From IMG/VR virus record IMGVR_UViG_3300028920_001945, positions 1 through 64,000 of that record: a DNA stretch of 64,000 nucleotides, one strand, 5' to 3'. Source of the stretch: a virus (Duplodnaviria > Heunggongvirae > Uroviricota > Caudoviricetes). The notes below the pieces were generated by a model, which ran no database searches, was not told the DNA's origin, and saw nothing but the letters and a program-made list of their open reading frames with translations. Shown one piece after another: positions 1 to 64,000 of this stretch (within the stretch, counting starts at the first letter, position 1; the number at the start of each line of letters is the position of its first letter). The translations under genes were made by a program, and so were the position numbers.

Positions 1-2
1 TA

Positions 3-167
3 GTTGCTATAAAAGATGATGAATATCATTTTAACTTTATAGCAAAGTATAGTAGTTATGAACATAATATAAATAAACAGTTTTATATGCATGAACATGA
101 AATAAATGGAGATAGGTTTAAGGTTAACCCTATAAATAAGGATAGAGTTATGGTGGCTACATTATGA
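3..167 (+). CDS. hypothetical protein, C-terminal fragment (gene begins upstream of window)
   Basis: Open frame from window edge to TGA at 165-167, overlapping the next ATG (ATGA). Ends ...VMVATL like several neighbours. Confidence 0.4.
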   Translation, partial: VAIKDDEYHFNFIAKYSSYEHNINKQFYMHEHEINGDRFKVNPINKDRVMVATL

Positions 168-565
168 AAAAGAAATTAGGAGAAATATCAATAATAGACC
201 ACAATACAGGAGATATATTGGATACCCTTACAGTTTGGGGAACATTATTCAAAGGAGAAAATTCAAAGTATGTTACAGGTGGAATTTATGTATCCTTTAA
301 ACCAGAAAATATAGATACTGAATTTCCTTTAATTAAAAAACTTATGGATAAACATAATGGATTAAGATTAAAATTTAATTCAGAATTCTGGGGAGAATAC
401 TACAATCTGGGAACATATGGTAATCCAAAATATACAGATTTTGAGCAGATTATAAGAGCAATAAAACAAGTTAATTGTTACTCCTTTGATAAATATGATG
501 TTCAGGTTAAGATACAACATAACTTTCAATATGTAGTAGATGCAAATATTGTGGAGAAGATATAA
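164..565 (+). CDS. hypothetical protein
   Basis: 133-aa ORF on the coding strand of the operon. No recognisable motifs. Confidence 0.5.
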   Translation: MKKKLGEISIIDHNTGDILDTLTVWGTLFKGENSKYVTGGIYVSFKPENIDTEFPLIKKLMDKHNGLRLKFNSEFWGEYYNLGTYGNPKYTDFEQIIRAIKQVNCYSFDKYDVQVKIQHNFQYVVDANIVEKI

Positions 566-850
566 ATGGATAGACATTTATGTGAGGAAATGGAAGATTT
601 AATAATGGAATATCATTCAGATAAATATTATGTTTTAAATTATGGATATTATCTTCATGTCTTTACTAATAGTGGGGATAATATGATTATGGTATTACAT
701 GGATATGAAACAGAATATGAGCCTTATGAATTAAAGTTAATAAAGGTAGATGATGATACAACAGTAATTAAACACTTCTATAGTAAAAGAGATTTAAAGA
801 ATTATATTAAAAATAAATTATCAGATGAATTAATGGTGTTGAAGCTATGA
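566..850 (+). CDS. hypothetical protein
   Basis: 94-aa ORF. Stop overlaps the next start (ATGA). C-terminal MVLKL tail. Confidence 0.5.
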   Translation: MDRHLCEEMEDLIMEYHSDKYYVLNYGYYLHVFTNSGDNMIMVLHGYETEYEPYELKLIKVDDDTTVIKHFYSKRDLKNYIKNKLSDELMVLKL

Positions 851-1092
851 CATCCATGAAGGAAGGTAAGTATTATAGATACTTTGATGATCAGAAGAAC
901 GAATTCACTATAATAAAGATAACCTGTAAGAAATATCAACCAGATGGTTGTATGTATGGGGTAAGTTTAAAATACAAATTATTCTGTAAACCTATTGTCG
1001 GTAATGTTGGATTAATTTATACAAGTAAATATTATTGGGATAAATATTCAAGAGAGTTAGATGAAGAACAAGCATTTGTGGAGTGTATCTAA
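847..1092 (+). CDS. hypothetical protein
   Basis: 81-aa ORF, translationally coupled to its neighbours. Confidence 0.5.
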   Translation: MTSMKEGKYYRYFDDQKNEFTIIKITCKKYQPDGCMYGVSLKYKLFCKPIVGNVGLIYTSKYYWDKYSRELDEEQAFVECI

Positions 1093-1511
1093 TGGGAATG
1101 TATAGTTATATTCAATATGAAGATTTATCAGTATATAATCCAGATGAATTAATAAAGTGGATAAAAATAAGAGAAGGAAAAGGAAGTTGCTATTGGGAAG
1201 CAGTAGATATTTCTAAAGAAGGATATATAAGTCTTGAAGGATTATCTGGATTTAAAATAATAAGTTATTGGTATCCAGAATTTATACAATTCTTAACAGA
1301 GATTGCTTTATTTGTAAGAGGAAGTATATGCTTTCTATATGAAACTGCAGAAGAAATGGCTACAATCCATTTTGAAAATGGAACATATTATATTGATATG
1401 GGAGAAATGCACTACACTAAATTCACTGCAACTGAAGTAGAAGATATACATGGAATAAAAACTAATTTATCACAGAAATTAATAGATTTAGTTATGGTAG
1501 GAAATTTATGA
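1083..1511 (+). CDS. hypothetical protein
   Basis: 142-aa ORF, coupled start and stop. Confidence 0.5.
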   Translation: MYLMGMYSYIQYEDLSVYNPDELIKWIKIREGKGSCYWEAVDISKEGYISLEGLSGFKIISYWYPEFIQFLTEIALFVRGSICFLYETAEEMATIHFENGTYYIDMGEMHYTKFTATEVEDIHGIKTNLSQKLIDLVMVGNL

Positions 1512-1729
1512 AGATAGATTTATCTAAATATAGAAAATTAAGATATGCTGTAGTCAATTTAGAAGATGGTTCATTTGCAGATGCAGGAACTGTATGTATA
1601 ATTTTAGGATTAGATGAGGATTATATGACAGTATTATCTCCCATTAATGATAAGGATACAATAATTCATTGTATGGAAGATGGATTAGACCCTGTAACAA
1701 AAGATGATATAATGGTGGAGATTTTATGA
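1508..1729 (+). CDS. hypothetical protein
   Basis: 73-aa ORF, coupled start and stop. Confidence 0.5.
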   Translation: MKIDLSKYRKLRYAVVNLEDGSFADAGTVCIILGLDEDYMTVLSPINDKDTIIHCMEDGLDPVTKDDIMVEIL

Positions 1730-2874
1730 GTTGTCCATTTGATTTAAGAAATAAGAAACAGATAATTAAGTTTGAAGAGATAGACCCTTATAATCCACAA
1801 AATACTGTAAGAGGATATATTAATAGAAGACAAGGTCAATTATATGGTGCATTATATATAACTCATGTTAATGGTAAAAGAAAATATCAACTAATATATT
1901 CAGCACCTAAACAACATTATCCATTTGATAAAAGTATAAAGGAAGAGAAGGTATTTAAATTTCCAGAATATGATAATATAGAACTCTATGAAAAGTTAGA
2001 TGGAACCTGTATCATAAGTTACCGATATACTGATGGAAAAGAATGGTTCTATACATATAAGACTAGATTAAGACCTTTTTTAGGAACTAGCAAATATGGA
2101 AACTTCTTTCAATTATGGAATGAAATATTAGATAAATATCCCATTATAGATAAAGAGCATAGAGAAACTGGAGATTATAACTATGTATATGAATTATATG
2201 GTAAGAGAAATAAAATACTAATAGATTATGATGTACCACTAGATACTAAACTCATATTTATAATAGATGGAAATGGAAATATAATTTCTCCAGATGATAC
2301 TGAAGGAGTTGAAGTTCCTAAATTAATAAGTTCACTCCAAAATATCCCATTAATTAATGATAGGTTAGATGAATGTTATAATGACTATCAAACCTTATTG
2401 GAAACCAATTTGCAAATAGATGAAGAAAACCATATAATGAAAGGTAAAGAGGGATTAGTATGGTATTTTATAAAAGATGGATATGCAGTTCAAATAAAAT
2501 GTAAACCTCCCAGTGTTCTTAAATATCATTGGAGTGGAGATGCAATACCATATGAATCTGTATATACTACTGTTATTAATGCATTTGAGAATTTTGATGA
2601 ACCAACTTATGATGATGTAGTGGAATTATTATTAGAAGAGTTTGAGCAAGGAAAAATAGATAAGTCAAGAACCAGAATAGAAAAATCGTTAGGTAAAATA
2701 TTATTTGATAAAAAGTTTTCATCTAAATTAGAAATAGATTATAGAGAACAAGGATTTGATATTAATAAGGATAAAGTAACTTGTATGAGATGGTTTGGAC
2801 AAAACTATCCAAGATCAGAAGCTAAAAGAATATATCAATTACTAATGAGATATGAAGAGAGGAAAAATATATGA
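1726..2874 (+). CDS. ATP-dependent RNA/DNA ligase-like covalent nucleotidyltransferase (Rnl2-like)
   Basis: Motif I KLDGT (EKLDGTCII), motif III-like YVYELYGK, motif IV EGLVWYF, motif V KCK, all in ligase order. 382 aa. Confidence 0.5.
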   Translation: MSCPFDLRNKKQIIKFEEIDPYNPQNTVRGYINRRQGQLYGALYITHVNGKRKYQLIYSAPKQHYPFDKSIKEEKVFKFPEYDNIELYEKLDGTCIISYRYTDGKEWFYTYKTRLRPFLGTSKYGNFFQLWNEILDKYPIIDKEHRETGDYNYVYELYGKRNKILIDYDVPLDTKLIFIIDGNGNIISPDDTEGVEVPKLISSLQNIPLINDRLDECYNDYQTLLETNLQIDEENHIMKGKEGLVWYFIKDGYAVQIKCKPPSVLKYHWSGDAIPYESVYTTVINAFENFDEPTYDDVVELLLEEFEQGKIDKSRTRIEKSLGKILFDKKFSSKLEIDYREQGFDINKDKVTCMRWFGQNYPRSEAKRIYQLLMRYEERKNI

Positions 2875-3026
2875 AAACCTATAGAGTAGTGATACCATAT
2901 TATTATGAATTTGAAGTAGAAGCAGAATATTATAATCATGCCATAGAAGTAGCCCATTCAGAAGGTAATGGTAAAATAATATCTTATGATGATGATGGAG
3001 CAATAGTTGAGGAAATAAATGAGTAA
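2871..3026 (+). CDS. small hypothetical protein (51 aa), absent from the ORF track
   Basis: ATG at 2871 overlaps the upstream stop (ATATGA). Uninterrupted frame to TAA at 3024-3026. Confidence 0.35.
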   Translation: MKTYRVVIPYYYEFEVEAEYYNHAIEVAHSEGNGKIISYDDDGAIVEEINE

Positions 3027-3183
3027 TGATTCTAAGTTGGGATTATTAATCTCGCTAAGTAGTATAGTTATTACATTAGGAATATTAATTGCCTTTTTTG
3101 TGTCAGATATAGTTGGTATTATAATGTTTATTAGTGGATTGGCATCATCATCATTATGTGTAGAATATTATTGAGGAATTAAT

Positions 3184-3801
3184 ATGAAAGTATTTTTTAC
3201 AGCAGATACTCATTTTAATCATGCAAATATAATTAAGTATTGTAATAGACCCTTTTATAAAGAAGAAGATTTTTTAGGAAGTGGAGAATTATCCAGAAAG
3301 CCATGGAAGTCGGAAAAAATAAAATCAGATAGATGTTATTATATGGATAGTATTTTAATAAAAAACTGGAATAACATTGTATCACCAGATGATATAGTAT
3401 ATCACTTGGGAGATTTTGGATTCTTAAATACAGAAGAATTTATTGAATATCTTAATAAATTAAATGGTCATATAGTATTAATTAAAGGCAATCATGATGA
3501 TAAGAATAAGGTGAAGACTTATCTTGATAAAGCTATGATGTCATTTGGTGGTAAAGAAGTGTTTGCACAACATCATCCTCCAGAGGAAATTCCAATCTGT
3601 GACTTTGTTATTTGTGGACATATACATAATAACTGGAAGTTTAAGATTCATAAGCAGAATCCCAGTATTCCTATCATTAATGTAGGAGTAGATGTTAATC
3701 AATATGCTCCTGTATCTACAAATTCTGTATTAAGACAGTATAGAGAAATTAAGGGAAAATATTGTAGATTAAATAAATATGGAGAGTTTAAGGAAATTTA
3801 A
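3184..3801 (+). CDS. calcineurin-like metallophosphoesterase
   Basis: Motifs DTHFNH (DxH), GDFG (GDxx) and GNHD (GNH[DE]) in canonical order. 205 aa. Confidence 0.8.
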   Translation: MKVFFTADTHFNHANIIKYCNRPFYKEEDFLGSGELSRKPWKSEKIKSDRCYYMDSILIKNWNNIVSPDDIVYHLGDFGFLNTEEFIEYLNKLNGHIVLIKGNHDDKNKVKTYLDKAMMSFGGKEVFAQHHPPEEIPICDFVICGHIHNNWKFKIHKQNPSIPIINVGVDVNQYAPVSTNSVLRQYREIKGKYCRLNKYGEFKEI

Positions 3802-4171
3802 AGGAGTTCACTAAATAGTGAAACATTCGGTAAATGGTGAAAGTTATGAAAGGATGTATAAAGGAATTAGAAAGACTAATAGAACATCACTCCAAAGAAG
3901 ACAATGAATATTGTATAGGAGTTATAGATGGTTTGGAAATGGCTCTAGAGATAATAAAGAATAAGGAATTCTATGGTGATTGAATGAGTTATAGTATAGG
4001 AATAAGATTCCATAAGAAAGATGAAATGGACTATTGTGACATATGTGGTTTAGTATCAGATGTTGTTGAATCAGATATATTTGATAATGGTAATTCTTCA
4101 AATACAAGAGTTAAATTTTGTAGGTCTTGTTTAAGGTCATTAGATATGTTATTTGATTAAGGAGATATAAA

Positions 4172-4408
4172 ATGACAGAATATTATGAGTGTGATTGTGG
4201 ATGTACAATCCTAAGAGTAGAGTATGATGATGAGATTGGAGAATTTTATTTCTCTACTTATAGAGGTAAGGGAGATAAACTTCCTTGGTTGTATAGAATA
4301 AAGGCAATCTTACATATAATTAAATACGGAGAACCTTATGGAGATGAGGTTGTTCTTAATAAAGATACTGCTAAAAGATTAGTTAAATATATAAAGGAGA
4401 GTATTTGA
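4172..4408 (+). CDS. hypothetical protein (CxxC near N-terminus)
   Basis: 78-aa ORF with an SD-like GGAG upstream. Confidence 0.45.
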   Translation: MTEYYECDCGCTILRVEYDDEIGEFYFSTYRGKGDKLPWLYRIKAILHIIKYGEPYGDEVVLNKDTAKRLVKYIKESI

Positions 4409-4717
4409 ATGGGAACAGAAATAATATCTTATGAGGACTTAGAAGATTTAACTTATGATGGTAATATAAATATTCTACTTAAAAGATTCTATGGTGGAAA
4501 GGATAGAGGAACTTGCTATAGTATAACCTTTAGGAACTCTGCAAAGGACTACATAGAAATAACAGAAGATGAATTTATGTATCTTATATATAAAAGATTA
4601 AGGCAAGATTATGATGAGATACAAAATAAGGATACATTATATGATGGTCACATTAGATATATAAAAGCCATTAAACCATTAATGGACTATTTAGAAAAGA
4701 AGAATAACTGGAAATAA
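4409..4717 (+). CDS. hypothetical protein
   Basis: 102-aa ORF, coupled to the upstream stop. Confidence 0.45.
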   Translation: MGTEIISYEDLEDLTYDGNINILLKRFYGGKDRGTCYSITFRNSAKDYIEITEDEFMYLIYKRLRQDYDEIQNKDTLYDGHIRYIKAIKPLMDYLEKKNNWK

Positions 4718-4773
4718 ATACATAGCAATAACTTATAGTATTTAAATGTTTGCTTAGTATATGAGGTAAGAGA

Positions 4774-5052
4774 ATGAAAAGTGATAGATTTTTATGGGAG
4801 ATAGTAATGGCTATCTATAGAGATATGTATAGTGAGGCTACTCCAAAAGCAGATATAGATTATTTAATAAAAAAGAAAGTAACTAAAAAAGATAATTGGT
4901 TTATGGATTATTATCTACCTCAAAAAAGACAACAAGAAATATTTAATTATTGGGTAGGTAAATTTAAATGTACCACAAGAGAGATAAGTAAAATAAGTAT
5001 GGAAGTGTGGTTAGGAGCAGCTCCAAGAGGCTGTAGGAGGAAAAAGATATGA
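4774..5052 (+). CDS. hypothetical protein
   Basis: 92-aa ORF. Confidence 0.45.
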   Translation: MKSDRFLWEIVMAIYRDMYSEATPKADIDYLIKKKVTKKDNWFMDYYLPQKRQQEIFNYWVGKFKCTTREISKISMEVWLGAAPRGCRRKKI

Positions 5053-5294
5053 GTATAAAATTAGGAGATAAAGTAAAGGATAAGGTAACTGGATTTACTG
5101 GAATAGCCATAAGTAGAATAGAATTTTTAAATGGTTGTACTCAGATACAAATCCAACCCCAAAAACTTAAAGATGGAAGACCGATTGAAAGTGAATACTT
5201 TGATATACAACAGATAGAAAAAATAGAAGAGCCAAAGCCAAAAGTTAAAAAAGAAAATACTGGCGGTGGATATAGGAAATACCCAAACAAGTAA
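5049..5294 (+). CDS. hypothetical protein
   Basis: 81-aa ORF with an ATGA overlap. Confidence 0.45.
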   Translation: MSIKLGDKVKDKVTGFTGIAISRIEFLNGCTQIQIQPQKLKDGRPIESEYFDIQQIEKIEEPKPKVKKENTGGGYRKYPNK

Positions 5295-5389
5295 GTGATA
5301 ATATGGAATGGCATTATGGTATAGATTGTTTAGGTAATCTCTTTAGATACAATGATGACTTTGAGTGGGAAATATTATAGGAGTATATC

Positions 5390-5575
5390 ATGCAGAAGGA
5401 ACATGCTATAATAGAAGCAAAGAAGGATAGAAAATGTTATCTCTGTAAAGAAAAAATTAAGAAAGGGGAGAGATGTTTAGGGATAAAAAGTTTAAGTTAT
5501 GGAAGATATGCTGGTTGTCACTTTAAACATTTTACCAGAGAATATTTAGATAACCTAATGGTGGAAAATATATGA
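5390..5575 (+). CDS. hypothetical Cys-rich small protein
   Basis: 61 aa with CYLC...C...C motifs. Ends LMVENI. Confidence 0.4.
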   Translation: MQKEHAIIEAKKDRKCYLCKEKIKKGERCLGIKSLSYGRYAGCHFKHFTREYLDNLMVENI

Positions 5576-5753
5576 GGGATAAAGATTATTGGAGAGAAGA
5601 AATTAGAAATATGAGAATGTTGGAATTCTCAGCATTACTAAGAGCAATAACTGAACATAATCAAGAGATGATAGATAATGCTATGGTAGATAATATATGA
5701 AAAAGAAAATACCAAAAATAATTGAAATAATATTTGTACAGGAGATGTGATAA

Positions 5754-5948
5754 ATGTATTATTGTCCAGAATGTAATAGTGATAATGTATTTCTAGATAG
5801 TGAATCAGAAGTAAAACAATTTGATGAATGGTCATGGCAAGATGTATCAATCTGGAAATGTGAAGATTGTGGTTGTGTATTTGAAAAGATAGAAAGAACT
5901 GACGTTGAATTAGAAGTAATAGAACATGGAGAAGAATATGGAGATTAG
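5754..5948 (+). CDS. zinc-ribbon mini-protein (CPECNSD...CEDCGC)
   Basis: Two CxxC pairs. The overlapping minus-strand ORF 5638-6069 is low-complexity and rejected. Confidence 0.45.
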   Translation: MYYCPECNSDNVFLDSESEVKQFDEWSWQDVSIWKCEDCGCVFEKIERTDVELEVIEHGEEYGD

Positions 5949-6131
5949 AATAATAATACCAAATAAAATATATGACTATCATGAAAAGGAAATAGAAAGA
6001 CTCCTTGATTATATGAATGAGGAATTTGGTCTTATACACAATAGTATATTTGTAATTCAGGGAGAACAACTATCAGAAGATGATATAGAAGAAGAAAAAA
6101 GATAAACTTAAAGAATTATGGAATGAGGTAA

Positions 6132-6569
6132 ATGGGAAAGATAAATAAAGGAGTAATGTCCAGTAACTCAAATGAATGGGAAACTCCAGATGACTTATTT
6201 AAGCATTATGATAAATTATTTAATTTTAAGTTGGATGTATGTGCTAGTGATAAGAATTATAAATGTTTAAATTATTATGATAAAGAAAAAGATGGACTTA
6301 AACAAGATTGGACTGAGAGAAATTGGATGAATCCTCCATATGGATCAGGTATATATAATTGGGTTAAGAAAGCATATGAGGAATCTTTAAAAGGAAATTT
6401 AACTGTTTGCTTACTACCAGCAAGAACAGATACGAAATGGTGGCAAGAATTTGTAATGAAAGCTGACCATATTCTATTTATAAAGGGAAGATTAAAATTT
6501 AGTCATCAGAAAGATTCTGCACCATTTCCATCTGCAATAGCAATATTTGGATTAGACTATAGGAGATAA
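6132..6569 (+). CDS. phage-type DNA N6-adenine methyltransferase (Dam family)
   Basis: EWETPDDLF...LDVCAS...NPPYG motif IV. 145 aa, typical of the short phage Dam family. Confidence 0.8.
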   Translation: MGKINKGVMSSNSNEWETPDDLFKHYDKLFNFKLDVCASDKNYKCLNYYDKEKDGLKQDWTERNWMNPPYGSGIYNWVKKAYEESLKGNLTVCLLPARTDTKWWQEFVMKADHILFIKGRLKFSHQKDSAPFPSAIAIFGLDYRR

Positions 6570-6570
6570 G

Positions 6571-6756
6571 ATGAGAATAGAAAAATATATATTCACTAAA
6601 GAAGAAATAAAAACTATGATGAAACATTATAAAAAGAATACACCAGAAGAGGCACTAGAGACATGGGCTTATATTAATTACCCATTGGCTAATGATTGTA
6701 GTTATTATATTAAAAGAATAGGAAAGACCTTTATAGAAATAGGAGAAATGGATTAA
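6571..6756 (+). CDS. hypothetical protein
   Basis: 61-aa ORF. Confidence 0.4.
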   Translation: MRIEKYIFTKEEIKTMMKHYKKNTPEEALETWAYINYPLANDCSYYIKRIGKTFIEIGEMD

Positions 6757-7016
6757 GATGGAAATAGATGAAGAAATGGAAGATGAACTATACAATTATA
6801 TTGTAGGAAGCAATCTGGAGTGGTCTTTGATAGACCAATGTCCTAATGAAGAATTAAAGAAAAAGTTTATGGTATGGTTTCAGTTGGATTGATTAAGATG
6901 GATATGGAAAGTAAGTTGTCATTAATAATTCAACTAAGAAAAAGATTTGAAGATTTAGAGAGAGATATAATAGCAGATATAGAAGCAATCTATGATATAG
7001 AAAAAGAGGAAAAATA

Positions 7017-7616
7017 ATGTATTTGAGTGATGGAAATCTTAGAATGAATATACCAACCTGGAGTATACCAGCAGAGATAACCTGTCCTAATGCTACTAGA
7101 GATTGTATGAATAATTGTTATGCCAAAAAGGCAGAAAGGATGTATAAGAATACAAGATTAAGTAGAACAAGAAATTTAAATGATAGTAAGAGAAAGGACT
7201 TTGTATCTAAAATGATAGGATTAATTAAAAAGAAAAAGTCTAAGTACATTAGGATACATGAATCTGGAGATTTCTATTCTCAAATATATTTAGATAAGTG
7301 GTTTGAGATATGTAAGAAGTTTCCTAAAAAGCAATTCTTAGCCTATACTCAGATGTATGATCTAGATTATTCTAAGAAACCAGAGAATCTCATTATATAT
7401 TGGAGTGTGTGGCCAGATAGCAAGAAAGTACCTAGAAAGGGTCTTAGAGCTACAGTAGTAGACGATGGTAGTGGAAGACTCAAGAGTAGAGATATGAGCT
7501 CTACGAGGCTAAAAACAGCCTTTAAATGCAAAAAAGGGCATGGTTCTAAACTAACCTGTGATAATTGTCTATATTGCTTTAAAGGAAAAGGAGATGTTAT
7601 ATTTAAGATACACTAA
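7017..7616 (+). CDS. hypothetical Cys-rich basic protein
   Basis: 199 aa with CPNATRDCMNNCYA near the N-terminus and CDNCLYC near the C-terminus. Possibly metal-binding. Confidence 0.5.
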   Translation: MYLSDGNLRMNIPTWSIPAEITCPNATRDCMNNCYAKKAERMYKNTRLSRTRNLNDSKRKDFVSKMIGLIKKKKSKYIRIHESGDFYSQIYLDKWFEICKKFPKKQFLAYTQMYDLDYSKKPENLIIYWSVWPDSKKVPRKGLRATVVDDGSGRLKSRDMSSTRLKTAFKCKKGHGSKLTCDNCLYCFKGKGDVIFKIH

Positions 7617-7619
7617 GCA

Positions 7620-7934
7620 GTGGTTGGTGTAATGAGAGGCATTGTAGTCTGTGGAGCTACAGGAGAAGGGTGCAAATCCCTCACCCTGCATTTAAGGAGT
7701 GAAATAAATATGGAAGCATATGATGTTATCGAATTGTCTCTCGGTGAGAAGACAGAAGGAGATAAAATTGTCTTCAAGAGTATAGAAGACATGGAGCAGG
7801 CGTATAAGGACATCGACAATGGCAAAAATATTTATGTCAGAAAAGATGGACTTGTAACTAAAATACTTAATCAGATGGTTACCAACAAAATATATGATGG
7901 TAGCATAAGATTAAGTGCAAAAACAGATGAATAA
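7620..7934 (+). CDS. hypothetical protein (true start possibly at ATG 7710)
   Basis: The 5' 90 nt form an anomalously GC-rich segment. An internal ATG at 7710 has an AAGGAG SD 9 nt upstream. Confidence 0.45.
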   Translation: MVGVMRGIVVCGATGEGCKSLTLHLRSEINMEAYDVIELSLGEKTEGDKIVFKSIEDMEQAYKDIDNGKNIYVRKDGLVTKILNQMVTNKIYDGSIRLSAKTDE

Positions 7935-7954
7935 ATAAAAAGGAGAAAGAAAAA

Positions 7955-9487
7955 ATGTTAGAAGGACTATTGTTACCACTAGCAATAATCTTGGGCATAG
8001 TAGCTTTTATAGTGATACTATTTAGTATCTACACTATATCACCAGCTAACTTTGCTCATGTAGTGGTACAAAGCAAAAAGACACGTGTGTTCTCCTCAGA
8101 TAAAAAACACAGTGGAGAAGGAGAATACTCAAGCGGTGGAAAAGCTGCATACTTTAAAATACCTGGATTTATTCCTGGAGTTGGTATGCACGTACATCCT
8201 ATGCCTCTGGAAATATTACCAATTAACGTTCCAGACTTTAAGGCATTCGATATAGATAGAGCAAGATTTCTATGTGACATTATGGCCTATGTAGCTATAA
8301 CTGATCCAGTAGTAGCTGCAAAAAGGTTTAATGGAGATATGAAAGAATTAGCTGAACAAGTATCTAAAGTAGTTCAAGCAACTACAAGGGATTCAACAAC
8401 CAAGAAAACTGTTCGTGAAATCATTAATGACAGAGAGGGAATAATAGCAGAAATTAAAAAGCCTCTACAAGATGCTATATCCAATTGGGGATTAGCTCTT
8501 AAAGATATTGAGTTAGTTGAATTTAAGGATGCTGATGGTACTCATGTAATTGCTGATATCTCTTCAATTATAGAAGAACAGATAAACTCTGAAGCAAGAC
8601 AAAAAAATGCAGAGCAAAGAAAAATGGCTCGATTAAAGGAAGCTATTGCTGATGAGTCAGCTCGTAAAAGAGAAATTGAGAGAGATGAAGAAGTTTCAAA
8701 AAGGGAACAACAGAGAGATAAACTTGTTGCAGAAAAAGAGAAGGAAGCAGTCAACCAAAAATTAGAGGTTGTTAAAGTAGAGAAAGTTAAGAACCAAGAA
8801 ATTGAAAAAGAGAAAGCAGCAGTTCTAGCAGAACAAGAAAAAGTAGTTGCAAGGATTGATGCAGAAAAGAGAAAGGATGTAGAAGAAATAAACAAAGAGC
8901 AAAAGAGATTAGAAGGAGAAGGAGATAAAATCAGAGAGTTTGAGAGAGCTAAAGGTAAAGCTGCACCCATAAGAGAAGTTGGTACAGCAGAAGCTGAGAT
9001 TATCTTAAAGAAACTTCAATCTGAAGCAAAGGGTAAAGATGACTTGCAGAAAGCTCTTAATCGATTTGGTGATGATGCAATAAGAGCATTGGTAGCTGAA
9101 TTGATAGTCAACAAGGACTTAGAAGTTGGTAAAGCATTAGCTAAAGCACTTGAATATGCAGACATGAAAGTGTTTGCTGGTAATGGTGCAAAGGATGGAT
9201 TTGATTTAGGTAAACTTATTGAGAGTATCAATGTAAGTTCACCAGATACATCAAGAGCTATTGTACATAAGATGGGCAAACCAAATGACCTTGGATTCGT
9301 AGAAGGTTTTGCAGTTGGTAAAGAGTTACCAAAGAAAACCAGAAAACCAAGCAATAACCAACCAAGTAAATCTCAAAATAAAACTAAGCCATCTATAACT
9401 AAGGGTGGATTAGAATCTTTAAGAGATTTAGAAACAACTAAAATGAAAATGGAACAGGCACAAAAGCAAATAAGGAAAGATAAGTAG
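7955..9487 (+). CDS. SPFH/band-7 (flotillin-like) membrane protein with long coiled-coil
   Basis: N-terminal TM helix, SPFH-like region, then an extended K/E-rich heptad coiled-coil and a flotillin-like EAEIILKK tail. 510 aa. Confidence 0.7.
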   Translation: MLEGLLLPLAIILGIVAFIVILFSIYTISPANFAHVVVQSKKTRVFSSDKKHSGEGEYSSGGKAAYFKIPGFIPGVGMHVHPMPLEILPINVPDFKAFDIDRARFLCDIMAYVAITDPVVAAKRFNGDMKELAEQVSKVVQATTRDSTTKKTVREIINDREGIIAEIKKPLQDAISNWGLALKDIELVEFKDADGTHVIADISSIIEEQINSEARQKNAEQRKMARLKEAIADESARKREIERDEEVSKREQQRDKLVAEKEKEAVNQKLEVVKVEKVKNQEIEKEKAAVLAEQEKVVARIDAEKRKDVEEINKEQKRLEGEGDKIREFERAKGKAAPIREVGTAEAEIILKKLQSEAKGKDDLQKALNRFGDDAIRALVAELIVNKDLEVGKALAKALEYADMKVFAGNGAKDGFDLGKLIESINVSSPDTSRAIVHKMGKPNDLGFVEGFAVGKELPKKTRKPSNNQPSKSQNKTKPSITKGGLESLRDLETTKMKMEQAQKQIRKDK

Positions 9488-9514
9488 AGGATTTACTCCT
9501 CTCCTTATTTTTTT
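9486..9514 (+). terminator. intrinsic terminator
   Basis: Stem AGAGGA/TCCTCT with loop TTTAC, followed by CCTTATTTTTTT, directly after the SPFH stop. Confidence 0.6.
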
Positions 9515-9528
9515 GGAGTGTGTAAAAT

Positions 9529-9849
9529 ATGAAGATAAGAAGATTCAGTGACTTTATAGATAAGTGGGTTGAATTTACATTACGGACTGGTGATACCTAT
9601 GAGAGTTATTTCATAGGGGAAGATAATGATTGTTATATTTTCTGTGATAATACAGAGGGTGTGGACTATGCTTATCTAGTTAGGAGAGACCATCTAGTTA
9701 TGATGGAAGCTACAAGTAAGGATAATGAAGAAGAAGAAACAACACCTCAAAGAATTCCTACTGTTGTAGTGGGAGCACAAGATTTAAATGGTATGCAAAT
9801 TTCAAGTAATGTAAATTCAGTCTATAAAAATAAGTATAGAGATATATAA
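9529..9849 (+). CDS. hypothetical protein
   Basis: 106-aa ORF. Confidence 0.45.
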   Translation: MKIRRFSDFIDKWVEFTLRTGDTYESYFIGEDNDCYIFCDNTEGVDYAYLVRRDHLVMMEATSKDNEEEETTPQRIPTVVVGAQDLNGMQISSNVNSVYKNKYRDI

Positions 9850-9924
9850 AAATATATATAATGATGGATATTTGATCACAAACTATATAAAGGTTTCTGT
9901 ACTATTAGAGTACATTGGAGGAAG

Positions 9925-10437
9925 GTGAATAAAATGAAAATTTGTGCAAGTTGTAACCAAAAACTTCCATTAAAAGAATTTTGGAAATCCAAATCAAATA
10001 AAGATGGATACCAATCTTATTGTAAATCTTGCATGTACAAATGGAAAGATAATAATAAAAGTAAAGTAAACCTCCATAAACATAAATATAATATATCAGA
10101 TAATAATAAAATAGTTCAGAAGAAATACTACTTGAATAATAAAGAATATATTTCTGATTATTGGAAAACTGAAAAAGGCAAATTTGTTTTAAAGATTAGT
10201 AAATTAAAAAGAAAAGGAATAAGACATTCTTTTACTTATAAAGAATGGATGAATAAAATTAAGGAAACTAATGGTGTTTGTCCAAATTGTGGAGAAAATG
10301 TTGGTATCTATAACTTAACTTTAGACCACATAATACCAATTAACTCAGTTCCAATAGGAACATATTACTCTTTAAAAGAAGTACAACCTCTCTGCAAGAG
10401 CTGTAATAGCTCAAAAGGAGATAAGATAATACTATGA
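9925..10437 (+). CDS. HNH endonuclease with N-terminal Cys-rich zinc-finger region
   Basis: C-terminal CPNCG...LDHIIPI...CKSCNSSKGDK HNH motif. N-terminal CASC...CKSC. Confidence 0.75.
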   Translation: MNKMKICASCNQKLPLKEFWKSKSNKDGYQSYCKSCMYKWKDNNKSKVNLHKHKYNISDNNKIVQKKYYLNNKEYISDYWKTEKGKFVLKISKLKRKGIRHSFTYKEWMNKIKETNGVCPNCGENVGIYNLTLDHIIPINSVPIGTYYSLKEVQPLCKSCNSSKGDKIIL

Positions 10438-10587
10438 CAACAAAAACCGAAGAATATTTTTTATATCAACGATGCAAAAATTGTGGTCAGATTTTAACAG
10501 AAGATGAAATTTGGGACAATGGAGGTCTCTGTGATTATTGCTTTAATGAGGTAAATACTTGGAGAGAAACACCATTCGGAGGATATA

Positions 10588-11091
10588 ATGAAAAACAAAT
10601 ATAGAGGAAAAGTTACAAGAACAAGTGGATGGAGTAGTCAACCAGAATTTGATAATGAATTAAAGGATTATCACATATCAGATTTAGTTTTTTTAAATCA
10701 TAAATATCATGCAGAAATAAGAGACTTTCCAAATCATTTTGATTTAAATGATGAAGATTCTCAACAGTTGTATAAAGAAATGCTTCAGAGAAAGTCAATG
10801 ATAGGAGAGGAATTAAAACATAGGATGATGGATATAAATGCATCTCCCTCTTTTCAGGAACAAGGTAGTTACTATGATCCAGAGACTGGATTAGTAATAG
10901 ATAAACATGGGGATGTAGAATATTCAATAAGCTATAATGAAGATGAGGATGATATTATCTGTAATGAAACTGGCAATTCAACAGAATTATTAGAATCATT
11001 AGAAGATGAAACTGATTATTATTATTACAAATATCACAATAGAAAAGAACTATATAAAGAATGGGATTACATTAAAGATATAAATGAGTAG
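10588..11091 (+). CDS. hypothetical acidic protein
   Basis: 167 aa, D/E-rich C-terminal half. Confidence 0.45.
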   Translation: MKNKYRGKVTRTSGWSSQPEFDNELKDYHISDLVFLNHKYHAEIRDFPNHFDLNDEDSQQLYKEMLQRKSMIGEELKHRMMDINASPSFQEQGSYYDPETGLVIDKHGDVEYSISYNEDEDDIICNETGNSTELLESLEDETDYYYYKYHNRKELYKEWDYIKDINE

Positions 11092-11362
11092 AAGGAAGGG
11101 AACTACTGGCTCTGGTAGAATTGTTTTTGGCAGAACTTATGAGGAAGAGCCCAAGTCAGCTCGAGCCAATAAAAGATATTATCAATTATGGAAATTTGCA
11201 TCCACACTAGAACTCAATGAGATAGAATTTCTTATAACTAAAAGGAAAAATGAATTAAGGTATGAACAAGATAAGGATGAGATAAGAACTCTCAGAACAG
11301 AAATACTTATCTTGGAAGATACCCATAAAATAAAAAGAAAGGAAAAGGAGGAAACAAAATGA
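11084..11362 (+). CDS. hypothetical protein
   Basis: 92 aa, basic. Confidence 0.45.
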   Translation: MSRRKGTTGSGRIVFGRTYEEEPKSARANKRYYQLWKFASTLELNEIEFLITKRKNELRYEQDKDEIRTLRTEILILEDTHKIKRKEKEETK

Positions 11363-11706
11363 GTGAATCACAAAGTAGATATTCAATCGTAGAAAGATTG
11401 ACAAGAACAAAACTAGATATAATGTCGGATAAATCTAATCTCAAGGAAGAAGTCACAACTAAAAGACAGAAGATAACTGACCTTGAAAAAGATTTAGCTA
11501 ATTATCTAGAGGACTACGAAGTAACTAAACAAAGAGAAGAAAGACAAAGAAAAATAAACATAGAGAAAGCACAGAGAGACTTAAAGAATGCAGAAGAACG
11601 ACTTTCAGCAAAAGAGAAAGTCTTGGATGAAAAAATAAAAACTATTGAAGAATCTCTAAAGTCAATCGAAGAAATAAGCAAAACAAGTCCAACAATTAAT
11701 AAATAA
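11359..11706 (+). CDS. hypothetical coiled-coil protein
   Basis: 115 aa with a K/E-rich heptad pattern. Confidence 0.45.
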   Translation: MSESQSRYSIVERLTRTKLDIMSDKSNLKEEVTTKRQKITDLEKDLANYLEDYEVTKQREERQRKINIEKAQRDLKNAEERLSAKEKVLDEKIKTIEESLKSIEEISKTSPTINK

Positions 11707-11913
11707 GAGTCCACGAACAATACTAAGAAGCCATGTGCTTGTGGATTGATTTGGTAGAAATTTTGCAATGCCATGTGCTGCAGACCCGCATGGGTTCAAT
11801 TCCCATGAATGATGGAGGTAAAATCTCCATCTAAAGGGTATTTAGGTTTAATAAATAAAAAATAAAGGAGAAAAAGAAATGAAAGAAAATATATATAAAG
11901 GAGGCAAGAGTTT

Positions 11914-12582
11914 ATGAAAGAGCTCGACGACAAAATGTTTGGTGACATACTAGCAAATAGTGGGTCACAATATTTCTTCCATAAGGAAGACACAGGAGAA
12001 GTAACATTAGTATTTAAGTCTGGGATTGTAAAGGTTGAACCTGGTGAAGAAGATTCAGCAGGTAGAATCTGGAGTCCTAAACTTACAGATGCTAATGGCA
12101 ATCCATTATTGGATTGGAATGGAAATCCCAAAGAACCTTGGTCTAAATTTGAAGCAGAGGTTCTTATAGAAGGAGCACCAAATATCTATAGTTTCTCTGG
12201 AGAGAAATCATCTGTCCTTAGAAACTTTATAATGGCCATGAAAAAAGAAGGTATTTCTAATGATGAATTACCGGGAACTATCTGGTCAATAGATAGAATT
12301 GGTAAATGGGATTGGAATATAAAGTATTTAGGAAGAGAGGAGCAAGACTCCTCTTCTTCTTCAGTTTCAGAACCTAAAGAAGAGAATCCAGAAATTAAAA
12401 AGATACAGGAAGCTCTACAGGTTAAAAAAGATCAGTCTTCAGATGGAATACCTGAGAATGACCTTATAGGTTATATATCATTTATTCTACATAAAAAGTC
12501 AGATGAAGTTAAGGATATGATGCCAGAGCTCATAGATAAAGGACTTTTAAAGAAAGAGAATAATTTGATCTATATACAATGA
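11914..12582 (+). CDS. hypothetical protein (first gene of replication module)
   Basis: Strong AAAGGAGG SD. 222 aa with a Ser-rich acidic linker. Confidence 0.5.
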   Translation: MKELDDKMFGDILANSGSQYFFHKEDTGEVTLVFKSGIVKVEPGEEDSAGRIWSPKLTDANGNPLLDWNGNPKEPWSKFEAEVLIEGAPNIYSFSGEKSSVLRNFIMAMKKEGISNDELPGTIWSIDRIGKWDWNIKYLGREEQDSSSSSVSEPKEENPEIKKIQEALQVKKDQSSDGIPENDLIGYISFILHKKSDEVKDMMPELIDKGLLKKENNLIYIQ

Positions 12583-12593
12583 GGTGATTCATA

Positions 12594-13496
12594 ATGGTTA
12601 CAATCAGATGTCATCATGACGCTGACGGTATAACTACTGGATACTTTACAGCATATGGAGTACCAGGAGCAAAATTAGAAATCTGGGATGGAAAGTTTGG
12701 TGATACTACAGGTCTCAAAGAAGGAGACTATATGGTGGACATGAGACCAATTCAGAATATGAAGGGTCTTAATGTAATAGATCATCATGGTCCTCATAGA
12801 GAGGATAGAAAATATAATCTTATTATAGATGAAGTTCCAGCTAGTCTAATTGCTTGGAGAGAATTCAAGGATGATATACCAAAAGCAGAGTGGTGGAAAT
12901 TAGCAATAGGTCTAATGGGAGATGGACAACCGGAACTTATACCAACAGAAGTATTTGACTCATGTCCTCAGCTCTTAACTAAAATAAAGACAAGTAGTTA
13001 TTCAAGTTATGGTAAGTGGAAGATAGGATATTATCCTGTCTATAAGTTGCTATCATCATACGTAAATTCTTTTTTAAGAATTGGAAAGCACGATGAAGCA
13101 ATCAATTTAATATCTTATAGTCAGAATCCTATAAACATATTACATTCTAGTAAGGCTATAGTAGCTAAAATAGAAGTAAAGAAAGATTTTGAAAATATTG
13201 TTAAAACTTGCGATAGCTATCAATTTGAAAATCTAGCTGTATTTATTTTTAATTCAGATTTTAGGATGACTGGTTATGTTGCTTCAGCATTGCAAGATTC
13301 TGTGGAGGGTAAACCCATTATAGCGATTAATAGAAAGGATGGGTCAGGTTCTCTAAGAGGAGACTTAGCATATTACTGGAGAGACAAACTTAAACATCTA
13401 GAATATATTACGGTAGATGGACATCCAGGATTCTGTGGATTAACCTGTACAGCAAATCCAGATACATTCATTGAGGACTTGATTAAGTTATTATGA
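12594..13496 (+). CDS. DHH-family phosphoesterase (RecJ/Cdc45-like nuclease)
   Basis: Motif I CHHDADGIT, DHH motif IDHHGPH and spacing typical of the RecJ/Cdc45/GAN core. Confidence 0.7.
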   Translation: MVTIRCHHDADGITTGYFTAYGVPGAKLEIWDGKFGDTTGLKEGDYMVDMRPIQNMKGLNVIDHHGPHREDRKYNLIIDEVPASLIAWREFKDDIPKAEWWKLAIGLMGDGQPELIPTEVFDSCPQLLTKIKTSSYSSYGKWKIGYYPVYKLLSSYVNSFLRIGKHDEAINLISYSQNPINILHSSKAIVAKIEVKKDFENIVKTCDSYQFENLAVFIFNSDFRMTGYVASALQDSVEGKPIIAINRKDGSGSLRGDLAYYWRDKLKHLEYITVDGHPGFCGLTCTANPDTFIEDLIKLL

Positions 13497-14536
13497 GGAT
13501 TAAGGAATTATTCTATGACAACATCGGAATCGCACGAGCTGTTATTGAAAGCGATAGCGGAGCTGAGTATTGCACGAGCGTGGACAGTGAACTGTTTCGT
13601 TCTTGGTGTAGCTGCCCCTACTATGTATTCAATAACTCAAATTGTAAACACATAATTCACTTAATGAATAATTTGGAATATGATAAAATGGCTAAGAAAG
13701 ATAATTTAAAATTTGTAGCAACTGGTAGTAAAACAATTGATGAATTACTGGGTGGAGGAATTCCATACGGTATAGTTACTGCTATATTTGGTGAACCAAC
13801 TTCTGGAAAGACCATGTTTGGTAAACAGATGGGATTAGTTAATATTGCTGAGACAGGTAAGAAAACTATCCTTATAGAAACAGAAGGTCTTAGAGATTAT
13901 GATACTAAGTTACTACTCTATAGATTTATGAATAGATGGAACTTAGATAAGAAAACTGTTGATGATAACTTTATCATTAAACATACTCTAGGAGATGTGC
14001 AGTTACAATCAATTCAAAAACTACTTCAGATGTTTGGATATATGGCTACCTTTGATATATCTAAAAATGGTAAGTATTCTGTTAAGTTTCAAAACTGTAC
14101 TCCCAGTATTAAGGATAAGGAATTAGAAGATACCGGTATGATTGTTCTGGATAGTCTCACTAAACCCATAAAGGATTCAGTAGGATCAGAAACCCAGAAT
14201 CTACCTGCAAGAGCTCAGTTAACTGAACGATTGTTCGGTAAATTATATCATACTGCCATGATACATAACATAGCTATCTTGGTAATTCATCATGCATCCA
14301 TTAATCCCATGATGCCCTTTGGTAGAGACTTAGGAAAACCCTATGGAGGTAATCCAGTCTTATATAATTCAAAGTATGCTATGGAATTTATAGATGCACC
14401 CAATAAAGTCAAGAATGAAACTGGATGGGGAGAGGAAGCTAGAAGAGTAAAGCTTCTACGTAGACCTGATGAACCCTATACAGGAGAACTCTTTCCAATA
14501 AGACTTAAAAAAGATTGGGGATATTGTGAAGAGTGA
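13493..14536 (+). CDS. RecA/RadA-superfamily ATPase with N-terminal SWIM-type zinc finger
   Basis: CSCPYYVFNNSNCKH (CxCx10CxH), Walker A GEPTSGKT and Walker B IVLDSLT. Confidence 0.65.
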   Translation: MRIKELFYDNIGIARAVIESDSGAEYCTSVDSELFRSWCSCPYYVFNNSNCKHIIHLMNNLEYDKMAKKDNLKFVATGSKTIDELLGGGIPYGIVTAIFGEPTSGKTMFGKQMGLVNIAETGKKTILIETEGLRDYDTKLLLYRFMNRWNLDKKTVDDNFIIKHTLGDVQLQSIQKLLQMFGYMATFDISKNGKYSVKFQNCTPSIKDKELEDTGMIVLDSLTKPIKDSVGSETQNLPARAQLTERLFGKLYHTAMIHNIAILVIHHASINPMMPFGRDLGKPYGGNPVLYNSKYAMEFIDAPNKVKNETGWGEEARRVKLLRRPDEPYTGELFPIRLKKDWGYCEE

Positions 14537-14783
14537 TGTGATGACTATAGAAAACATAGCTAGAGCACTTGCAACTCTAATTAGGTCAGGTTACTCACCA
14601 AATAATATAACATTAGATCCTAATATAGTTGCAGATTTATTTAGTAAAGAAGTTATCTTAAAGGATGGAAATAAGGTAATGATGTCCATGGAAGAATACC
14701 ATGAGTATGTATTAAATTTTAATCCTCCAGATAAAGACAATCTGGAGGAATTTAATAATAAGAAAATGGTGTTAGAGTTATGA
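14526..14783 (+). CDS. hypothetical protein
   Basis: 85 aa. Ends KKMVLEL with an ATGA overlap. Confidence 0.45.
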   Translation: MKSDVMTIENIARALATLIRSGYSPNNITLDPNIVADLFSKEVILKDGNKVMMSMEEYHEYVLNFNPPDKDNLEEFNNKKMVLEL

Positions 14784-15133
14784 ACTATACATATAGTAAT
14801 AATACATCTAATATTAGTTGGACATCCACTACATCAACTAGCGATGGTACATATTGGGAATATAAACCTAAGAAATATAAGGATTGGTCATACAATAGAT
14901 TTAAAGAATGGGAAATATATCCTTGGAGACCATCTAAAGAAGATAGAGGTCATGGAAAATCAGTAGATCCAAGAGAAATATTTAATGAAGTTACAGCTAT
15001 AAAGACTAAGGATGGAGAGAATCTAGATTTAACTTATGGGCAAATCTATGAGATAGAAAAGATGACTGGTAAATCCATAGAAGAATTAACTGAAGAAGAA
15101 ATCAAAGAACAACTTATGGTATTGGAATTATAA
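14780..15133 (+). CDS. hypothetical protein
   Basis: 117 aa. Ends LMVLEL. Confidence 0.45.
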   Translation: MNYTYSNNTSNISWTSTTSTSDGTYWEYKPKKYKDWSYNRFKEWEIYPWRPSKEDRGHGKSVDPREIFNEVTAIKTKDGENLDLTYGQIYEIEKMTGKSIEELTEEEIKEQLMVLEL

Positions 15134-15348
15134 TGTTAGGTGAATGTAAACCAAACGATTCTATAACAGCAGATGATTGCAATAGATTCAAGGCAGATAA
15201 ATTCAAGGTTAGTTTTAATTTAATGAATGGAATGGAAGTAGAATTATCCTTTGAAGAGTATATATTCTATGTACTCATGTATCAAAGATTACCTTCAGAA
15301 TGTAATATAGATGAATTCAAAGAATATAAATTGATGTGTGAAATATGA
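15133..15348 (+). CDS. hypothetical protein
   Basis: 71 aa. Confidence 0.4.
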   Translation: MLGECKPNDSITADDCNRFKADKFKVSFNLMNGMEVELSFEEYIFYVLMYQRLPSECNIDEFKEYKLMCEI

Positions 15349-15614
15349 AATTAAATAAAGGACCAGATGGATTTCTTTACGAAGCTACTTTACAAGATGG
15401 AGAAGAAATAGTAGTATTTCCGAGAGCAACAATACCATCCTGGTATCAATCAAATGATAGTAAGAAGGAAGAACAACGCACTTATGCATATTTATTATTT
15501 AGGAATAGTAAAAATGTATATAAAATTACTAATGAAGACTTTGAACAACTCAAAGATGATGAATTTGAATCTGAACAAGACTTAGTGGATAAACTATTGG
15601 TGGCTAAAATATGA
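15345..15614 (+). CDS. hypothetical protein
   Basis: 89 aa. Confidence 0.45.
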   Translation: MKLNKGPDGFLYEATLQDGEEIVVFPRATIPSWYQSNDSKKEEQRTYAYLLFRNSKNVYKITNEDFEQLKDDEFESEQDLVDKLLVAKI

Positions 15615-15746
15615 GAATCAGATGGATATTTGATAAACATAAAAAGACTATCAGTGATATATTGGTGAGATGGAAATGTTAATAGTATGTCATAATTGTG
15701 GTTGGAAAAGAGATACATCAGAACTGGATAAACATAATATAACTAA

Positions 15747-16076
15747 TTGCCCAAGATGTGGAGCACCATTATTTGGAGATGGAATTGGATTAGCATGGGT
15801 AAAGTAAGAGCAGATTATATTAAGAATAACTGTAAAGAAATATACCATTATTATTCAAATGAAGTAACAACTGATTTTGAATCCAACAAACAATTATTGA
15901 TGAAAGTAACTGATGTTAAGAATAAACGATTAAAAAACAGAATGGCTGGATATCTTGTTATTATAAAGAAAAAGGAAGGAAGAATAATTATACCTCCCAA
16001 GAAAGAGAAGAAGGCTAGAACTAAAAAGGAAAGAAAGAAAAATAGAAAAAGACAAGATAAAAAATGGATAGGATAA
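15747..16076 (+). CDS. hypothetical highly basic protein (K/R-rich tail)
   Basis: C-terminal KKKEGRIIIPPKKEKKARTKKERKKNRKRQDKK. The start may instead be the internal ATG near 15797. Confidence 0.4.
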   Translation: MPKMWSTIIWRWNWISMGKVRADYIKNNCKEIYHYYSNEVTTDFESNKQLLMKVTDVKNKRLKNRMAGYLVIIKKKEGRIIIPPKKEKKARTKKERKKNRKRQDKKWIG

Positions 16077-16077
16077 T

Positions 16078-16275
16078 ATGAGTTTATTTAAAAAAGAAAT
16101 GAGAGATGAAGAATACTTTTATAATATGATAAGTGAATTAACTCCTCTAGAGTTAATGGCTTTGACTAGAGCTTTCGTAAAATTTATGGGAGAATTTAAA
16201 AATATTTCTGCTGACCTATCTCAGTATAATAAAGTAGAAACTGATGATGGGAAGCCTAGAAAAGAGATATCCTAA
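16078..16275 (+). CDS. hypothetical protein
   Basis: 65 aa. Confidence 0.4.
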   Translation: MSLFKKEMRDEEYFYNMISELTPLELMALTRAFVKFMGEFKNISADLSQYNKVETDDGKPRKEIS

Positions 16276-16904
16276 TGATATTAGTAGATTCTAGAGAACC
16301 TAATAAGATTATAAAATCTCTTAAAGATAAAAAGTTAGAAGTAAAAGAAGATTTTCTTGAAGTAGGAGATTATCTCTTAGACAATGGATATGCTATTGAA
16401 AGAAAAGATAAAGATTTAATAGCATCAATACAATCGAATAGATTATATGAACAGTTGAATAATTTATGTAAGTTTGAACATCCAGTATTATGTATAACAT
16501 TACAAGACTTATGGAAGACATTCTACTTTAGTAGAAGTAGATATATACATAGAAGTTATCTGGGTACATTAACCACTTTAACGACTAAATACCCAAACTT
16601 GAAGATTATGTTTCTTCAGGACGAAGAGGAATTTATAAGTTATATAGTTAGTCTAGATAAAAAAATCCATGAGAGTGGAAATAAAGAACGTCCAGCTCCA
16701 ATAATGAGGAGAGCCAAATCTATTAAGACCAGAAAAGAAAATGCCCTGACGGCCATAGAAGGGGTCTCTGTGGGCAAATCTAAGAAGCTATTAGAAGAGT
16801 TTGGATCTATAAGAAATATAGCTAACGCTAAATTAGCTGACCTACAGAAAGTAGATGGAGTAGGAAAGAAATTAGCAGAAAAAATAATGGAGACACTGAA
16901 CTAA
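16275..16904 (+). CDS. XPF/Hef/Mus81-family ERCC4 nuclease with C-terminal (HhH)2 (short archaeal-type XPF architecture)
   Basis: ILVDSRE, GDYLL and ERKDKD catalytic motifs. C-terminal tandem helix-hairpin-helix (GVSVGKSKKLL...VDGVGKKLAEKI). Confidence 0.8.
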   Translation: MILVDSREPNKIIKSLKDKKLEVKEDFLEVGDYLLDNGYAIERKDKDLIASIQSNRLYEQLNNLCKFEHPVLCITLQDLWKTFYFSRSRYIHRSYLGTLTTLTTKYPNLKIMFLQDEEEFISYIVSLDKKIHESGNKERPAPIMRRAKSIKTRKENALTAIEGVSVGKSKKLLEEFGSIRNIANAKLADLQKVDGVGKKLAEKIMETLN

Positions 16905-17239
16905 TGAGTATATTTAAAATATATAAACTATCAGCAACTAAGTACTTAGATAAATATTATTGTCAGATAAACAAAAGCTATGAATTAGATTTTTATACTG
17001 ACAGTAAACATTTAGCTAAATATCAGAAGGATGTAGAAGAAGGTAAGTCTAAATATGTTACTTTCTTGAATAAGGAAGATAATTTAAGAGAACAGGGATT
17101 AACTGTTCTAAGAAGTGAAATAAATAGCTTCACTTGGAAACAAGATTATAATAGTTTCTATGAAGCTTATAGAACACCAGAACAAAAACTAGCAAAGGAA
17201 AAAGAATTGCTAGCTGATGGCTGGATAATAAAGGAATAA
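16904..17239 (+). CDS. hypothetical protein
   Basis: 111 aa. Confidence 0.45.
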   Translation: MSIFKIYKLSATKYLDKYYCQINKSYELDFYTDSKHLAKYQKDVEEGKSKYVTFLNKEDNLREQGLTVLRSEINSFTWKQDYNSFYEAYRTPEQKLAKEKELLADGWIIKE

Positions 17240-17256
17240 AAAAGGAGGAAAAACAT

Positions 17257-17790
17257 ATGACAAAATATAACATAAACGAACTACTCGAAAAGAAAAAAGA
17301 ACTCGAAGAACAAATTTTTGAAAAAGTAAGCTCCGTGAATGGAGAGGAACTTAAGTACAGAAAAGATGTAACTATTGATCATACAAGAGAAGATAGAACA
17401 TCTGAATATGTACCTAGACCAAAACAAAATATAGACCAATTCACTCAAGAGACATTCGGTCTTATAGATGAATTAGTTAAGGTCAAAACTGCTATTCAAA
17501 AATACAATGCTCAAAAAGTATTGGGTGAGCTACAGAAAAGAGAAGCAGTAAGAATCAAACATAAATATCTTGATTCTATAAAACACAATCTACCAGAAAA
17601 CAAAGAACACAAGAGACAAGTTACAAGGCAAGATAAAGATGGTGTTGCTTTAGAGACAACTGAAATTACAGTAGAACCTATGTTCGAGAAAAAAGACGTT
17701 GAGAAACGTATGAACGAATTTGCAGCTCAAGAGAGAAAAATAAATACTGATATTCAGAAACAAAACCTAAACGCTAAGATACAACTTTAG
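17257..17790 (+). CDS. hypothetical coiled-coil protein
   Basis: 177 aa with a strong AAAAGGAGG SD. Confidence 0.45.
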   Translation: MTKYNINELLEKKKELEEQIFEKVSSVNGEELKYRKDVTIDHTREDRTSEYVPRPKQNIDQFTQETFGLIDELVKVKTAIQKYNAQKVLGELQKREAVRIKHKYLDSIKHNLPENKEHKRQVTRQDKDGVALETTEITVEPMFEKKDVEKRMNEFAAQERKINTDIQKQNLNAKIQL

Positions 17791-17890
17791 ACTCACTTCG
17801 GTGAGAGATAGCAGGGGCAAAGGTGAGAGGTTTGAGAAGTTTAGCCTCTTTAAATAACTAAGCTTCATCCGTTGCATGGAATGCAACCAA

Positions 17891-17962
17891 ATAGATATAG
17901 GGTAATGGTTATCCCACAAGCCTCTGGAGCTTGATATCTCGGTTCGAATCCGAGTGTCTTTT
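17891..17962 (+). tRNA. tRNA-Gln(CUG)-like gene
   Basis: Hand-folded cloverleaf. Acceptor ATAGATA/TGTCTTT has one T-T mismatch. D-arm GGGT-AATGGTTA-TCCC (A14, G18G19, A21). Perfect anticodon stem CAAGC/GCTTG with loop CTCTGGA (U33, anticodon CTG). Variable loop ATAT. T-arm CTCGG-TTCGAAT-CCGAG. No encoded CCA. Confidence 0.55.
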
Positions 17963-18246
17963 GGATTGTATACCAACCTAGAGCTACTTAGACAACATAG
18001 AACTAAGTACCAAATTGACAATTCACTACAAAAACAATTTCACTAACTCACTACTAACAGATTTACTATTTACAGTTTATCCACCGACCTTTGACTGCTA
18101 TCTTAAACTTTATGCAATCGGGATGTAAAGAGCTAAAGGATAAGCCTCCAGGCTCATAAGATGCTATAATTGCCTATGTGTGGCCACCACAAAGTTAGGA
18201 TTCCCTACAAGGCCCTAATTGATGCATCTGAGAAACCTGGGTGTTT

Positions 18247-18271
18247 GCAGGTTCAATTCCTGTCATCCCCA
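18247..18271 (+). other. tRNA 3'-half-like element (T-arm plus acceptor 3' strand); 5' half not contiguous
   Basis: GCAGG-TTCAATT-CCTGT T-arm followed by CATCCCC-A. A complementary CGGGATG lies about 130 nt upstream at 18119-18125. Confidence 0.35.
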
Positions 18272-18346
18272 TTAAAACCCAGAAAAAATATCAAAAAGAA
18301 AAATGTAAAATGAATGTAATAAAAATATAAAGAAGGAGGAAAAAAT

Positions 18347-19015
18347 ATGACAAATATAAATATATTAGGTACTATAGCAATTGTTCTTGCTCTTATAGCA
18401 GTAGCTCTTGGAGGCTATGCAATATACGATAAGAAAGGAGAACAAGGAGAAGTAGGACCTATAGGATTAGAAGGTCCAATGGGACCAATGGGTCCACAAG
18501 GAGAGCAAGGTCCACCTGGAGAAGATGGCCTTGATGGAATTGATGGAGTCGATGGTGCAGTAGGACCACCTGGACCTAAAGGTAATAAAGGTAATCAGGG
18601 TAATCAAGGAAATCCTGGAGAGCAAGGCCCACAGGGAGAACCTGGAATTGATGGTGTAGATTTAGAACCTAATGATGCACCAGTAATAACTGTAGATGAT
18701 ACAGCTAGTTATGTAGAAGGCTGTGGAAAATATGATGATTATTGGTTCTCTATAGCTATAACTACAACTGATATAGAAGACGATTCCAGAAAAATCTGTT
18801 TATATTACAGATGGGATGAAATTGATCCATGGAATCTAGAGAAATCTTGGCCATTCTTAACTAATGCAGACATCATAACTGATTGGGAAGAGAATAAAGG
18901 TAATGAATATGGAGAAAATACAGAAACTCTTTATTGGTTAGTAGAAGTAATGGATGGAGAGAATCTAGTTTATCAGCAAGGTGAAACATCCTTAACAAAA
19001 CCTTTGTGTCCATAA
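18347..19015 (+). CDS. collagen-like triple-helix repeat protein with N-terminal membrane anchor
   Basis: About 35 uninterrupted G-X-Y triplets ([31 protein letters not shown]...). N-terminal hydrophobic helix. C-terminal about 110-aa globular domain. Confidence 0.85.
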
Positions 19016-19021
19016 AGAAAT

Positions 19022-19047
19022 AGGGAATAATCCCTTCTTTTTTCTTT
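19022..19047 (+). terminator. intrinsic terminator
   Basis: AGGGA-ATAA-TCCCT hairpin followed by TCTTTTTTCTTT, 7 nt after the collagen-like stop. Confidence 0.6.
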
Positions 19048-19091
19048 ACATGATTGTATGTTTAAATTAATTAAATAATATGGAATAATTT

Positions 19092-19400
19092 ATGACTGAA
19101 AAAAAATTAGAAACTCTAGAAGAAATTCAGGATGAAATGAAAACACTATCAAGAAAGAGAGACCTTGCTATCATTGAAGCAGATAAATATCAAAAATCAT
19201 TACAAGAATTATCAGTAAAATTCCTTGAAATACATCCGGACTTTATTAAGATTAAATGCTTAACCTGTGGTGGTAAGGGTTATATAGCTGCAGATGATGG
19301 CAAAAAGAAAATTTGTATGAATCCAAACTTCCCACTATTATCATGTGGTGGTAAGGGCTATATTATGCTAGAAAAATATAAGGAAGAAAAAAAGGAATAG
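19092..19400 (+). CDS. hypothetical protein with DnaJ-type CxxCxGxG zinc-finger-like repeats
   Basis: CLTCGGKGYI and LSCGGKGYI repeats. Confidence 0.45.
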   Translation: MTEKKLETLEEIQDEMKTLSRKRDLAIIEADKYQKSLQELSVKFLEIHPDFIKIKCLTCGGKGYIAADDGKKKICMNPNFPLLSCGGKGYIMLEKYKEEKKE

Positions 19401-19405
19401 ATATA

Positions 19406-20077
19406 ATGGCAAGAGAAACAGTAAACCCTTTTAATATGAAGAAGTCAGAACTTCTTGAATTATTTAAGGGTAGGTGTAAACATGGACATACATATGCTGA
19501 ACATCCAGCATGTTATGTTAAGGAAAAAGAAGAGCAGATAAAGATAGGTTATCTAGATATAGAGACCTCAAATCTGAAAGCTAACTTTGGTATAATGTTA
19601 AGTTATGCTATCAAGGTAAGAGGAAAAGATAAAATATATTATGATACCATAACCAAAAAAGAGATAGATAGTAAGACTCTAGATAAGAGATTAGTAAAGC
19701 AATGTATCGAAGACATGAAAAAATTTGATGTTGTAATGGGATATTACTCAACTAAATTTGATATACCATTCTTGAGAACTAGAGCTATGTATTGGGATTT
19801 AGAGTTTCCATTATATGGTGAATTACAACACAAAGATATCTGGTATATGGTAAGAGCTAAGATGTGTCTTCATAGTAATAGACTCGAATCAGCCTGTAAG
19901 CATCTTGGTATAGAAGGAAAAACACATCTAGATGGTTATTATTGGATAAAGGCTTTATCTGGAGATAAGAAAGCTTTAAGCTATATATTGGACCATAATA
20001 TAAAGGATGTAGAAATATTAGAAAAGTTACATGATAGAGTAAAGGACTTTGTCAGAGATACAACAAGATCTTTATAG
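19406..20077 (+). CDS. DEDD-type 3'-5' exonuclease (RNase H-like fold)
   Basis: Exo I YLDIETS, Exo II YYSTKFDIPFL, Exo III-like H-x4-D (HNIKDVE). Confidence 0.6.
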   Translation: MARETVNPFNMKKSELLELFKGRCKHGHTYAEHPACYVKEKEEQIKIGYLDIETSNLKANFGIMLSYAIKVRGKDKIYYDTITKKEIDSKTLDKRLVKQCIEDMKKFDVVMGYYSTKFDIPFLRTRAMYWDLEFPLYGELQHKDIWYMVRAKMCLHSNRLESACKHLGIEGKTHLDGYYWIKALSGDKKALSYILDHNIKDVEILEKLHDRVKDFVRDTTRSL

Positions 20078-20086
20078 GTAGATAAA

Positions 20087-20296
20087 ATGAAAAAATTTCC
20101 CAGAGAAAAATATACCTTACAAGCATATGAAAATGAGAGATACTCCCTAGTAATAACTAAAGATGAAAAAAACATAAAGACTAATAAAATTGAGTATAGT
20201 GATAACTGGGAAGAACTATATGCAAAAGCAAAAAAGGAATCTGAAAAGGGAAATGAATGTGAAATTTGGGAGTTGAAATTTGAATTCTTTCCATAA
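20087..20296 (+). CDS. hypothetical protein
   Basis: 69 aa. Confidence 0.4.
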   Translation: MKKFPREKYTLQAYENERYSLVITKDEKNIKTNKIEYSDNWEELYAKAKKESEKGNECEIWELKFEFFP

Positions 20297-20600
20297 AATA
20301 AAAAATAAACTTCCATTTTTGAATTCTATAATATCCTATATAATTAATATAAATAATAAAAAGATTCCGAAATGTAACTATGAAGGAAAATGTAGGGGTA
20401 AGGCCTTTGTAGAAGTATATCCTTATACTGATACAGCAATTGACGAGGATACTGGAGATATATATAAAACTCCCTATATATTTAGTGGCACTTGGTCTTA
20501 TCTGTGTTTTAAACACTTCATTAAATTTAAATTTGAGAGAGATAAATTTCTTTGGAGAGAAGCAAGAGAATTAAAGGAATTGGAGAAAGAAGATGAATAG
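20280..20600 (+). CDS. hypothetical protein
   Basis: 106 aa. Confidence 0.4.
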   Translation: MNSFHKIKNKLPFLNSIISYIININNKKIPKCNYEGKCRGKAFVEVYPYTDTAIDEDTGDIYKTPYIFSGTWSYLCFKHFIKFKFERDKFLWREARELKELEKEDE

Positions 20601-20898
20601 AGAAGAAAGACCTCCTTGGAATCATATAGTAATAGAAGGATTCTGTTTGAGAGGATTATCTGAAAAAAGACATAAATATAATTATAAGGTTATAGACTCT
20701 AAAGAATTTAAAACAGAAAGAATTGATAATCCACATTATGATCCAAATTATAAAATGCCTAGAAGACCATCTTACTGCAAAAGAAAAATATGTTATACTT
20801 GCTTAGTAAATAATTGTCCTCATTTTGGATATTCAGAATGTGAGAAAGATGAAGAAGAAGAAATAATGAGATTTATAGCTGATATGTATGATGATTGA
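20593..20898 (+). CDS. hypothetical Cys-rich protein
   Basis: CYTCLVNNCPHFGYSEC cluster. 101 aa. Confidence 0.4.
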   Translation: MNREERPPWNHIVIEGFCLRGLSEKRHKYNYKVIDSKEFKTERIDNPHYDPNYKMPRRPSYCKRKICYTCLVNNCPHFGYSECEKDEEEEIMRFIADMYDD

Positions 20899-21796
20899 TA
20901 TGAGAGATTTGTTAGATGTTCCATTTGGAACTAGATTTGTTGGTTACTATGGTAAAGGATATGGTAATCAAATACCAGTATCAAATGGAAAACAAATAAG
21001 AGAAATAGTTGAAGAACATCTTGGATTAGATAATATAGCTATATCTATAAGTACCTATAAAAATAGAAGACCTCATCTATTGTTTCTACCATTTGACTTT
21101 GATTCAGATAACTTAAAAGATGCATGGAAGGATGCTGTAAAATTATATAAGCATGTAATTAAGAGTGGTTATGGAGCTTATCTAGTTTTTTCAGGAAGAA
21201 AAGGATTTCATGTATTGATTACAACCAAACCTAATGTCTATACAAAAAGACAAGTAAGGTCAGCTCAAAAGATGTTTAAAGGAATGATGAACCTTAAGAC
21301 ATTAGATGAACAAATATTTGGGGATGTTAGAAGATTAATGAGGATACCTTGGACATATAATATATATGGTAGTTTATGTAAAGTGATAGCAAGTAATGAA
21401 GGGATAGAACTAGATTTAGATGAGATATATATAGATAACATAACGGATAAGGATATTGAGTTTGACTTTAAACCAGATAGAACTTATCACGATTATCCTT
21501 GTATAGAATCTCTTGTTAGGTCTGATCCTGAACCAAGACATTTAATTAGATTTACATTTGTAGTCCTTCGATTATCAGAAGGATACGATATTGAAGATAT
21601 ACTGGATGAAATAGAATCCTTCGATTGGGTCGATTTTGACGAAGATTATACGAGAAAACAAATAGAGCATATTATAGGTAGAGGATATGTACCTCCATCT
21701 TGCAATACTCTAAGAGACTTAGGGTATTGTAATGTAGAGGATTGTCCTTATACTAATGATATGAAAACTAATTTAGAGGAGTTAGGAATAAAATGA
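20888..21796 (+). CDS. archaeo-eukaryotic primase (AEP/PrimPol small-subunit-like)
   Basis: Motif I FDFDSD, motif II FSGRKGFHVLI (sGxxGxH) and motif III RLMRIPWTYN. Confidence 0.8.
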   Translation: MMIDMRDLLDVPFGTRFVGYYGKGYGNQIPVSNGKQIREIVEEHLGLDNIAISISTYKNRRPHLLFLPFDFDSDNLKDAWKDAVKLYKHVIKSGYGAYLVFSGRKGFHVLITTKPNVYTKRQVRSAQKMFKGMMNLKTLDEQIFGDVRRLMRIPWTYNIYGSLCKVIASNEGIELDLDEIYIDNITDKDIEFDFKPDRTYHDYPCIESLVRSDPEPRHLIRFTFVVLRLSEGYDIEDILDEIESFDWVDFDEDYTRKQIEHIIGRGYVPPSCNTLRDLGYCNVEDCPYTNDMKTNLEELGIK

Positions 21797-22053
21797 AAGA
21801 TGAAATAAGATTAGAAAGAACCTGTTTTGCATGTCCAGAACAATATGAGGCTTTTATAGGAAAAAAACAAGTAGGATATCTCAGATTAAGACATGGATAC
21901 TTCTATGTCTCTTATCCAGATTGTAATGATAATATAATATATGATTCATATACAAAGGGAGATGGGATATTTACTGAAGATGAAAGAGATTACTTTTTAA
22001 ACCAAGCCAAAAATGCAATTTATTTAAAATTAAAGGAGGAAAAGAATGAGTGA
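21793..22053 (+). CDS. hypothetical protein
   Basis: 86 aa, coupled to the primase stop. Confidence 0.45.
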   Translation: MKDEIRLERTCFACPEQYEAFIGKKQVGYLRLRHGYFYVSYPDCNDNIIYDSYTKGDGIFTEDERDYFLNQAKNAIYLKLKEEKNE

Positions 22054-22183
22054 ATATTGTGAGATATGCGGAGATGAATTACAAACAGAGGAAGAAATAT
22101 TATCTGGAGTTTGTGATAATTGCTCCTCTACACTAATGAATGATGAATATGAAGAAGAGCAACTATTTAATGAGGACCTATAG
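22046..22183 (+). CDS. zinc-ribbon mini-protein (45 aa), absent from the ORF track
   Basis: ATG 22046 overlaps the upstream stop. CEICG...CDNC. TAG at 22181-22183 abuts the next ATG. Confidence 0.35.
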   Translation: MSEYCEICGDELQTEEEILSGVCDNCSSTLMNDEYEEEQLFNEDL

Positions 22184-22432
22184 ATGAATATACCTTGGGA
22201 CGCAGTAATTATAATAGCAGTTGGAACACCACTAGGAATATGGTGGTATTTAGCACAAGTTAAGATACTTTGGAATTCAGTTCAAACCTTTAAAGCAGTT
22301 AAAAAATCTATGATGATGGGTCAATCCCCAGAAGAAATTAAAGAAGTTTTAGGGAGATTATTGGGGCATAGCCAACAAAGATCAAAGGAAAAGAAAGAGA
22401 AGAAAGAAGAAGATTGGAAAATGTATCAGTGA
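22184..22432 (+). CDS. hypothetical small membrane protein
   Basis: N-terminal TM helix and a basic KEKKEKKEE tail. Confidence 0.4.
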   Translation: MNIPWDAVIIIAVGTPLGIWWYLAQVKILWNSVQTFKAVKKSMMMGQSPEEIKEVLGRLLGHSQQRSKEKKEKKEEDWKMYQ

Positions 22433-22436
22433 TAAT

Positions 22437-24959
22437 ATGAAATTAGGATTTATACCTGATATGATGTCAGAAGATTTTGATGATGATGCTTTAGTATATA
22501 GTAATGATGAAGAATTCTATTATACTAAAAACTTTCCGAAAGATTTGCTTAAGGATATAGAAGAAAAACAGATTCAGATATATACTGGTTATTATGATCC
22601 TCCCACAAAAGGAACTAAGGACAGCCCAACTATATATTTATTAGGTAGAGGAAAGACTAGTGGAAAGTTTAAGCTTAAAATTCAAGGTTTCTATCCATAC
22701 TGTTATGTTAAATCTGATGAAGGAACATACAAGGATTACTTGGGAGAAACAGTAGAGAAATTAATCTTTAAAGGTATGCATCCAAGCAGAGTTGCCAACT
22801 TTAGAGACTTAAGAAGAAAGAAAGGATTTCCACTACCATATGAAGCCGATATATTATTTGTTAGACGATTCTTAATAGATATGTATGATAACTTTAAATC
22901 AAAGGAAATGATAGAACCTAAAATAGCTATCCTAGATATTGAGAATGACCATCCAGTATCCGATAGAATTATTGCTTATTCGATTAATGATCCAGATGAA
23001 GATATAGTATATGAAAGTAAATTTGATACAGAATATCCATCTGAGATGTCACTTAATATAATTGATATATTGGATAAATTTGATATTGTTACGGGATGGA
23101 ATATTAACTTTGATATAAAGGAAATAGAAAAAGACTTAGAAGAAATTAATAAATTTCTTGATTATGCAAGGTCAGGTTATGAATATAGTAAAGATAAATA
23201 TATAGAAGATTTCATTAAAACTAAAAGAAGATTTCCAGTAAATGAAATAAGATACATATTTGATATGCTTATAGATAAAAACTATCTTAAGATAGAGAAT
23301 GATGTTATTAAATTAGGATCAAGAAAGTTTTTACATGAAATAGAAAAACATATAGCGATATTGGATGCCCTTACAGTATCAAAAAAGATGTATGCTGTAG
23401 AGATAAGAGGTAAATGGAATCTAGGAAATGTAGGAACACAACTAGTAGGTTTAGATAAAATTCATCTAGGAGCTAAGAATATTAGAGATTTAGATGAAGA
23501 AGAATTAAAGGAATATAACATTAGAGATGTTATAATACCAGAATTAATTGATGAACTCTTAGGAGGAATTCAAGCTCATGTTATATTAAGTTGGGCTCTA
23601 CAAGCTATATTAAGAGATGTAGTTATTACGGCAGTAGTCAATGATATAGCATTACTGAGAGCCTATCATAAAGAAAGTATAGTATTACCCTCAAGACATT
23701 GGGATGAGACTGGAACAGAAGTTAAATATAAAGCAGCTGAACCTGATGCAAGACCTGGAGTATATGATGGATTAATTGTAACTGATTTAGTACATGCTTA
23801 TCCTTGGGCTGTTATATCCAAGAATGTATCTCCAGAAACTAAAGATGAAAGTGGAGAAAATATAGTTACCTATATAGGTAGAGAAGAAATTCCAAAGACA
23901 TTAAGATTTAATAATAATAGAAGTATATTTATAGAAACTCTCAAATCCATTATGGATGAGAGAAGTAAGATTAAAAAGAAATTGAAGAAGACCAATAAAG
24001 AGTCTGATGAATATAAAAGACTTAAGTCTATAGACTTTGCTCTAAAGACTCAAGCAGCTGCTTTCTCTCATGGGATATTTGGATGGGCTAATTCAAGAAT
24101 GAGAGATTATGAAGTAGCAGATGCAATTACAGGAATCGTAAGAGAATTAATTAATACCATTAAGGGAGCATGTGATAATATAGATAGACAATGGGTCTAT
24201 GTACATACAGATTCTTGTTTTGTTAATGCTCCTAAAGAAGAGATGGATAAAGTAATGGATTATCTTAATGATGTTATTACTAATTATAGTAAAGGTTCTA
24301 AGGTAATGCCTACCTTAGATGTTAAGGGTTATTATCCAATTGCCTATATACATTCTCCTGCAAGGAATGTATTAGTTCCAGAAGGAGTATCAGTTGATGA
24401 TGATGAACACTGGGAAGTAACTGGCTGTAATTTTATGAGGTCAGAAGTACCAGAAGAACTAGCTAATATAGAGATAGAATTAATAAAGAGGAAAATGAAA
24501 GGAGAACCATTAGATAATATTAAAAAGTATCTAAAGAAGAGAGTAAAGAAAATAGTAGAGATCGATAGTACTGAATTAGGATTAATAAAACCTCTGACAA
24601 AATCCATAAATGAATATGGAAGAGAATTAAAGGATGGCTCTTATGGAGGATATCCTGGTCATATAAATGCTCTCTTAAGAGCAAGAGATGAATTTGATTA
24701 TGATGTTGATGTCGGAGAAAAATTTATGGTATTACCCATATTAACAGATGAAACAACTGGAGTTAGAAAGATAAGAAGAAAGAAGGTTGATATTGCATTT
24801 CCAATAGAGACAGGATTACCAGAAAATTATATGATTGACTATGAATATTATCTAAGAAGTAATCTGTGGGGTAAAATCCATAATCTATTTGATCTTAAAC
24901 CAAGACAATTAGAAAAGGAAATAGTTGATGATGAGATTAAAACCTTATTTGAAATATAA
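22437..24959 (+). CDS. family-B DNA polymerase (divergent motifs)
   Basis: Exo I ILDIEND, Exo II GWNINFDIKE, Exo III YNIRD. Polymerase motif A-like DLVHAYPWA, motif B-like KTQAAAFSHGIFG, motif C VYVHTDSCF. 840 aa. Confidence 0.85.
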   Translation: MKLGFIPDMMSEDFDDDALVYSNDEEFYYTKNFPKDLLKDIEEKQIQIYTGYYDPPTKGTKDSPTIYLLGRGKTSGKFKLKIQGFYPYCYVKSDEGTYKDYLGETVEKLIFKGMHPSRVANFRDLRRKKGFPLPYEADILFVRRFLIDMYDNFKSKEMIEPKIAILDIENDHPVSDRIIAYSINDPDEDIVYESKFDTEYPSEMSLNIIDILDKFDIVTGWNINFDIKEIEKDLEEINKFLDYARSGYEYSKDKYIEDFIKTKRRFPVNEIRYIFDMLIDKNYLKIENDVIKLGSRKFLHEIEKHIAILDALTVSKKMYAVEIRGKWNLGNVGTQLVGLDKIHLGAKNIRDLDEEELKEYNIRDVIIPELIDELLGGIQAHVILSWALQAILRDVVITAVVNDIALLRAYHKESIVLPSRHWDETGTEVKYKAAEPDARPGVYDGLIVTDLVHAYPWAVISKNVSPETKDESGENIVTYIGREEIPKTLRFNNNRSIFIETLKSIMDERSKIKKKLKKTNKESDEYKRLKSIDFALKTQAAAFSHGIFGWANSRMRDYEVADAITGIVRELINTIKGACDNIDRQWVYVHTDSCFVNAPKEEMDKVMDYLNDVITNYSKGSKVMPTLDVKGYYPIAYIHSPARNVLVPEGVSVDDDEHWEVTGCNFMRSEVPEELANIEIELIKRKMKGEPLDNIKKYLKKRVKKIVEIDSTELGLIKPLTKSINEYGRELKDGSYGGYPGHINALLRARDEFDYDVDVGEKFMVLPILTDETTGVRKIRRKKVDIAFPIETGLPENYMIDYEYYLRSNLWGKIHNLFDLKPRQLEKEIVDDEIKTLFEI

Positions 24960-24976
24960 ATTAAAGGAGGAAATAT

Positions 24977-25504
24977 ATGTCTGATATAATGGAAAGTGAA
25001 AAGATTGGTGTTAGTGAAGTACTCACTATAGATGATGCCAAAAAGTTAAAGGGAGTAACAGGAGATAGAGCTAAAGAATTTGAGCAAGAAATATCAAGTA
25101 AACAAGACTTGTTATTCAAGGATATCTATTGTGTTACATTTGGATGGAAAGTCCAAGATGATGGCTCAAGAAAATTAGTATCCAAGATGCCTAATGGAAA
25201 AATATTATTTCCAGATAGGACAGAAGACATGCAAGAAATTGAACCTGGTACACCTTATATTTGTTTGATATACGAAAGAGAAAGAGAGGCATTTGCTAAA
25301 GTAGTATGTGAAGAATACCAACCTAAAATATTTGTGCCTTCATCCAAGATACCTCATATGGTATGGAGAGATGAAAAGGGAGTTATAAGAAGAAAAGCTC
25401 CATATGGAAATTCCTATGAAGACAGGATAGTATCCGCAGTAAAGGAAATGGAGAAGTTAGGTTTTCCATCCATAAAAATAATATTTAGAAAAAATCAAAG
25501 ATAA
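24977..25504 (+). CDS. hypothetical protein
   Basis: 175 aa with an AAAGGAGG SD. Confidence 0.45.
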   Translation: MSDIMESEKIGVSEVLTIDDAKKLKGVTGDRAKEFEQEISSKQDLLFKDIYCVTFGWKVQDDGSRKLVSKMPNGKILFPDRTEDMQEIEPGTPYICLIYEREREAFAKVVCEEYQPKIFVPSSKIPHMVWRDEKGVIRRKAPYGNSYEDRIVSAVKEMEKLGFPSIKIIFRKNQR

Positions 25505-25524
25505 ACTTAGGATAAAAGATAAAT

Positions 25525-25710
25525 ATGGCAAAAGATTGTTATTTATGCAAAAATAAGACAATATTCTATGTCTGGTCTACGTCAAGGAAATTCCCAATAA
25601 AGAAGCTAATAGAATATAAAAACCTAAAATCAAAATATGAATTAGCTGAGGTTTCAAAAGAAGGCCAACCGATATGTTTTAAATGTTTAGAAGAATTAAA
25701 AAAGATATAA
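25525..25710 (+). CDS. zinc-ribbon mini-protein
   Basis: CYLC...CFKC. Confidence 0.4.
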   Translation: MAKDCYLCKNKTIFYVWSTSRKFPIKKLIEYKNLKSKYELAEVSKEGQPICFKCLEELKKI

Positions 25711-25711
25711 A

Positions 25712-26677
25712 ATGACGCTGAGAATAGCAGTGCAATGTAGTTCCTTAGGAACTAGATGCGGTATAAATACCTATAGTAATAGACTCAATGAATATCTAAA
25801 TAAGATAGATGATGTTGAGTCTGTATGTTTCGTGAAAAGAGCAAGAAATTCACCACATGTAATTAGTGTTCAATATGAACCAGGCCTAATGCCTCCACAA
25901 TATTTACAAAAGTTAACCAATAAATATTCACAGCCTATTGTTGTAACAGCTCATCATATAGGTGTATTACCTCAATTCTATCCCTTATTGGATGGTATAG
26001 TATTACATTCAAAATCACAGGTAGAAGGATTAGAAGAGCCTTGGAGTTATAAAGTAATACCTCATCCAGCTATTGTATATCCAGAAAAGGGTATGTATAA
26101 GATGAGAGAAAAATACGGTTTACCTCAAGATAAAAAGATAATGGGAACAGCTGGTTTTATAGCTGGTACTGGTAAAAAATTACCAGGAATAGTTGAATAT
26201 CTATTGAAGGATCTTAATGATGATGAATTTCTATACTTAGCTACTTCTACCTGGAAGGGAGGAGATTTTGGTTTTGAAAAGGAAATTGAAAATATAGTTA
26301 AGGATAGTAGAAAGGAAGATCAATTTAGAATAGATACTGATTTTGTAACGGAAGAAACATTAAATGAAAAACTACAATGTTGTGACCTGTTATTTGCATG
26401 GAATAAATTTGATGCACCTGGATCAACATCTGGGATAGCTATGGATATGATAGGAGCTAGAAGAAAATTAATAGTAAAGGATTCTCCCCATTATTCATTT
26501 GCAGGATCAGTAGAAGGAGTTGAGAAAGGAAGTAGAAAACAAAAACAATTTGCAAAAGATGTCCTAAAAGTATTAAGAACTAAAGATTTAAAGAAAGTTC
26601 CTGACCCAGAACAATTTTCGTGGAAAAATCTTACTAAGGAATATGTAGATTACTTTAAGGAAGTAGTGGGATTATGA
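25712..26677 (+). CDS. putative divergent GT-B glycosyltransferase
   Basis: Weak GT4-like N-terminal (CGINTYSNRL) and C-terminal (STSGIAMDMIGARRKLIV) signatures. 321 aa. Confidence 0.45.
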   Translation: MTLRIAVQCSSLGTRCGINTYSNRLNEYLNKIDDVESVCFVKRARNSPHVISVQYEPGLMPPQYLQKLTNKYSQPIVVTAHHIGVLPQFYPLLDGIVLHSKSQVEGLEEPWSYKVIPHPAIVYPEKGMYKMREKYGLPQDKKIMGTAGFIAGTGKKLPGIVEYLLKDLNDDEFLYLATSTWKGGDFGFEKEIENIVKDSRKEDQFRIDTDFVTEETLNEKLQCCDLLFAWNKFDAPGSTSGIAMDMIGARRKLIVKDSPHYSFAGSVEGVEKGSRKQKQFAKDVLKVLRTKDLKKVPDPEQFSWKNLTKEYVDYFKEVVGL

Positions 26678-27966
26678 GTAAAGAAACAGTATTAATAGTA
26701 GGAGATTCCTTACAAGGCCCAACAGGTTTTGCTAATGATGGAATGGGTATATCATGGGGACTTGCTGAAGATTATGATGTTCATTATCTAGGCCTACAAT
26801 CCTTTAGGGATGAAAAAGTAAAAATAGGAATAGAAGGAAAACAAAGGACAGTTGTTCAGCATGCCAATATGCCTAGAGGAAAAGAGAGATGGGATTTTGG
26901 AAAAAGAAGTTTACCAAAGTTACTAGATAATCTAGAACCAGAAATATTATTAACAATAAATGATATACAGATGGTTCAACATGTACCTAGTGTTATGTGT
27001 GGAAATACAATTAAGGTTCAAGTTATGGATTTACCTTCTAAGAGGTTTATATCTAGAGATGCAATAATGATGCAAGTAGAAGGTGAATTACAAAAATTCA
27101 AAGAAAAATATCCTAGAGATACTAAATGGATCCAGTATGCACCTCAAGATGGTGTGCCTCCAATGGGTATATGGGAACAAATTTATAAAATGGCTGATCA
27201 ATGTGTGGCTATGTCAGATTTTGGAAAAGATGTATTCAAGAGATATTATAAAATGGATATCCCAAGAATATGGCATGGTGTTGATATAGATATATTTAAG
27301 AATGAAGAGAAACCAAAGGAATTAAAGGATAAATTTGTTGTTGGTAATATGAATAGAAACCAACCCAGAAAACAACCCGTTCGGACGATAGAAGCATTTG
27401 CTAAATTTGCTAAAGATAAAGATGATGTTTTATTACATATGCAGATGGATTGGAATGATGAGTTTGGATGGCCATTACAATATTTTATTCAGTTATATAA
27501 TGTAACTGGAAAAGTAATAGCACCCCAAAGAGTAGGAATGCCAAGAGAGCAAGTAGCTCAAGTATATAACATGTGGGATCTAAATCTCAATGCTACTGGT
27601 GGAGAAGGATTTGGATTAACTCATATTGAAGGTTTTGCATGTGGTTTACCATCCCTAGCTTGCGACTATACAACATCAAAGGAACTTATAATAGATGGAA
27701 AACCAGGGCCAAGAGGAAGTTTAATAAATACAGCTGATCTTCTATGGCAGAAAATGGATGTTGCAGCAGTACAACGTTCTCTAGTGGATACAGAAGACTT
27801 TGCAAAAATATTAAATAAATATTATTATAATAGAGATTTAGTAAGAGAACAAGGTAAACATGCTAGAGAATGGGTAGAGAAAAATTGTTCTTGGACCGTT
27901 ATAGGAAAACAATGGAATAAGCTAGTTAATAATGTATTAACTGGTGAAAATAATGCGTTACGCTGA
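26674..27966 (+). CDS. glycosyltransferase family 4 (GT-B, retaining)
   Basis: NATGGEGFGLTHIEGFACGLPSLACDY matches the GT4 EX7E region. Confidence 0.8.
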   Translation: MSKETVLIVGDSLQGPTGFANDGMGISWGLAEDYDVHYLGLQSFRDEKVKIGIEGKQRTVVQHANMPRGKERWDFGKRSLPKLLDNLEPEILLTINDIQMVQHVPSVMCGNTIKVQVMDLPSKRFISRDAIMMQVEGELQKFKEKYPRDTKWIQYAPQDGVPPMGIWEQIYKMADQCVAMSDFGKDVFKRYYKMDIPRIWHGVDIDIFKNEEKPKELKDKFVVGNMNRNQPRKQPVRTIEAFAKFAKDKDDVLLHMQMDWNDEFGWPLQYFIQLYNVTGKVIAPQRVGMPREQVAQVYNMWDLNLNATGGEGFGLTHIEGFACGLPSLACDYTTSKELIIDGKPGPRGSLINTADLLWQKMDVAAVQRSLVDTEDFAKILNKYYYNRDLVREQGKHAREWVEKNCSWTVIGKQWNKLVNNVLTGENNALR

Positions 27967-28096
27967 ATGTGAATGTAGAGAATGCGGTATGGAATTTAAG
28001 ATTGCATTCTCTGATAAAGTACCAAAAGTAATACATTGTCCAAGTTGTACAGGAATATTAATTAAATTTAATTGGATAGACAGAAATGGAATGTAG
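27953..28096 (+). CDS. zinc-ribbon mini-protein (47 aa), absent from the ORF track
   Basis: ATG 27953 overlaps the upstream stop. CECRECG...CPSC. Confidence 0.35.
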   Translation: MRYAECECRECGMEFKIAFSDKVPKVIHCPSCTGILIKFNWIDRNGM

Positions 28097-28283
28097 ATTT
28101 AAATGTAAGGATATAGTTTGTCCGAATTGTAATTCAGAATTAGAATTAGATGAAATAGACATACATTTTAATCTTAAAAATAAAATATCAAATAAGAATA
28201 AATGGTATGGAGCTGCAATGTTTAGATGTGTTAAATGCAATTCTGTTGTAGCTTTAAGAGGGACATGTGAGGTAAAGGAATGA
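28086..28283 (+). CDS. zinc-ribbon mini-protein
   Basis: CPNC...CVKC. Confidence 0.4.
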   Translation: MECRFKCKDIVCPNCNSELELDEIDIHFNLKNKISNKNKWYGAAMFRCVKCNSVVALRGTCEVKE

Positions 28284-28732
28284 ATATAATAGGAGCATTT
28301 GATAGAAGTAGAGCAAGTGAATTAGAACCAAGAGCAAATAGTGTTTTGATATGTATAACATCAGAAAGTTCTAAACATCCAAAGTTAAATAAGAAATGGT
28401 TAGAAATTCTATATTTAAAATTTGATGATGTTGAAGGAAGAGAGGCTGAAATAGGTTCAGCAGCAAACGTTATGCAAGATAAACATGCAGAGCAGATATT
28501 AGACTTTGCAGTTAAGCATATAGATAAAGATCTATTTATAAACTGCGATGCAGGATTATCTAGAAGTCCAGGAGTATTAGTAGCTCTAGAACAGATCTTC
28601 AACGGTCGAGACTTGTCTGAGGATTACAGATTCCATAACAAATTTGTAAAGAATAAGATAAGAGATATCTGGTTTAAGAGGATATGGTTTGGTAGGGAAA
28701 AGGATGATGAGGATGCCGGAGAAGAAGATTGA
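28280..28732 (+). CDS. dual-specificity/tyrosine protein phosphatase-like (CX5R)
   Basis: Active-site signature NCDAGLSRS (C-x5-R-S). Confidence 0.7.
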   Translation: MNIIGAFDRSRASELEPRANSVLICITSESSKHPKLNKKWLEILYLKFDDVEGREAEIGSAANVMQDKHAEQILDFAVKHIDKDLFINCDAGLSRSPGVLVALEQIFNGRDLSEDYRFHNKFVKNKIRDIWFKRIWFGREKDDEDAGEED

Positions 28733-28889
28733 AGTTGAAAATGGTCACATAGAGGATATATCAGAAGATACTGATGAGATACTAGAAGATACTTCTTCTA
28801 TTGATAAAAAGACTACATGGTTAATAGCTTTATGGATTATAGATAAAATAATAATGGCGTTACTTATAGTATTTTTAGGAAGATCATGA
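28689..28889 (+). CDS. hypothetical small membrane protein
   Basis: Acidic N-terminus and a C-terminal TM helix. Confidence 0.35.
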   Translation: MVGKRMMRMPEKKIEVENGHIEDISEDTDEILEDTSSIDKKTTWLIALWIIDKIIMALLIVFLGRS

Positions 28890-29080
28890 TTAGAAAAGAG
28901 CCTAAAAAGAAAAAGATAAATTGGAATGCTTTTAGAAAGAAATGCCCTGAATGTAAATCTACAGAATTAGAAAGAATAAATAAGTATAAAAAATCTTATG
29001 AGAAGATTAGAAATGAGTGGAAGGTTAAAGAACTTAGATTATATAAATGTAAAATTTGTGGTTATGAATTTTGGGAGTGA
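28886..29080 (+). CDS. zinc-ribbon mini-protein
   Basis: CPECKS...CKICGYEFWE. Confidence 0.4.
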   Translation: MIRKEPKKKKINWNAFRKKCPECKSTELERINKYKKSYEKIRNEWKVKELRLYKCKICGYEFWE

Positions 29081-29274
29081 ATAAAATGGATATAGATATA
29101 AAGAGTCATCTTATGAAAGCTTTAATAGAATTAGACCTAATTAAAGAAGAACTACAATTTAGAAAAGATTATAAGAATGCAATTGTAATAAATAATTGTA
29201 TGGAAGATATATTAAAATACGATGAGAAGATGCTTAAAGATTGGACACAAGAGAAAGAAAAATGGAGCTTATGA
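29071..29274 (+). CDS. hypothetical protein
   Basis: 67 aa. Confidence 0.4.
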   Translation: MGVNKMDIDIKSHLMKALIELDLIKEELQFRKDYKNAIVINNCMEDILKYDEKMLKDWTQEKEKWSL

Positions 29275-29570
29275 ATATAATGGAATTACAAGAATTAATA
29301 GATGAATCCCATAAAATAGCAAAAGAAAAGGGTTTTTGGGATGAGAAAAGACCAATCTCAGAAAAACTTATGCTTATAGTTACTGAAGTAGCAGAAGCAT
29401 GTGAAGCTGATAGAAATGGAGATGAAGAATCATTTAATAGAGAATTAGCTGATGTTTTTATAAGGTTAGCAGATCTTTGTGGAAAAAAGAATATCTTTAT
29501 AGAATATTATATAAGAAGAAAAATGGAGATAAATAAAGATAGACCTTATAAACATAGTAAACTCTATTAA
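29241..29570 (+). CDS. MazG-like nucleotide pyrophosphohydrolase
   Basis: EVAEACEA...ELADVFIRLADL matches the all-alpha NTP-PPase EExxE/D motifs. Confidence 0.7.
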   Translation: MDTRERKMELMNIMELQELIDESHKIAKEKGFWDEKRPISEKLMLIVTEVAEACEADRNGDEESFNRELADVFIRLADLCGKKNIFIEYYIRRKMEINKDRPYKHSKLY

Positions 29571-29765
29571 TTATGACATATGGACCTGACCTATTTATAT
29601 GCAGTAATCCAATATGCAAATTTAGTACAATAGATAATGATATATTAAAATGCCCTTTATGTGGCAATGAATTATTAAAAGAGATATTATGAAATATAAA
29701 TATTATTGTAAAAGATGTGAAGATTTCTTTGAAATACCCAATTATGGAGCAATGAGATGTCCTAG

Positions 29766-30401
29766 ATGCTTCTCAGGGAGAGAAATGTTATTAGGACCAT
29801 ATCCAGTAGAGGAATATACAATATGAACGAATATATAAATTATATAGTATCCGGTCTAGAAAGATCTGGAACATCTATGATAATGCAGATACTAGAGGCA
29901 GGTGGGGTACCAATAGAATATGATAAAACTCGTAAGGCAGACGAAAGTAATCCTAGAGGATACTATGAATTATATGATGGAAAGATAATAACCAAATTAA
30001 AAAGAGAAGAAGTTCCTTTTGAAGATTTCAAGGGAAAGTTTATTAAGATTACTGCTTATGGATTACAATACTTACCAGATAGGGAATATAAAATAATATT
30101 CTCAACTAGAAATATTAAGGAGATTGTTGAATCAGGATTTAAAATGCATCCATCAGACCAAAGAGCTGAATTTATGGAAGAAGTTTTACTTAAACTATTA
30201 AATAAGACTAAAAAGGAATTAAAGGAAAATGAAAAAATTAAAGTGTTGTATATAAATTACAATAGAATGTTAGATAGTCCCGATATAGAACTGAAGAGAA
30301 TCAAGACATTCCTAAAAGATTTTGATATAGAAAAAGCTAAAACTGTTATTGACAAAGATCTGTATAGGACTAGAGATGTAGATAATAAAAAAGAAGGTTG
30401 A
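29766..30401 (+). CDS. sulfotransferase-family protein (Stf0-like)
   Basis: PAPS 5'-phosphosulfate-binding loop YIVSGLERSGTSMI. Confidence 0.55.
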   Translation: MLLRERNVIRTISSRGIYNMNEYINYIVSGLERSGTSMIMQILEAGGVPIEYDKTRKADESNPRGYYELYDGKIITKLKREEVPFEDFKGKFIKITAYGLQYLPDREYKIIFSTRNIKEIVESGFKMHPSDQRAEFMEEVLLKLLNKTKKELKENEKIKVLYINYNRMLDSPDIELKRIKTFLKDFDIEKAKTVIDKDLYRTRDVDNKKEG

Positions 30402-31915
30402 TGTTTATGAATTTAACCGAATCAGCAAGAGATTTATTAAAAAAGAAATATTGCAGTCCAGATGAAAAACCAGAAGAAGTATTCAAAAGAGTTGGAAAGG
30501 CTATAGAGTCACAAATGAATGGAGATCCCGATGCACAACAATTTACAAAAATAATGGAAGATTTAGATTTCTTACCCAATAGTCCTTGTATAAGGAATGC
30601 TGGATATTCCAATCAAGTTAAAGCATGTTTTGTTTTACCAATAGAAGATTCTATGGAAAGTATATATCAGACACTCTATAGGAGTGCCATGATATTTAAG
30701 AGTGGAGGAGGTGTAGGATATAATTTCAGTGAACTTAGAGAGAAGGGAGCTGCACTAACACATGGAGGAACATCATCTGGAATAATGCCTTTTCTAAAGA
30801 TATACAATTCTTCTACGGATGCAGTAAAACAAGGCGGATTCAGAAGAGGAGCAAGTATGGGAGTACTAGATATAGATCATCCTCAAATATTAGATTTTAT
30901 AAAGGAGAAACTTACACCCGGTTCAATGAGTAACTTTAATCTATCGGTTATGGTAAATGATGATTTCATGAAGGGAGTAGAAGAAGATAGTAAGATATTT
31001 CTTAGAAGTAGACTCGATAAAAGAATTATAACTGGTAAATTTAATTGTAGAGATTTATTCAATATAATAACTTATTCTGCATGGTTAACAGGAGATCCAG
31101 GATTATTATTTTATGATAGAATAAATAAGGACAATCCAAATTTTCCAAAGTATCCTATAAGATCAACAAATCCATGTGGAGAAGTTCCATTATTACCATA
31201 TGAAAGTTGTTGTCTCGGTAGTATAAATTTAGCTAATTTTGTAACTAAGGATAAAAAATTTGATAAGAAGAGATTCTCTGAAATGGTCAGAATAACAACT
31301 AAATTCCTAATGGGAATGAATAAGATATGTGAATTTCCAAAAGGTGTACAGGGAGAATGCCAATTAGCTCAATCCAAATATTGGAGATTGGGATTGGGAG
31401 TAATGGGATTTGCAGACATGTTAATGAAGATGGAGATAATGTATGACTCAGAAGAAGCTTTAAAAATGATAGACACTATAGGAACTATCATGCAAGAATC
31501 TAAGAAATATGCACCCCATTCAGTTGCAACATTATCTATAGCACCAACTGGAAGTTTATCGATAATTGCTAATTGTTCATCTGGAATAGAACCATTCTTC
31601 AGTAAATCATATACAAGATACTTAAGACACGGAACAGTTAAAGAATCTAGAAAATCGACATATTTGAGAACTGCACATGATATATCTCCAGAGTGGCATC
31701 TTAAAATACAAGCTAGATGGCAATCATATATAGATAATGGAGTTAGTAAAACAATTAATTTACCTCATGATGCTACTATACATGATGTTCAAAAAATATA
31801 TATGAATGCATGGAAAATGGGCTGTAAGGGAATAACAATATTTAGAGATGGTTGTTTAGGAGATTCAGGTCAAGTTTTAAGGTCAACTTGTGAGGATGAT
31901 GATTGTTATCTTTAA
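30398..31915 (+). CDS. ribonucleotide reductase catalytic subunit (class II-like, short form)
   Basis: RNR N-terminal LTESARDLLKKKY. Active-site loop KACFVLP. Catalytic NPCGEVPL. C-terminal Cys pair. No glycyl-radical motif and no adjacent NrdB. Confidence 0.8.
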   Translation: MMFMNLTESARDLLKKKYCSPDEKPEEVFKRVGKAIESQMNGDPDAQQFTKIMEDLDFLPNSPCIRNAGYSNQVKACFVLPIEDSMESIYQTLYRSAMIFKSGGGVGYNFSELREKGAALTHGGTSSGIMPFLKIYNSSTDAVKQGGFRRGASMGVLDIDHPQILDFIKEKLTPGSMSNFNLSVMVNDDFMKGVEEDSKIFLRSRLDKRIITGKFNCRDLFNIITYSAWLTGDPGLLFYDRINKDNPNFPKYPIRSTNPCGEVPLLPYESCCLGSINLANFVTKDKKFDKKRFSEMVRITTKFLMGMNKICEFPKGVQGECQLAQSKYWRLGLGVMGFADMLMKMEIMYDSEEALKMIDTIGTIMQESKKYAPHSVATLSIAPTGSLSIIANCSSGIEPFFSKSYTRYLRHGTVKESRKSTYLRTAHDISPEWHLKIQARWQSYIDNGVSKTINLPHDATIHDVQKIYMNAWKMGCKGITIFRDGCLGDSGQVLRSTCEDDDCYL

Positions 31916-31955
31916 TTATGTGCCGAAAGGCTATGTAGAATAGGAAGTAATAAAA

Positions 31956-32147
31956 ATGAAAGGAAAAATAAAATGGTACAATGCAAGAAAGGGATATGGA
32001 TTTATATCTGGTGAAGATGACACAGATGTATTTATTCATAGTTCTGATGTACCAGAAGGCACTCAACTACAAGAAGATGATGAAGTTGAGTATGAAGTAG
32101 AAAAAACAGATAAAGGTTTAAAAGCAGTAAATTTAGAATTACTATAA
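31956..32147 (+). CDS. csp: cold-shock protein (CspA family)
   Basis: RNP1 KGYGFI and RNP2 VFIHS motifs. 63 aa. Confidence 0.9.
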   Translation: MKGKIKWYNARKGYGFISGEDDTDVFIHSSDVPEGTQLQEDDEVEYEVEKTDKGLKAVNLELL

Positions 32148-32175
32148 TTTAATTTTTATTTATTCAAGAAGACCT

Positions 32176-32382
32176 ATGATAGATTGGATTGGAATGGTAC
32201 TTACATTAGCAGGCTCATTCAGTGTGATTTATAAGATAAAATACGGATTCATACTTATGCTCCTTGGGTGTATAGCATGGATGATCTATGGTCTATATGT
32301 AGAGAGTATAGCTATTATAATAACAAATATAGTATTTTCAGGAACTAATTTATATGGTTTCTGGAAATGGAATAAAGATTAG
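32176..32382 (+). CDS. small membrane protein (2 TM)
   Basis: 68 aa, hydrophobic. Confidence 0.4.
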   Translation: MIDWIGMVLTLAGSFSVIYKIKYGFILMLLGCIAWMIYGLYVESIAIIITNIVFSGTNLYGFWKWNKD

Positions 32383-32436
32383 GTTTACCTTTAGAGTTAT
32401 GTATTTACATAATGTTTTTAAAAAAGGAGGTCAATT

Positions 32437-32757
32437 ATGCCAAATGGAAGAAAAAAAGATGATGAAGAGATATACAAAGTAGCAGAGAGAGAATCTTTAG
32501 AAAGACCCTGGGCATCCAATGATAAACTAGTTTTCGATGAACGTTCTGCACACAGTAATAGATGTGCTGTTATTGCAGAAGATTCACTACAAGAATCAGT
32601 AAATTTTACAAAACAGATACATCAACAGTACTTAAAACGAGAACAAGATGCTATGGAAAACAACAGATATACTCTGAACTATCTATATGGTCTATACCCA
32701 GAAGAATGGATAGCTCTTCGAGAAATGATCAAACAGTGGAAAAACGATAACGACTAA
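32437..32757 (+). CDS. hypothetical protein
   Basis: 106 aa with an AAAAGGAGG SD. Confidence 0.45.
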   Translation: MPNGRKKDDEEIYKVAERESLERPWASNDKLVFDERSAHSNRCAVIAEDSLQESVNFTKQIHQQYLKREQDAMENNRYTLNYLYGLYPEEWIALREMIKQWKNDND

Positions 32758-32931
32758 ATACTTTTTTTATTGTTGAGGAGAGTGGAGGGACTTTCCTCTA
32801 TGTATTTTTATTATGTAATATAAATGTGATAATATGACAAAACTTCCTAATATAGAGAAAGATTATGAATTTCAAAAGAAGAAACCAGGAGATTGGTCAA
32901 TGACTATTAAATCTAAAAGAGGTAAGAAGAA

Positions 32932-33120
32932 ATGAAGGTAAGTATATCTAAAGTAGAATGTCCTAAGTGTAGACATGAATTTGATTATGAATACGAAACA
33001 TTACCATTTCCTTTTGATGCAGAAGAGTGGTTGGATAATCTGGATGAACAAACTAAAGAACAACATCTTAATTATATGAAATATGGAAAATTAATTCCAT
33101 CTGGAGGTAAGAAAGAATGA
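32932..33120 (+). CDS. zinc-ribbon mini-protein
   Basis: CPKCRHE... Confidence 0.4.
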   Translation: MKVSISKVECPKCRHEFDYEYETLPFPFDAEEWLDNLDEQTKEQHLNYMKYGKLIPSGGKKE

Positions 33121-33614
33121 GTAGAGAGATTAAATTTAGAGTATGGGACAAAAAACAGAAACTAATGTTGAGTATCAGGGCATTACAATTCAATAAAGGA
33201 AGTTTTGAAGCTATTGGTGCTTTAGCTGATAGAGATTTAGATAATGAACCAACATTTGCTTATACCACATATGAACACGAGAATATGTATAAGCATAAGG
33301 ATATAGATTCTGGACATCCATTTAGTGATATAATTCTAATGCAATATACAGGATTAAAAGATAAGGATGGAAAGGAAATCTACGAAGGGGATATACTAAA
33401 GTTCAAACCCGTTGGAGAAAAAGAAAATATAGGAAAAGTAAATTTCCTAGCAGGAATGTTTATGGTGACTGATAAAGACGATTACGATTATGAAATTGGA
33501 TTAGTATTAGCAGATTCCTTAAAGGTAATAGGTAATATATATGAGAATGACTTAGATATAATATCTATGGCTAAAGAGCATTCTAAGACTATGGAAGGGT
33601 TGGCGAGGAAATGA
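33117..33614 (+). CDS. YopX-family phage protein
   Basis: N-terminal MSREIKFRVWDKKQKLM is diagnostic of YopX. Confidence 0.7.
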   Translation: MSREIKFRVWDKKQKLMLSIRALQFNKGSFEAIGALADRDLDNEPTFAYTTYEHENMYKHKDIDSGHPFSDIILMQYTGLKDKDGKEIYEGDILKFKPVGEKENIGKVNFLAGMFMVTDKDDYDYEIGLVLADSLKVIGNIYENDLDIISMAKEHSKTMEGLARK

Positions 33615-33952
33615 CTGAACAAATACTTGGACCAGGTAGTGAGACAGACCAACTGATTAGAAGGTTAAAGAAACAGAATAAAAATATGAAAGGTAAATGG
33701 ATTGGTGAAGATATAGATAGAGTCGAACAAGAGATTAAATCTGAAGATAAAGAAATACCTAAAATAGTGTATGATGCAATATTAGAAGTAAATAAAATAG
33801 ATAATATTAGATTGGTATATGATGATGATAACAAAACATTTAAACTCTATTTATCTAAAGAGATGATAGATAGTCTATGTAGAGATAGGATTATATCTAT
33901 TGGTGATATGAAAAGTAAAGTTAATATGATGGTGAGAGAAAGTGTCTACTGA
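33611..33952 (+). CDS. hypothetical protein
   Basis: 113 aa. Confidence 0.45.
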   Translation: MTEQILGPGSETDQLIRRLKKQNKNMKGKWIGEDIDRVEQEIKSEDKEIPKIVYDAILEVNKIDNIRLVYDDDNKTFKLYLSKEMIDSLCRDRIISIGDMKSKVNMMVRESVY

Positions 33953-34202
33953 AGATAAAGAGTGGAGTTTGAAGAAGAAAGAGAATTTCATTCCAGATAG
34001 TGGAGCACATAACAGAGAATACTTTGATAAGAACTGTTATTACTATAATAAGAAGGACATAGAGACTCTACGAGAGAAATTGATTGAAGATATAAGAGAT
34101 ATTCAAAAAGAAGATTCAGATTTTGTAGGTTATGATGATGGAACCATAGAATGTGATATAGTAATTAAGATTATTAATAGAAGATTTGGATATGAAGATT
34201 AA
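33942..34202 (+). CDS. hypothetical protein
   Basis: 86 aa. Confidence 0.4.
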   Translation: MSTEDKEWSLKKKENFIPDSGAHNREYFDKNCYYYNKKDIETLREKLIEDIRDIQKEDSDFVGYDDGTIECDIVIKIINRRFGYED

Positions 34203-34386
34203 ACTTATAGATAAAAAGTACACTACAACAAAGATAGATAAGTATTGTTGTAGAGATATGAAAAGAATGTTAAAACATTCATGGGAATTGAATAATGATG
34301 GAATTCTATTTGATGATAGATTTACTGGTTATGAGCCTATAAATTATTGTCCATTTTGTGGTGAGAAAATAGATATTAATTGGTAG
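34186..34386 (+). CDS. zinc-ribbon mini-protein
   Basis: CC...CPFCGEK. Confidence 0.4.
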   Translation: MDMKIKLIDKKYTTTKIDKYCCRDMKRMLKHSWELNNDGILFDDRFTGYEPINYCPFCGEKIDINW

Positions 34387-34401
34387 GAGATTTGGAAGAT
34401 A

Positions 34402-34632
34402 ATGATATGTCCTAAATGTGGAGAACCTATGATGGAATGCGGAGTAGGTGGTGTTTTTACTGACCAATTAATATTCTACAATTGCTCTAATTGTGATTAC
34501 ATGTGTCATCCATTCTTAGATACAAAAGAGCAGATACTTAAAAGGATAGAAGAAATTGATAAAGAAGTTGAAGAATATGAAACTGAATGGGAAAGAAAAC
34601 TTAATAAGAAATGGTGGGAGTTCTGGAAATGA
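34402..34632 (+). CDS. zinc-ribbon mini-protein
   Basis: CPKCGEP...CSNCDYMC. Confidence 0.4.
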   Translation: MICPKCGEPMMECGVGGVFTDQLIFYNCSNCDYMCHPFLDTKEQILKRIEEIDKEVEEYETEWERKLNKKWWEFWK

Positions 34633-34806
34633 GGAGAAATAGAATATGAAATGTAAATTTTGCAAAGAACAATTAGTAGCAAATTATGAAAGATTTTATA
34701 AATGAATATGGAGAAGATATGGAAAAATTAAGTAAATACGAGAAATTTATTTCATTAAAATATGGAATAACATTATGTACAGATTGTCATAGAGAATTAC
34801 ATTGGG

Positions 34807-35706
34807 GTGATTAAAATAATAATTTGTTGTTGGGATTCACTCAGATTAGACGCAGTAGAACCATTCAAAGGAATCTTAGGTGAAGAGTCATGGGGGGATG
34901 TACCATCCATAGATGGTTTCACCGCACCTGTATTACCATCAATAGTATGTGGTAAAACACCAGAAGAGCTAGGAGTACCTAGAGACGAAAGTGCATTCTT
35001 TTCTAGTATAGACCCAAATAAAATAGATGACACTTTATTTGATCACTTTGATTCACATGTTACAATATCTAGATTAATAGGACCTCAAACTATGCCTCAT
35101 ACTACAATGGTTCCATCTAGAAGAGGTAAGATGAAATTCATGCCTCCCATTAAATGGAATGCTAAGTCTAATTGGGCTATAGATATATGGAGAGAAGTAG
35201 GCAATAAGTGGTCTATGACAAATCCATATTGGGTAGATGTTATATTCTTCTGGACATTTATAACACATGGTAACTTTTCTTGTTATGATAGTTTAGGAGC
35301 TGTAGAATCACCCGAAATAAAGAATGGTGGTTTAGTAATGAAGAGATTACAGAAACAAGACCCAGAGGCTCTAAGAAAATTGTATATGATGGGAGTTTAT
35401 AATGGAGTAGAAACTCTAAAGGGACTTAATGAAATATCAGGTGGAAAGGAATTAATAATATGTTTTAGTGACCATCAAGAATGTCTTAATGAGACAATGA
35501 ATGGACAATTGATGCCTCCAGGACATTATAAAGATATGCATAAGATTCCTGGTTTAGAGAGAGTTCCAATTTGGATCAACAAACCCAATGAAGAACTTCC
35601 AAAGGAGCAGACTGACATTAAGGATTGGATAGTCAAAATGTATAATAAGTATGAGAAAAATAATCCAGAGTATCAAAAATGGAAAAAGGAAAAAAGTACA
35701 AAGTAG
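34807..35706 (+). CDS. alkaline-phosphatase-superfamily metalloenzyme (phosphodiesterase/sulfatase-like core)
   Basis: N-terminal IIICCWDSLRLD metal-site motif and C-terminal ICFSDHQE (SDHG-like). Confidence 0.5.
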   Translation: MIKIIICCWDSLRLDAVEPFKGILGEESWGDVPSIDGFTAPVLPSIVCGKTPEELGVPRDESAFFSSIDPNKIDDTLFDHFDSHVTISRLIGPQTMPHTTMVPSRRGKMKFMPPIKWNAKSNWAIDIWREVGNKWSMTNPYWVDVIFFWTFITHGNFSCYDSLGAVESPEIKNGGLVMKRLQKQDPEALRKLYMMGVYNGVETLKGLNEISGGKELIICFSDHQECLNETMNGQLMPPGHYKDMHKIPGLERVPIWINKPNEELPKEQTDIKDWIVKMYNKYEKNNPEYQKWKKEKSTK

Positions 35707-35888
35707 TTGGATGTAATTGTGGAAGAACTGCCACAAATAGATTATTGACTATGGGTATAATCAAAGATTCTATATTAGAGATTATTGCTATACAACCAAT
35801 AGGTCCAGTTACATTTAAAGTAGGAAAATCAGAATATACCTTAGGAAGAGGATTATTTGATAAGTTAATCTTGGAGGAAATAAAATGA
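35679..35888 (+). CDS. FeoA-like SH3 domain protein
   Basis: GRTATNRLLTMGI...G..I.V...G.P..F.VG FeoA pattern. 69 aa. Confidence 0.55.
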   Translation: MEKGKKYKVVGCNCGRTATNRLLTMGIIKDSILEIIAIQPIGPVTFKVGKSEYTLGRGLFDKLILEEIK

Positions 35889-36076
35889 TGAGAGGAAGAC
35901 GAACTAGGAGATATCAACGTCCTGGAAGAGGAATACCACAAGGAGATAAACCAGGTAGTGGACCAGGTGGAAATTGTATATGCCCAGCTTGTGGGTATAA
36001 GATTGAACACACATGGGCAGAACCTTGTAATACAAAAACTTGCCCTAAATGTGGAGCTAAGTTAACTAGAGAATGA
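35885..36076 (+). CDS. zinc-ribbon protein with basic N-terminus
   Basis: CICPACG...CPKCGAK. Confidence 0.4.
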   Translation: MMRGRRTRRYQRPGRGIPQGDKPGSGPGGNCICPACGYKIEHTWAEPCNTKTCPKCGAKLTRE

Positions 36077-36831
36077 TCGAGGTAAGTTTATTAATAGGAA
36101 TCTTAATATTTGCATTTTTATGTGAATTTATAGATTCTTCTTTGGGTATGGGATATGGCACTGCAGCCACTCCCTTACTTATGTTAATAGGAATACCAGC
36201 TTTAGAGATAATTCCAGCAGTATTATTATCAGAATTAATAACAGGGTTAATGTCTGGAATAGCTCATCATAAATTTGGTAATGTAGATTTTAATGTGAGG
36301 TCTAAGCATACTAAAGTTACTGCAGTTCTAGCATTATGTAGTATTTTAGGAGCTATAATTGCGGTTAATATAGTAGTAAACATACCAAAGTTCTATCTTA
36401 ACCTTTATATAGGATTATTGGTTTTAAGTATGGGAATAATTGTATTCCTAACAAGAAATAAACAATTTGGTTTTTCTTGGAAGAAGATAGTTGGATTAGG
36501 TTCAATAGCAGCCTTTAATAAAGGTATGTCAGGTGGAGGATATGGTCCAATCGTAATGAGTGGACAGATACTATCTGGAGTTGAAGATAAAAGTGCTGTA
36601 GGAATAACTTCAGTATCAGAAGCAATAACATCCTTTGTTGGATTAGTTGTATTCATATTACTTGGAAGTTATATCAATTTTGAACTTGCAATACCTATGA
36701 TAATAGGAGCTTCATGTGCAGTACCTATAGCAGCCTATACAACTAAAAGAATGAATTCCATTATTCTTAAAAGAAGTATAGCTTTATTGACTGTTGTACT
36801 AGGCTTAGTAACATTAGTAAAGTTGTTATAA
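36073..36831 (+). CDS. TauE/SafE-family (DUF81) permease
   Basis: Eight predicted TM helices arranged 4+4 with internal repeat symmetry. Gly-rich GYGTAATPLL motif. Confidence 0.6.
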   Translation: MIEVSLLIGILIFAFLCEFIDSSLGMGYGTAATPLLMLIGIPALEIIPAVLLSELITGLMSGIAHHKFGNVDFNVRSKHTKVTAVLALCSILGAIIAVNIVVNIPKFYLNLYIGLLVLSMGIIVFLTRNKQFGFSWKKIVGLGSIAAFNKGMSGGGYGPIVMSGQILSGVEDKSAVGITSVSEAITSFVGLVVFILLGSYINFELAIPMIIGASCAVPIAAYTTKRMNSIILKRSIALLTVVLGLVTLVKLL

Positions 36832-36851
36832 TATAAGAAAAGAGAAATAAT

Positions 36852-37904
36852 ATGACAGAAAGGAAAAAGTATAAAATAGCAGTAATGCCAGGAGATGGTA
36901 TAGGAAAAGATGTGATGGACTGTGCCATGGTTATATTGAAACACATTGACCTAGATGCAAAATACTTTCATGAAGATATAGGATTAGATGCAAAAAAAAG
37001 AAACGGTACAGCATTATCAGATCATACTCTTAGAATATTAAAAGCATGCGATTGTTGCCTATTTGGAGCTGTATCAACAACAGATGAATCCACTATCTTA
37101 AGATTAAGACAAGAATTTGCTTTAAGTACTAACTTTAGACCTTGTAAAGGTAATGGAATAGATATTGCTATATTTAGAGAAAATACTGAAGATTTATATG
37201 CTCAAGTAGAATATAATCCAATCCCAAGAAGGTTAAGGAACTTCATTAATAAACACGAACGAATGAAAAAATTTAAATATACCCCAAATGAAGAAATGGC
37301 AATAGCTTTAAGGATTATTACTGTAAAAGCATGTACAAATATAGTAGCCAGGGCGTTTAGATTTGCAGCAAGAAATAATAAAAAGAAGATCACAGTAGTA
37401 GAAAAAGCTAACGTATTGAAAGAAACTGGAAGTATAATAATTAAAGCTGTTAAAGAAATATCTAAGAAGTATCCTAATATAGAAGTAGAGATAGTTAATA
37501 TAGATAATATGTGTATGCAATTAGTAAAGAACCCTAAAAATTATGAAGTTATAGTTACTACTAATTTATTTGGTGATATATTATCAGACTTATGTAGTCA
37601 ACTAGTTGGAGGAATTGGATATGTTGGTAGTGCAAATATTGGAAAAGATTTTGCATTGTTTGAACCCATTCATGGTAGTGCTCCAAAATATGCAGGGCAG
37701 TATAAAGTCAATCCCATAGGTATGATTAGGAGTATTGTACTCATGTTGGAATGGCTAGGCGAAACAAAAAAAGCTAAAGCATTAGATTTAGCTATAAATG
37801 AAGTTATAGAAGAAGGCAAAGCGAGAACATTTGATATGGGGGGAATTAATAATAGTTTAGAGGTAGCTGAAGAAATTGCAAAGAAATATGATAACTATAT
37901 ATGA
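36852..37904 (+). CDS. isocitrate/isopropylmalate/homoisocitrate dehydrogenase-family enzyme
   Basis: NLFGDILSDLCSQLVGGIGYVGSANIG signature and an IPGDGIG N-terminal motif. Confidence 0.85.
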   Translation: MTERKKYKIAVMPGDGIGKDVMDCAMVILKHIDLDAKYFHEDIGLDAKKRNGTALSDHTLRILKACDCCLFGAVSTTDESTILRLRQEFALSTNFRPCKGNGIDIAIFRENTEDLYAQVEYNPIPRRLRNFINKHERMKKFKYTPNEEMAIALRIITVKACTNIVARAFRFAARNNKKKITVVEKANVLKETGSIIIKAVKEISKKYPNIEVEIVNIDNMCMQLVKNPKNYEVIVTTNLFGDILSDLCSQLVGGIGYVGSANIGKDFALFEPIHGSAPKYAGQYKVNPIGMIRSIVLMLEWLGETKKAKALDLAINEVIEEGKARTFDMGGINNSLEVAEEIAKKYDNYI

Positions 37905-39003
37905 TACTACTTTAAGAGATGGAGAACAGATGCCTGGTGTATTCTTCACAAAACCTCAAAAGTTAGATATTGCAAGAAAATTAGATGAAGTGGGGATAGA
38001 TGAGATAGAAGCTGGATTTCCAGCTATATCCAATAGAGAAGCCGATATAGTGAAGTCAATAGTTAATGAAGGATTAGATGCTAATATATTAGGATTATCT
38101 AGATTAAATAAAAAGGATATAGATATAGCAGCATCATCAGATGTTGATAAGATTATATTATTTGTAGGAACTTCAGATTACCATTTGAAATATAAGCTCC
38201 ATACAACATTAAATGATTTAAAAGAAAAAATGAAAGATTGTATAGATTATGCAAAACAATATGGAGATGTAACATTTGGATTTGAAGATTCTACTAGGAC
38301 AGATATAAGTATATTAAGAGATCTATCTAAAATAGTAACTGAATGTGGTGCTAAGAGAATAGGAATTGCAGATACAGTTGGTTGTGCAACTCCAATTATG
38401 ATTAAAAAATATGTAACTTCTTTAAAAGAGATAACTAATATACCAATATCATTACATCTACATAACGATTTGGGTTTAGTTACAGCAAATGCTTTTGCAG
38501 GTTTAGAAGCAGGCTCTAATGTCTATGCAACAACTGTAAATGGTATAGGAGAAAGAGCAGGTAATCTTCCCCTAGAACAATTTGCTATGATACTTAAGTT
38601 ATTTTATAAAACACATATAGACACTACAAAATTATATGAATTATCCCAATTAGTATCACTATATTCCAAAGTGCCTATATATATGAATCAACCTCTAGTC
38701 GGTAAAAATGCATTTGCTCATGAGTCGGGAATACATGTAGCAGCAATTCAAGAGAATCCAATAACATATGAATTCATACCTCCAGAAATGGTTGGTAATA
38801 AGAGAAGATTTATATTAGGTAAACATAGTGGTAAGAAGTCTATAGAGATGAAACTTAAAGAATATGGATTAAAGACTAGTATCGATAATATATGTAAAAT
38901 ATTAGATAGAGTAAAGAGATTAGGAGAGATTCAGGGAGAGGTTAGTGATATAGAGTTTCTTAATATAACTAAGGAGATTATTAATGAGGGTATGGAGATA
39001 TAA
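37876..39003 (+). CDS. short LeuA/homocitrate-synthase/citramalate-synthase-family enzyme (DRE-TIM aldolase)
   Basis: IYDTTLRDGEQ motif and HxH metal site (LHLHND). 375 aa, with no LeuA regulatory domain. Confidence 0.85.
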   Translation: MQRNMITIYDTTLRDGEQMPGVFFTKPQKLDIARKLDEVGIDEIEAGFPAISNREADIVKSIVNEGLDANILGLSRLNKKDIDIAASSDVDKIILFVGTSDYHLKYKLHTTLNDLKEKMKDCIDYAKQYGDVTFGFEDSTRTDISILRDLSKIVTECGAKRIGIADTVGCATPIMIKKYVTSLKEITNIPISLHLHNDLGLVTANAFAGLEAGSNVYATTVNGIGERAGNLPLEQFAMILKLFYKTHIDTTKLYELSQLVSLYSKVPIYMNQPLVGKNAFAHESGIHVAAIQENPITYEFIPPEMVGNKRRFILGKHSGKKSIEMKLKEYGLKTSIDNICKILDRVKRLGEIQGEVSDIEFLNITKEIINEGMEI

Positions 39004-39487
39004 ACAAGACAACATAAATACAGATTTATTATTTCCTGGAAAGAGATGCTTTCTGGGTAGTGATGAAAAAACTCTAAAGAAATATATATTAGAAGATTTA
39101 GATGAGACATTTGCTAAAGAAGTGCAACCTGGGGATATTATAATAGCAAATAAGAACTTTGGATGTGGAAGCTCAAGAGAACATCCAGTATTAGGCTTAA
39201 AGGCAGTTGGAATTGTAGCCGTTATTGCAGAAAGTTTTGCTAGAATATTTTTTAGATGTTCTATTAATAATGGATTAACCATAATAGAATCTCCAGAAAT
39301 GGTAAGAAGATACAAAAATGGAGATAAAGTTAGTGTATATGAGAGAATTGGAATAGTAAGAATTGGTGATAATGTTTATCATATTCCAAAAATGAATAAT
39401 GAAATATTGGAAATAAAGAAAAATGGCGGACTACTTGAATACACAAGAAAAAAACTCAGAGAAAAAAACATTCAAAATAAAGCCTGA
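38984..39487 (+). CDS. LeuD-like aconitase-family small subunit (no large subunit in window)
   Basis: ANKNFGCGSSREHP swivel-domain signature. 167 aa. Confidence 0.85.
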   Translation: MRVWRYKQDNINTDLLFPGKRCFLGSDEKTLKKYILEDLDETFAKEVQPGDIIIANKNFGCGSSREHPVLGLKAVGIVAVIAESFARIFFRCSINNGLTIIESPEMVRRYKNGDKVSVYERIGIVRIGDNVYHIPKMNNEILEIKKNGGLLEYTRKKLREKNIQNKA

Positions 39488-40055
39488 AACATACGTAGTA
39501 TTATTTAGTGGTGGGTTAGATAGTACTTATGCTCTATGGTACTGTGTGGCAAAGACAGATAATCCTGTTCATACACACCATGTTATTATAAGAAATGATG
39601 TATCAAAGAGATGGAAAGAAGAAAGAGAAGCTTGTAGGGATATTGTAGATTATTTACAAAAGAATTATAGAGATTTTGATTATTCAGAGTCTGGATTTGA
39701 TTTCTTTAATTTTAGAAATGTAAATTGGGATGTTGATATAGCTTTAATAGCTGGAATTATGGTAGCAAGAAATATAATGGGACTTAAGAGAATAGTATCT
39801 GGACCCACAAAAAGTGATTTAGATAGAAATCCCCATATTCCATCAGATATATTGAAGAGTGCAATTATGCCTAAAGACTGTATATATGAAGAAGGTTTTC
39901 GTCCCGGTATAACTAAAACTAAAAAAGAGATATATGATGAAATGCCTAAAGAATTATCCAAATTAGCATGGTCATGTAGACATCCAAATAATGGTAAGCC
40001 ATGTGGTGAATGTAAGGCATGTAGGCTTAGAATAGAAGAAGGAATCCCTTTATAA
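39423..40055 (+). CDS. queC: QueC-like PP-loop ATPase (7-cyano-7-deazaguanine synthase family), paralog 1
   Basis: PP-loop VVLFSGGLDST. C-terminal zinc motif WSCRHPNNGKPCGECKACRLR. 5' 65 nt overlap the LeuD-like gene. Confidence 0.75.
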   Translation: MADYLNTQEKNSEKKTFKIKPETYVVLFSGGLDSTYALWYCVAKTDNPVHTHHVIIRNDVSKRWKEEREACRDIVDYLQKNYRDFDYSESGFDFFNFRNVNWDVDIALIAGIMVARNIMGLKRIVSGPTKSDLDRNPHIPSDILKSAIMPKDCIYEEGFRPGITKTKKEIYDEMPKELSKLAWSCRHPNNGKPCGECKACRLRIEEGIPL

Positions 40056-40700
40056 ATGACTAAAGAAAAGAAAAAAATTGTAATTAAACCTCTTAAAATA
40101 GTTATGTTTAGTGGTGGACTTGATAGTACATTTATTCTTTGGTTTTATCTTACAAAAACAAAGTTTGATGTACATGTGCATCATATAAGAATTAGAAACT
40201 CTATCTCAAAAAGATGGGAAAAGGAAGATGAAGCAGTAAAAAATATAATAGAATATTGTAAAGAAAATTATAGGAAATTTACATATTCAGAATCTGCATT
40301 CGACTTCTTTGGTTTTCCTAATGTAAACTGGGATGTAGATGTAGCAGGTTTTGTAGGAACTATGGTTGCTAGAAGTCTTATTATATATAGAAATGAAGAA
40401 CCTCTTAATAGACCCATGACTATATGTGTAGGAGCCTGTAAGGACGATGGAATCAATGAACATAGACAATTAGGAATATTGGATGGTATCATAAGAAACT
40501 CTTCATTACTAGAACCAACCACTACACCTAGAGCTGAAAGAATAGCCTCTAATATGACTAAAAAACAAATGCTAGAAAAGATGCCCAAAGAATTATCAGA
40601 TTTAACTTGGTCTTGCAGAATTCCAAAGGCAGGTAAACCCTGTGGTAAATGTAAATCATGTAAAATTATAAATAAAGCAAAGGAAGAATTGGGATGGTAA
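40056..40700 (+). CDS. queC: QueC-like PP-loop ATPase, paralog 2
   Basis: PP-loop IVMFSGGLDST. C-terminal zinc motif WSCRIPKAGKPCGKCKSCKII. Confidence 0.75.
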   Translation: MTKEKKKIVIKPLKIVMFSGGLDSTFILWFYLTKTKFDVHVHHIRIRNSISKRWEKEDEAVKNIIEYCKENYRKFTYSESAFDFFGFPNVNWDVDVAGFVGTMVARSLIIYRNEEPLNRPMTICVGACKDDGINEHRQLGILDGIIRNSSLLEPTTTPRAERIASNMTKKQMLEKMPKELSDLTWSCRIPKAGKPCGKCKSCKIINKAKEELGW

Positions 40701-40736
40701 TGTGAATATGTTTAATAAAATAAAAGGAGAGATATT

Positions 40737-41057
40737 ATGGTAGACCATATAACAGATACATATACATTTACTGTGGAAGTAGTTCAACATGGAGATTTAG
40801 CTATATCAAATGTAGAATTCCCATCTCCAGTAGAACCAGGAGAAGAATATATTGTTGGTTACGATGTAATTAATAATGGTGGTAATGACACCTGTTTTGG
40901 TTTTATAGGCGATGTGGATAATGATAATATGGAAATAGCTGAAACTAGATGGCAACAAACTATTCCATCTGGAGAAGAACAGCATTTCGAAGCTACCCTT
41001 ACCGGTAGATCTAATGACCTCCATGCAAAAATTAATGTAGGTTATTATACGGAGTGA
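40737..41057 (+). CDS. hypothetical protein
   Basis: 106 aa. Confidence 0.45.
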   Translation: MVDHITDTYTFTVEVVQHGDLAISNVEFPSPVEPGEEYIVGYDVINNGGNDTCFGFIGDVDNDNMEIAETRWQQTIPSGEEQHFEATLTGRSNDLHAKINVGYYTE

Positions 41058-41061
41058 TATT

Positions 41062-41343
41062 ATGCCTAAAGTTAGTGTTTATGATGTAGATACTCCAGAG
41101 GAGGTATCCCCTGGAGATAGCCTTAATATAAAGGTTAAAGTGCTTCACACATCCTTACCATGGTGGTTAGGTGGACGATTAATAGGAGTGGTATCATTTC
41201 TAAATGAAGATGGAGAAGAATTATTTAGAAAAAGACATTTATTTAAACCTTGGTGGTTTTGGGGATATAAAACATTCTCATTTAATATCGATGAATTACC
41301 AGAGACCACAATGTTTAGTTTAGATGTAGGATGGACTGAATAG
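41062..41343 (+). CDS. hypothetical protein
   Basis: 93 aa. Confidence 0.45.
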   Translation: MPKVSVYDVDTPEEVSPGDSLNIKVKVLHTSLPWWLGGRLIGVVSFLNEDGEELFRKRHLFKPWWFWGYKTFSFNIDELPETTMFSLDVGWTE

Positions 41344-41351
41344 GTGATTAA

Positions 41352-41684
41352 ATGAAAAAGAAACAATTTGAACATTATAAGAAATTAAATGAAGATAAGA
41401 TACCTATAACAAGAGATGAGAATGGAGAAACAATGGATGCAGACTTTATATACAAAAAGAAAAAGAGGATAGTACCTCAAATGTCATCGCAACCAGATTG
41501 GGATCTATTAGAATTAAGACTTGAAAAGAAACTTGAACTAGGAATGATTAAACCCATATATAATATGAATGGGGTCCTTTCTCCAGAAGTACAAATTCAA
41601 GAGGTAAGAAATAGAACCGATCTTGGATATAAACTTATGTTAGCTGAGAAAGGTTTATTGGATTATATGTTGGCTTATGAATAA
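41352..41684 (+). CDS. hypothetical protein
   Basis: 110 aa. Confidence 0.45.
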   Translation: MKKKQFEHYKKLNEDKIPITRDENGETMDADFIYKKKKRIVPQMSSQPDWDLLELRLEKKLELGMIKPIYNMNGVLSPEVQIQEVRNRTDLGYKLMLAEKGLLDYMLAYE

Positions 41685-41865
41685 AATAGAAGCAACAATC
41701 AACAAAGGTAAATACAAGGGTAAGTATCTTGAAGTGATTATAGGAGAATCTAATACAGATACAAAGATAATCTTAGACGGAAAAGAATTAACCAATGTAA
41801 TGAATCTAGATATTCATATTGATTGTGATATGAGAACAATAAAGATGGAGTTGTTTGATAGATGA
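41677..41865 (+). CDS. hypothetical protein
   Basis: 62 aa. Confidence 0.4.
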   Translation: MNKIEATINKGKYKGKYLEVIIGESNTDTKIILDGKELTNVMNLDIHIDCDMRTIKMELFDR

Positions 41866-42551
41866 ATAAAAGAGATGTAATGTTCATCCGGCCATCTGAC
41901 TGTAGATATTGTTGGAATGGTTATTTCGGATTAGGACATGTTGTAGATTATGCTGCAGATAAATCCTTTAATATAGAGGATCTAAAATCAGAACAAGCTG
42001 ATAATCCATACATTGATGATACCGTTAATAGCTTTAATCCATTTATGATTTATGGATTTGGACACGGTAACGTTAATGTTTATACAGCTAATTCTGAGAC
42101 TCCAGTATGGGTAGTAGGAGAAAATCTAACTCATCTATCAGGTAGGATAATATATTTATTATCTTGTTTGACCGCTAATCAATTGGGTCCATATCTTATA
42201 GATCAGGGAGTTTTATCATATGGTGGATTCCTAGTATCGTGGACTTGGTTAACAGAAGATTTAAATGGAGATCCCTATAATGATTTTTATGCAGAAGGAT
42301 TCTATAAGAGTGTAAATAGATTCTTTGAATCTTTATTGGATGATAATGTTATGTCAAGAGCTATGCAGGATTCCATAGAGGAATATAATAATTGGATAGC
42401 TTACTGGGAAACATCGAATGATGAATCTGCCAGTGAAATTATTAAATGGTTAATCCATGATAGAGATGGTTTAATAATATATGGAGATCCAAATGCATCC
42501 ATGCTTGATATAATAGCTACTTATGATTTCACAGTTGAGGTTTCAACATGA
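41862..42551 (+). CDS. hypothetical protein (possible Cys/His peptidase-like)
   Basis: CRYCWNGYFG and YGFGHGN resemble papain-like Cys and His sites only weakly. Confidence 0.45.
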   Translation: MNKRDVMFIRPSDCRYCWNGYFGLGHVVDYAADKSFNIEDLKSEQADNPYIDDTVNSFNPFMIYGFGHGNVNVYTANSETPVWVVGENLTHLSGRIIYLLSCLTANQLGPYLIDQGVLSYGGFLVSWTWLTEDLNGDPYNDFYAEGFYKSVNRFFESLLDDNVMSRAMQDSIEEYNNWIAYWETSNDESASEIIKWLIHDRDGLIIYGDPNASMLDIIATYDFTVEVST

Positions 42552-42793
42552 TAAAAATATATTCCGTACCAGATTGCAAATTATGTAAAAAAGCAAAGGA
42601 ATTACTAACAAAAATGAATATAGAATTTGAAGAATATAATCTCAAAAAACCAGAAAATAGAGATGCCAGAAAATTCTATAGGAATTTAGGAGTAAAAACG
42701 GCTCCCATTATAGTTGGAGTAGACAAAAAAGGAGAAGAATGGATTCTAACAGAATTCAATGAAGAATCCCTATTAGAATTACTAGGAGTTTAA
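42548..42793 (+). CDS. glutaredoxin/NrdH-like redoxin
   Basis: IYSVPDCKLCKKAK CxxC active site in a thioredoxin-fold-sized 81-aa protein. Confidence 0.65.
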   Translation: MIKIYSVPDCKLCKKAKELLTKMNIEFEEYNLKKPENRDARKFYRNLGVKTAPIIVGVDKKGEEWILTEFNEESLLELLGV

Positions 42794-42797
42794 TATA

Positions 42798-43049
42798 ATG
42801 AAAAATAAAGAAGAGGAATCAGGAAATATACCAGAGTTTGATGAAGAGGATATAGAAGATATAGATGAGGATGAAGAAGATGAAGAGGAAGAAGAAGAAA
42901 AGAAGTCAGATAATCCAACTAGAAGAATACAGGTTTGTACCTTAAATACTCAAGTAGAAATAACTTCTAGTGATCCAGAAGATAGACTTGAAAAACTAAA
43001 GGGAATGGCTGAAGACCTAATAAATAAATATGGTAGGTTAAAGGAATGA
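42798..43049 (+). CDS. hypothetical acidic protein
   Basis: EDIEDIDEDEEDEEEEEE tract. Confidence 0.4.
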   Translation: MKNKEEESGNIPEFDEEDIEDIDEDEEDEEEEEEKKSDNPTRRIQVCTLNTQVEITSSDPEDRLEKLKGMAEDLINKYGRLKE

Positions 43050-43064
43050 TTAAGGAGTTTACAA

Positions 43065-43259
43065 ATGAACTGTCCAAAGTGCAATGCAAAGAGTATGGTA
43101 AAGAATACCATATACAAGACAGGATTTACATTGAGATATAGACAATGCTTAAATAAGAACTGCAGATGGAGATTTAAAACAAAAGAAATGCTGGCAGATG
43201 AATGGAATTATAAAGGCATCGTATTAAAGATTAAAAAAATAATAAATGAAGTAAACTGA
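43065..43259 (+). CDS. TFIIS/TFS-type zinc-ribbon protein
   Basis: CPKC-x17-RYRQCLNKNCRWRF matches the TFIIS C-terminal ribbon pattern CxxC...RxxxCxxCxxxW. Confidence 0.45.
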   Translation: MNCPKCNAKSMVKNTIYKTGFTLRYRQCLNKNCRWRFKTKEMLADEWNYKGIVLKIKKIINEVN

Positions 43260-43379
43260 TATCCCAGAAAATATATATGTCTTTTTTATAGTATATATAG
43301 CAATCCATTTTGCTACATATACTAAAAAAATGAGATATTTTAGTAACATGCACGTGAAGTGTAGGGGTTTGATGAACAA

Positions 43380-43679
43380 ATGGAAAATAACTCTCAAATA
43401 GATGGAACTACCAAGGAATATATGGATAACCATCCAAGTTATAAGATAGTATGGGATGATTATAAGAGAGGAAAGATAAATATAAAAAGATACATTTCTG
43501 ATATCCTTAGGAAGAAGGATATTTCCATATCCAAGGATGGAATGGCAGAAGTGACATCTCGTGTATATGATATGATATATGATGATATAACTAATATAAG
43601 TGAGATGATTGTAGAAGATGGTAGAAAGAGAATTAGAGAAGAAGATATAATAAATTATTATAGTAAGTTGATTATATGA
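43380..43679 (+). CDS. hypothetical protein
   Basis: 99 aa. Confidence 0.45.
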   Translation: MENNSQIDGTTKEYMDNHPSYKIVWDDYKRGKINIKRYISDILRKKDISISKDGMAEVTSRVYDMIYDDITNISEMIVEDGRKRIREEDIINYYSKLII

Positions 43680-44116
43680 ACATTAAAGTAGAGACACTAC
43701 ATATAGAAAAACCAACAAAAGATTTATATTCCATACTTGGATATAAACATACAATAGATCTCCCAACAGAAATAAATGGAACTGCTAGATTGATTCACGA
43801 TCCTCAGTTAGATTTTGATAAGTTAACAAATAATGAAGAACCCTTAACACTCTATGCTGACCTTAAGGGAGATAGTTATTTATTAAAGAATTGTAGAATA
43901 ACTGGTTATGATGTCACTATGACTAGTGGAGGACCAATAGAATCTACATTTGATTTTGTAGCTGAAGATGCAGTGAGTCCTGCATATGTTAAAGTTAAGT
44001 TTAGAGATGTAGAAGTCGAGGTGGACTATAAACACTATTCAAAGTTGGAAGGAGAAGACTTTGAGAGTATGACCTATTCAGATTTTAAGGATAAGGTCAT
44101 GGTAGAGGAATTATAA
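43676..44116 (+). CDS. hypothetical protein
   Basis: 146 aa. Ends VMVEEL. Confidence 0.45.
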   Translation: MNIKVETLHIEKPTKDLYSILGYKHTIDLPTEINGTARLIHDPQLDFDKLTNNEEPLTLYADLKGDSYLLKNCRITGYDVTMTSGGPIESTFDFVAEDAVSPAYVKVKFRDVEVEVDYKHYSKLEGEDFESMTYSDFKDKVMVEEL

Positions 44117-44117
44117 T

Positions 44118-44606
44118 ATGGAAGAAGAAATATCAAGAATAGAAGATCTTATTGAAAGACGAGCAAATAGAAAGTTTGAAGAAAGCACAAAAATTGTTAA
44201 AGTAGATAGAAAGAAAATGTTAGAAAATCTTAAGGCAGCCAAACAGGATATAAAGGATGAACAGAAGAAAGCTGAAGACCTTTGGAAACAAGCTATTGAA
44301 GCTTATTATGAATATATGAAGAAACATATGGCATCAAAACAAATAGGCAATCCTCCCGATAAGCCTAGATTACCAGAAGAATATGATACTATTGATGGAT
44401 ATACTCATCTATTTGAAAGCCTAACGGATGATAAACTAAATTTAGAAATAGATTTTCTAGAAAAGATTTATCTAAAAACAGCCAAAGGAATAACAGAAGC
44501 TAAACAAAGTACTGCATATATGGCAGCATTTTGTAGTGGAAGTGCTTTTGGTGTAAGTGATTTTAGTCTAAATACAACTGGAGTTTACAACTACAAAGAG
44601 GAATAA
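44118..44606 (+). CDS. hypothetical protein
   Basis: 162 aa. Confidence 0.45.
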   Translation: MEEEISRIEDLIERRANRKFEESTKIVKVDRKKMLENLKAAKQDIKDEQKKAEDLWKQAIEAYYEYMKKHMASKQIGNPPDKPRLPEEYDTIDGYTHLFESLTDDKLNLEIDFLEKIYLKTAKGITEAKQSTAYMAAFCSGSAFGVSDFSLNTTGVYNYKEE

Positions 44607-44608
44607 AT

Positions 44609-44884
44609 GTGATTCCATATCCCTATGGAAAACCCGCTATACAGCCAAAACAATATGTAATCAAAAGAAAGGATAGATATATTCTAGAATTATCAGATGG
44701 TACACCAACATTTGATTTAGGAAGCAATTTAGAAAGGGTAGCAGAATATTTATATTCATTCAAATTTAGTATAGGACATGGAGATTTTTTTGAAGGTCTA
44801 GAAGAACTTTGTGACATAGAATATAATTTATCTAATAGAGATTTAAAAATATTAAAAAATTTAAAAATGGTGGAAAAATTATAA
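44609..44884 (+). CDS. hypothetical protein
   Basis: 91 aa. Ends KMVEKL. Confidence 0.45.
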   Translation: MIPYPYGKPAIQPKQYVIKRKDRYILELSDGTPTFDLGSNLERVAEYLYSFKFSIGHGDFFEGLEELCDIEYNLSNRDLKILKNLKMVEKL

Positions 44885-45079
44885 TATAAGTAAGGAGGAA
44901 TAAAGTTTGGAATTTGATGAATTGAAGAAAATAATAGAAGCATTAGAAGGAGCATCAGAACAATATATAGTAAAGTCTTTCAAACCATGGACTAGTAATG
45001 GTAACAAAGAATACATTACCATTCAGTTAATTAAGAAAGATTAAAGTATGTTTAATGTTATAAGAATGGAGAACTAATT

Positions 45080-45307
45080 ATGACAGAAGAATTTACAGGT
45101 TTTGATATTAAGGAAGAGAAACCTATAGAAGAACCAAAACCTAAGCCTAAGCCAAAAAAGACTTTATCTGAAAAAGATATATCAGAAATAGAAACAAAGA
45201 TTAGAGAGGCAAGAGAACTCTTAAATATAAGTCTAAAGAATAGAAATTCAGATGGTATAGATGAGGCTATAAATATATTAACAGATGTAATTAAGAAAGT
45301 TAAATAA
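45080..45307 (+). CDS. hypothetical protein
   Basis: 75 aa. Confidence 0.4.
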   Translation: MTEEFTGFDIKEEKPIEEPKPKPKPKKTLSEKDISEIETKIREARELLNISLKNRNSDGIDEAINILTDVIKKVK

Positions 45308-45318
45308 GGAGACTATAC

Positions 45319-45840
45319 ATGCCAAGAAAAAAGGGAAGCAAAAATAAAAAGAAATTTACCACAAAAAAAGAAGACCCTCTTAAAGATTACAAAGAGGAAG
45401 ATAAAGAAAAAGGAGATTCTATATTTGATGAAGGAGAAACAGTAAAAGCAACTACATCAGAAGAACTAAAAGACAAAAAGGAAGTAGAAGAGATAGAGCC
45501 CATAGAAGAAGTCAAGGAGATAAAATTCGATGAGAATGCTCTGATAAGAAATTCTAGAAGAATAGTCAATTATACAGAAGGAATAAAGAATATGGTAGAT
45601 AGATCTAAGGGAGCAGGACGTTCACACGATATCCCAAAGATGTTGCATCACCTCAGAAGGTTAGCGGATTTATCAGCTGGTCACTCAACCATCAATGGAT
45701 ATATAAAAACAATGGAAGAAAAAGTTAATGTATGCAAAGCTATTCATGTAAAAAAAGAAAGAATACCAGTTATCCTAGAAATAGGAAAAATAGCCGATGA
45801 TCTATTAGATGAGATAAAGCCTTATGCGAGACGCAGATGA
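45319..45840 (+). CDS. hypothetical protein with basic N-terminus
   Basis: MPRKKGSKNKKKFTTKK... Confidence 0.45.
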   Translation: MPRKKGSKNKKKFTTKKEDPLKDYKEEDKEKGDSIFDEGETVKATTSEELKDKKEVEEIEPIEEVKEIKFDENALIRNSRRIVNYTEGIKNMVDRSKGAGRSHDIPKMLHHLRRLADLSAGHSTINGYIKTMEEKVNVCKAIHVKKERIPVILEIGKIADDLLDEIKPYARRR

Positions 45841-46186
45841 TTGGATTAATAGTATAATTAGAGACTTCTTTGGAGATGGACCTATTGGAGGAGCTATAAA
45901 GAGAGGGCATACCTCCAGTAGAAGATATTATGACAATTCTGATGATATTATGGAGGATGAAGATAATGTCTATATTTCATTTGAATTGAAATACAATAAG
46001 GATGATTATCAGGTAATCCCCAGAGAAGAAGTAGTTATAATTTATCTAATAACGACCAATGATCAAATTGTATATAGACTTCCATGTAAAGTAGAGCCAG
46101 ACTCTATAAAGTATACCCATGAAAATTATGTTATGGATATAACATTAAAAAAGAAAAAAGAGGAGAAGATTGATGACGATGAGTGA
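45824..46186 (+). CDS. hypothetical protein
   Basis: 120 aa. Confidence 0.45.
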   Translation: MRDADDWINSIIRDFFGDGPIGGAIKRGHTSSRRYYDNSDDIMEDEDNVYISFELKYNKDDYQVIPREEVVIIYLITTNDQIVYRLPCKVEPDSIKYTHENYVMDITLKKKKEEKIDDDE

Positions 46187-46376
46187 ATTTGAGGAAGTTT
46201 GCAAAATCCTTAAAGATAGAGGTTATAGAGCAGTTAGTATGGAAGGTCCAACAAAAAGAATATTTATAGATGATGAACATAACATAAATATAACTATAGA
46301 AATAGATAATGACACTCTAACTGCTGAAGATGAGAAAATTATAGAAGAACGTTTAATAGAATTAGGTTATCTATAA
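46170..46376 (+). CDS. hypothetical protein
   Basis: 68 aa. Confidence 0.4.
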   Translation: MMTMSEFEEVCKILKDRGYRAVSMEGPTKRIFIDDEHNINITIEIDNDTLTAEDEKIIEERLIELGYL

Positions 46377-47299
46377 TGAAAAAGAAAAAAGTGGTAATTA
46401 CCGGAATAAGTGGCTTCATTGGAAGTAACTTAGCAGAATATCTTGATACAGATTATGATATAGTTGGTTTTGATAGAGAACCATGGAAGGATCAGAATAA
46501 TAGACCGTTTTTTAAACAGGATATAAATGATCCCCTAACAGATTTGCATGATGTATATGCAGTCATTCATCTGGCAGCCAAAGCTGGAGTTAGAGAATCT
46601 CAAGATAATTTTGAACAATATGTTCATGATAATATTCTTGGAACAAAATCTATTCTAGATAAATGTATAGACTGGAAACCTTCCATTATATTAATTGCAT
46701 CTTCTTCCAGTATATCAGGGGATAAGGAGAGAGGACACTTTCCAAAATCATTATATGCAGTCAGTAAAGTTACAACAGAAGAGATTTTAAATTCCTATAT
46801 AAGAAATGGGTTATTGGATAGTGATACAACTACTTCAATATTAATACCCTATACTGTATATGGACCCAATCAGAGAAAAGGTCTAGCTATAAGAAATTTT
46901 ATAGATGCAATTATTAGAGAGCAACCCATAACTATATATGGAGATGGAACTCAATCTAGAGATTTCACATACATAGAAGATCTTTGTATAAAGATAAAAC
47001 AAATGCTAGATGAACCTCATAGTATAGGACAAATAACTCATTTAGGTTCAAGAAAACAATACACCATAAATCAGATTATATCTATGATAGCGAGAATTAC
47101 GGAAAAACCCATAACGGTTAATTACGTACCAAGAAATAGATTTGATGTTGATTCTACTCTAGCTCCATATCCATGCTTAGATAAAATAACACCCATAGAG
47201 AGAGGATTAGAAAAACAAATTAAGTGGGCAAAGAATATCTATAATATAGAAAGATTAAGAAAGAATGCCCAAAATTTAAATAAGGAAAAGAAAAAATGA
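46376..47299 (+). CDS. NAD-dependent sugar epimerase/dehydratase (extended SDR)
   Basis: VVITGISGFIGSNL Rossmann motif and YAVSK catalytic YxxxK. Confidence 0.85.
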   Translation: MKKKKVVITGISGFIGSNLAEYLDTDYDIVGFDREPWKDQNNRPFFKQDINDPLTDLHDVYAVIHLAAKAGVRESQDNFEQYVHDNILGTKSILDKCIDWKPSIILIASSSSISGDKERGHFPKSLYAVSKVTTEEILNSYIRNGLLDSDTTTSILIPYTVYGPNQRKGLAIRNFIDAIIREQPITIYGDGTQSRDFTYIEDLCIKIKQMLDEPHSIGQITHLGSRKQYTINQIISMIARITEKPITVNYVPRNRFDVDSTLAPYPCLDKITPIERGLEKQIKWAKNIYNIERLRKNAQNLNKEKKK

Positions 47300-48189
47300 G
47301 CTTTGATTTAGCTATGGCCTTTGATAAGGCAGAATATCTAAATCCTCAAATATATATGCTCATAGATACCTTAAAGGATAATATTCCTAAGGATACAATA
47401 CTTCATATTAATACAAATCGTTCCGATGACAATGAACTACTACAATATATCCATAAGTGTTTAGGGACGATAGTATATAAAAAACCTCCATTTGAGGATT
47501 TAAAGTCAAGGTGTCAATATATGTTTCATGCATTTGAAATTGAAACAGATAAAGAATGGATAATGAAAATAGAAGGGGATCTGCTGGTACTTAAGAATCT
47601 TAACGAATTTGATAAGTTATTGAAGCCAGAGTATGATCTGGTTATAGAACCTGAGAATAGAAAAATACATTCAGATATTATCGCCACAAAACTTTGGAGA
47701 TTAATATATAATCGTCTTGATATAAAACAACCTAAGGATAAAATTGTTTTTAGGGAGAACAATGAAGAAGGTTTACCATTGTATGGAACTGGATTAGTTT
47801 GTGTAAAGAACAAGCATCTAGAAACTATTAATAATAGATGGATTCCATTAACTAAAATTTGTGAGGACTGGATTCAATTTAATATTCATCCAAATGAATT
47901 TGCCTTTACTGCTATGACATATGATGAAGGATGGAACACTTACTTATATCCTCCAAAATATAAATTCAATCCAATAGGACATTTCAGAAAGGGGGATTAT
48001 CCTTCAACTGAATTGATAGAGAACTGTAAATTACCAGAAGATACAATTATCTTTGATTATCATAGACCTGAATGGTTGATGCATGTTGCTAAATATAATG
48101 AGAATATTCGTAATATTATAAAACGAAATAAGAAATATATACCAGAAGACTGGTGGAATCTAACTACAGGAGATTTTCAGGAAGGATGA
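47296..48189 (+). CDS. hypothetical protein in glycan cluster
   Basis: 297 aa with no clear motif. Possibly a glycosyltransferase-like fold. Confidence 0.45.
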   Translation: MSFDLAMAFDKAEYLNPQIYMLIDTLKDNIPKDTILHINTNRSDDNELLQYIHKCLGTIVYKKPPFEDLKSRCQYMFHAFEIETDKEWIMKIEGDLLVLKNLNEFDKLLKPEYDLVIEPENRKIHSDIIATKLWRLIYNRLDIKQPKDKIVFRENNEEGLPLYGTGLVCVKNKHLETINNRWIPLTKICEDWIQFNIHPNEFAFTAMTYDEGWNTYLYPPKYKFNPIGHFRKGDYPSTELIENCKLPEDTIIFDYHRPEWLMHVAKYNENIRNIIKRNKKYIPEDWWNLTTGDFQEG

Positions 48190-48731
48190 AAAATCATAAG
48201 CCTACAACACAATTCATAAAACGTATTTATAAAAAACAGAACTTAATTGGAGTAGAAGTAGGTGTATGGAAAGGTAGTAATGCTAAAGATATGTTAGAGT
48301 TTCTACCCATAAAGAAATTATATTTAGTAGATCCATATCTACATTATAATAATTATAATGATTATAAAGAAGACGATATGGATGAGATGTATCTGAAAGT
48401 TAAAAAGAAATTTGAACCATTTGGAGATAAGGTTGAATTAATTAGAAAAATGTCCTTTGATGCATTAGATAATATTCCAGATGAATGTGATTTTATTTAT
48501 ATAGATGCAAACCATGCATATGAATTTGTTAAGAAGGATTTAGAATTATTTTATCCAAAAGTAAAAAAAGGTGGAATATTGGGAGGTCATGATTATCATT
48601 ATCTAAGACATCCAGGAGTAACCAAAGCAGTAGATGAATTTTGTAATAATATTAATAGTAAGATTTATAGTATGATTGAAAGTATAGATAGTAGAGGATT
48701 AGAAGTATCAGATTGGTGGATGATTAAATAA
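48153..48731 (+). CDS. class I SAM-dependent O-methyltransferase (TylF/MycF-like)
   Basis: LIGVEVGVWKGSNA SAM motif I and DANHAYEFV motif. Confidence 0.7.
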   Translation: MESNYRRFSGRMKNHKPTTQFIKRIYKKQNLIGVEVGVWKGSNAKDMLEFLPIKKLYLVDPYLHYNNYNDYKEDDMDEMYLKVKKKFEPFGDKVELIRKMSFDALDNIPDECDFIYIDANHAYEFVKKDLELFYPKVKKGGILGGHDYHYLRHPGVTKAVDEFCNNINSKIYSMIESIDSRGLEVSDWWMIK

Positions 48732-49924
48732 TGAGAGTATTCAAGAAAATATCAACTCCTTTTGTAGATTCAAGACCTGATAAAGCTATTATAGTAGTGA
48801 ATGGAATAGACCCACAAGTAAATACTATAAAGGCTTTTATACAGGCGTGTGACGATTATAAGATCAGTTATACAGTTTTTGTTAATAAGACAGATTGTTT
48901 AGAGGATGAAAAGTATACAGTTGGTTATATTAAGCAATCTCTAAATTTAAAAGATATTCAGTTTGGCTCTGCTAAAACTGGAAAGGGATTCAAAAAATTA
49001 GCAACATATCTAGACCTGTGGTTTGGTAAGAGAATTATAGTTTTGGGTGTATTTAATTCTGGAAAGACATCTTTAATAAATAGATTAACAGGAGAAAACC
49101 TTAAGGTAGGAACAATACCTGGAACTACTCTAGAATTTACAGAAATACCTGTTAATGGAACAGTTAAGAATATAGGAAAAGAAAATGAGGAAAAGATAGA
49201 AACAGTCTTAATAGATTCTGTAGGTCAATTAATAGATATACATAAACCCATGATGGTATCTATAGATTTTAGTGGTTGTATAACCGGATATGAAAAAATA
49301 AATAAAGTATTTGAAGAAGAAATATTGGGATTAGTTGAAACTCAAGAAAGAGTTAAGAATGATATATTTACAGTAGTTAAGGTTATTAAGCAAGCTTTAT
49401 CAGAAGGTAATAAAATTATAATTACAGGAGCTGGAGCATCAGCTTTAGTAGCTAAAGAGATGGCTGGGCAAGGAACAGAATGTGGTTTACCAATTTTGGT
49501 ATTTACTAATGATGGAGCTGAATTACAACCTGTAACATTCTCAAAGGGTCTAGGAGAACAAGAAGGTGGTTTATCTAAATATATAGCTAATGCAATTAAT
49601 CCAGGAGATATAGTTATAGGAATTAGTGCATCAGGTGGTACTGGATTTGTATTTGATACCTTAAGAAGAGGTAGAGAAAAGAAAGCAATTCCCATAGCTA
49701 TAACAGAGAATTCTGATACACCTTTAGGACATGCAGCTCTATATATAATAAAAAGTGAAGCTAAACCAGAAGGACCCAGTAGTTCCAAAATACAAACAGC
49801 CCATTTGGTTATAGGCCATGCCTTAATATTAACACTAGCAGATGAACTAGGAGTATCAGCTGATGAATCAGTTGGATATATGTTACCAGAAATATTAGAA
49901 AATAAAAAAATGGGAATTAAATAA
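48731..49924 (+). CDS. circularly permuted GTPase fused to SIS (sugar isomerase) domain
   Basis: The order G4 VNKTD, then G5 SAKTG, then G1 GVFNSGKTSLINRL, then G2 GTT, then G3 DSVG is the cpGTPase topology (YlqF/YqeH-like). The C-terminal half has SIS motifs IIITGAGAS...VIGISASGGTG. Confidence 0.6.
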   Translation: MRVFKKISTPFVDSRPDKAIIVVNGIDPQVNTIKAFIQACDDYKISYTVFVNKTDCLEDEKYTVGYIKQSLNLKDIQFGSAKTGKGFKKLATYLDLWFGKRIIVLGVFNSGKTSLINRLTGENLKVGTIPGTTLEFTEIPVNGTVKNIGKENEEKIETVLIDSVGQLIDIHKPMMVSIDFSGCITGYEKINKVFEEEILGLVETQERVKNDIFTVVKVIKQALSEGNKIIITGAGASALVAKEMAGQGTECGLPILVFTNDGAELQPVTFSKGLGEQEGGLSKYIANAINPGDIVIGISASGGTGFVFDTLRRGREKKAIPIAITENSDTPLGHAALYIIKSEAKPEGPSSSKIQTAHLVIGHALILTLADELGVSADESVGYMLPEILENKKMGIK

Positions 49925-50283
49925 TGACAGAATATTCTATAGAAGAACATAAATGGGAAATAAAGGGAATACCAGATGAAGATGGTATATTATTTAAGAT
50001 GTACCTTTCAGATATAGGAGAAATTGGAAGAGCACGAGTAGTTAAAATATTTAATGATACTCGACAACAATATTATGCTCTCTTAGAGGATTTAATATTA
50101 GAAGAAGAATATAGAGGTATAGGATTTGGATATATGTTTGTAAAACAGATTATTCAAGAAGTGGAAAAAGAAGGATGCTATAAGTTTATAGCTACATCCA
50201 GATTCGGTAGAGATATGATACATAAATTTTATATGGATTTAGGTTTTAAAGAGTGGGGCTACGAATTTAGAATTGATTTATGA
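49924..50283 (+). CDS. GNAT-family N-acetyltransferase
   Basis: EEYRGIGFGYMFVKQ acetyl-CoA motif A. 119 aa. Confidence 0.55.
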   Translation: MTEYSIEEHKWEIKGIPDEDGILFKMYLSDIGEIGRARVVKIFNDTRQQYYALLEDLILEEEYRGIGFGYMFVKQIIQEVEKEGCYKFIATSRFGRDMIHKFYMDLGFKEWGYEFRIDL

Positions 50284-51179
50284 ATATAGGATATTTTAAT
50301 GCTAGAGGCATAAATGATGTTGAACATTGGTTTGCTTTAGAAATAGAAGAATTACTTAGAAGAAAACATAATGTTGTAAATTTTTCATTTAGAGGACAAC
50401 AACCAAATAGAGAGCATATCCAGTGGATGGATTTTGCTCATTTTCATTTTGCTCAAGTAGCAGACCACTATAAGAGAATTGGAGTTCCATTTGCTATAAG
50501 TCCTCACGCTAATGATATATTTGTGGATAATGGAGCTACTCTTATAAAGGCTAGCAAACATCCCAAATGTAAATTTGTAACATACCAATCATTTTATCAT
50601 AAGAGAAAATTTGAGGAATGGGGAATAACTAAACCTCTAGTATATTTACCAATGTGTTGTAGAGTAAATTTATTCAAGAGAGAACATCCCACATTACATT
50701 TAACAGGAGATAAAATAATAGCGGGTGGAAGATTAATACCTAAAAAGGGATTAGATAGATTATCTTCAGTAGATAATTTAGTTATATTTGGTACTGGTCC
50801 ATTAGAGGATGAATTAAAGGAGAAATTACCTAAGGCTGAATTTGTTGGATGGCAGAGTGGTGATGTATTAAAATATACATATTCAAGAGGATGGATATTT
50901 TTAAATCCTAGTATAGTTACTGGAGATGGAGATTCAGATGGTATTCCTAACACCATTAAAGAAGCTATGCTTATGGAGATGCAAGTAATATCAAGTCCAG
51001 TAGCTGGTATACCTGAATTAGAACAGGTAACATTATTTGATGATTGGGATAATATAAATGAATGTATAGAGACTATACCTAGAATTCCTAACAAGAAGGG
51101 AAGGAAGGAGATATTAAATACCTATAGTCCTAGATCATGTGTAGATAGATTATTAAAGGCAATAGAGGAATATAATTGA
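50280..51179 (+). CDS. glycosyltransferase (GT-B, group 1-like)
   Basis: GGRLIPKKGLDRL and an EAMLMEMQVISSPVAGIPE region. Confidence 0.6.
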   Translation: MNIGYFNARGINDVEHWFALEIEELLRRKHNVVNFSFRGQQPNREHIQWMDFAHFHFAQVADHYKRIGVPFAISPHANDIFVDNGATLIKASKHPKCKFVTYQSFYHKRKFEEWGITKPLVYLPMCCRVNLFKREHPTLHLTGDKIIAGGRLIPKKGLDRLSSVDNLVIFGTGPLEDELKEKLPKAEFVGWQSGDVLKYTYSRGWIFLNPSIVTGDGDSDGIPNTIKEAMLMEMQVISSPVAGIPELEQVTLFDDWDNINECIETIPRIPNKKGRKEILNTYSPRSCVDRLLKAIEEYN

Positions 51180-51883
51180 TAGATGCTATAATTTTAGCTG
51201 CAGGAAAAGGCACAAGATTAATGCCCATAACTCAAGATAAACCAAAAGCTATGGTGGAAGTTAAAGGTAAACCTATAATAAGTTGGATCCTAGATGTATT
51301 AAAACAAATACAAATAAAGAAAGTATTTATAATAACAGGATATAGAGAAGGAACTCTAAAATCGTATATAAAATATAATTATAAGGATATGGATATAAAT
51401 TTCCTTCATCAAAAAGAATTAACTGGTACTGCAGATGCAATAGCATTAGCAGAAGGTTATATTGGAAATAACTTTTTAGTATTATCCGGAGATACTATAT
51501 ATAAACCAGAAGAACTCATGAAATTAATGGAATGGGAAAATTCTCTTTTATATACAGAACAAAATACTAGATTATATGAATATGGGACCATAGATCTAAA
51601 TACCAATAAATTACCAGAAGAAGGATTTTATTTGAAATTCATAAATGAAAAAACAACTAGACCAACAACTAATAATATTAATTGTGGAGTATATCACTTT
51701 AATAGAGAAGTTTTTAGATATATAAGAGATACAGAATATGATGGGAGATTCAGTGAAAAGATTATAACTAATACAATAAATATGATGATAGATGATGGTA
51801 TTGACTTTAGAGGTTTTTATGTTAAGGAATTAAATGAAATATCCAGACCAGAGGATATAGAGAATATAGAGAATAGATTATGA
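51176..51883 (+). CDS. sugar-phosphate nucleotidyltransferase (HddC/GlmU-like)
   Basis: AIILAAGKGTRLMPIT signature. Confidence 0.8.
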   Translation: MIDAIILAAGKGTRLMPITQDKPKAMVEVKGKPIISWILDVLKQIQIKKVFIITGYREGTLKSYIKYNYKDMDINFLHQKELTGTADAIALAEGYIGNNFLVLSGDTIYKPEELMKLMEWENSLLYTEQNTRLYEYGTIDLNTNKLPEEGFYLKFINEKTTRPTTNNINCGVYHFNREVFRYIRDTEYDGRFSEKIITNTINMMIDDGIDFRGFYVKELNEISRPEDIENIENRL

Positions 51884-53124
51884 AAATACTATTGTCTACC
51901 TTACCAAATGAAGGACAATATATAAGTTGGTTAACTAACCCAACATTTAGAGTGGAAGTTAATAAATATATGCCTCTAGGTATATTATCATTAGCAACAA
52001 ACCTCCCACAAGAACACGATATTAAAGTTATAGATCCAGCTAGTGAGGATTGGTCTATAGATAAAACAATTTCGATTATAGAAAATGAAGAGCCTGATAT
52101 ATTAGGAATATCTGCAGTAACAAGACGTGTATATGCATTAAAGGAGATTCTTTCTAGGATAAATGTTCCATATATTACAGTAGGAGGACCACATGCAACT
52201 CATTATTCAGAGCAAATATTAGAATATGGTGCTGATGCAGTATTTGTTGGACCATTAGCTGATAATGAATTTAGATACAATTTGAATAAAAAAGCTAGAG
52301 GTATAATATATTGTAAGACTGGTATAAATGAAATTAAATTCCCAAATAGAGAATTTTTAGAAGTAAATAAATATTTTCCAAAGGCACATAAACTATTTGT
52401 AGCTGATAATCGTCTTCCTATGTTTTCTAGTATAGGATGTCCAAATAAATGTCTTTTTTGTAATGTACAAACTAAGAAAATACAGTTAAAAAATTCAAAT
52501 ATAATACTAGATGAAATGGAATATTTAAAATCATTAAATTGTAATAGTGTTCATATGTTGGATGATAATTTCAATGTAAGTAAAAAACATTTAAATAGCA
52601 TCATTAAGGAATTTAAAGAAAGAGACTTTAATATAGAATGGAGTGGTAGAGGTCAAGTTAAAATGGATCTATCTATGTTATCTAAATTAAAGGAAGTTGG
52701 TTTTAAAAGAATGCATGTTGGTATAGAAGCCCTAGATGATAATATATTAAAATACTTTAATAAAAATCAAACAGTTAATGATATAGAAAATTTTTGTAGA
52801 GAGATGACAAATTTAGATTTGGATATTATAGGATACTTTATATTTGGAAGTCCAGTAGAAACAAAAGAATATAGAAAGAATGTTATCAAGAAAATAAGAG
52901 ATTTAAATATAAATAAAGTTCTTTGTCATGTATTATTTCCTCAACCAAATACTGGATATTATTTTGAATTATTAAATAAGGGTACATTCAAGGAAGATTA
53001 TTGGAAAAAATATATGGAAGGTCCCACTCCAAATTATGAGTTGCCATACCCGTTTGGGGAAGAATATAAAAATGAGATATGGAATTTTATGGAAGATTTG
53101 AAAAAGGAATTTAAATATATATAA
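51880..53124 (+). CDS. B12-binding radical SAM enzyme (class B, methyltransferase-like)
   Basis: N-terminal cobalamin-binding-like domain, then CPNKCLFC (Cx3Cx2C). 414 aa. Confidence 0.75.
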   Translation: MKILLSTLPNEGQYISWLTNPTFRVEVNKYMPLGILSLATNLPQEHDIKVIDPASEDWSIDKTISIIENEEPDILGISAVTRRVYALKEILSRINVPYITVGGPHATHYSEQILEYGADAVFVGPLADNEFRYNLNKKARGIIYCKTGINEIKFPNREFLEVNKYFPKAHKLFVADNRLPMFSSIGCPNKCLFCNVQTKKIQLKNSNIILDEMEYLKSLNCNSVHMLDDNFNVSKKHLNSIIKEFKERDFNIEWSGRGQVKMDLSMLSKLKEVGFKRMHVGIEALDDNILKYFNKNQTVNDIENFCREMTNLDLDIIGYFIFGSPVETKEYRKNVIKKIRDLNINKVLCHVLFPQPNTGYYFELLNKGTFKEDYWKKYMEGPTPNYELPYPFGEEYKNEIWNFMEDLKKEFKYI

Positions 53125-53136
53125 GAGGTAATTAAT

Positions 53137-54126
53137 ATGAAATGTGTAGTAACTGGTTGTTGTGGTTTTATTGGTAGTAACTTAGTTCAGACCTTATTAG
53201 ATGAAGGCCATGAAGTTGTAGGTATAGATAAGAACTATAGTCCATTAAGATTGCCTTATAATGAAAAAGCTTACAAGATACATGAAGGAGATTATAATAA
53301 GATAACAAAAAAATTTACTTTTATATGGGCTCCCTTACATGAGATACGAGTATTTAGTTATTTAATGGATAATACAGACATTGTATATCATTTAGCTGCC
53401 TATGTAACTATAAGAAATGAAGATATCCATGATAATATAAAGAATACTGTAGAAGGAACATTTGAATTACTAGACCTTATTGTAAGTAGAGAAATTCCCA
53501 GACTTGTATTTGCATCAACTTCTTCAATATATGGAGAAGATGCAGTTGGTTTTATAGATGAAGATTCTATAACCTTAAAACCAATTTCCCATTATGCATC
53601 AGGAAAAATAGCTAATGAAGCTTACATTAATAGTTATGCTTATCATAATAACTTTAGAGCTTGGATCTTTAGATTTGCAAATGTAACGGGTAAGAATCAG
53701 AACAGAGGAGCAATCTGGGATTTTATACATCAATTAAAGGAAAATCCAGAAAAACTGACAGTATTAGGAAATGGTAAACAAAGAAAATCATTTTTTGATG
53801 TAGATGATTGTGTAAGAGGACTAATAGATATACCTAAGAAAGATAAGAATTTAAATGTAGAAGTATACAATCTAGGTAACGATCAGATAATAACCGTTGG
53901 AGAAATAGCTAAATTAGTTTGTGAAGAAGTTGGAGTAGATGCAAAAATAAAGTATTCAGGTGGAGATAGAGGTTGGGTGGGAGATACACCTAATACTGAG
54001 ATATCCATAACTAAAGCATTAAATACAGGATGGTGTCCTAAATATACTTGTGAAGAATCTGTTAGGAGGACCGCAAAATGGATGCTTACAAATTGGAATG
54101 CCCTGAGTGTGGAAGAGAACTCTTAG
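53137..54126 (+). CDS. NAD-dependent sugar epimerase/dehydratase
   Basis: VVTGCCGFIGSNL and YASGK catalytic motif. Confidence 0.85.
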   Translation: MKCVVTGCCGFIGSNLVQTLLDEGHEVVGIDKNYSPLRLPYNEKAYKIHEGDYNKITKKFTFIWAPLHEIRVFSYLMDNTDIVYHLAAYVTIRNEDIHDNIKNTVEGTFELLDLIVSREIPRLVFASTSSIYGEDAVGFIDEDSITLKPISHYASGKIANEAYINSYAYHNNFRAWIFRFANVTGKNQNRGAIWDFIHQLKENPEKLTVLGNGKQRKSFFDVDDCVRGLIDIPKKDKNLNVEVYNLGNDQIITVGEIAKLVCEEVGVDAKIKYSGGDRGWVGDTPNTEISITKALNTGWCPKYTCEESVRRTAKWMLTNWNALSVEENS

Positions 54127-54221
54127 GTGATTATGTGGAATTTCACCGAATTGGTTGGTATTGTAGTAACTGTAATATAAATATATATAAAGATATATAT
54201 GGAGATATTAGGGGATAAGAA

Positions 54222-55235
54222 ATGATAATAAGTAGAGCTCCTGTAAGAATCACTTTAGGTGGTGGAGGAACTGATTTACCATCCTTCTATGAAAAAGAGG
54301 AAGGATTCTTACTAGCAGGAACAATAAATAAATATGTTTTTATAAGTATAAATAAACAATTTAATAAGACTTATAAAATTAATTATTCTCATCAAGAAGA
54401 AGTAGAAAATGTTGAAGATATTAAACATAATCTGTTTAGAGAAGCATTAAAATTATATAATATAGAACCCGGTATAGAAATACATTCTATGGCTGATATT
54501 CCAAGTGGTAAAGGATTAGGTTCATCGGGAGCATTCTTGGTAGCATTATTAAACTCATTACATTTCTACAAATATGGTCATGAAGCTCATCCAAGACAAT
54601 TAGCTGAAGAAGCATCTAAAATTGAAATCGAAGTCCTTAAAGAACATGAGGGTAAACAAGACAAATACATATGTGCTTTTGGTGGAGTTAAGGGATTGAC
54701 ATTCCATAAGAATGGGGATGTATCGGTAGCTCCATTGATTAATGAAGATCGTATATTACATGAACTAGAAGATCATCTTATAATGTTCTCATTAGATAGA
54801 TCTAGAAAGGGTAAAGCATCCGATACTCTAAAAAATTTAGATGATAAATTAATAGAGAGAGACGTGGATTATATAGAAAATATGAAGAAAATAAAAGAAA
54901 TTGGTCTAGAGTCTAAAAAAGCATTAGAAGATTATGATTTTGATAGATTTGGTCTATTAATGGACCATCATTGGGCTTGGAAAAAATTGTGGCATCAAGA
55001 TACAACAAATTCTAAAATAGATGAGATGTATGAATATGCTAAAGAATTAGGAGCATTTGGAGGTAAAACAATAGGAGCTCCAGGTGGAGGCTTTATGATA
55101 TTCTATCATCCAAGTATAGATAAGGGAAGATGGGAATTCATAAGAAAAATGAAAGAAAAATATAATATTAAACAAACTGAATTTAGATTTGTAGATGAGG
55201 GAGTTACTTTAGTTTGGGGAGAAAATGAAATCTGA
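54222..55235 (+). CDS. GHMP sugar kinase (D-glycero-D-manno-heptose 7-phosphate kinase HddA-like)
   Basis: GGGTDLPSFY N-terminal motif and PSGKGLGSSGA GHMP ATP motif. Confidence 0.75.
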   Translation: MIISRAPVRITLGGGGTDLPSFYEKEEGFLLAGTINKYVFISINKQFNKTYKINYSHQEEVENVEDIKHNLFREALKLYNIEPGIEIHSMADIPSGKGLGSSGAFLVALLNSLHFYKYGHEAHPRQLAEEASKIEIEVLKEHEGKQDKYICAFGGVKGLTFHKNGDVSVAPLINEDRILHELEDHLIMFSLDRSRKGKASDTLKNLDDKLIERDVDYIENMKKIKEIGLESKKALEDYDFDRFGLLMDHHWAWKKLWHQDTTNSKIDEMYEYAKELGAFGGKTIGAPGGGFMIFYHPSIDKGRWEFIRKMKEKYNIKQTEFRFVDEGVTLVWGENEI

Positions 55236-55791
55236 ATTTGAGAAGTTTCACGATGCATTAGACTTAGTGCAATATGAGCAATTTGGAGAGTTAATGAATA
55301 TTATTGATGCTCTAGATGAGCTCAGAGAAAACAATGGAACTATCTATATATGTGGTAATGGAGGCTCAGCTAGCATAGCTACCCACATAGCTTGTGATTT
55401 AGCTAAGATAGCTGGAATAAATGCTATCAGCCTTTGTACAAACATACCCTTAATAACTGCTATAACTAATGATGAGGGGTTTGATTACATATTTGAAGAT
55501 CAACTAAGGGGTATGGAATATGGAGATTTACTTATGGTTATAAGTGTACATGGAACTATACCTAGAGATGATTATGAAGTATGGTCACAAAATCTAGTTA
55601 GAGCTGTGGATTATACAAGAAATTATGGAAATAAAGCTATATCCCTAACAGGATTTGATGGTGGTATGTTAAAGGATATAACAGATTATAATATTAATAT
55701 CAATATAGAATCTACACCAATAGTGGAATCGATGCATTCAATTATAGGACATATTATAGCATTTAACTTAAAGGAGGTTGATAGAGAATGA
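55225..55791 (+). CDS. gmhA: sedoheptulose-7-phosphate isomerase (GmhA, SIS domain)
   Basis: ICGNGGSASIATHIACDL signature. 188 aa. Confidence 0.85.
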   Translation: MKSEFEKFHDALDLVQYEQFGELMNIIDALDELRENNGTIYICGNGGSASIATHIACDLAKIAGINAISLCTNIPLITAITNDEGFDYIFEDQLRGMEYGDLLMVISVHGTIPRDDYEVWSQNLVRAVDYTRNYGNKAISLTGFDGGMLKDITDYNININIESTPIVESMHSIIGHIIAFNLKEVDRE

Positions 55792-56456
55792 CTGAATTAT
55801 ATATAGACTCAGCTAATTTAGATGAGATAAAGATAGTAAATGATTTAGAAATCATAACTGGAGTGACAACAAATCAAAAGATATTCTCCAGAGAAAAAGG
55901 AATAGACTTTGAGGCTCATTGTAAACAAATATTAGAAATGGTAGATCCCTATCCAGTTAGTTTAGAGGGTCCTAATGATGCTAGTGATTTACTTATAAAA
56001 GCAGAAGAATATAATGATTGGGGAGACAATGTTGTAATTAAGGTACCAATGTTACCTAGATTTGATAGTATATGGGTATTAAAGGAATTGGATAATAAAG
56101 GAATATATACCAATGCAACTACATGTATGGACCTCAATCAAGTGTTTTTAGCAAGTGAGGCTAGAGCAAATTTTGTCAGTTTATTCTATTGTAGAATGAA
56201 GGATGCTTGGGGTGGTGAATATGCTAGAAGTACAATAGAGAAGGCAATGGAATTATTGGATGGTAGTGACACCCAATTAATAATTGGAAGTATAAGACAT
56301 CCAGATGATGTTCATGAATTATTAGGATTACAACCCGATATAATAACAGTACCATATCAGATTATGAGTAATATGTGTACTAATAAAGTAACTGAGGAAG
56401 TATTAAGAGACTTTGATAAAGCCTGGGGAGAATTTAAGAAACATGAAAGGATGTAA
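55788..56456 (+). CDS. transaldolase/fructose-6-phosphate aldolase (TalC/FSA-type, about 220 aa)
   Basis: MTELYIDSANLDEIK, GVTTNQ and VVIKVP Schiff-base Lys region. Confidence 0.85.
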   Translation: MTELYIDSANLDEIKIVNDLEIITGVTTNQKIFSREKGIDFEAHCKQILEMVDPYPVSLEGPNDASDLLIKAEEYNDWGDNVVIKVPMLPRFDSIWVLKELDNKGIYTNATTCMDLNQVFLASEARANFVSLFYCRMKDAWGGEYARSTIEKAMELLDGSDTQLIIGSIRHPDDVHELLGLQPDIITVPYQIMSNMCTNKVTEEVLRDFDKAWGEFKKHERM

Positions 56457-56817
56457 GATGTGTGAAATATTAAGAAAAGAAAAGGATGAGTTCTTATATG
56501 ATGATAGTGAAATAGCCATAGTTAGAACTAAATTAATGAAGGGTCACCATAAAAGAGTTATGGTTATATCTAAAGAGCACATAAAGGAATTAAATCCCCA
56601 TACAGAAAGGGACTATCTACATATATTCATAAAATTCTGTCAAGAATATTTTAATGAAGAGCCAACTTTTTGTTTAAATGATCCGACATATGCAACCTAT
56701 CCAGAACATTGGCATAGAGTAGCATGTGACTGGATAACTGATGATCCAAGAGAAATGAGACAATTACATTATACACCACATAAATCAATAAGGACAAAAG
56801 TAACATGGAGCCCATAA
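56413..56817 (+). CDS. HIT-like protein
   Basis: CKMCEI...FLYDDSEIAIVRTKL...VMVISKEHI matches the HIT N-terminal fold pattern. The histidine triad is degenerate (EHWHRV). Confidence 0.5.
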   Translation: MIKPGENLRNMKGCKMCEILRKEKDEFLYDDSEIAIVRTKLMKGHHKRVMVISKEHIKELNPHTERDYLHIFIKFCQEYFNEEPTFCLNDPTYATYPEHWHRVACDWITDDPREMRQLHYTPHKSIRTKVTWSP

Positions 56818-57134
56818 AATTAGATAGAAGTAGAAAATATTGGGTATTTGATATAGATGGTACCCTATGTAGTACAAATGGAAGTAGTTATGAAGAGTGT
56901 GAACCAGATATAGCTATGATCACTCTAGTTAATATGTTATATGATAAAGGAGATTACATTACTCTTTATACAGCTAGAGGTTCAACTAGTGGTATAGATT
57001 GGTACGATTTTACTGAAAATCAATTAAAGGGTTGGGGAGTCAAATATCATAGATTAATGTTAGGAAAGCCATTCGGAGATGTATTTGTTGATGATATGGC
57101 TATAAGACCAGATGAATTTCTAGATACAATATGA
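56805..57134 (+). CDS. HAD-superfamily phosphatase (GmhB-like, short)
   Basis: VFDIDGTLC motif I. 109 aa. Confidence 0.6.
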   Translation: MEPIKLDRSRKYWVFDIDGTLCSTNGSSYEECEPDIAMITLVNMLYDKGDYITLYTARGSTSGIDWYDFTENQLKGWGVKYHRLMLGKPFGDVFVDDMAIRPDEFLDTI

Positions 57135-58159
57135 ATAAGAGAGAAACTAAAATTATAGAAGAATCCTTAGATAAACTTAAGGATCTTAATGTTCTAGTCG
57201 TAGGGGAATTAATAGTAGATAAATACTGCTATGGTAAATATCTAGGAAAAATGAGAAGAAAATCCATAATGGAATTTATGGAATATGAAGATAAATATTT
57301 CTTGGGTGGAGCTGGAATAGTTGCTAATCATATAGTAGATTTTGTTAATAGTGTTAGTCTTCTTAGTTTAATAGGAGATAATAATAACTATATGGAAATT
57401 ATAGAAGAATATTTAGATGAGAGAATAAATCCCTTATTATTACATAAAGATGATTCAGATACTCCTATCAAAAAACGATTTATAGATAAAGAAGAATTTA
57501 TAACTTTATTTAAGAGTTCTAATATTAATGATAAACCCATAAATAAAAAATTATCAAAAAATATATCGGATTTTATAAATGGTGTTGCAGATAAGTATGA
57601 TCTAATAATAGTTATGGATTATGGACTAGGAATGATGAGTCCAGAAATAATTAATAGTCTAGAAGAGAAATCTAAATTCTTAGCTGTTAATACTCAAATT
57701 AATGTTGAGAATAGAGGATACAATACAATAGATAAATATAATAAAATGGATTATGCCTGTATTAATGAGGATGAATTAAGATTAGTTTGTAAGGAGAAAT
57801 ATGGAGATGTTAAGGTATTAGTTAATAAGCTAATAACCTTAATAGATACTAATTATATTTCTGTAACTAGAGGACCATACGGTTCTGTGGTCTCTTCTAA
57901 TGGAGATTATGAAGAGATAGAGGCATATGCTAATGATAGAAGATATGTAGTGGATACCATGGGATCAGGAGATTGTTATTTTGCAATATCAGCTTTATTT
58001 GCATGCATAGGATGTTATAGTAGGATAGTGGGATTAACAGGAAATATTGCTGGAGCGATACATTCCAATGTAGAGGGAAATACTCCATCAGTTAATCTAA
58101 AAACATTTAAAGAAAAAATAGGAGAAATTACAGATGATCGATTCATATTCTTTAGATAA
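57131..58159 (+). CDS. PfkB-family carbohydrate kinase (RfaE domain-I-like)
   Basis: N-terminal VLVVGELIVDKY and DTMGSGDCYF anion-hole motif. Confidence 0.75.
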   Translation: MNKRETKIIEESLDKLKDLNVLVVGELIVDKYCYGKYLGKMRRKSIMEFMEYEDKYFLGGAGIVANHIVDFVNSVSLLSLIGDNNNYMEIIEEYLDERINPLLLHKDDSDTPIKKRFIDKEEFITLFKSSNINDKPINKKLSKNISDFINGVADKYDLIIVMDYGLGMMSPEIINSLEEKSKFLAVNTQINVENRGYNTIDKYNKMDYACINEDELRLVCKEKYGDVKVLVNKLITLIDTNYISVTRGPYGSVVSSNGDYEEIEAYANDRRYVVDTMGSGDCYFAISALFACIGCYSRIVGLTGNIAGAIHSNVEGNTPSVNLKTFKEKIGEITDDRFIFFR

Positions 58160-59177
58160 TCATAAGTTAATGTATCATCCAGAACGAGTACATAAATGGA
58201 TGAATGGAGACACAATCTATCCCATATTTGCAGAGATCTCTCTTACAAGTAGATGTAATAATAGATGTCTTTTCTGTGCATATAACTTTTTCTTAAAATA
58301 CAAATCCATAGATATAAATACGGAAACAGTAAAGAAGACCCTAGATAGTATGGCAAATTGTGGAGTTAAATCAGTTATGTTTGGTGGAGAAGGAGAACCT
58401 CTCTTACATAAAGATGTAGCTGATTTAATTATATATGCAAAAAATCTAGGATTAGATGTAAGTTTAACTACAAATGGAGTATTATTAGATAGTATAACGG
58501 CTAAGAGGATATTACCTTACTTATCTTGGGTTAAGTTTAGTATAGATGCAGGAAGATCAGATGAATATGCTTATCTACATGGAACCATTAAAGAGAACTA
58601 TAAGAAAGTTTTAGATAATGTATCCAGGTCAAGCTTCTTAAATAGATTAAAGGAATATGATTGTACTATAGGAACTCAAGCTCTGTTATTTAAGGAGAAT
58701 ATAGATAATCTAGAAGAGCTTATTAAGTTTTTGGTATATGCTAAGCCAAATTATTTAGTAATAAAACCTTATTCAGAAAATGAGAATCAAAGTATAAAGA
58801 CTTTACATCAACCCACTAAAAGACAACTAAAGGACTTTAAGAAGATGTTAAAAAAATATGAAGATAAATTAAATATTATATTCAGAGAAAAAGCCTTTGG
58901 GAATATAGTAGATGACAAACCATATAATATCTGTTATGCCAATGAATTTATGGCATATATAAATACCCTGGGAGATGTTTATAGTTGTACTAACTTTCTA
59001 GGATTTGAAGAATATAGCTATGGAAATATATATAAAGATAGCTTTGAAAATATATGGAAGAACAAAAAGGAAATTAATATTGATATAAGTAAATGTAGAA
59101 AAGCATGTAGATTAGATCCAATAAATAGATATTTATGGCGACTAAAAAACCCACAAAACCACGACAATTTTATTTAA
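58134..59177 (+). CDS. radical SAM enzyme with SPASM/twitch C-terminal domain
   Basis: CNNRCLFC Cx3Cx2C motif, GGEGEPLL, and C-terminal Cys cluster. Confidence 0.8.
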   Translation: MIDSYSLDNHKLMYHPERVHKWMNGDTIYPIFAEISLTSRCNNRCLFCAYNFFLKYKSIDINTETVKKTLDSMANCGVKSVMFGGEGEPLLHKDVADLIIYAKNLGLDVSLTTNGVLLDSITAKRILPYLSWVKFSIDAGRSDEYAYLHGTIKENYKKVLDNVSRSSFLNRLKEYDCTIGTQALLFKENIDNLEELIKFLVYAKPNYLVIKPYSENENQSIKTLHQPTKRQLKDFKKMLKKYEDKLNIIFREKAFGNIVDDKPYNICYANEFMAYINTLGDVYSCTNFLGFEEYSYGNIYKDSFENIWKNKKEINIDISKCRKACRLDPINRYLWRLKNPQNHDNFI

Positions 59178-59890
59178 GAAAAAAAATATTAGAATTGGCT
59201 ATGGAGACTAAGAATGGTCACATAGGAGGATCTCTATCCTGTATAGATGCAATAGATACAATATACAGCATAAAGAAGGATGAAGATAAATTTCTTTTAA
59301 GTAAGGGACATGCAACGTTAGCATTCTATACTATATTAAGAGAGCAAGGATTTAAACCCGATATTACAAAATTACATCCCGATATAGATATTAAGAATGG
59401 AATAGAAATAAGTTCAGGCTCATTAGGTCATGGACTTCCAATAGCAGTAGGTATGGCTCTATCAAAAAAGATTAAGAATGAGAATGGAATAATTTATGTA
59501 TTATTAGGAGATGGAGAATGTCAAGAAGGTACAACTTGGGAATCTCTATTATTTGCTGCTCAGCATAATTTATATAATCTCTGTATAATAATAGACTATA
59601 ATAAGTTACAGGCCATAGATTATGTTGAAGATGTTCTAGATATTGATAGTTTAATTAATAAAATTACTGCATTTAATTGTACTGCAATGCCAGTATTAGA
59701 TGGTCATAATACTGATAGTATAAAGAATGCCCTACAAAATACATCTAACTTCACCGTTAGAGAACCAAAAGTAATTATTCTACATACAATAAAGGGAAGT
59801 GGAGTTAATTATATGGAAAATGGTCTAGAATGGCATAATAAGTTGCCAGATAAAAAACAATTAAAAAAAGCTATGGAGGAGTTATCATGA
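59135..59890 (+). CDS. transketolase N-terminal (ThDP pyrophosphate-binding) subunit
   Basis: GHATLAFY, GSLGHGLPIAVGMAL and LGDGECQEG motifs. Confidence 0.85.
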   Translation: MATKKPTKPRQFYLRKKILELAMETKNGHIGGSLSCIDAIDTIYSIKKDEDKFLLSKGHATLAFYTILREQGFKPDITKLHPDIDIKNGIEISSGSLGHGLPIAVGMALSKKIKNENGIIYVLLGDGECQEGTTWESLLFAAQHNLYNLCIIIDYNKLQAIDYVEDVLDIDSLINKITAFNCTAMPVLDGHNTDSIKNALQNTSNFTVREPKVIILHTIKGSGVNYMENGLEWHNKLPDKKQLKKAMEELS

Positions 59891-60366
59891 GAAGGAGATT
59901 TGGAGAATGGATAGCCAAACAATCTTTAGATGATGATAGTATTTATCTTCTAGTTGGAGATATAGGATATGGAATATTTGATAAATTTAGAGAACAATCA
60001 CCCGATAGATTCATAAATGTTGGTTGTTGTGAACAGACCATGATAGGAATTGCAGCTGGTATGGCTTTAAGTGAATTGAAGCCTTATGTCTATACAATAA
60101 CTCCATTCTTAATAGAAAGAACCTTTGAGCAGATTAAAATAGATATAGACCTTAATAATGTAGATGTTAAACTTATAGGTTATGATGATTATGCCTCTCA
60201 AGGTCCTACCCATGAATTAGTTAAGAATGGAAACTATATGAAGATGTTTGAGAATATAGAAAGCTTTTGGCCAGTAGACTCTGATGAAGTTGAAGATTTT
60301 TTAAGATATTCTTATAAAAATAAAAAACCCACTTTTATGAGATTAAGAAAGGATAGGGGATGTTAA
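59887..60366 (+). CDS. transketolase pyrimidine-binding domain subunit (truncated, 159 aa)
   Basis: FINVGCCEQTMIGIAAGMAL...PFLIERTFEQIKIDI. The usual C-terminal domain is absent. Confidence 0.7.
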   Translation: MRRRFGEWIAKQSLDDDSIYLLVGDIGYGIFDKFREQSPDRFINVGCCEQTMIGIAAGMALSELKPYVYTITPFLIERTFEQIKIDIDLNNVDVKLIGYDDYASQGPTHELVKNGNYMKMFENIESFWPVDSDEVEDFLRYSYKNKKPTFMRLRKDRGC

Positions 60367-60486
60367 ACAATTATTCATAAATATAAAAATCGTAATTTAA
60401 TAGTTCCTGATTTTATTATAGCAGGAAACGAAAGATCTGGTACTAGTTATTTAAATATATGGTTAAATACACATGAGAATATATAT

Positions 60487-61137
60487 TTGCCAAAAAGACA
60501 TATATATTTTTATACAAAATATTGGAACAACGGAATAGATTGGTATGCAAATCAATTTAAAAATAAAAAAGTAAATATGAGAGCAAAATCAATTATAGGA
60601 GATCATACTCCAAATGAACTCTCATTTTATAAAAAACACGATACTCTCAAAAGAATGAAGGATACATTTCCAGATCTAAAAATTATAGTTTCCCTTAGAA
60701 ATCCAGTTGATAGAGCAGTATCGGCAGCAGTTCATCATAAGTTAGTAGATGGGACTGGTGGAAATAAACCTAATATTAATGAATACTTTGTTAAGGATGG
60801 AAAATATCTAGAACCTTCAGATGGCATATCCATTATTACAGAACGATGTATATACTGGAAATCAATTAAGGAACTGTATAATACATTTGATGAAGAACAA
60901 TTTAAGATAGTTATATTAGAAGACATTGCCAAAGATCCAAAAAAGGTATTGGATGATATATGTGAATTTCTTGGTGCAAGTAAAACAATTAAACCTGACA
61001 AAAGAAAATTCAATCAAAGAAAAAAGAATATTGATATTAAACCAGAAACTAGAAAAATTATGCTAGAATACTTTAAACCTCATAATGATAAATTGTTTAA
61101 GATAATAAATAGAAATATAGAGGAATGGGATTATTAG
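60487..61137 (+). CDS. sulfotransferase-family protein (annotated start doubtful)
   Basis: The track uses TTG at 60487. The in-frame upstream codons 60367-60486 encode the PAPS-binding loop IIAGNERSGTSYL but contain no ATG, GTG or TTG. The 3'-phosphate-binding region lies downstream. Confidence 0.6.
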   Translation: MPKRHIYFYTKYWNNGIDWYANQFKNKKVNMRAKSIIGDHTPNELSFYKKHDTLKRMKDTFPDLKIIVSLRNPVDRAVSAAVHHKLVDGTGGNKPNINEYFVKDGKYLEPSDGISIITERCIYWKSIKELYNTFDEEQFKIVILEDIAKDPKKVLDDICEFLGASKTIKPDKRKFNQRKKNIDIKPETRKIMLEYFKPHNDKLFKIINRNIEEWDY

Positions 61138-61140
61138 ATA

Positions 61141-61677
61141 ATGAAACAGATAAAGTTACATTTGGGATGCGGTAAGAAATACATACCAGGATTTATACAT
61201 ATAGATATAGAAAAATATGATCACATAGACTATAATACAGATGCATCAGATCTACACATGTTTAAAGACAATTCAGTTGATTTAATATATTCAGCACACC
61301 TTCTTGAACATTATAAGAGAAGAGATATAGATACTGTATTAAAGGAATGGTATAGAGTCCTAAAACCAGACGGTACCCTTAGATTAGCAGTACCTGATTT
61401 TGAAGCATTAATAAAGATATATAATAAATATAAAGATTTAGAGATGATAATGGGACCTCTTTATGGTAATAATGGAAAGTTAGATTCTCACTATATAACA
61501 TTTGACTTTAGATATTTATGTAAGAGATTAAGATTAATAGGCTTTAAGAATATACAAAGATATAACTGGAGAGAAACAATACATAAAAATTATGACGATT
61601 ATTCTCAGAGTTATATACCCCACTTAGATAAAGAGAATGGAATACTAATAAGTTTAAATGTTGAGGCAACTAAATGA
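61141..61677 (+). CDS. class I SAM-dependent methyltransferase
   Basis: LHLGCGKKYIPGFIHIDI motif I. Confidence 0.65.
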   Translation: MKQIKLHLGCGKKYIPGFIHIDIEKYDHIDYNTDASDLHMFKDNSVDLIYSAHLLEHYKRRDIDTVLKEWYRVLKPDGTLRLAVPDFEALIKIYNKYKDLEMIMGPLYGNNGKLDSHYITFDFRYLCKRLRLIGFKNIQRYNWRETIHKNYDDYSQSYIPHLDKENGILISLNVEATK

Positions 61678-62810
61678 GATCCGAATGGTCACCTGGAAAG
61701 AAGTGGAATCCATTCAATAGCTATAAATTATTAGCACAAGTATATAAATGGAGAGATATAGAAAGAGGAAAGAGAATACCATCTCCAACATTAGTTACAA
61801 TTGATCCAACTAATAACTGTAACTTTAATTGCATATGGTGTAATAGTGACTATATATTAAAGAGAAGAGATCAATATATATCTAAGAAATCTCTATTGAA
61901 TATTGCAGACTTCTTACCAAAATGGAGAAACGGTGTAGAGGCCGTTTGTATAGCAGGAGGAGGGGAATCCCTATTAAATCCAGCAACTTCAGATCTTATA
62001 GATAGATTAGTTGATAATGGAATAGAGGTAGGTGTAGTTACAAATGGAACTAATCTTAATAAGTATAAAGAATCATTATCAAAATGTACTTGGGTTGGAG
62101 TATCAGTAGATGCAGGAACACCAGAAACATTTCAGAAAATAAAGAAAGTAGATTACTTTGATAAAGTGATATCAAATATAAAAGAACTTATAGATTATTC
62201 TAATAAAAAAGATACAAGATTAGGAACGGACAGATCTGGATATGGAGTTAGTTATAAATATCTTTTACATCCATATAATTGTCAAGAAATATTAAAATCA
62301 GTTAAAATTGCTAGAGATATAGGATGTAAGAATTTTCACTTAAGACCTATGGGTATACCATGGGATAAATTAAATGAAGGTTCAGAAGTATTCGATTTAC
62401 CTTCTATAAGTACATTTCAAGATCAATTGGAGCAATCAAGAAAATATGAAACTGAAAAATTTGGGGTATATGGAGTTACTCATAAATTTGATTCTAAATT
62501 AAATATAGCTAATAAATTCAAAGAATGTTATGCAATCTTCATGACATGTGCCTTTATGCCAGGAACAGATGGCAACAAGAATAACTTTACTGTTGGTTTA
62601 TGTTGTGATAGAAGAGGAGACGAAAGATTAGAATTAGCTAGGAATATTTCCTCTATGAGCCAATTAGATGACCTCTGGGGCTCAGAAAAACATTGGGACA
62701 TATTTGATAACATTAACATGAAAGATTGTCCTAGATGTACGTATCAGCCTCATAATCAAATATATGAACATGTTATAAAGAATGATAGTATGACTTACAG
62801 ATTTATATGA
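61674..62810 (+). CDS. radical SAM enzyme
   Basis: CNFNCIWC Cx3Cx2C and AGGGESLLNP SAM-binding motif. Confidence 0.8.
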   Translation: MRSEWSPGKKWNPFNSYKLLAQVYKWRDIERGKRIPSPTLVTIDPTNNCNFNCIWCNSDYILKRRDQYISKKSLLNIADFLPKWRNGVEAVCIAGGGESLLNPATSDLIDRLVDNGIEVGVVTNGTNLNKYKESLSKCTWVGVSVDAGTPETFQKIKKVDYFDKVISNIKELIDYSNKKDTRLGTDRSGYGVSYKYLLHPYNCQEILKSVKIARDIGCKNFHLRPMGIPWDKLNEGSEVFDLPSISTFQDQLEQSRKYETEKFGVYGVTHKFDSKLNIANKFKECYAIFMTCAFMPGTDGNKNNFTVGLCCDRRGDERLELARNISSMSQLDDLWGSEKHWDIFDNINMKDCPRCTYQPHNQIYEHVIKNDSMTYRFI

Positions 62811-63382
62811 TTAAATTACACTTAGGTTGTGGACCAGTATATCTAGATGGATATATTAATATAGATATTAAGATAGATGATTACACGTGGTTAAAGGAAG
62901 AGAGACCAGATATACTAGATTATAATAGAACTACTCTAGATAAATATTATAAGTATGATTATTATAAGAGAAAACACAATCTAGCAGTTGTAGATGAATT
63001 TATGGATATTACTGAGATACCTTATAATTATAATAATGTAGATGAGATATTAATAATAAATACCTTTGAACATTTCAATAGATACGAATCAGTAAAACTT
63101 TTAGAAGAGTGGTATAGATTACTAAAGAAAGGTGGAAAGTTAATCATAGGAGGTATTCCAGATTTAGAGGGGACTATAGATCTTTTAAAAAGAGAAGAAA
63201 ATGAAGAATGGGTTATTAGTCTTATATATGGTAGTCAAAAGAATAACTTTGCATATCATAAGTGGGGGTATACATTTGAGTATTTAAAGGATATATGTTT
63301 AGAAATAGGGTTTAGGAATATAAAACAAATATCCATTATAGAACACGCTTATCCAACATTTAACATAGAGATGACCAAATGA
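62807..63382 (+). CDS. class I SAM-dependent methyltransferase (paralog of 61141-61677)
   Basis: MIKLHLGCGPVYLDGYINIDI motif I. Confidence 0.65.
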   Translation: MIKLHLGCGPVYLDGYINIDIKIDDYTWLKEERPDILDYNRTTLDKYYKYDYYKRKHNLAVVDEFMDITEIPYNYNNVDEILIINTFEHFNRYESVKLLEEWYRLLKKGGKLIIGGIPDLEGTIDLLKREENEEWVISLIYGSQKNNFAYHKWGYTFEYLKDICLEIGFRNIKQISIIEHAYPTFNIEMTK

Positions 63383-64000
63383 AGGGAATAATATTAAAAC
63401 AAAAATATAATGCATATACAGCAGGTAAGATATTTATAGATAATCTAATAAAGCACACTGATTCCAATGTGGTTGAATTTGATAATAAAAACTACTGTAG
63501 TAACAACTGGAAAGATATATATAATCAAATATCTAAATATAAGGATGCAAAATATATATTCTCAGGTATAGACTATTTTCTATATGAGAATGTAGAACCC
63601 CTACATAAATTTAATATTCCTCTTATAATGTCAGCTGGTAATTCATGGGAGAGATTAAAGGATAATAGATGGAGAAAATACGTTAAAAAACATCGGCCTT
63701 CTATAATAAGCTTAGATGATTGGTGCTCTAAGTGTGTTTATGAGGATATTCTAGATGTAGATGATTTACAATATATATGGAAACCATTTGATACCGATAT
63801 ATCTACAATAAAAGATTATCAGGAAAAAAAGATTTGGGATGTTTCATTATCAGGAAAACCATCTTATAAAGATAGACGATACTACGAAACTTTTATACCC
63901 ACTTTATCAGAAAAATTAAAATTTAAATTTAAAAGATTAGGAAGAAATTTTTCATTTGAAGATTATGCTAGGAACCTAAATAAAAGTTGGATGTCAATGA
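63379..64000 (+). CDS. hypothetical protein, N-terminal fragment (continues beyond window)
   Basis: ATG at 63379 overlaps the upstream stop. Open to the window end. Confidence 0.4.
   Translation, partial: MKGIILKQKYNAYTAGKIFIDNLIKHTDSNVVEFDNKNYCSNNWKDIYNQISKYKDAKYIFSGIDYFLYENVEPLHKFNIPLIMSAGNSWERLKDNRWRKYVKKHRPSIISLDDWCSKCVYEDILDVDDLQYIWKPFDTDISTIKDYQEKKIWDVSLSGKPSYKDRRYYETFIPTLSEKLKFKFKRLGRNFSFEDYARNLNKSWMSM

Follow-up and report, generated by a model that had tools for sequence, protein, structure and literature searches.

Positions 11914 to 24959 of the window (the whole stretch of 64,000 nucleotides that was analysed) carry a replication and recombination gene set, together with two translation genes, one for tRNA-Gln and one for the ribosomal protein eS17. 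Every gene in the window lies on one strand, and all features described below are on the plus strand. Gene junctions overlap or abut in 57 of 119 cases, many small ORFs have no known function, and the window contains no cellular housekeeping gene except eS17. The GC content of the virus is 30%.

Replication and recombination genes

The first gene of the module (11914..12582) encodes a conserved protein of 222 aa in which an acidic Ser-rich linker (EEQDSSSSS) separates two conserved regions. It gave no match in Pfam, PHROG, NCBIfam or the PDB, and its orthologues occupy the same place ahead of the DHH gene in four related contigs (L005, L007, L008 and L013). The DHH gene itself (12594..13496) encodes a RecJ-like, DHH/DHHA1-type phosphoesterase, probably a single-stranded DNA exonuclease. 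The motifs HHDADG (HxDADG), VIDHH and DGHPGF are kept in five orthologues. The family matches are weak (TIGR00644 recJ, 9e-5; PHROG_2484 RecJ-like, 2e-4), Pfam DHH reached 0.048 or worse in two of the five members, no PDB sequence matched, and an AF2 model built from the single sequence had a pLDDT of 35, too low for use. The DHH nuclease proposed in the preliminary description is thus weakly confirmed, by its motifs and low-scoring family matches, and its Cdc45 label is putative.

The adjoining gene (13493..14536) fuses an N-terminal SWIM zinc finger, CSCPYYVFNNSNCKH (CxCx10CxH), to a RadA/RadB/Rad51-type ATPase core with Walker A (GEPTSGKT, at residue 100) and Walker B (MIVLDS) motifs. It matched Pfam Rad51 (1e-11) and SWIM (1.6e-4) as well as NCBIfam RadB (3.5e-14) and RadA (6e-14), the NCBIfam scores lying under the equivalog cut-offs, and every related locus has a copy, with 43-68% identity. 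A short structure-specific endonuclease of the XPF/Hef type (16275..16904; 209 aa) consists of ERCC4 (Pfam, 1e-17) and HhH2 (HHH_5, 2e-10) without a helicase domain, and carries the GDY...ERKDKD motif. Its NCBIfam matches are the C-terminal part of the Hef nuclease (3e-35) and archaeal Xpf (3e-20), and each of the related loci carries it, with 37-85% identity.

The primase (20888..21796) is a single-chain archaeo-eukaryotic enzyme in which a PriS-like catalytic domain (residues ~58-175) is followed by a PriL-type C-terminal domain (~200-290) with four cysteines (205, 272, 281 and 286). The catalytic motifs DFD70, SGRKGFH and D146/R149 are present, Pfam DNA_primase_S scored just over its cut-off (3.4e-6; 27.9 against 26.8), and NCBIfam PriL (6e-11, residues 215-290) and PriS (3e-4) also matched. 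The fused PriL domain had been overlooked previously; outside archaea, eukaryotes and the viruses of both, no PriL is known. The family B DNA polymerase (22437..24959) is very divergent and has its own exonuclease domain (Pfam DNA_pol_B, 2e-18; PHROG_262, 1e-37). Across 27 relatives there is no variation at the Exo I-III and Pol A-C positions, with exonuclease residues DxE, FD and YxxxD and polymerase motifs DLxHAYPS, KxxAAAxSHG and HTDS, and the best PDB matches are Thermococcales PolB. These results bear out the SWIM-RadA ATPase, short XPF, PriS-like primase and divergent PolB listed in the preliminary description. RadA, the primase, PolB and eS17 all score under the NCBI equivalog cut-offs; they are divergent members of their families and not orthologues of the cellular proteins.

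Further genes of the interval, like eS17 and the tRNA described below, had escaped notice. A stand-alone DEDDh 3'-5' exonuclease (19406..20077), kin to the PolB exonuclease domain, matched Pfam RNase_H_2 (3e-14) and DNA_pol_B_exo1 (3e-6) and PHROG_403, 'DNA polymerase exonuclease subunit' (3e-25); it has the motifs DIETS, FDIPF and HNIKD and is 59-81% identical in relatives. A membrane-anchored collagen-repeat protein (18347..19015; Pfam Collagen, 7e-15), with a hydrophobic N-terminal segment, matched PHROG tail-fibre families through its repeats. Just beyond the interval, and directly 3' of PolB in every relative, is a gene (24977..25504) for a conserved 175-aa protein with no family or PDB match, 44-71% identical in L002-L008, L012 and L013. 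Genes for a helicase, a clamp, a clamp loader and a DNA ligase were looked for in the window without success. Nor could the supposed TFIIS-type zinc ribbon be recovered: no window ORF of 40 aa or more matched TFIIS_C, and the only zinc-ribbon family match, Ogr/Delta-like and under cut-off, lies outside the interval (43065-43259). The count of more than 15 CPxCG mini-proteins was likewise not confirmed: ORFs of up to 120 aa with two CxxC pairs number 12 in the whole window (CPxC in 8 of them) and 2 inside the interval.

A ribosomal protein and a tRNA within the module

The eS17 homologue (15795..16076) is full-length, with 93 aa. Residues 1-64 form the eS17 domain and are followed by a Lys/Arg-rich tail of ~30 residues (IIPPKKEKKARTKKERKKNRKR...), a basic extension seen in the viral copies only. 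Pfam PF00833 scored 36.2 bits (cut-off, 22.8), NCBIfam S17e reached 2e-17 (62.4 bits, under the cut-off of 72), and phmmer against the PDB aligned viral residues 1-64 with full-length eS17 of Pyrococcus/Thermococcus 30S subunits (2e-13). The AF2 model (pLDDT 84.6) agrees with this assignment: each of the 50 Foldseek PDB matches listed is a chain from a ribosome structure, either archaeal 30S or eukaryotic 40S/80S, with TM scores of 0.77-0.87 (normalised to target) for archaeal chains, and among the matches listed the predicted fold corresponds to eS17 chains only. The residues conserved in the viral proteins are those conserved in cellular eS17. The gene was called independently in a twin contig (L001), as was a 43-aa gene for the zinc-ribbon mini-protein (15670..15807; 43-45 aa; CHNC...CPRC), found here by ORF scan, which overlaps the eS17 start; eS17 orthologues also occur in related viral contigs. 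In an exhaustive search, the best ~15 clusters at 50% identity were long-tailed copies of 82-94 aa from metagenomes only, and the contexts checked were syntenic viral contigs, indicating that this lineage has carried the gene for a long time. To our knowledge, the eS17 family occurs only in archaea and eukaryotes, and no report of eS17 in a virus was found in the searchable literature on viruses.

The tRNA-Gln (17891..17962; anticodon CUG) was detected by Rfam (55.8 bits) and ARAGORN. Its first acceptor pair is A1-U72, the pattern expected of an archaeal tRNA-Gln, bacteria having U1-A72, and this is in line with an archaeal virus. No intron-containing tRNA was found, and the tRNA intron question raised in the preliminary description is therefore without object here.

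Relatives, virion type and host

About ten viral contigs from metagenomes, 69-155 kb long, show synteny over the module (seen in L002-L008, L012 and L013). The PolB family has ~77 members, all metagenomic, on contigs of up to 155 kb, and the gene order from DHH to PolB is kept even in relatives with 38% PolB identity. No capsid, portal or terminase gene is present in the window. The virion type is given by a close relative, which shares 82-97% nucleotide identity with the first 4 kb of the window and its upstream region and has, on the same contig, a full head-tail module encoding TerL (4e-93), portal (6e-34), prohead protease and an HK97-type major head protein (2e-15).

The key genes have archaeal affinity. 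In a comparison set of 50,697 isolate virus genomes, mostly bacterial phages by far, the sole matches of the primase were the haloarchaeal tailed viruses HCTV-1, HVTV-1, HCTV-16, HVTV-2 and HCTV-5 and Methanobacterium virus PhiF1, the sole match of XPF was Halovirus HCTV-5 ('Hef and HNH endonuclease'), and the best match of PolB was Halorubrum tailed virus 25. For the close relative's capsid protein, the matches were HRTV-BLv36, HFTV1, HRTV-29 and HRTV-4 at 1e-21 to 7e-23, the best Bacillus phage reaching 1e-10. The best NCBIfam models are all archaeal, being Hef/Arch_Xpf for XPF, RadA/RadB for RadA, AksF2_Meth/LEU3_arch for the LeuB-like protein and LEU1_arch for the LeuA-like protein. The last two belong to the LeuA/B/D-like genes noted earlier, which do lie outside the interval at 36852-37904 (LeuB-like), 37876-39003 (LeuA/homocitrate-synthase-like) and 38984-39487 (LeuD-like), as do two QueC-like genes and the CspA, YopX, FeoA, Dam, HNH and heptose/glycan genes.

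The preliminary description had left the choice between an archaeal virus and a Firmicute phage. Taken as a whole, the stretch is best explained as part of a large uncultivated head-tailed virus of archaea, a reading that we hold with high confidence, and the host is almost certainly an archaeon rather than a bacterium. In favour are eS17, kept across the viral lineage, the PriS-PriL primase, the Hef/XPF nuclease and RadA-type ATPase, the AksA/AksF-like enzymes of archaeal type, and the archaeal tailed viruses matched by PolB, primase, XPF and capsid. That the virus instead infects a bacterium, such as a low-GC Firmicute or another anaerobe, as a large phage that acquired archaeal-type replication genes by horizontal transfer and expresses them with bacterial signals, is very improbable, and the Firmicute side lacks coherent support. 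Bacterial-style expression signals are partly real: 68% of starts, compared with 21% of random positions, have a Shine-Dalgarno core of 4 nt or more upstream, and hairpin plus T-run sites number 14 against 7.1 +/- 2.7 in shuffles. However, sigma-70-like sites are not enriched (97 against 104 +/- 9.5), strong Shine-Dalgarno sites are an ordinary feature of many archaea, with which they are compatible here, and T-run termination also occurs in archaea. The YopX, GP88, Dam, CspA, FeoA and HNH genes recall phages, and the best matches of class II RNR, GP88 and YopX are bacterial phages, as are those of TerL (Bacillus phages, 26%), yet these matches (23-39% identity) are scattered over unrelated phyla without a Firmicute signal. 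The phage-like genes are closest, at 28-39% identity, to phages infecting Mycobacterium, Moorella, Microcystis, Enterococcus, Fusobacterium and Vibrio, and YopX, GP88 and RNR show no Firmicute pattern. All replication genes and the capsid protein are closest to archaeal viruses or archaeal families, and a conserved eS17 would have no place in a bacterial ribosome. Some relatives were binned with Actinomycetota and Saccharibacteria MAGs, but others with Gammaproteobacteria, Thermoprotei and Thermoplasmatales, so that binning gives no consistent host, and no integration site was seen.

The Thermoplasmatales bin, the lack of virion genes in the window, the many metabolic and glycan genes and the ribosomal protein gene could also fit an archaeal chromosome piece, a plasmid or some other extrachromosomal element of large size. 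We consider this extremely unlikely, given the head-tail module of the overlapping relative, the relatives being IMG/VR viral contigs, the absence of housekeeping genes apart from eS17, and the one-strand, tightly packed layout typical of viruses. It is also improbable that, in an archaeal virus, RadA, XPF, DHH and DEDDh serve take-over or counter-defence by degrading host DNA or processing the virus's own modified DNA. In its favour, genes of the DNA-modification type (Dam, HNH and QueC) are nearby, and the unrelated eS17, tRNA and collagen-like genes stand between the nucleases and the primase and PolB. Nevertheless, the conserved order from DHH to PolB argues against this, PhiF1 pairs a primase-like gene and an ERCC4 nuclease beside its polymerase, as here, and the cellular roles of Hef/XPF, RadA and RecJ/GAN are at the replication fork and in repair by recombination.

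Proposed working of the module

For the module of an archaeal tailed virus, family knowledge suggests the following division of labour. The single-chain PriS-PriL primase would make primers, and the family B polymerase would copy the DNA with its own proofreading domain, accompanied by the free-standing DEDDh exonuclease. The SWIM-RadA ATPase may carry out strand exchange in recombination-dependent replication or repair, a dimer of the short XPF/Hef nuclease would cut 3' flaps and forked or branched intermediates, and the RecJ-like DHH enzyme may trim 5' single strands in primer or flap removal or end resection. As the window has no gene for a helicase, clamp, clamp loader or ligase, these functions (MCM, PCNA, RFC) are presumably borrowed from the host.

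We infer that the virus has a genome of at least about 115 kb and infects an archaeon living without oxygen; NrdD, an anaerobic reductase, is present in one relative. The host lineage may be Thermoplasmatota or Asgard, to judge from weak signals; the Methanobacteriales or methanogen host suggested earlier was not confirmed. Proteins from Thermoplasmata and Methanomassiliicoccales MAGs share 50-55% identity with the homocitrate-synthase-like protein, although the GC content of cultured Methanomassiliicoccales, roughly 41-62%, is far above the 30% of the virus. Archaea-rich sediment metagenomes of the Guaymas Basin are the source of the two relatives most distant from this virus. In such a host, the viral eS17 with its basic tail would most likely be built into the small ribosomal subunits during infection.

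The replication module and its enzymes

The window is 64 kb long with about 30% GC, and its convincing genes all lie on the plus strand and cover 91% of the sequence. The replication module begins at 11914 with a gene for a conserved 222-aa protein without assigned function, followed by genes for a 300-aa protein with DHH motifs and a fusion of a SWIM finger with a RadA/RadB-type ATPase, by several small ORFs, and by genes for a 93-aa homologue of the ribosomal protein eS17 (15795–16076) and a 209-aa XPF-like nuclease composed of ERCC4 and HhH2 domains. After a tRNA-Gln(CUG) gene (17891–17962) come genes for a membrane-anchored collagen-repeat protein, a free-standing DEDDh exonuclease, a 302-aa primase, an 840-aa family B polymerase (PolB) and a conserved 175-aa protein without assigned function, with which the module ends at 25504. 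All of these protein genes are on the plus strand. In the stretch of about 380 nt that lies 3′ of the tRNA-Gln gene (17964–18346), no ORF is convincing and no Rfam family reaches its gathering threshold.

The assignments of RadA with its SWIM finger, XPF, primase and PolB in the preliminary description were borne out by family matches and intact catalytic motifs. All cellular-type proteins of the module score below the NCBI equivalog cut-offs. The RadA-like protein matches Pfam Rad51 with 45 bits (cut-off 22) and carries a Walker A (GEPTSGKT) and a Walker B (MIVLDS) motif; its N-terminus is a SWIM finger (CxCx10CxH), which replaces the HhH DNA-binding domain of RadA. It scores only 50–52 bits against the RadA equivalog models (cut-offs 259–361) and 53 bits against RadB (cut-off 172), and is a RadA/RadB-like paralogue.

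The XPF protein contains ERCC4 (64.8 bits) and HHH_5 (41.6 bits) domains by Pfam and the signature GDY31…ERKDKD42–47, in which the spacing is x2 rather than the x3 of the family signature GDxnERKx3D. Its best NCBIfam model is the nuclease end of euryarchaeal Hef (3e-35), with archaeal Xpf second (3e-20); the protein covers only residues 573–775 of the Hef model and lacks the Hef helicase domain. It had been described as a short XPF of crenarchaeal architecture. The short ERCC4 plus HhH2 form is indeed present, but a pattern search for Qxx[LIMV]xx[aromatic]2 found no C-terminal PCNA-binding motif of the crenarchaeal kind (the protein ends in …KIMETLN), and we assign the protein to neither of the two cellular subfamilies, Hef and crenarchaeal XPF.

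The primase has the motifs DFD70, SGRKGFH102–108 and D146..R149–150 and matches Pfam DNA_primase_S with 27.9 bits (cut-off 26.8). Its C-terminal part (about residues 204–290) matches PriL models with 6e-11 over residues 215–290, and cysteines at 205, 272, 281 and 286 appear to be the four expected of the PriL Fe-S domain. The PriL match together with these cysteines shows the protein to be a single-chain PriS–PriL fusion, which is more than the PriS-like primase of the preliminary description. PolB scores 66.9 bits in Pfam. Its exonuclease residues (D167/E169, F225/D226, Y360/D364) and polymerase residues (D450 in motif A, K537…G546 in motif B, T591/D592 in motif C) are invariant in 27 relatives, and the wording of its motifs (DLxHAYPS, SHGxFG, HTDS) departs from the canon.

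The proposed DHH nuclease fared less well. The motif pattern DxD/DHH/GHP is conserved in five orthologues (HxDADG, VIDHH, GHPGF), but the DHH and DHHA1 domains did not reach the family threshold: the best Pfam DHH E value is 0.048, with a match in two of the five orthologues, and the recJ model gives 9e-5 and 20.9 bits against a cut-off of 397. PDB profile searches with the DHH, 175-aa and 222-aa families returned no match. Two further items were not recovered. No ORF of at least 40 aa in the window matches TFIIS_C (PF01096) at E ≤ 0.001, the nearest zinc-ribbon family match being Ogr/Delta-like at 43065–43259 (23.9 bits, cut-off 26.3), and in place of more than 15 CPxCG mini-proteins we counted 12 zinc-ribbon mini-proteins in the window, two of them inside the interval.

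From what is known of these families, the PriS–PriL fusion would prime DNA synthesis, and PolB would elongate and proofread, with an extra DEDDh exonuclease beside it. The SWIM-RadA protein would carry out strand exchange for recombination-dependent replication or repair, an XPF dimer would cleave 3′ flaps and branched intermediates, and the RecJ-like DHH enzyme would trim 5′ single strands. The window and the 8 kb that precede it yielded no gene for a helicase, clamp, clamp loader or DNA ligase, and PolB, XPF, the primase and the DHH protein contain no convincing PCNA-binding motif. The virus presumably uses the MCM, PCNA and RFC of its host; because no viral helicase was seen in the 64 kb, the RecJ/GAN-like DHH protein could recruit the host MCM–GINS helicase. 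The flanking 222-aa and 175-aa proteins may fill gaps in the set, for example as ssDNA-binding or processivity factors.

The viral eS17 gene

The ORF at 15795–16076 matches Pfam PF00833 with 36.2 bits (cut-off 22.8) and the NCBIfam S17e model (NF002242) with 2e-17 and 62.4 bits, which is below the equivalog cut-off of 72. In a phmmer search of the PDB, residues 1–64 align end to end with the Pyrococcus/Thermococcus 30S eS17 (2e-13), with eukaryotic eS17 next. A model computed with AlphaFold from five viral sequences reaches a pLDDT of 84.6; each of the 50 Foldseek matches listed is a chain from a ribosome structure, either archaeal 30S or eukaryotic 40S/80S, and the model superimposes on archaeal eS17 chains with a target-normalised TM of 0.77–0.87 and an rmsd of 1.1–3.2 Å. 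Viral and cellular eS17 have M1, R5, K10, D/F27–28, NK31–32, K44 and NRxAGY48–53 in common. The same 93-aa gene was called independently in L001, a twin contig 99.3% identical to the window. The ORF is, judged from its sequence and its predicted structure, a full-length eS17.

The viral copies carry a Lys/Arg-rich tail of about 30 residues (IIPPKKEKK…) that is absent from cellular copies. An exhaustive HMMER search of 1.84 billion representatives gave, as its best 15 or so clusters, long-tailed eS17 proteins of 82–94 aa from metagenomes only, and the contexts of these clusters that were checked are viral and syntenic (GP88, a DHH-sized gene, Rad51-like, eS17, HhH). To our knowledge, eS17 is restricted to archaea and eukaryotes. 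Its retention, conserved residues included, in a viral lineage as diverged as this one can be understood only if the ribosome it serves is of the archaeal type, and a eukaryotic host is ruled out by the tailed-virus structural module and the polycistronic, Shine–Dalgarno-led gene layout. It is eS17 that decides the domain of the host. Taken together, eS17 and tRNA-Gln point to a parallel tuning of host translation.

The window and its twin differ at 77 positions, of which 76 fall within about 630 bp (15371–15998), a patch that takes in two small genes and the N-terminal two-thirds of the eS17 that follows them; a single difference falls in the other 10.5 kb, which includes PolB. The two eS17 alleles have 80% amino-acid identity, with 19 non-synonymous and 11 synonymous codon changes. 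The patch looks like a recombination event that swapped in a different eS17 allele, which suggests that eS17 is exchanged among co-occurring strains.

We found no report of a viral eS17 in the literature searched; subscription journals lay outside that search and an earlier description is possible. Mizuno et al. 2019 (PMC6375957) list 14 viral ribosomal proteins, and S17e is not one of them. Before bL19 was found, archaeal viruses were known to encode no ribosomal protein but eL21 (PMC10541130); eL21 occurs in Hafunaviridae (PMC8651126) and bL19 in Kunpengvirus (PMC10541130), and the literature searched names no other ribosomal protein for archaeal viruses. The Hafunaviridae with eL21 (HRTV-24, HSTV-3, HJTV-3, HRTV-15) and Kunpengvirus, a Bathyarchaeia virus, are archaeal tailed viruses with a ribosomal protein, as here (PMC8651126; PMC10541130), but the protein of the window differs from their eL21 and bL19 in belonging to the small subunit and in its added basic tail. 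Kunpengvirus also has a DEDDy exonuclease separate from PolB, where the window has a separate DEDDh exonuclease.

Relatives, virion type and the domain of the host

When the viral contigs were scanned with the single PolB protein, no match was obtained, and a PolB alignment as the query recovered relatives. About 77 PolB relatives were found, with 37–100% identity, all of them metagenomic and on contigs of up to 155 kb. The matches show a gap from E values of 1e-92 to 1e-24, where ordinary archaeal PolB begins, and this gap sets the lineage apart, as a distinct one, from every other PolB found. Since a recorded contig of 115,760 bp encodes an identical PolB, the viral genome is at least that long. 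The module occurs in the same order (222-aa protein, DHH, RadA, with or without eS17, XPF, exonuclease, primase, PolB, 175-aa protein and two glycosyltransferase-like genes) in seven IMG/VR viral contigs (69–155 kb, GC 31–43%) and two long MAG contigs. The two relatives that have diverged furthest stem from metagenomes of Guaymas Basin hydrothermal sediment. Some relatives have inteins in PolB, several have free-standing LAGLIDADG endonuclease genes that interrupt the module, and one has the anaerobic ribonucleotide reductase NrdD in place of the class II enzyme of the window (PolB relatives P0061 and P0064; syntenic contigs L003 14836–16011, L012 13572–14537, L013 2930–3718 and L008 18232–20328).

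The window itself contains no structural genes. The close relative IMGVR_UViG_3300028920_000150 overlaps the first 4 kb of the window and its upstream region with 82–97% nucleotide identity and carries a head–tail module about 22–31 kb before the window start, on the opposite strand. The module encodes a large terminase, TerL (PHROG_38, 4e-93), a portal (6e-34), a prohead protease (8e-16), a major head protein (2e-15), and neck and tail proteins. The hallmarks of Caudoviricetes and the HK97 lineage (terminase, portal, protease and HK97-fold capsid) are therefore found in a close relative rather than in the window. On the capsid type, which the preliminary description had raised as HK97 versus archaeal-specific folds, the capsid protein of this relative matches the ‘HK97 gp5-like major capsid protein’ of HFTV1 (1e-21).

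The preliminary description was divided between an archaeal virus and a Firmicute phage. Best-match taxonomy came out on the archaeal side for PolB, XPF, the primase and the capsid protein, all of which best match archaeal tailed viruses. In a set of 50,697 isolate virus genomes that consists almost wholly of bacterial phages, PolB finds its best match in Halorubrum tailed virus 25. XPF matches nothing in this set except Halovirus HCTV-5 (‘Hef and HNH endonuclease’), and the primase nothing except haloarchaeal tailed viruses (HCTV-1, HVTV-1, HCTV-16, HVTV-2, HCTV-5) and the Methanobacterium virus PhiF1. The head protein of the relative best matches HRTV-BLv36, HFTV1, HRTV-29 and HRTV-4 (1e-21 to 7e-23), against 1e-10 for the best bacterial phage. 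Archaeal models are also the best in NCBIfam for the XPF, RadA, LeuB-like and LeuA-like proteins, and genes of archaeal machinery (eS17, the PriL domain, Hef/XPF, RadA and the Aks-type models) are found alongside the archaeal viruses as best matches. The first pair of the tRNA-Gln acceptor stem is A1–U72, which we take to be an archaeal and not a bacterial pattern.

On the side of a bacterial phage stand the class II ribonucleotide reductase, GP88 and YopX, whose best matches are in phages of Moorella, Microcystis, Mycobacterium, Enterococcus, Fusobacterium and Vibrio with 28–39% identity. TerL shares about 26% identity with Bacillus phage terminases as well as with the archaeal virus ANMV-1 and gives no signal at the level of the host domain. 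These four are genes of the common tailed-virus pool and have no Firmicute pattern. Among the bacterial-style expression signals, Shine–Dalgarno use is strong (68% versus 21%) and hairpin plus T-run sites are modestly enriched (14 versus 7.1 ± 2.7 in shuffles). As evidence for a bacterial host they are weak, with sigma-70-like sites of the window not enriched (97 versus 104 ± 9.5 in shuffles). In many archaea it is normal for internal cistrons to be translated from Shine–Dalgarno sites and for transcription to terminate at T-runs. As to an archaeal promoter, no motif at a fixed position is common to the sequences that precede the first module gene in four relatives, and TATA-like words are uninformative at 30% GC.

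Known archaeal viruses, the wider gene content and the host lineage

Archaeal tailed viruses with archaeal-type replication genes of their own are already known, namely Druskaviridae (about 102 kb), magroviruses and PhiF1. The magroviruses of marine group II archaea, described by Philosof et al. in 2017, are reportedly uncultivated head-tailed viruses of 65–100 kb from marine surface water, and are said to have a nearly complete archaeal-type replication set including PolB, AEP primase and RadA as well as clamp, clamp loader, ligase and helicase genes. Compared by description only, the window differs in lacking these last four. Druskaviridae (HVTV-1, HCTV-1, HCTV-5; about 102–104 kb) are likewise head-tailed archaeal viruses with genomes of about 100 kb and provide the best isolate matches of the window’s primase and XPF, but with only 24–38% identity over parts of the proteins. 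Their hosts are aerobic high-GC halophiles, whereas the lineage of the window has 30–43% GC and comes from anoxic sediments, and eS17 is reported in none of them; the comparison covered gene matches. The virus of the window is outside Druskaviridae.

PhiF1 (MK994522.1, locus 53324–54890; host Methanothermobacter, 74 kb) has an ORF annotated as hypothetical, ORF55, that matches the primase of the window with 8e-6 and 25% identity. It adjoins the ERCC4-type nuclease ORF54, beside polymerase genes and an anaerobic ribonucleotide reductase, so the pairing of primase and XPF recurs in a cultured methanogen virus. The polymerase genes of PhiF1 are, however, of the DnaE type and not PolB, and that region has no annotated eS17, RadA or DHH gene. 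The cellular Hef/XPF, RadA/RadB, PriS plus PriL, PolB, GAN/RecJ and eS17 proteins belong to the same domain families and have the same catalytic motifs as those of the window. Unlike the cellular archaeal proteins, the XPF of the window lacks the helicase domain, its RadA has SWIM in place of HhH, and PriS plus PriL form one 302-aa chain. New here are the distinct PolB lineage, the genome sizes, the set of SWIM-RadA, short XPF, DHH and fused primase, and eS17.

The LeuA-, LeuB- and LeuD-like genes, two QueC-like genes, CspA, YopX, FeoA, Dam, HNH and the heptose/glycan cluster noted in the preliminary description are all present elsewhere in the window. A three-gene cluster at 36852–39487 encodes homoisocitrate/isopropylmalate-dehydrogenase-like, homocitrate/isopropylmalate-synthase-like (LEU1_arch) and LeuD/HacB-like proteins. 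The best model of the dehydrogenase is AksF2_Meth; the LeuD/HacB-like small subunit (38984–39487) has the motif GCGSSREH, and no large-subunit partner was seen for it. The cluster may act in lengthening 2-oxoacid chains, a step found in coenzyme B and lysine synthesis. Two tandem genes for QueC-like PP-loop ATPases (39423–40700) may belong to a 7-deazaguanine DNA-modification pathway like that of Druskaviridae, which encode a preQ0/G+ (QueC-type) pathway that these two genes parallel (PMC8651126).

About 17 kb (46376–63382) are taken up by a sugar-modification cluster with two epimerase/dehydratases, a heptose-nucleotide-type pathway (GmhA-like SIS, GHMP kinase, nucleotidyltransferase and PfkB kinase), a B12-binding radical SAM enzyme and two more radical SAM/SPASM enzymes, sulfotransferases, methyltransferases, a transaldolase and a transketolase fragment. 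In the same stretch lies a gene for an unusual fusion of a circularly arranged RsgA/MMR_HSR1-type GTPase with a SIS sugar isomerase (48731–49924), followed by a GNAT acetyltransferase gene. Further genes encode an Rnl1-like RNA ligase (1726–2874, PHROG_562) and a membrane-anchored SPFH/Band-7 (flotillin-like) protein of 510 aa with a long coiled-coil (7955–9487). Just upstream of the window, the contig L009 encodes a MoxR-type ATPase (PHROG_1297, 2e-64) and a DUF2201/VWA-type protein (L009 2919–6170).

Regarding RNA genes, ARAGORN with introns allowed found no intron-containing tRNA in the window, and the tRNA-His that it called at 7617–7690 is doubtful, with 21.9 bits in Rfam against a gathering score of 29, an irregular acceptor stem and an overlap with the start of the ORF at 7620–7934. 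The 207-nt gap before the first module gene contains, in the region 11744–11881, a tRNA-like fragment (Rfam tRNA 13.4 bits) flanked by the repeated GCCATGTGCT at 11730 and 11770; the stretch 11744–11806 has D, anticodon and T arms and no acceptor stem. A sub-threshold ‘freshwater-2’ RNA motif (11789–11881; 28.9 bits, gathering score 49.9) overlaps this region.

As to the host lineage, the MAG bins of the relatives disagree (Saccharibacteria, Actinomycetota, Thermoplasmatales, Gammaproteobacteria, Thermoprotei) and were treated as mis-binning. Weak signals for Thermoplasmatota come from the homocitrate-synthase-like protein, which is 50–55% identical to Thermoplasmata and Methanomassiliicoccales MAG proteins, from the Thermoplasmatales bin of one relative and from one of the three nearest named cellular eS17 proteins (Thermoplasmata HGW-1). 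The two nearest of the three are from Jordarchaeum and a Promethearchaeota MAG (cluster 46% identical), which, with the fitting low GC, are weak signals for an Asgard host. The eS17 signal, 33–46% identity over about 60 residues, is too small to decide the host lineage. It is possible, and we put it forward tentatively, that the window belongs to a previously undescribed lineage of unusually large (70–155 kb) archaeal tailed viruses of sediment archaea such as Thermoplasmatota or Asgard, whose tailed eS17 is built into the small ribosomal subunit of the host and favours viral translation.

If that tentative reading is true, this would be the first archaeal/eukaryotic-type small-subunit ribosomal protein from any virus of prokaryotes. 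The median genome of archaeal tailed viruses is 54 kb (PMC10541130). At 70–155 kb, the members of the lineage described here are some two to three times as large as is usual, and they extend the very short list of archaeal viruses from anoxic sediments. The archaeal assignment, which we hold to be very likely, settles how the whole window is to be understood: each gene belongs in the context of archaeal biology, with the replication partners and ribosomes of an archaeon and, in the case of the 17-kb sugar cluster, its cell-surface glycans. If the host is an Asgard archaeon, the virus would bear on the interplay of viruses with eukaryote-like information-processing machinery.

Follow-up and report, generated by a model that had tools for sequence, protein, structure and literature searches.

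We consider it likely that positions 18119/20-18271 of the window (the whole stretch of viral DNA that was analysed, 64,000 nucleotides) contain a gene of the virus for a tRNA with the anticodon CAU, into which a 76-nt intron of archaeal type is inserted. Without these 76 nt the anticodon loop again has 7 nt (CUCAUAA), among them U33 and A37. The window belongs to a roughly 116-kb unclassified virus with 31% GC and 3 tRNAs in 64 kb, and the gene is found in its largest stretch devoid of plus-strand ORFs of at least 60 aa (17791-18346, 556 nt). The first-pass annotation had described this stretch as an island without a credible ORF, and we agree, as it holds only ORFs of 30-47 aa and one 84-aa minus-strand ORF overlapping tRNA sequence; every item listed there was located again, at coordinates that were exact or off by 1-2 nt (Table 1). 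Two further contigs, one from JGI and one from ENA, match the region base-for-base, giving three independent assemblies, and therefore the region is not an assembly artefact.

Table 1. Features of the island and the evidence or remarks attached to each
Feature	Position	Strand	Evidence or remarks
Hairpin 1, CTCAC-TTCG-GTGAG	17792..17805	+	read from sequence, RNAfold
Hairpin 2 / inverted repeat, GAGAGG...CCTCTT	17825..17850	+	RNAfold
TATA-box-like element TTTAAATA, archaeal type	17849..17856	+	~35 nt 5' of tRNA-Gln
Hairpin 3, GTTGCA-TGGAA-TGCAAC	17871..17887	+	read from sequence
tRNA-Gln(CUG), A1-U72 first pair	17890..17963	+	ARAGORN; Rfam RF00005
G-poor unstructured tract, ends ...CTTTGACT	17964..18118	+	composition, alignment, profile HMM
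5' exon of tRNA(CAU)	18119..18158	+	ARAGORN intron mode -ps90, MFE fold, splice-then-scan
76-nt intron, canonical position 37/38	18159..18234	+	unconstrained MFE, strict scanner, deletion scan
3' exon of tRNA(CAU)	18235..18271	+	sequence, fold, ARAGORN
Central 4-bp helix, CTCA / TGAG	18153-56 / 18229-32	+	
3-nt bulges, TAA and AAA	18157-59 and 18233-35	+	
Intron helix, GATGC / GCATC	18160-64 / 18224-28	+	

The 5' exon comprises (C)GGGATG as the 5' strand of the acceptor, a deviant D region whose D-loop AAAGGATA carries G18 and G19, and the 5' strand of the anticodon stem (CCAGG, 18148-52) followed by CTCATA at loop positions 32-37. The 3' exon supplies A38, the other strand of the anticodon stem (CCTGG, 18236-40), a 6-nt variable loop, the T-arm GCAGG-TTCAATT-CCTGT (18247-63), the acceptor 3' strand CATCCCC (18264-70) and the discriminator A (18271), while CCA is not encoded. 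The T-arm and acceptor segment at 18247-18271 had been matched with CGGGATG at 18119-18125, and this pairing holds with six Watson-Crick pairs and one C.C mismatch. The anticodon arm CCAGG/CCTGG had been overlooked at that stage. Between the exons a strict hBHBh' (bulge-helix-bulge, BHB) motif is present, CCAGG-CUCA-[UAA]-GAUGC...GCAUC-UGAG-[AAA]-CCUGG, in which the anticodon stem, central helix and intron helix together have 14 base pairs, every one of them Watson-Crick. The proposal of an intron-containing tRNA processed through a BHB was thus borne out, with the junctions falling in two 3-nt bulges around a 4-bp helix. The accompanying proposal of a split tRNA is needless, since both halves lie in cis, collinear and contiguous on one strand, 76 nt apart.

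The MFE fold of 18119-18273, computed without constraints, recovered the acceptor, anticodon and T stems together with the BHB; the MFE z-score of this precursor was just -1.6. A strict scanner for a tRNA with a canonical BHB at 37/38 gave a single match in 128 kb (both strands of the window), namely this locus, and 24 loose matches to the BHB only were obtained in the same scan. After in-silico splicing at the sites defined by the BHB, ARAGORN called a tRNA-Met(CAU) at its default threshold, a setting at which no call was made in 3.84 Mb of shuffled window; none of 3000 products with shuffled exons was called a tRNA. In a deletion scan only 7 of 2645 deletions yielded a tRNA, all of them clustered in the anticodon loop and the predicted one included. 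Six were exactly 76 nt long and one 74 nt; three 76-nt deletions at 18158-18160, which leave the same product, gave tRNA-Met(CAU), and the other productive ones lay within 6 nt.

Concerning the unspliced gene, ARAGORN at default, with or without intron mode, did not find tRNA(CAU) and called tRNA-Gln alone, and the Rfam tRNA model gave no match to it at E<=10 in 901 nt or in the 181-nt interval, a negative that covers the genomic (unspliced) form. In intron mode at -ps90 ARAGORN calls the gene, a call that was not trusted alone because many false intron-tRNAs arose in related loci, some within coding sequence. It had been stated in advance that scanners finding only the Gln tRNA, with a covariance model scoring the 3' element as random, would count against a second tRNA. 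Such was indeed the outcome in default modes, but the spliced form is called and the deletion scan is specific. We therefore ascribe the default-mode misses to a failure of sensitivity, due to the intron and the deviant D region, as the splice-then-scan and deletion-scan controls indicate; these controls show that a missed call does not mean an absent tRNA. Bacterial-mode tRNA scans of viral metagenomes have a blind spot here, as they miss intron-bearing tRNA genes. Otherwise Rfam returned on the locus just weak matches to GadY (minus strand), PreQ1 and a tmRNA fragment, far below gathering scores and treated as noise, and ARAGORN -m found no tmRNA.

The body of the tRNA departs from the canonical cloverleaf with a 4-bp D-stem, a 2-nt 8-9 connector and a 4-5-nt variable loop. 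Its D-stem is either weak (GAGC/GCCT, with nucleotide 26 absent) or offset by 3 nt (GCT/AGC, the connector then being 5 nt long), and there is a mismatch at C1.C72 or U7.U66. Rfam finds the intron-containing tRNA-Met of another viral contig, L061, at 48.1 bits across its intron and does not find tRNA(CAU), and therefore the exons of the latter are clearly sub-canonical. In the fetched relatives (L005, L050, L053, L055, L057 and L067-L070) no homologue of tRNA(CAU) was found, identical copies being the only ones, and so covariation support is absent. The search for close cellular or viral homologues (one restrictive exon-pattern genome scan, and viral searches) also found none: the genome scan recovered a Woesearchaeota tRNA-Met, which is unrelated, and two bacterial tRNAs in tandem, and the blastn matches to phage and plasmid records were confined to generic T-arm segments.

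Such a body, deviant in its D region, its 6-nt variable loop and its terminal mismatch, and with no Rfam match, could also belong to a host intron-containing tRNA(CAU) that was captured as DNA and is now drifting, in which the BHB is maybe still cut and the product does not function as a tRNA. The presence of the gene in a single lineage, with none in the relatives just named, and its variable cargo position, where L005 and L050 have two small ORFs instead, agree with decay of this kind. However, the BHB and the three other stems are intact, with the BHB region fully Watson-Crick; the sequence has kept U33 and A37, the GG of the D-loop and TTCAATT in the T-loop; and the spliced product passes ARAGORN at default. 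Moreover, tRNAs encoded by viruses are often non-canonical, and the tRNA-Gln of the window itself has mismatches in the acceptor and D-stem. We judge such decay unlikely. A chance juxtaposition of a T-arm-like hairpin with complementary strands, which the false calls of relaxed ARAGORN might evoke, is effectively refuted by the strict scanner and by the shuffle and deletion controls, and we give it almost no credence.

Two further explanations assign another role to the same sequence. The element could be an attachment site (attP), copied from a host intron-containing tRNA gene and used for viral integration there; its intergenic cargo spot would suit this, and tRNA genes are common integration sites of archaeal viruses and proviruses (PMC4090602; PMC8651126). 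Against this, integrase and recombinase Pfam families were absent from the 51 window ORFs of at least 150 aa and from ~8 kb further upstream, the gene is complete, with its 5' acceptor strand and the GG of its D-loop, rather than a mere 3' core, a functional host gene copied exactly would not be expected to have the deviant D region, and the exon pattern had no genome match in the one narrow pattern scan. The att core suggested by the first-pass annotation consequently finds no support, a whole gene being present and no integrase in the ~72 kb examined, and we consider integration at such a site very improbable. It is a shade less probable still that selection acts on the 76-nt intron as a stable, possibly circular, RNA, the tRNA-like exons just recruiting the endonuclease. 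A perfect BHB beside an imperfect tRNA body would fit, and in archaea excised BHB introns become circular, but the intron does not stand out in its folding (z = -1.67; 11 of 200 shuffles fold equally well), so that it was rejected as a specially stable RNA. Nor did its own strand give any Rfam match, snoRNA families included, and by eye it has no convincing C/D boxes: a box C/D guide was rejected, only degenerate AAGAUGC/UUGAUGC and one CUGA overlapping the BHB helix being present, without guide spacing.

A tRNA gene with a BHB intron, as we read the locus, joins a known kind, for which there is one annotated precedent, the halovirus HGTV-1; it is therefore not the first of its kind. In the HGTV-1 record (NC_021328, 49226-49328, minus strand) a 'tRNA Ala (tgc) + Intron' is annotated, and one tRNA gene of this virus has an intron (PMC13532342). 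The two cases share a tRNA gene in an archaeal tailed virus with the intron at 37/38, found in HGTV-1 by ARAGORN intron mode, and by eye HGTV-1 shows an hBHBh' arrangement, CTTGC-TTTG-[CAA]-GAG...CTC-CAAA-[TTA]-GCAAG. HGTV-1 differs in being haloarchaeal and GC-rich, whereas the window virus has 31% GC and is unclassified, and in its 31-nt intron and Ala isotype, compared with 76 nt, anticodon CAU and a deviant body here. It has 34-36 tRNAs and encodes the ligases RtcB and Rnl2 and a CCA-adding enzyme (PMC8651126), whereas RNA-repair or splicing genes were not found in the ~72 kb examined of the window virus, with its three tRNAs in 64 kb.

A cellular tRNA-Met(CAU) in a Woesearchaeota MAG (L048, 6672-6828) shares with the window gene the CCAGG/CCTGG stem, the loop and the 37/38 position, and its intron is similar in size (64-65 nt, against 76). 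Its exons are fully canonical, and what the exons have in common with ours is limited to generic tRNA features. Guide-bearing introns with box C/D motifs (C = RUGAUGA, D = CUGA, with internal C'/D' boxes) occur in tRNA-Trp and tRNA-Met of Euryarchaeota. By eye the L048 intron has C/D-like motifs, GGATGA...CTGA...ATGATGA...CTGA, which are not convincingly present in the window intron, and the putative guide could pair with the anticodon loop. The uncultivated viral contig IMGVR_UViG_3300028840_002151 (L061, 5434-5573) also has a CAU tRNA with an insert of ~65 nt in the anticodon loop; it differs in its A1-U72 acceptor and canonical exons, and the central 4-bp helix is unformed by eye, making the BHB relaxed and not strict. 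Split tRNAs of the Nanoarchaeum equitans type and permuted tRNAs resemble the window gene in BHB endonuclease chemistry, but there the halves are at separate loci or permuted. The group I introns of bacterial tRNAs are likewise inserted in the anticodon loop; they are self-splicing and longer than 200 nt, whereas the window insert is short, has BHB geometry and gave no Rfam match to a group I family.

Regarding maturation, the sequence shows that the precursor can fold into a cloverleaf whose anticodon stem is extended by the 4-bp helix between the two bulges and then by the intron helix. By analogy with archaeal tRNA splicing, host EndA would cut after the second nucleotide of each bulge (18158|18159 and 18234|18235), an RtcB-type ligase would join the exons to form the loop C32-U33-C34-A35-U36-A37-A38, and the intron would be released, probably as a circle. 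The tRNA(CAU) gene has no promoter of its own at the canonical distance; transcription would probably start from the TATA-like box, giving a single precursor with tRNA-Gln and the G-poor tract, the ends of which RNase P and RNase Z would trim. The mature tRNA would read AUG as Met or, alternatively, host TiaS could turn C34 into agmatidine so that AUA is read as Ile. Since ATA is 2.5 times commoner than ATG in the virus (59 versus 23 per 1000 codons), AUA being its fourth commonest codon, the isotype may be Ile2 rather than Met; a literature search on the determinants separating archaeal tRNA-Ile2 from tRNA-Met found nothing usable. If the isotype is indeed Ile2(CAU), the virus would clearly be providing the tRNA that decodes the most biased of its own codons.

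To judge from its gene content, the virus probably infects an archaeon. The virus carries a gene for ribosomal protein S17e (41.6 bits), which points to an archaeal host as the source of the splicing enzymes, and further genes of archaeal context (an ERCC4-HhH nuclease, a Rad51/RadA-like ATPase, an AEP primase and PolB) as well as of viral context (GP88, YopX, HNH). An isopropylmalate-dehydrogenase-like gene has its best cellular matches, ~53% identical, in a mix of Thermoplasmatota and bacteria, and is a weak hint to the host. EndA, RtcB and other splicing or RNA-repair genes were not found in ~72 kb of the element, so that maturation would depend on the archaeal host. To our knowledge, only an archaeal or eukaryotic splicing endonuclease can remove a BHB intron; this need, together with the S17e gene, makes the intron a sequence-level marker that the virus family infects archaea. 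Such a marker is useful for an uncultivated family of 60-155-kb viruses whose PolB has no close classified relative, the nearest being that of a Halorubrum tailed virus (a partial match with 25% identity only). The retained intron also shows that the virus took up the tRNA gene as DNA rather than as a retro-copy of a mature tRNA.

The tRNA(CAU) gene is lineage-specific cargo, inserted past the end of a conserved non-coding unit. This unit, formed by the leader, a tRNA module and a G-poor tail, is conserved across nine viral lineages, and in metagenome loci anchored on PolB or on DUF6847 the island is present and tRNA(CAU) never is. Searches of a viral contigs database with the upstream protein or the 3' element as query gave no match. 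The tRNA-Gln(CUG) reported at 17891-17962 was confirmed by ARAGORN (17890-17963, anticodon CTG) and, at those same positions, by Rfam (55.8 bits, E 3.5e-11, with a gathering score of 29). Its orthologue in L005 and L050 has the anticodon UUG, and both its anticodon stem and its acceptor stem show compensatory changes. The UUA-anticodon tRNAs of relatives were considered as a sign of TAA recoding, but TAA frequently serves there as an ordinary stop, and on the present data we therefore reject this reading.

The tract that follows tRNA-Gln ranks among the segments of the window lowest in G: its 155 nt include 14 G (9%), where the window averages 19.5 +/- 4.0 per 100 nt. The depletion noted at first is thus real, but 'almost devoid of G' was too strong a wording. 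The repeats reported in it are present (ACTAAC twice, CACTA three times), as are three copies of TCACT and repeated TTNAC(A/T)A-like words. Its MFE is -13.5 kcal/mol, whereas coding windows equal to it in length have -23.7. The tract can be aligned across the nine lineages, at 6-15% G, and its profile HMM gives one match per locus with E values from 1e-15 to 1e-28. A coding sequence is ruled out because the lineages differ by single-nucleotide indels, and complementarity to window genes was no better than chance, so that an antisense role was also rejected.

The promoter, tRNA module and G-poor tail together are a candidate new viral non-coding element. A tentative and rather doubtful extension is that the whole island is an undescribed conserved viral ncRNA unit driven by the TATA-like promoter. 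Its 5' module, a tRNA with lineage-variable anticodon (CUG, UUG, UUA, CAA) or elsewhere a rod hairpin enclosed by the stem GAUAUAU/AUAUAUC, would act as a processing or stability handle for the unstructured G-poor tail of ~145 nt. This tail, rich in TTNACA/ACA/UAC words, might, as a decoy or sponge, capture a host RNA-binding protein or an endoribonuclease with sequence specificity, and the BHB-intron tRNA would have been added as extra cargo in the lineage of the window.

All three hairpins noticed upstream of tRNA-Gln can be read in the sequence, and RNAfold reproduces hairpins 1 and 2. The TATA-like box, a putative promoter of the non-coding unit, adjoins hairpin 2, upstream of which is a conserved GGCAAAG motif; TTAAATAA is unchanged across the window, L005, L053 and L055, and L057 has TTAAAAAT. 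The stem of hairpin 2 co-varies between lineages (GCAAGG/CCTTG in L053 and L055, CGAGG/CCTCG in L057); in L005 it reads GCAAGG/CCTTG by eye, RNAfold not returning there the hairpins 1 and 2 seen by eye. Hairpin 3 is flanked by the TATA-like box and tRNA-Gln. In context its segment ATGCAACCAAA pairs instead with TTTGGATTGTAT, directly 3' of tRNA-Gln, in RNAfold, and may thus also take part in a predicted long-range stem bracketing the tRNA; its counterpart in RNAfold predictions for relatives, a GAUAUAU/AUAUAUC stem, encloses the tRNA in L005, and in L053 and L055 it encloses a rod hairpin. Hairpin 1, immediately 3' of the stop codon of the DUF6847-like gene (17788-17790), is probably an mRNA 3'-end or terminator-type hairpin, and a hairpin of unrelated sequence stands at the same position in L053, L055 and L057 (RNAfold) and, by eye alone, in L005.

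The anticodon arm of the split-looking element was missed in the first-pass annotation. It is located between CGGGATG (18119-25) and the T-arm and acceptor strand (18247-71), and reads in order CCAGG (18148-52), CTCA, TAA, GATGC ... GCATC, TGAG, AAA and CCTGG (18236-40). This is a strict archaeal helix-bulge-helix-bulge-helix, composed of the anticodon stem, a 3-nt bulge, a 4-bp helix, another 3-nt bulge and the intron helix, and all 14 pairs of the bulge-helix-bulge (BHB) region are Watson-Crick. When RNAfold is run on 18119-18273 without constraints, the sequence adopts precisely this structure and also forms the acceptor and T stems. The splicing enzyme cuts each BHB bulge 3' of its second nucleotide; the predicted excision is 18159-18234 (76 nt), leaving the loop CUCAUAA, with anticodon CAU and the intron at the canonical position 37/38.

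ARAGORN calls the unspliced tRNA(CAU) only in intron mode with a relaxed threshold and, since this setting gave many false positives in related loci, we did not rely on that call. A strict scanner found on both strands of the window one match, the tRNA(CAU) locus itself; loose BHB-only matches were 24. To pass the scanner, a candidate needed the BHB at 37/38 together with U33 and R37, TTCRA in its T-arm, and no fewer than 6 of the 7 acceptor pairs. After in-silico splicing at the BHB-defined sites, ARAGORN reports a tRNA-Met(CAU) at its default threshold, at which neither 3.84 Mb of shuffled window nor 3000 shuffled-exon products gave any call. In a deletion scan across the region (60-95 nt), a tRNA resulted from 7 of 2645 deletions, all in the anticodon loop and including the predicted intron removal; six of the seven were exactly 76 nt long. 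The strict BHB, the scanner and the in-silico splicing support the reading preferred at first, a BHB-processed intron-containing tRNA, and the split tRNA also suggested becomes unnecessary as an explanation. It is highly likely that the locus is a genuine BHB-intron tRNA gene, while we rate the chance that its product is a working decoder as somewhat better than even.

The tRNA body is deviant, which explains why the Rfam tRNA model found no match in the unspliced gene (181-nt interval), even at E<=10; the same model detects an intron-containing tRNA-Met in the viral contig L061 with 48.1 bits across the insert. The D-stem can be drawn either as a weak GAGC/GCCT without nucleotide 26, or as a good 3-bp GCT/AGC with D-loop AAAGGATA, which three additional nucleotides push out of place. 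The variable loop is 6 nt long, and either C1.C72 or U7.U66 is mismatched. Such a gene reveals a blind spot in tRNA annotation.

Concerning its identity, initiator tRNAs carry three consecutive G-C pairs in the anticodon stem; these are missing here, and the tRNA is therefore of the elongator type. In archaea the CAU anticodon is common to tRNA-Met and tRNA-Ile2, in which C34 becomes agmatidine. Over 74 + strand ORFs of the window, ATA is the fourth commonest codon (59 per 1000, 66% of Ile codons), 2.5 times as frequent as ATG (23 per 1000). This abundance makes a putative Ile2 role plausible, so that the gene may possibly serve AUA decoding. Codon bias in the window is extreme. Of the Gln codons, tRNA-Gln(CUG) reads the rarer one, CAG (6 vs 18 per 1000).

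The alternative that the element is an attP, or att core, is unsupported and unlikely: it would be an attachment site without its enzyme, as no integrase family was found in the ~72 kb examined. EndA and RtcB families were not found there either and, judging from this gene content, the virus would have to depend on an archaeal host for tRNA splicing. The BHB-intron tRNA helps to assign the host domain. The window (30.6% GC, all + strand) encodes PolB, an AEP primase, a Rad51/RadA-like ATPase, an ERCC4-HhH nuclease and RNR, phage-type genes (GP88, YopX, HNH), QueC-like genes and many genes of sugar and amino-acid metabolism. It also carries a gene for ribosomal protein S17e, which belongs to a family confined to archaea and eukaryotes; the gene is kept in related contigs (see table). 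An uncultivated family, whose contigs span 60-155 kb, is defined by the window's PolB, the closest classified polymerase being that of a Halorubrum tailed virus (25% identity to the window PolB).

Reports of ribosomal proteins in archaeal viruses are rare; L21e is one that is mentioned (PMC8651126). Metabolic and modification genes form a block at 36852-40700. First come genes for an isopropylmalate/isocitrate dehydrogenase and an HMGL-like homocitrate/isopropylmalate synthase plus one that is aconitase small-subunit-like, and after these lie two QueC-like PP-loop proteins. Identity of the dehydrogenase to its best cellular matches (Thermoplasmatota, various bacteria) reaches only ~53%.

Cellular archaea commonly have tRNA-Met genes with an intron at 37/38. 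In an archaeal virus, the halovirus HGTV-1 (NC_021328) provides a precedent, its GenBank record annotating 'tRNA Ala (tgc) + Intron', with splice sites that by eye have the strict flanked BHB geometry (hBHBh') seen here; a 2026 reanalysis noted one intron-bearing viral tRNA (PMC13532342). L061 (IMGVR_UViG_3300028840_002151, 5434-5573), an uncultivated viral contig, resembles the window in having a tRNA(CAU) with an intron; its first pair is A1-U72, the insert measures ~65 nt and the BHB appears relaxed by eye. Given these precedents, this kind of gene is already known, and here it lies in a new and unclassified virus family. The tRNA-Met of a Woesearchaeota MAG (L048, 6672-6828) shares the anticodon stem and is otherwise unrelated; its intron has box C/D-like motifs (GGATGA, CTGA, ATGATGA, CTGA) that the window intron lacks. 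By eye, the guide 5' of D' in that intron could pair with the anticodon loop, with C34 as the 2'-O-methylation target.

Features and their coordinates (L numbers are other loci compared with the window)
Feature	Sequence	Coordinates	Strand	Remarks
tRNA-His(GUG)	window	7617-7690		directly after GP88-family gene stop codon; 74-aa ORF ~20 nt further
S17e gene	window	15795-16076	+	Pfam 41.6 bits
S17e gene	L053	788-1066		
S17e gene	L055	742-1008		
Non-coding island	window	17791-18346	+	between 177-aa DUF6847-like gene (stop codon upstream) and collagen-repeat gene (downstream)
Conserved unit	window	17791-18118		
Conserved unit	L005	4687-5025		
Conserved unit	L053	3035-3372		
Conserved unit	L055	2173-2512		
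Conserved unit	L057	3032-3335		
Conserved unit	L067	2038-2315		
Conserved unit	L068	2053-2352		
Conserved unit	L069	2035-2321		
Conserved unit	L070	2113-2434		

The non-coding island described from the sequence was borne out: its 556 nt are the longest gap in + strand ORFs of at least 60 aa in the whole 64-kb window, and the region is sequence-identical in two more contigs, each from another assembly. All three proposed hairpins were found (17792-17805, 17825-17850, 17871-17887) and the tRNA-Gln(CUG) is solid (ARAGORN 17890-17963; Rfam 55.8 bits vs a gathering score of 29). The following spacer is indeed depleted in G, with 14 G in 155 nt (17964-18118) where the window averages 19.5 +/- 4 per 100 nt, but 'almost devoid' was too strong. 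The tRNA-His(GUG) has no island like that of tRNA-Gln.

An island of the same plan follows the DUF6847-like gene in all relatives anchored on that gene (53-77% identity and lower). The unit begins with a hairpin immediately 3' of the stop codon. Next is a stem, co-varying from lineage to lineage, that adjoins an invariant TTAAATAA, and after it either a tRNA or a rod-like hairpin that GAUAUAU/AUAUAUC brackets. Where a tRNA is present (Rfam 37-56 bits), its anticodon is CUG in the window, UUG in L005/L050, UUA in L068 and L069, and CAA in L070. Last comes a tail of ~145 nt, 6-15% G, with TTNAC(A/T)A-like repeats, terminating in ...CTTTGACT; its profile matches once per locus (E 1e-15 to 1e-28). 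As + strand RNA this tail is nearly unstructured (-13.5 kcal/mol vs -23.7 for coding windows), nor is it significantly complementary to the remainder of the window. The likeliest reading of the unit is a non-coding RNA that is driven by a promoter and has a tRNA or hairpin as handle; a DNA-level array of protein-binding sites is the alternative. Homology between the window and L005 ends at ~18112, just 5' of the tRNA(CAU) start, and L005/L050 have two small ORFs in its place: tRNA(CAU) is, on this comparison, lineage-specific cargo beside the conserved non-coding unit, which counts among the values of the finding.

The tRNAs replacing tRNA-Gln in L068 (2124-2194), L069 (2109-2172) and L070 (2215-2287) are above the Rfam threshold and place UUA or CAA on a short-variable-arm body. 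UUA would read the TAA stop; recoding is not evident, TAA being a frequent ordinary stop in these loci (3.5 kb each). The gene 3' of the island (18347-19015) is kept in several relatives (L050, L055); its product has a hydrophobic segment at the N-terminus and G-X-Y repeats of the collagen type. In the related contig L009 (1-720), a tRNA-Met (188-266) is accompanied by an odd insert-bearing tRNA (371-492), whose T-arm is identical to that of the window's tRNA(CAU) over 17 nt. Three repeated structured elements there share GTGTAG...TTACTTCG...CGCTTATCTCC, words also present within the odd tRNA's insert, and could be non-canonical introns or disrupted tRNA pieces.

Follow-up and report, generated by a model that had tools for sequence, protein, structure and literature searches.

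A candidate viral 2-oxoacid elongation module that may rely on a large hydro-lyase subunit of the host

Introduction

Iterative elongation of 2-oxoacids takes four proteins; a virus that appears to carry three of them, and in which the large hydro-lyase subunit was not found, raises the question of how such a cycle could be completed and what it would make. We addressed this question on a stretch of 64,000 nt (positions 1 to 64,000 of IMG/VR record IMGVR_UViG_3300028920_001945), further called the window. The virus is AT-rich (30% GC) and its genome is presumed to be 115.8 kb long. The reading we favor, with a probability of roughly 0.45, is that the virus encodes a 2-oxoacid elongation module in which the viral small subunit is paired with a large subunit of the host.

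Results

Organization of the locus

A first-pass annotation had described a contiguous gene set in this region, and we recovered it in full: nine open reading frames lie on the plus strand between 34807 and 40700 (Table 1). The run is preceded by a gap of 174 nt, and its successive junctions measure -28, -4, -4, +20, -29, -20, -65 and 0 nt. This spacing after the upstream gap fits one transcription unit. We also noted an ORF of 42 aa that overlaps the start of the alkaline-phosphatase (AP)-fold gene by 8 nt; judging from its sequence, it may be a first cistron or an endonuclease remnant. GC3 of the genes in the region was 0.16-0.26, compared with 0.20 for the genome, and the codon usage of the trio (dehydrogenase, synthase and small subunit) is viral.

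Table 1. Features of the locus, with positions in the window.
Feature	Coordinates	Strand	Basis
42-aa ORF; ends LCTDCHRELHWGD; HNH-like CxxCHxxxH tail	34686..34814	+	Sequence only
AP-fold enzyme, soluble, 299 aa	34807..35706	+	AF2 model and Foldseek
FeoA-domain protein, 69 aa	35679..35888	+	Pfam FeoA
Zinc-ribbon protein, 63 aa, Arg/Gly-rich N-terminus	35885..36076	+	Sub-threshold Pfam matches
TauE/SafE (TSUP) permease, 252 aa	36073..36831	+	Pfam TauE
IDH/IPMDH/HICDH-family beta-decarboxylating dehydrogenase, 350 aa	36852..37904	+	Pfam Iso_dh
Short LeuA/homocitrate-synthase-family acetyl-CoA:2-oxoacid condensing enzyme, 375 aa	37876..39003	+	HMGL-like and HCS_D2
LeuD/HacB-type small subunit, aconitase-family hydro-lyase, 167 aa	38984..39487	+	Aconitase_C
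PP-loop ATPase, QueC family, paralog 1	39423..40055	+	Pfam QueC
PP-loop ATPase, QueC family, paralog 2	40056..40700	+	Pfam QueC

The product of the first gene contains the motifs WDSLRLD, FTAP and SDHQE, and matched neither a Pfam nor a PHROG family. Its AlphaFold model (pLDDT 80, pTM 0.84) was matched by Foldseek to MCR-1/EptC, sulfatases and BcsG (probability 1.0, TM approximately 0.55), so that the predicted structure supports the AP-superfamily identity proposed earlier. Only 16 relatives of this protein were found among 1.84 billion representatives, one of them with an intein after the DHGE motif. FeoA was recognized with 41 bits (Pfam cut-off 23), while the zinc-ribbon protein gave only Pfam zinc-ribbon matches below threshold. 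The other Pfam matches given here for the nine genes all passed the gathering score.

An accessory cassette in the viral genome

Comparison with relatives showed that the segment from TauE to PP-loop 2 (36073-40700) is an accessory insertion of 4.6 kb. The AP-fold and zinc-ribbon genes lie outside it and were kept in every relative examined (55-76% and 61-85% identity, respectively, in L095 and L131-L133). FeoA had a homolog in one relative, the trio-less L131 (40% identity). Relatives L131-L133 lack the cassette, including TauE, and in L131 the zinc-ribbon gene is directly 5' of a homolog of the gene at 40737. In L095, two EamA half-permeases occupy the place equivalent to TauE. IMG/VR relatives of 115-145 kb are devoid of the whole pathway. 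The earlier description of one gene set from the AP-fold gene to the QueC-like genes therefore stands as regards the adjacency of nine genes; the cassette itself comprises only TauE, the trio and the two PP-loop genes.

The same sequence with viral flanks was present in the independent assemblies JGI 3300030616, ENA ERZ27252253 and ERZ27252234. A diverged allele, from a related virus, was present in ENA ERZ27252208, JGI 3300028883 and Logan SRR8554434. Since the locus recurs with the same flanks, and as a diverged allele, in other assemblies, it is not a chimera of assembly. Compared with the L007 allele, the trio and PP-loop 1 form a single diverged block (dS approximately 0.72 for synthase, small subunit and PP-loop 1; dN/dS 0.28, 0.19 and 0.30, respectively), while PP-loop 2 and the downstream genes are 91-100% identical between the two viruses. 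The trio is intact and under purifying selection. The view that it is a hitch-hiker in decay, or an artefact of assembly, without a role in infection is largely refuted, and we regard it as extremely improbable. Public assemblies do break at differing points in or near the region, but this allele shows the same junctions to viral genes in at least three assemblies and the second allele in three, GC3 equals that of the rest of the genome, and the reading frames with the above dN/dS values (0.19-0.30) are intact.

The trio had been called unusual as viral cargo, and its homologs are indeed nearly absent from viral collections: a search of IMG/VR gave only three weak LeuA-like matches and zero LeuD of this clade, and neither the synthase nor the small subunit has a family in PHROGs.

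Sequence features of the trio

Family assignments and motifs bear out the proposal that the three proteins belong to families of the 2-oxoacid elongation cycle. The dehydrogenase matched Pfam Iso_dh with 277 bits. Its top NCBIfam models were AksF2_Meth (320 bits) and LEU3_arch (303 bits), all under their cut-offs; that no equivalog cut-off was reached counts against the reading we favor. The protein retains all columns invariant among five aligned sequences, including Arg, Tyr, Lys and Asp residues that we take to be catalytic, and has a 23-aa insertion (approximately residues 118-140) missing from the four aligned cellular homologs.

The synthase matched Pfam HMGL-like (256 bits) and HCS_D2 (84 bits), and Pfam found no LeuA_dimer regulatory domain in it. 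It would be 371 aa long if started at ATG 37888. The closest cellular synthases (50-55% identity) come from Thermoplasmata and Methanomassiliicoccales, and JGI labels them as methanogen homocitrate synthase. The viral protein retains 114 of 126 columns conserved in the clade. Its pocket motif reads VTFGFED, against [AP]SFS[TS]ED in the cellular relatives; other families have VRF[AST]AED (AksA/HCS) or VEFS.ED (IPMS). The change S135G affects a position that is Ser in all cellular relatives (118/118), and T165A, I97V and A98G were found in addition. Presumably, these four changes are at or near S216, P252 and Y169 of MtIPMS. S216G is the key change in the conversion of IPMS to MAM synthase (PMC8490860), and in the alignment with MAM1-A (6e1j) FGCED stands opposite the viral FGFED.

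The small subunit matched Pfam Aconitase_C (65 bits) and passed the cut-off of TIGR02087 LEUD_arch (153 bits, cut-off 109). It retains the GSSRE motif and, leaving the recognition loop aside, 67 of the 74 columns that are conserved in the clade. The loop itself reads KRCFLGS in both viral alleles, compared with KY[TIV]Y[TS]CS in cellular relatives; loop residues 18-35 hold 9 of the 16 changes in conserved columns (Fisher p = 4e-6), common to both alleles. Both viral alleles thus differ from the cellular ones at substrate-determining positions, in the recognition loop of the small subunit and in the pocket of the synthase.

Several features count against the reading we favor. Among solved structures, the small subunit scored highest with the isopropylmalate/citramalate isomerase subunit of M. 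jannaschii (121 bits) and lower with the homoaconitase subunit (89 bits), and it lacks the YLRT motif of methanogen homoaconitase. The synthase has no Arg of the AksA/HCS type (VRF.AED). As both the Arg and YLRT are absent, a tricarboxylate substrate is not established.

Possible origin of the trio

A synthase of the nearest cellular clade stands directly after DUF7714 in L013 and L014, and directly after a radical SAM gene in L038. Homologs of both neighbors lie inside five Methanomicrobiales aks clusters, ordered rSAM, ThDP enzyme, AksA, AksD, AksE (with the YLRT loop), DUF7714, AksF. Gene context thus suggests that the closest relatives of the viral synthase are of the aksA type. However, the best cellular match, P0004, adjoins neither DUF7714 nor an aks-type radical SAM gene, which counts against this link. 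In our reading the trio descends from Thermoplasmatota genes, probably Methanomassiliicoccales-like ones; the GC content of the recovered Thermoplasmatota loci (52-57%) is an odd match for a virus of 30% GC and speaks against this reading.

These data bear on the alternative that the host large subunit is borrowed for amino-acid supply, that is for leucine, isoleucine (via citramalate) or lysine via 2-aminoadipate. The window proteome is rich in the relevant residues (10% Lys, 9% Ile, 8% Leu), and a synthase that has no regulatory domain would not be subject to feedback control. Among solved structures the small subunit is nearest to MJ1277, the isomerase subunit mentioned above, and to P. horikoshii LeuD, JGI calls its relatives 3-isopropylmalate/(R)-2-methylmalate dehydratase small subunit, and the recognition loop lacks the Arg that homoaconitase has at R26, just as the synthase has no HCS/AksA Arg. 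Nevertheless we consider this alternative unlikely: the Glu typical of IPMS (VEFS.ED) is also missing from the synthase, gene context ties the cellular clade of the synthase to aks clusters, Methanomassiliicoccales L039 and L042 have a separate leu operon with a synthase only 39-40% identical, and the virus-specific changes at specificity positions argue against a plain copy of a host housekeeping activity.

Search for the large subunit

The first-pass annotation found no LeuC-like large subunit in the window, and this holds over approximately 77 kb of the presumed 115.8 kb genome. Pfam Aconitase matched no ORF of the window, tblastn with Thermoplasmata LeuC against the window and 13.5 kb of flanks from other assemblies gave a best E of 0.07, and inspection of the large ORFs without annotation revealed no cryptic candidate.

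It is improbable that the virus has its own large subunit in the remaining approximately 38 kb, as part of an ordinary four-gene pathway that has been split, even though the search covered only the above share of the genome. In cellular loci LeuC lies within 300 nt of 17/21 LeuD-like genes, the exceptions being contig ends or weak matches, so that it adjoins every LeuD-like gene that could be judged. In the Bathyarchaeial locus L022 the genes run IDH-LeuA-LeuC-LeuD, as in the virus but with LeuC added. The viral operon is tight, with no room for a large subunit, and in the L007 allele the small subunit also follows directly after the synthase. Moreover, the same 77 kb (window and flanks) showed no genes for capsid, portal, terminase or tail, so the rest of the genome must hold them, and the IMG/VR relatives of 115-145 kb have no such pathway at all.

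Could the LeuD-like protein be non-enzymatic, a decoy that titrates the host large subunit and thereby shuts down a host pathway, or a protein of another role, with the synthase and dehydrogenase acting independently? The absence of a partner gene and the heavily altered recognition loop would agree with this. We judge it very unlikely, as GSSRE and almost every other conserved position are retained under strong purifying selection (dN/dS 0.19), the gene is in an operon with the two enzymes that flank its reaction, and the changes in the loop are shared by both alleles and not degenerate.

Extension of a phosphonate had been listed among the options, with a search for PEP mutase. Pfam identified no PEP mutase or other phosphonate gene in the window, and this option is therefore unsupported.

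Permease and PP-loop ATPases

TauE was identified with 113 bits (Pfam cut-off 33). The name QueC-like, given earlier to the two last genes, is correct at the level of the Pfam family (40 bits for PP-loop 1 and 35 for PP-loop 2) and goes no further, since PP-loop 1 scored 30 bits against TIGR00364, whose cut-off is 150. PP-loop 1 has an SGGLDS loop and a C-x8-C-x2-C-x2-C motif, gave only generic PP-loop matches in a fold search, and is 66% identical to its L007 allele. PP-loop 2 is 46% identical to paralog 1 and 99% to its L007 allele.

The whole cassette might instead encode a single pathway, peculiar to the virus, that leads to a new small molecule: the trio would make an unusual 2-oxoacid, the PP-loop ATPases would adenylate it and amidate or thiolate it, and TauE would import a precursor or export the product. 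All six genes belong to a single insertion in which reading frames overlap or abut, the trio diverged together with PP-loop 1 while PP-loop 2 and downstream genes did not, a permease and a PP-loop gene also adjoin the AP-fold gene in L095, specificity positions are remodelled, and the PP-loop family is small and uncharacterised. We find this rather improbable: the permease and PP-loop gene of L095 occur without the trio, distant phage PP-loop relatives lie near tail-fibre-like and methyltransferase-like genes and never with the trio, and no known chemistry connects a 2-oxoacid with a QueC-type enzyme.

Discussion

Proposed pathway

The 4.6 kb cassette is set between genes common to relatives in an AT-rich archaeal virus of approximately 116 kb. 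In the elongation module that we favor, the synthase would condense a 2-oxoacid with acetyl-CoA, the hydro-lyase would isomerise the 2-hydroxy acid to the 3-hydroxy acid, and the dehydrogenase would decarboxylate it oxidatively, giving a 2-oxoacid lengthened by one carbon. As no gene for the iron-sulfur subunit was found in the approximately 77 kb covered, that part is most likely borrowed: the viral small subunit would dock on a [4Fe-4S] large subunit of the host, of LeuC/AksD type, and bring the conserved GSSRE motif and its own recognition loop to the hybrid enzyme. With these, we propose, the hybrid would act on the product of the viral synthase. There is a precedent for sharing and swapping of small subunits, which we count in favor of such pairing: Arabidopsis combines a single large subunit with three small ones, which determine the substrate, and a Pyrococcus small subunit functionally substitutes for that of Thermus homoaconitase (PMC7308503).

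The substrates are most likely dicarboxylic 2-oxoacids derived from 2-oxoglutarate, like those of the coenzyme B pathway, and the preferred chain length may have shifted. The permease and PP-loop enzymes may be functionally linked to the trio.

Comparison with known systems

The coenzyme B system of methanogens (AksA, AksD/AksE, AksF) uses the same three families, with a short synthase devoid of a regulatory domain. It is further tied to the virus by the DUF7714 and radical SAM neighbors, which link Methanomicrobiales aks clusters to the nearest cellular clade of the viral synthase, and by AksF2_Meth as the top NCBIfam model of the dehydrogenase. In contrast, the virus has no AksD, its loop is KRCFLGS and not YLRT, its synthase has Thr-Phe-Gly where AksA has Arg-Phe-Ala, and the set is virus-borne, in a window without DUF7714, ThDP decarboxylase or aks-type radical SAM.

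Archaeal leucine and citramalate pathways (LeuA/CimA, LeuCD, LeuB) also consist of these families, and the small subunit resembles theirs in exceeding the LEUD_arch cut-off and in its nearest PDB entry, MJ1277. The virus differs in having neither LeuC nor the LeuA_dimer domain, neither the IPMS Glu in the pocket motif nor the YLVY loop, and it reached no equivalog cut-off.

Phosphinothricin/FR-900098 extension proceeds by homocitrate-synthase-like, aconitase-like and IDH-like steps, as secondary metabolism partly reliant on host primary-metabolism enzymes. The same three reaction types are reused there, whereas relatives of the viral synthase are archaeal and aks-type and the window has no phosphonate genes by Pfam.

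As with other viral auxiliary metabolic genes, a host-derived metabolic set lies in a variable viral island; unlike them, its synthase and small subunit are without a PHROG family. A survey that lists 24 viral genes of methane metabolism names no aks gene in its main text (PMC10904782), and genes for isopropylmalate, homocitrate or aconitase go unmentioned in the main text of a survey of archaeal viruses (PMC13465236).

The likeness to methionine elongation in Arabidopsis (MAM synthase, IPMI SSU2/3 with shared LSU1, IPMDH1) is only one of analogy, not of common descent. The plastid enzymes derive from bacterial-type LeuA and LeuD, and the partners are in one genome, not split between virus and host. 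Nevertheless, that pathway too has its own synthase, small subunit and dehydrogenase and borrows a housekeeping large subunit (PMC7308503), and MAM synthase resembles the viral synthase in that its regulatory domain is lost and Gly occupies the position of S216 in MtIPMS (PMC8490860; 6e1j alignment).

Organization and integrity of the locus

The first-pass annotation had described nine genes: an alkaline-phosphatase-superfamily (AP-fold) enzyme, FeoA, a zinc ribbon, a TauE permease, a dehydrogenase, a synthase, a LeuD-like small subunit and two QueC-like enzymes (here PP-loop 1 and PP-loop 2). This description proved correct, gene by gene, when we used Pfam, NCBIfam and AlphaFold/Foldseek. The junctions between the nine genes are -28, -4, -4, +20, -29, -20, -65 and 0 nt, with a 174-nt gap ahead of the first gene. 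We found the identical sequence with identical flanks in JGI 3300030616, ENA ERZ27252253 and ENA ERZ27252234. A second allele was found in ENA ERZ27252208, JGI 3300028883 and Logan SRR8554434. GC3 was 0.16-0.26 across the nine genes and matched the genome value of 0.20. An assembly artefact is excluded.

We compared the locus with the second allele, carried by a related virus (L007). Amino-acid identity was 71% for the synthase (dN/dS 0.28), 77% for the small subunit (dN/dS 0.19) and 66% for PP-loop 1 (dN/dS 0.30), with dS of about 0.72 for these three genes, while PP-loop 2 and the downstream genes were 91-100% identical between the two viruses (dS 0.09 or less). Therefore the trio of dehydrogenase, synthase and small subunit, together with PP-loop 1, is a block that has diverged between two viruses nearly identical elsewhere. 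This mosaic has a sharp boundary where PP-loop 1 meets PP-loop 2.

Homologs of the AP-fold protein (56-76% identity) and of the zinc ribbon were present in all three IMG/VR relatives and FeoA in one of them; the TauE, trio and PP-loop genes were absent from all three. In one relative (L131) the zinc-ribbon gene is directly followed by a homolog of the window gene at 40737. The 4.6 kb from TauE to PP-loop 2 are therefore an insertion. In a fifth relative (L095), which lacks the trio, we found one PP-loop gene and two EamA half-permeases together with the AP-fold gene. Thus a permease is paired with a PP-loop gene beside the AP-fold gene more than once, and the trio has been added within this pairing. 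We observed also that a gene for a collagen-triple-helix repeat protein lies directly 3' of the PP-loop gene of L095, and that the window encodes a protein of this kind as well. Repeats and insertion scars were sought at the cassette borders, and chance AT-rich matches were all that we found. A 42-aa ORF overlapping the start of the AP-fold gene ends with LCTDCHRELHWGD, an HNH-like tail, and may be what is left of a homing endonuclease bordering the variable region.

Positions of the features discussed in the text
Feature	Sequence	Position	Remark
Nine-gene locus	window	34807-40700	plus strand
Insertion, TauE to PP-loop 2	window	36073-40700	
Dehydrogenase	window	36852-37904	
23-aa insertion in dehydrogenase	window	37200-37270	residues ~118-140; NPIPRRLRNFINKHERMKKFKYT
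Synthase	window	37876-39003	
LeuD-type small subunit	window	38984-39487	
PP-loop 1	window	39423-40055	
PP-loop 2	window	40056-40700	
Region with mosaic boundary	window, compared with L007	38371-44123	
42-aa ORF	window	34686-34814	
Ribosomal protein S17e match	window	15747-16076	
Collagen-triple-helix repeat proteins	window; L095	18347-19015; 2958-3647	
382-aa protein	window	1726-2874	
300-aa protein	window	12594-13496	
Glycan-modification cluster, >20 kb	window; L004	46376-64000; to ~14 kb beyond position 55187	
Ribonucleotide reductase in two pieces	L132	2344-4530	IMG/VR 3300028920_000694
Methanomicrobiales aks clusters	L035	7783-14580	also L028, L033, L041, L070
DUF7714 or radical SAM flanking Thermoplasmatota synthases	L013; L014; L038	3347-4189; 8782-9645; 8832-9947	

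Family assignment of the trio

The synthase (375 aa) matched Pfam HMGL-like with 256 bits and HCS_D2 with 84 bits. Its TLRDGEQ and HLHND motifs are invariant with its relatives, and these features place it, by sequence, in the LeuA/homocitrate synthase family of Claisen-condensing DRE-TIM enzymes. Pfam did not find in it the LeuA_dimer regulatory domain of bacterial-type LeuA/CimA. It also fell below the NCBIfam equivalogs for isopropylmalate synthase (IPMS), the best models scoring 442 (cut-off 517) and 376 (cut-off 600).

Beta-decarboxylating dehydrogenases (IDH/IPMDH/HICDH) share the Iso_dh fold, a conserved Arg triad, a Tyr, a Lys and three Asp residues. We assign the predicted dehydrogenase to this family (Pfam Iso_dh, 277 bits), and it keeps all columns that are invariant among five aligned sequences. 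The NCBIfam equivalogs AksF2_Meth (score 320, cut-off 540), AksF_Meth (267, 500), leuB (205, 353) and IDH (270, 510) were not reached; AksF2_Meth was the top-scoring model. We aligned the dehydrogenase with four cellular homologs, two of AksF type and two Bathyarchaeial LeuB-like, and compared it with a single archaeal IPMDH structure (1wpw). All five lack a 23-aa insertion that the viral protein contains; this insertion aligned weakly to a segment of prokaryotic NADP-IDH. Specificity could not be read from the motif before the conserved Arg, since the AksF and archaeal LeuB types do not separate cleanly there.

The small subunit scored 153 bits against TIGR02087 (cut-off 109) and contains Aconitase_C and the sequence FGCGSSREHP. 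It is accordingly classed, at the level of sequence, with the LeuD/HacB family of aconitase-family hydro-lyases; HacB models gave 115-119 (cut-off 230).

The large subunit

No LeuC-like large subunit had been noticed in the window in the first-pass annotation, and this held when the search was extended. Pfam Aconitase had no match on window ORFs, and tblastn with a Thermoplasmata LeuC (L010) gave a best E value of 0.07 in the window together with 8.3 kb upstream and 5.2 kb downstream. These 13.5 kb of flanks were recovered from other assemblies, so that approximately 77 kb was covered. Among the unannotated large ORFs none was a plausible cryptic large subunit. Cellular genomes usually keep the two subunits together: in 80 cellular loci LeuC lay within 300 nt of a LeuD-like gene in 17 of 21 cases, the other four being contig ends or weak matches. 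In a Bathyarchaeial locus (L022) the order IDH-LeuA-LeuC-LeuD is the viral order with LeuC added. The contig is presumed to be 115.8 kb long, and a large subunit could be hidden in the approximately 38 kb beyond the searched sequence. We consider this improbable, because that stretch must hold the structural genes.

Substrate recognition by the small subunit and the synthase

Across 118 cellular small subunits, 86 columns have a conservation of 90% or more, and the viral small subunit keeps 70 of them. Its 16 changes are concentrated in the substrate recognition region, residues 18-35, which holds nine (Fisher p = 4e-6); these nine are common to both viral alleles (KRCFLGS versus cellular KY[TIV]Y[TS]CS). 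The GSSRE motif is intact. In these enzymes the substrate is bound by the GSSRE motif, and which substrate is preferred depends on the loop (PMC7308503). In the Methanomicrobiales clusters the loop of AksE is RYLRT. Jeyakanthan et al. reportedly described in 2010 the role of Arg26 and Thr27 in the YLRT recognition loop. The viral loop KRCFLGS is neither the YLRT loop of homoaconitase (AksE/HacB) nor the YLVY loop of isopropylmalate isomerase, as in MJ1277, and has CFLG at the YLVY position.

We compared pocket motifs of synthases, calibrated on loci from named genomes. Synthases of aks clusters and the PDB homocitrate synthases 6ktq and 3ivs have VRF[AST]AED, IPMS has VEFS.ED, the Thermoplasmatota synthase clade has [AP]SFS[TS]ED and the viral synthase has VTFGFED. 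The Arg of the first motif, which we take to be TtHCS Arg133, is shared by both PDB structures and the five AksA genes from YLRT-type clusters; it is absent from the viral synthase and from the cellular Thermoplasmatota clade. The Glu of IPMS is replaced by Thr in the viral synthase. A His72 rule for homocitrate synthase was dropped, as AksA genes of YLRT clusters carry Leu or Phe there.

The viral synthase keeps 114 of 126 conserved columns. Among the changes common to both viral synthases are T165A, I97V, A98G and S135G, the last at a position that is Ser in each of the 118 relatives. Residue 135 is the Ser position two residues ahead of the catalytic Glu and presumably corresponds to MtIPMS S216 (numbering S216-P217-E218). 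S216G had the largest effect among the substitutions converting IPMS to MAM synthase (PMC8490860). In the MAM1-A structure 6e1j, FGCED is aligned to the viral FGFED, and the AksA genes of aks clusters have Ala at this position. The substitutions are all toward smaller residues, which suggests a roomier pocket.

Genomic context of the nearest cellular homologs

The nearest cellular synthases were 50-55% identical and came from Thermoplasmata and Methanomassiliicoccales, with the JGI name of methanogen homocitrate synthase; the nearest small subunits (55-63% identity) were LeuD-like proteins of Thermoplasmata. Five Methanomicrobiales loci contain a radical SAM enzyme, a ThDP enzyme, a synthase, LeuC, LeuD with the RYLRT loop, DUF7714 and IDH. 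This arrangement is an aksA-aksD-aksE-aksF cluster with extra genes. The synthase lies directly after DUF7714 in L013 and L014 and after a radical SAM gene in L038, and this last radical SAM has homologs in L014 and in each of the five aks clusters. Sister-clade synthases thus adjoin DUF7714 or the aks-cluster radical SAM in three of four loci. The virus has neither, and the best single cellular match (P0004) has a different radical SAM alongside. The link of the synthase clade to an aks-type context therefore appears good but not complete. By motif the Thermoplasmatota synthase clade is of neither classical type, and from its context it appears aks-like.

The aks clusters have three extra conserved genes, namely the radical SAM, the ThDP-dependent enzyme and DUF7714 (PF24830), the last of them between aksE and aksF. 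Since DUF7714 and the radical SAM lie inside aks clusters beside the ThDP enzyme, they are candidates for steps of coenzyme B biosynthesis without an assigned enzyme. A literature search returned no paper mentioning DUF7714.

The aks-type context leads us to prefer, as substrates, the dicarboxylic 2-oxoacids that occur in the coenzyme B route. A role in amino-acid synthesis, with isopropylmalate or citramalate as the intermediate, is a serious rival, as neither the small-subunit loop nor the synthase motif has the homoaconitase Arg. The first-pass annotation had also listed phosphonate chain extension; this option found no support, as PEP_mutase had no match on window ORFs.

Accompanying genes

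The two PP-loop proteins are paralogs (46% identical) with an SGGLDS loop and a C-x8-C-x2-C-x2-C site; the SGGxDS loop and the four-Cys zinc site are invariant across the family alignment. They scored 40 and 35 against Pfam QueC (cut-off 22), and 30 and 23 against the QueC equivalog TIGR00364 (cut-off 150). The deazaguanine companions FolE, QueD, QueE and TGT/DpdA were not found in the window, and a fold search returned generic PP-loop matches. A word-indexed homolog search returned 15 relatives. Distant relatives (30-36% identity) occur in many phage contigs beside a weak methyltransferase-like gene and genes of tail-fibre-like type, and a metagenome scan gave, among the matches listed, distant relatives only. 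Assignment of function from context was abandoned, as the distant relatives have neither the trio nor deazaguanine genes.

The 299-aa AP-fold protein (window 34807-35706) had no family match. Its AlphaFold model (pLDDT 80, pTM 0.84) matched MCR-1/EptC, sulfatases and BcsG with Foldseek probability 1.0 and TM of about 0.55, and is predicted to have the alkaline-phosphatase-superfamily core fold. D222, H223 and E225 are invariant across homologs. DSLRxD is a consensus sequence, and every full-length homolog retains the Thr of the FTAP motif, with variation in the residues next to it. One homolog (P0259) has an intein-like insertion of approximately 350 aa directly after the conserved ADHGE motif, a position suggesting that this motif is the active site. 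The TauE gene encodes a putative TauE/SafE (TSUP) permease (Pfam TauE, 113 bits, cut-off 33, residues 11-245). The FeoA gene matched its Pfam family, and the zinc-ribbon gene gave sub-threshold matches.

The virus

The window has approximately 30% GC and a strong positive GC skew, and its plus strand carries nearly all genes. It encodes two tRNAs, the phage-associated families GP88, YopX and Ogr/Delta, and also a family B DNA polymerase, an archaeo-eukaryotic primase, a RadA/Rad51-like ATPase, a ribonucleotide reductase and an ERCC4/HhH nuclease. The nearest known PolB was 25% identical, from Halorubrum tailed virus 25, a haloarchaeal tailed virus. The ribonucleotide reductase was 78-82% identical in the three IMG/VR relatives, viral genomes of 115-145 kb. 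We did not find a capsid or terminase gene in the sequence seen. A known phage was ruled out (zero nucleotide matches in the phage collection), as was a Borg-like element, since long perfect tandem repeats are absent from the window. We read the element as a large, undescribed virus of archaea.

Several further features were observed. A viral ORF matched ribosomal protein S17e (Pfam E = 6e-10). It is unusual for a virus to carry this archaeal/eukaryotic protein, whose presence hints that the host is an archaeon. The ribonucleotide reductase match of L132 is in two pieces with approximately 670 nt between them, which suggests an intein or an inserted element. The glycan-modification cluster contains glycosyltransferases, epimerases, an NTP-transferase, GHMP and PfkB kinases, SIS, transaldolase and a split transketolase, as well as a sulfotransferase, methyltransferases and at least four radical SAM enzymes, one with a B12-binding domain. 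Two proteins without a Pfam match show motifs by eye: a KxDG (EKLDGT) ligase-like motif in the 382-aa protein and DHH/RecJ-like motifs in the 300-aa protein.

Proposed function and comparison with known systems

In the mechanism that we consider most likely, the synthase would condense a 2-oxoacid with acetyl-CoA. The viral small subunit would bind a LeuC/AksD-type large subunit of the host, the hybrid would isomerise the product of the synthase, and the dehydrogenase step would yield a 2-oxoacid longer by one carbon. We infer the subunit pairing, the substrate and the host alike. In a wider proposal the host would be Methanomassiliicoccales-like, and the whole cassette would serve the virus as a booster of the thiol cofactors of methyl-coenzyme M reductase or as a bypass for them. 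The aks-like trio with host AksD would make 2-oxosuberate, the precursor of coenzyme B, TauE would move a sulfonate or sulfur compound, e.g. coenzyme M or sulfite, and the two PP-loop ATPases would perform one of the late steps to which no enzyme is yet assigned, e.g. ATP-dependent amide bond formation to threonine or sulfur transfer. Taken with all these parts, the wider proposal is unlikely to be right.

If the small subunit truly pairs with an iron-sulfur large subunit of the host, the virus would retarget a host enzyme through the substrate-reading subunit alone, and the cell would be left to provide the cluster-bearing one, which is costly and sensitive to oxygen. Elongation of 2-oxoacids would then join the auxiliary functions of archaeal viruses, possibly as the coenzyme B branch feeding methanogenesis.

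Homologs are close to absent from the viral resources searched. IMG/VR (2.9 million contigs) gave three weak LeuA-like matches and zero small subunits of the viral clade, and the synthase, small subunit, TauE, FeoA and AP-fold protein are all without a PHROGs family. An aks gene is not named in the main text of one survey, on viral methane-metabolism genes (PMC10904782), nor are isopropylmalate, homocitrate or aconitase genes in that of another, on archaeal viruses (PMC13465236).

The sharing of subunits has two precedents in its favour. In Arabidopsis, leucine synthesis and methionine chain elongation use one large subunit with different small subunits, and the small subunit of Thermus homoaconitase is functionally replaceable by a Pyrococcus small subunit (PMC7308503). 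In summary, we rate the type of pathway as known and its carrier as new, and in our reading virus and host would divide the labour in an unusual way.
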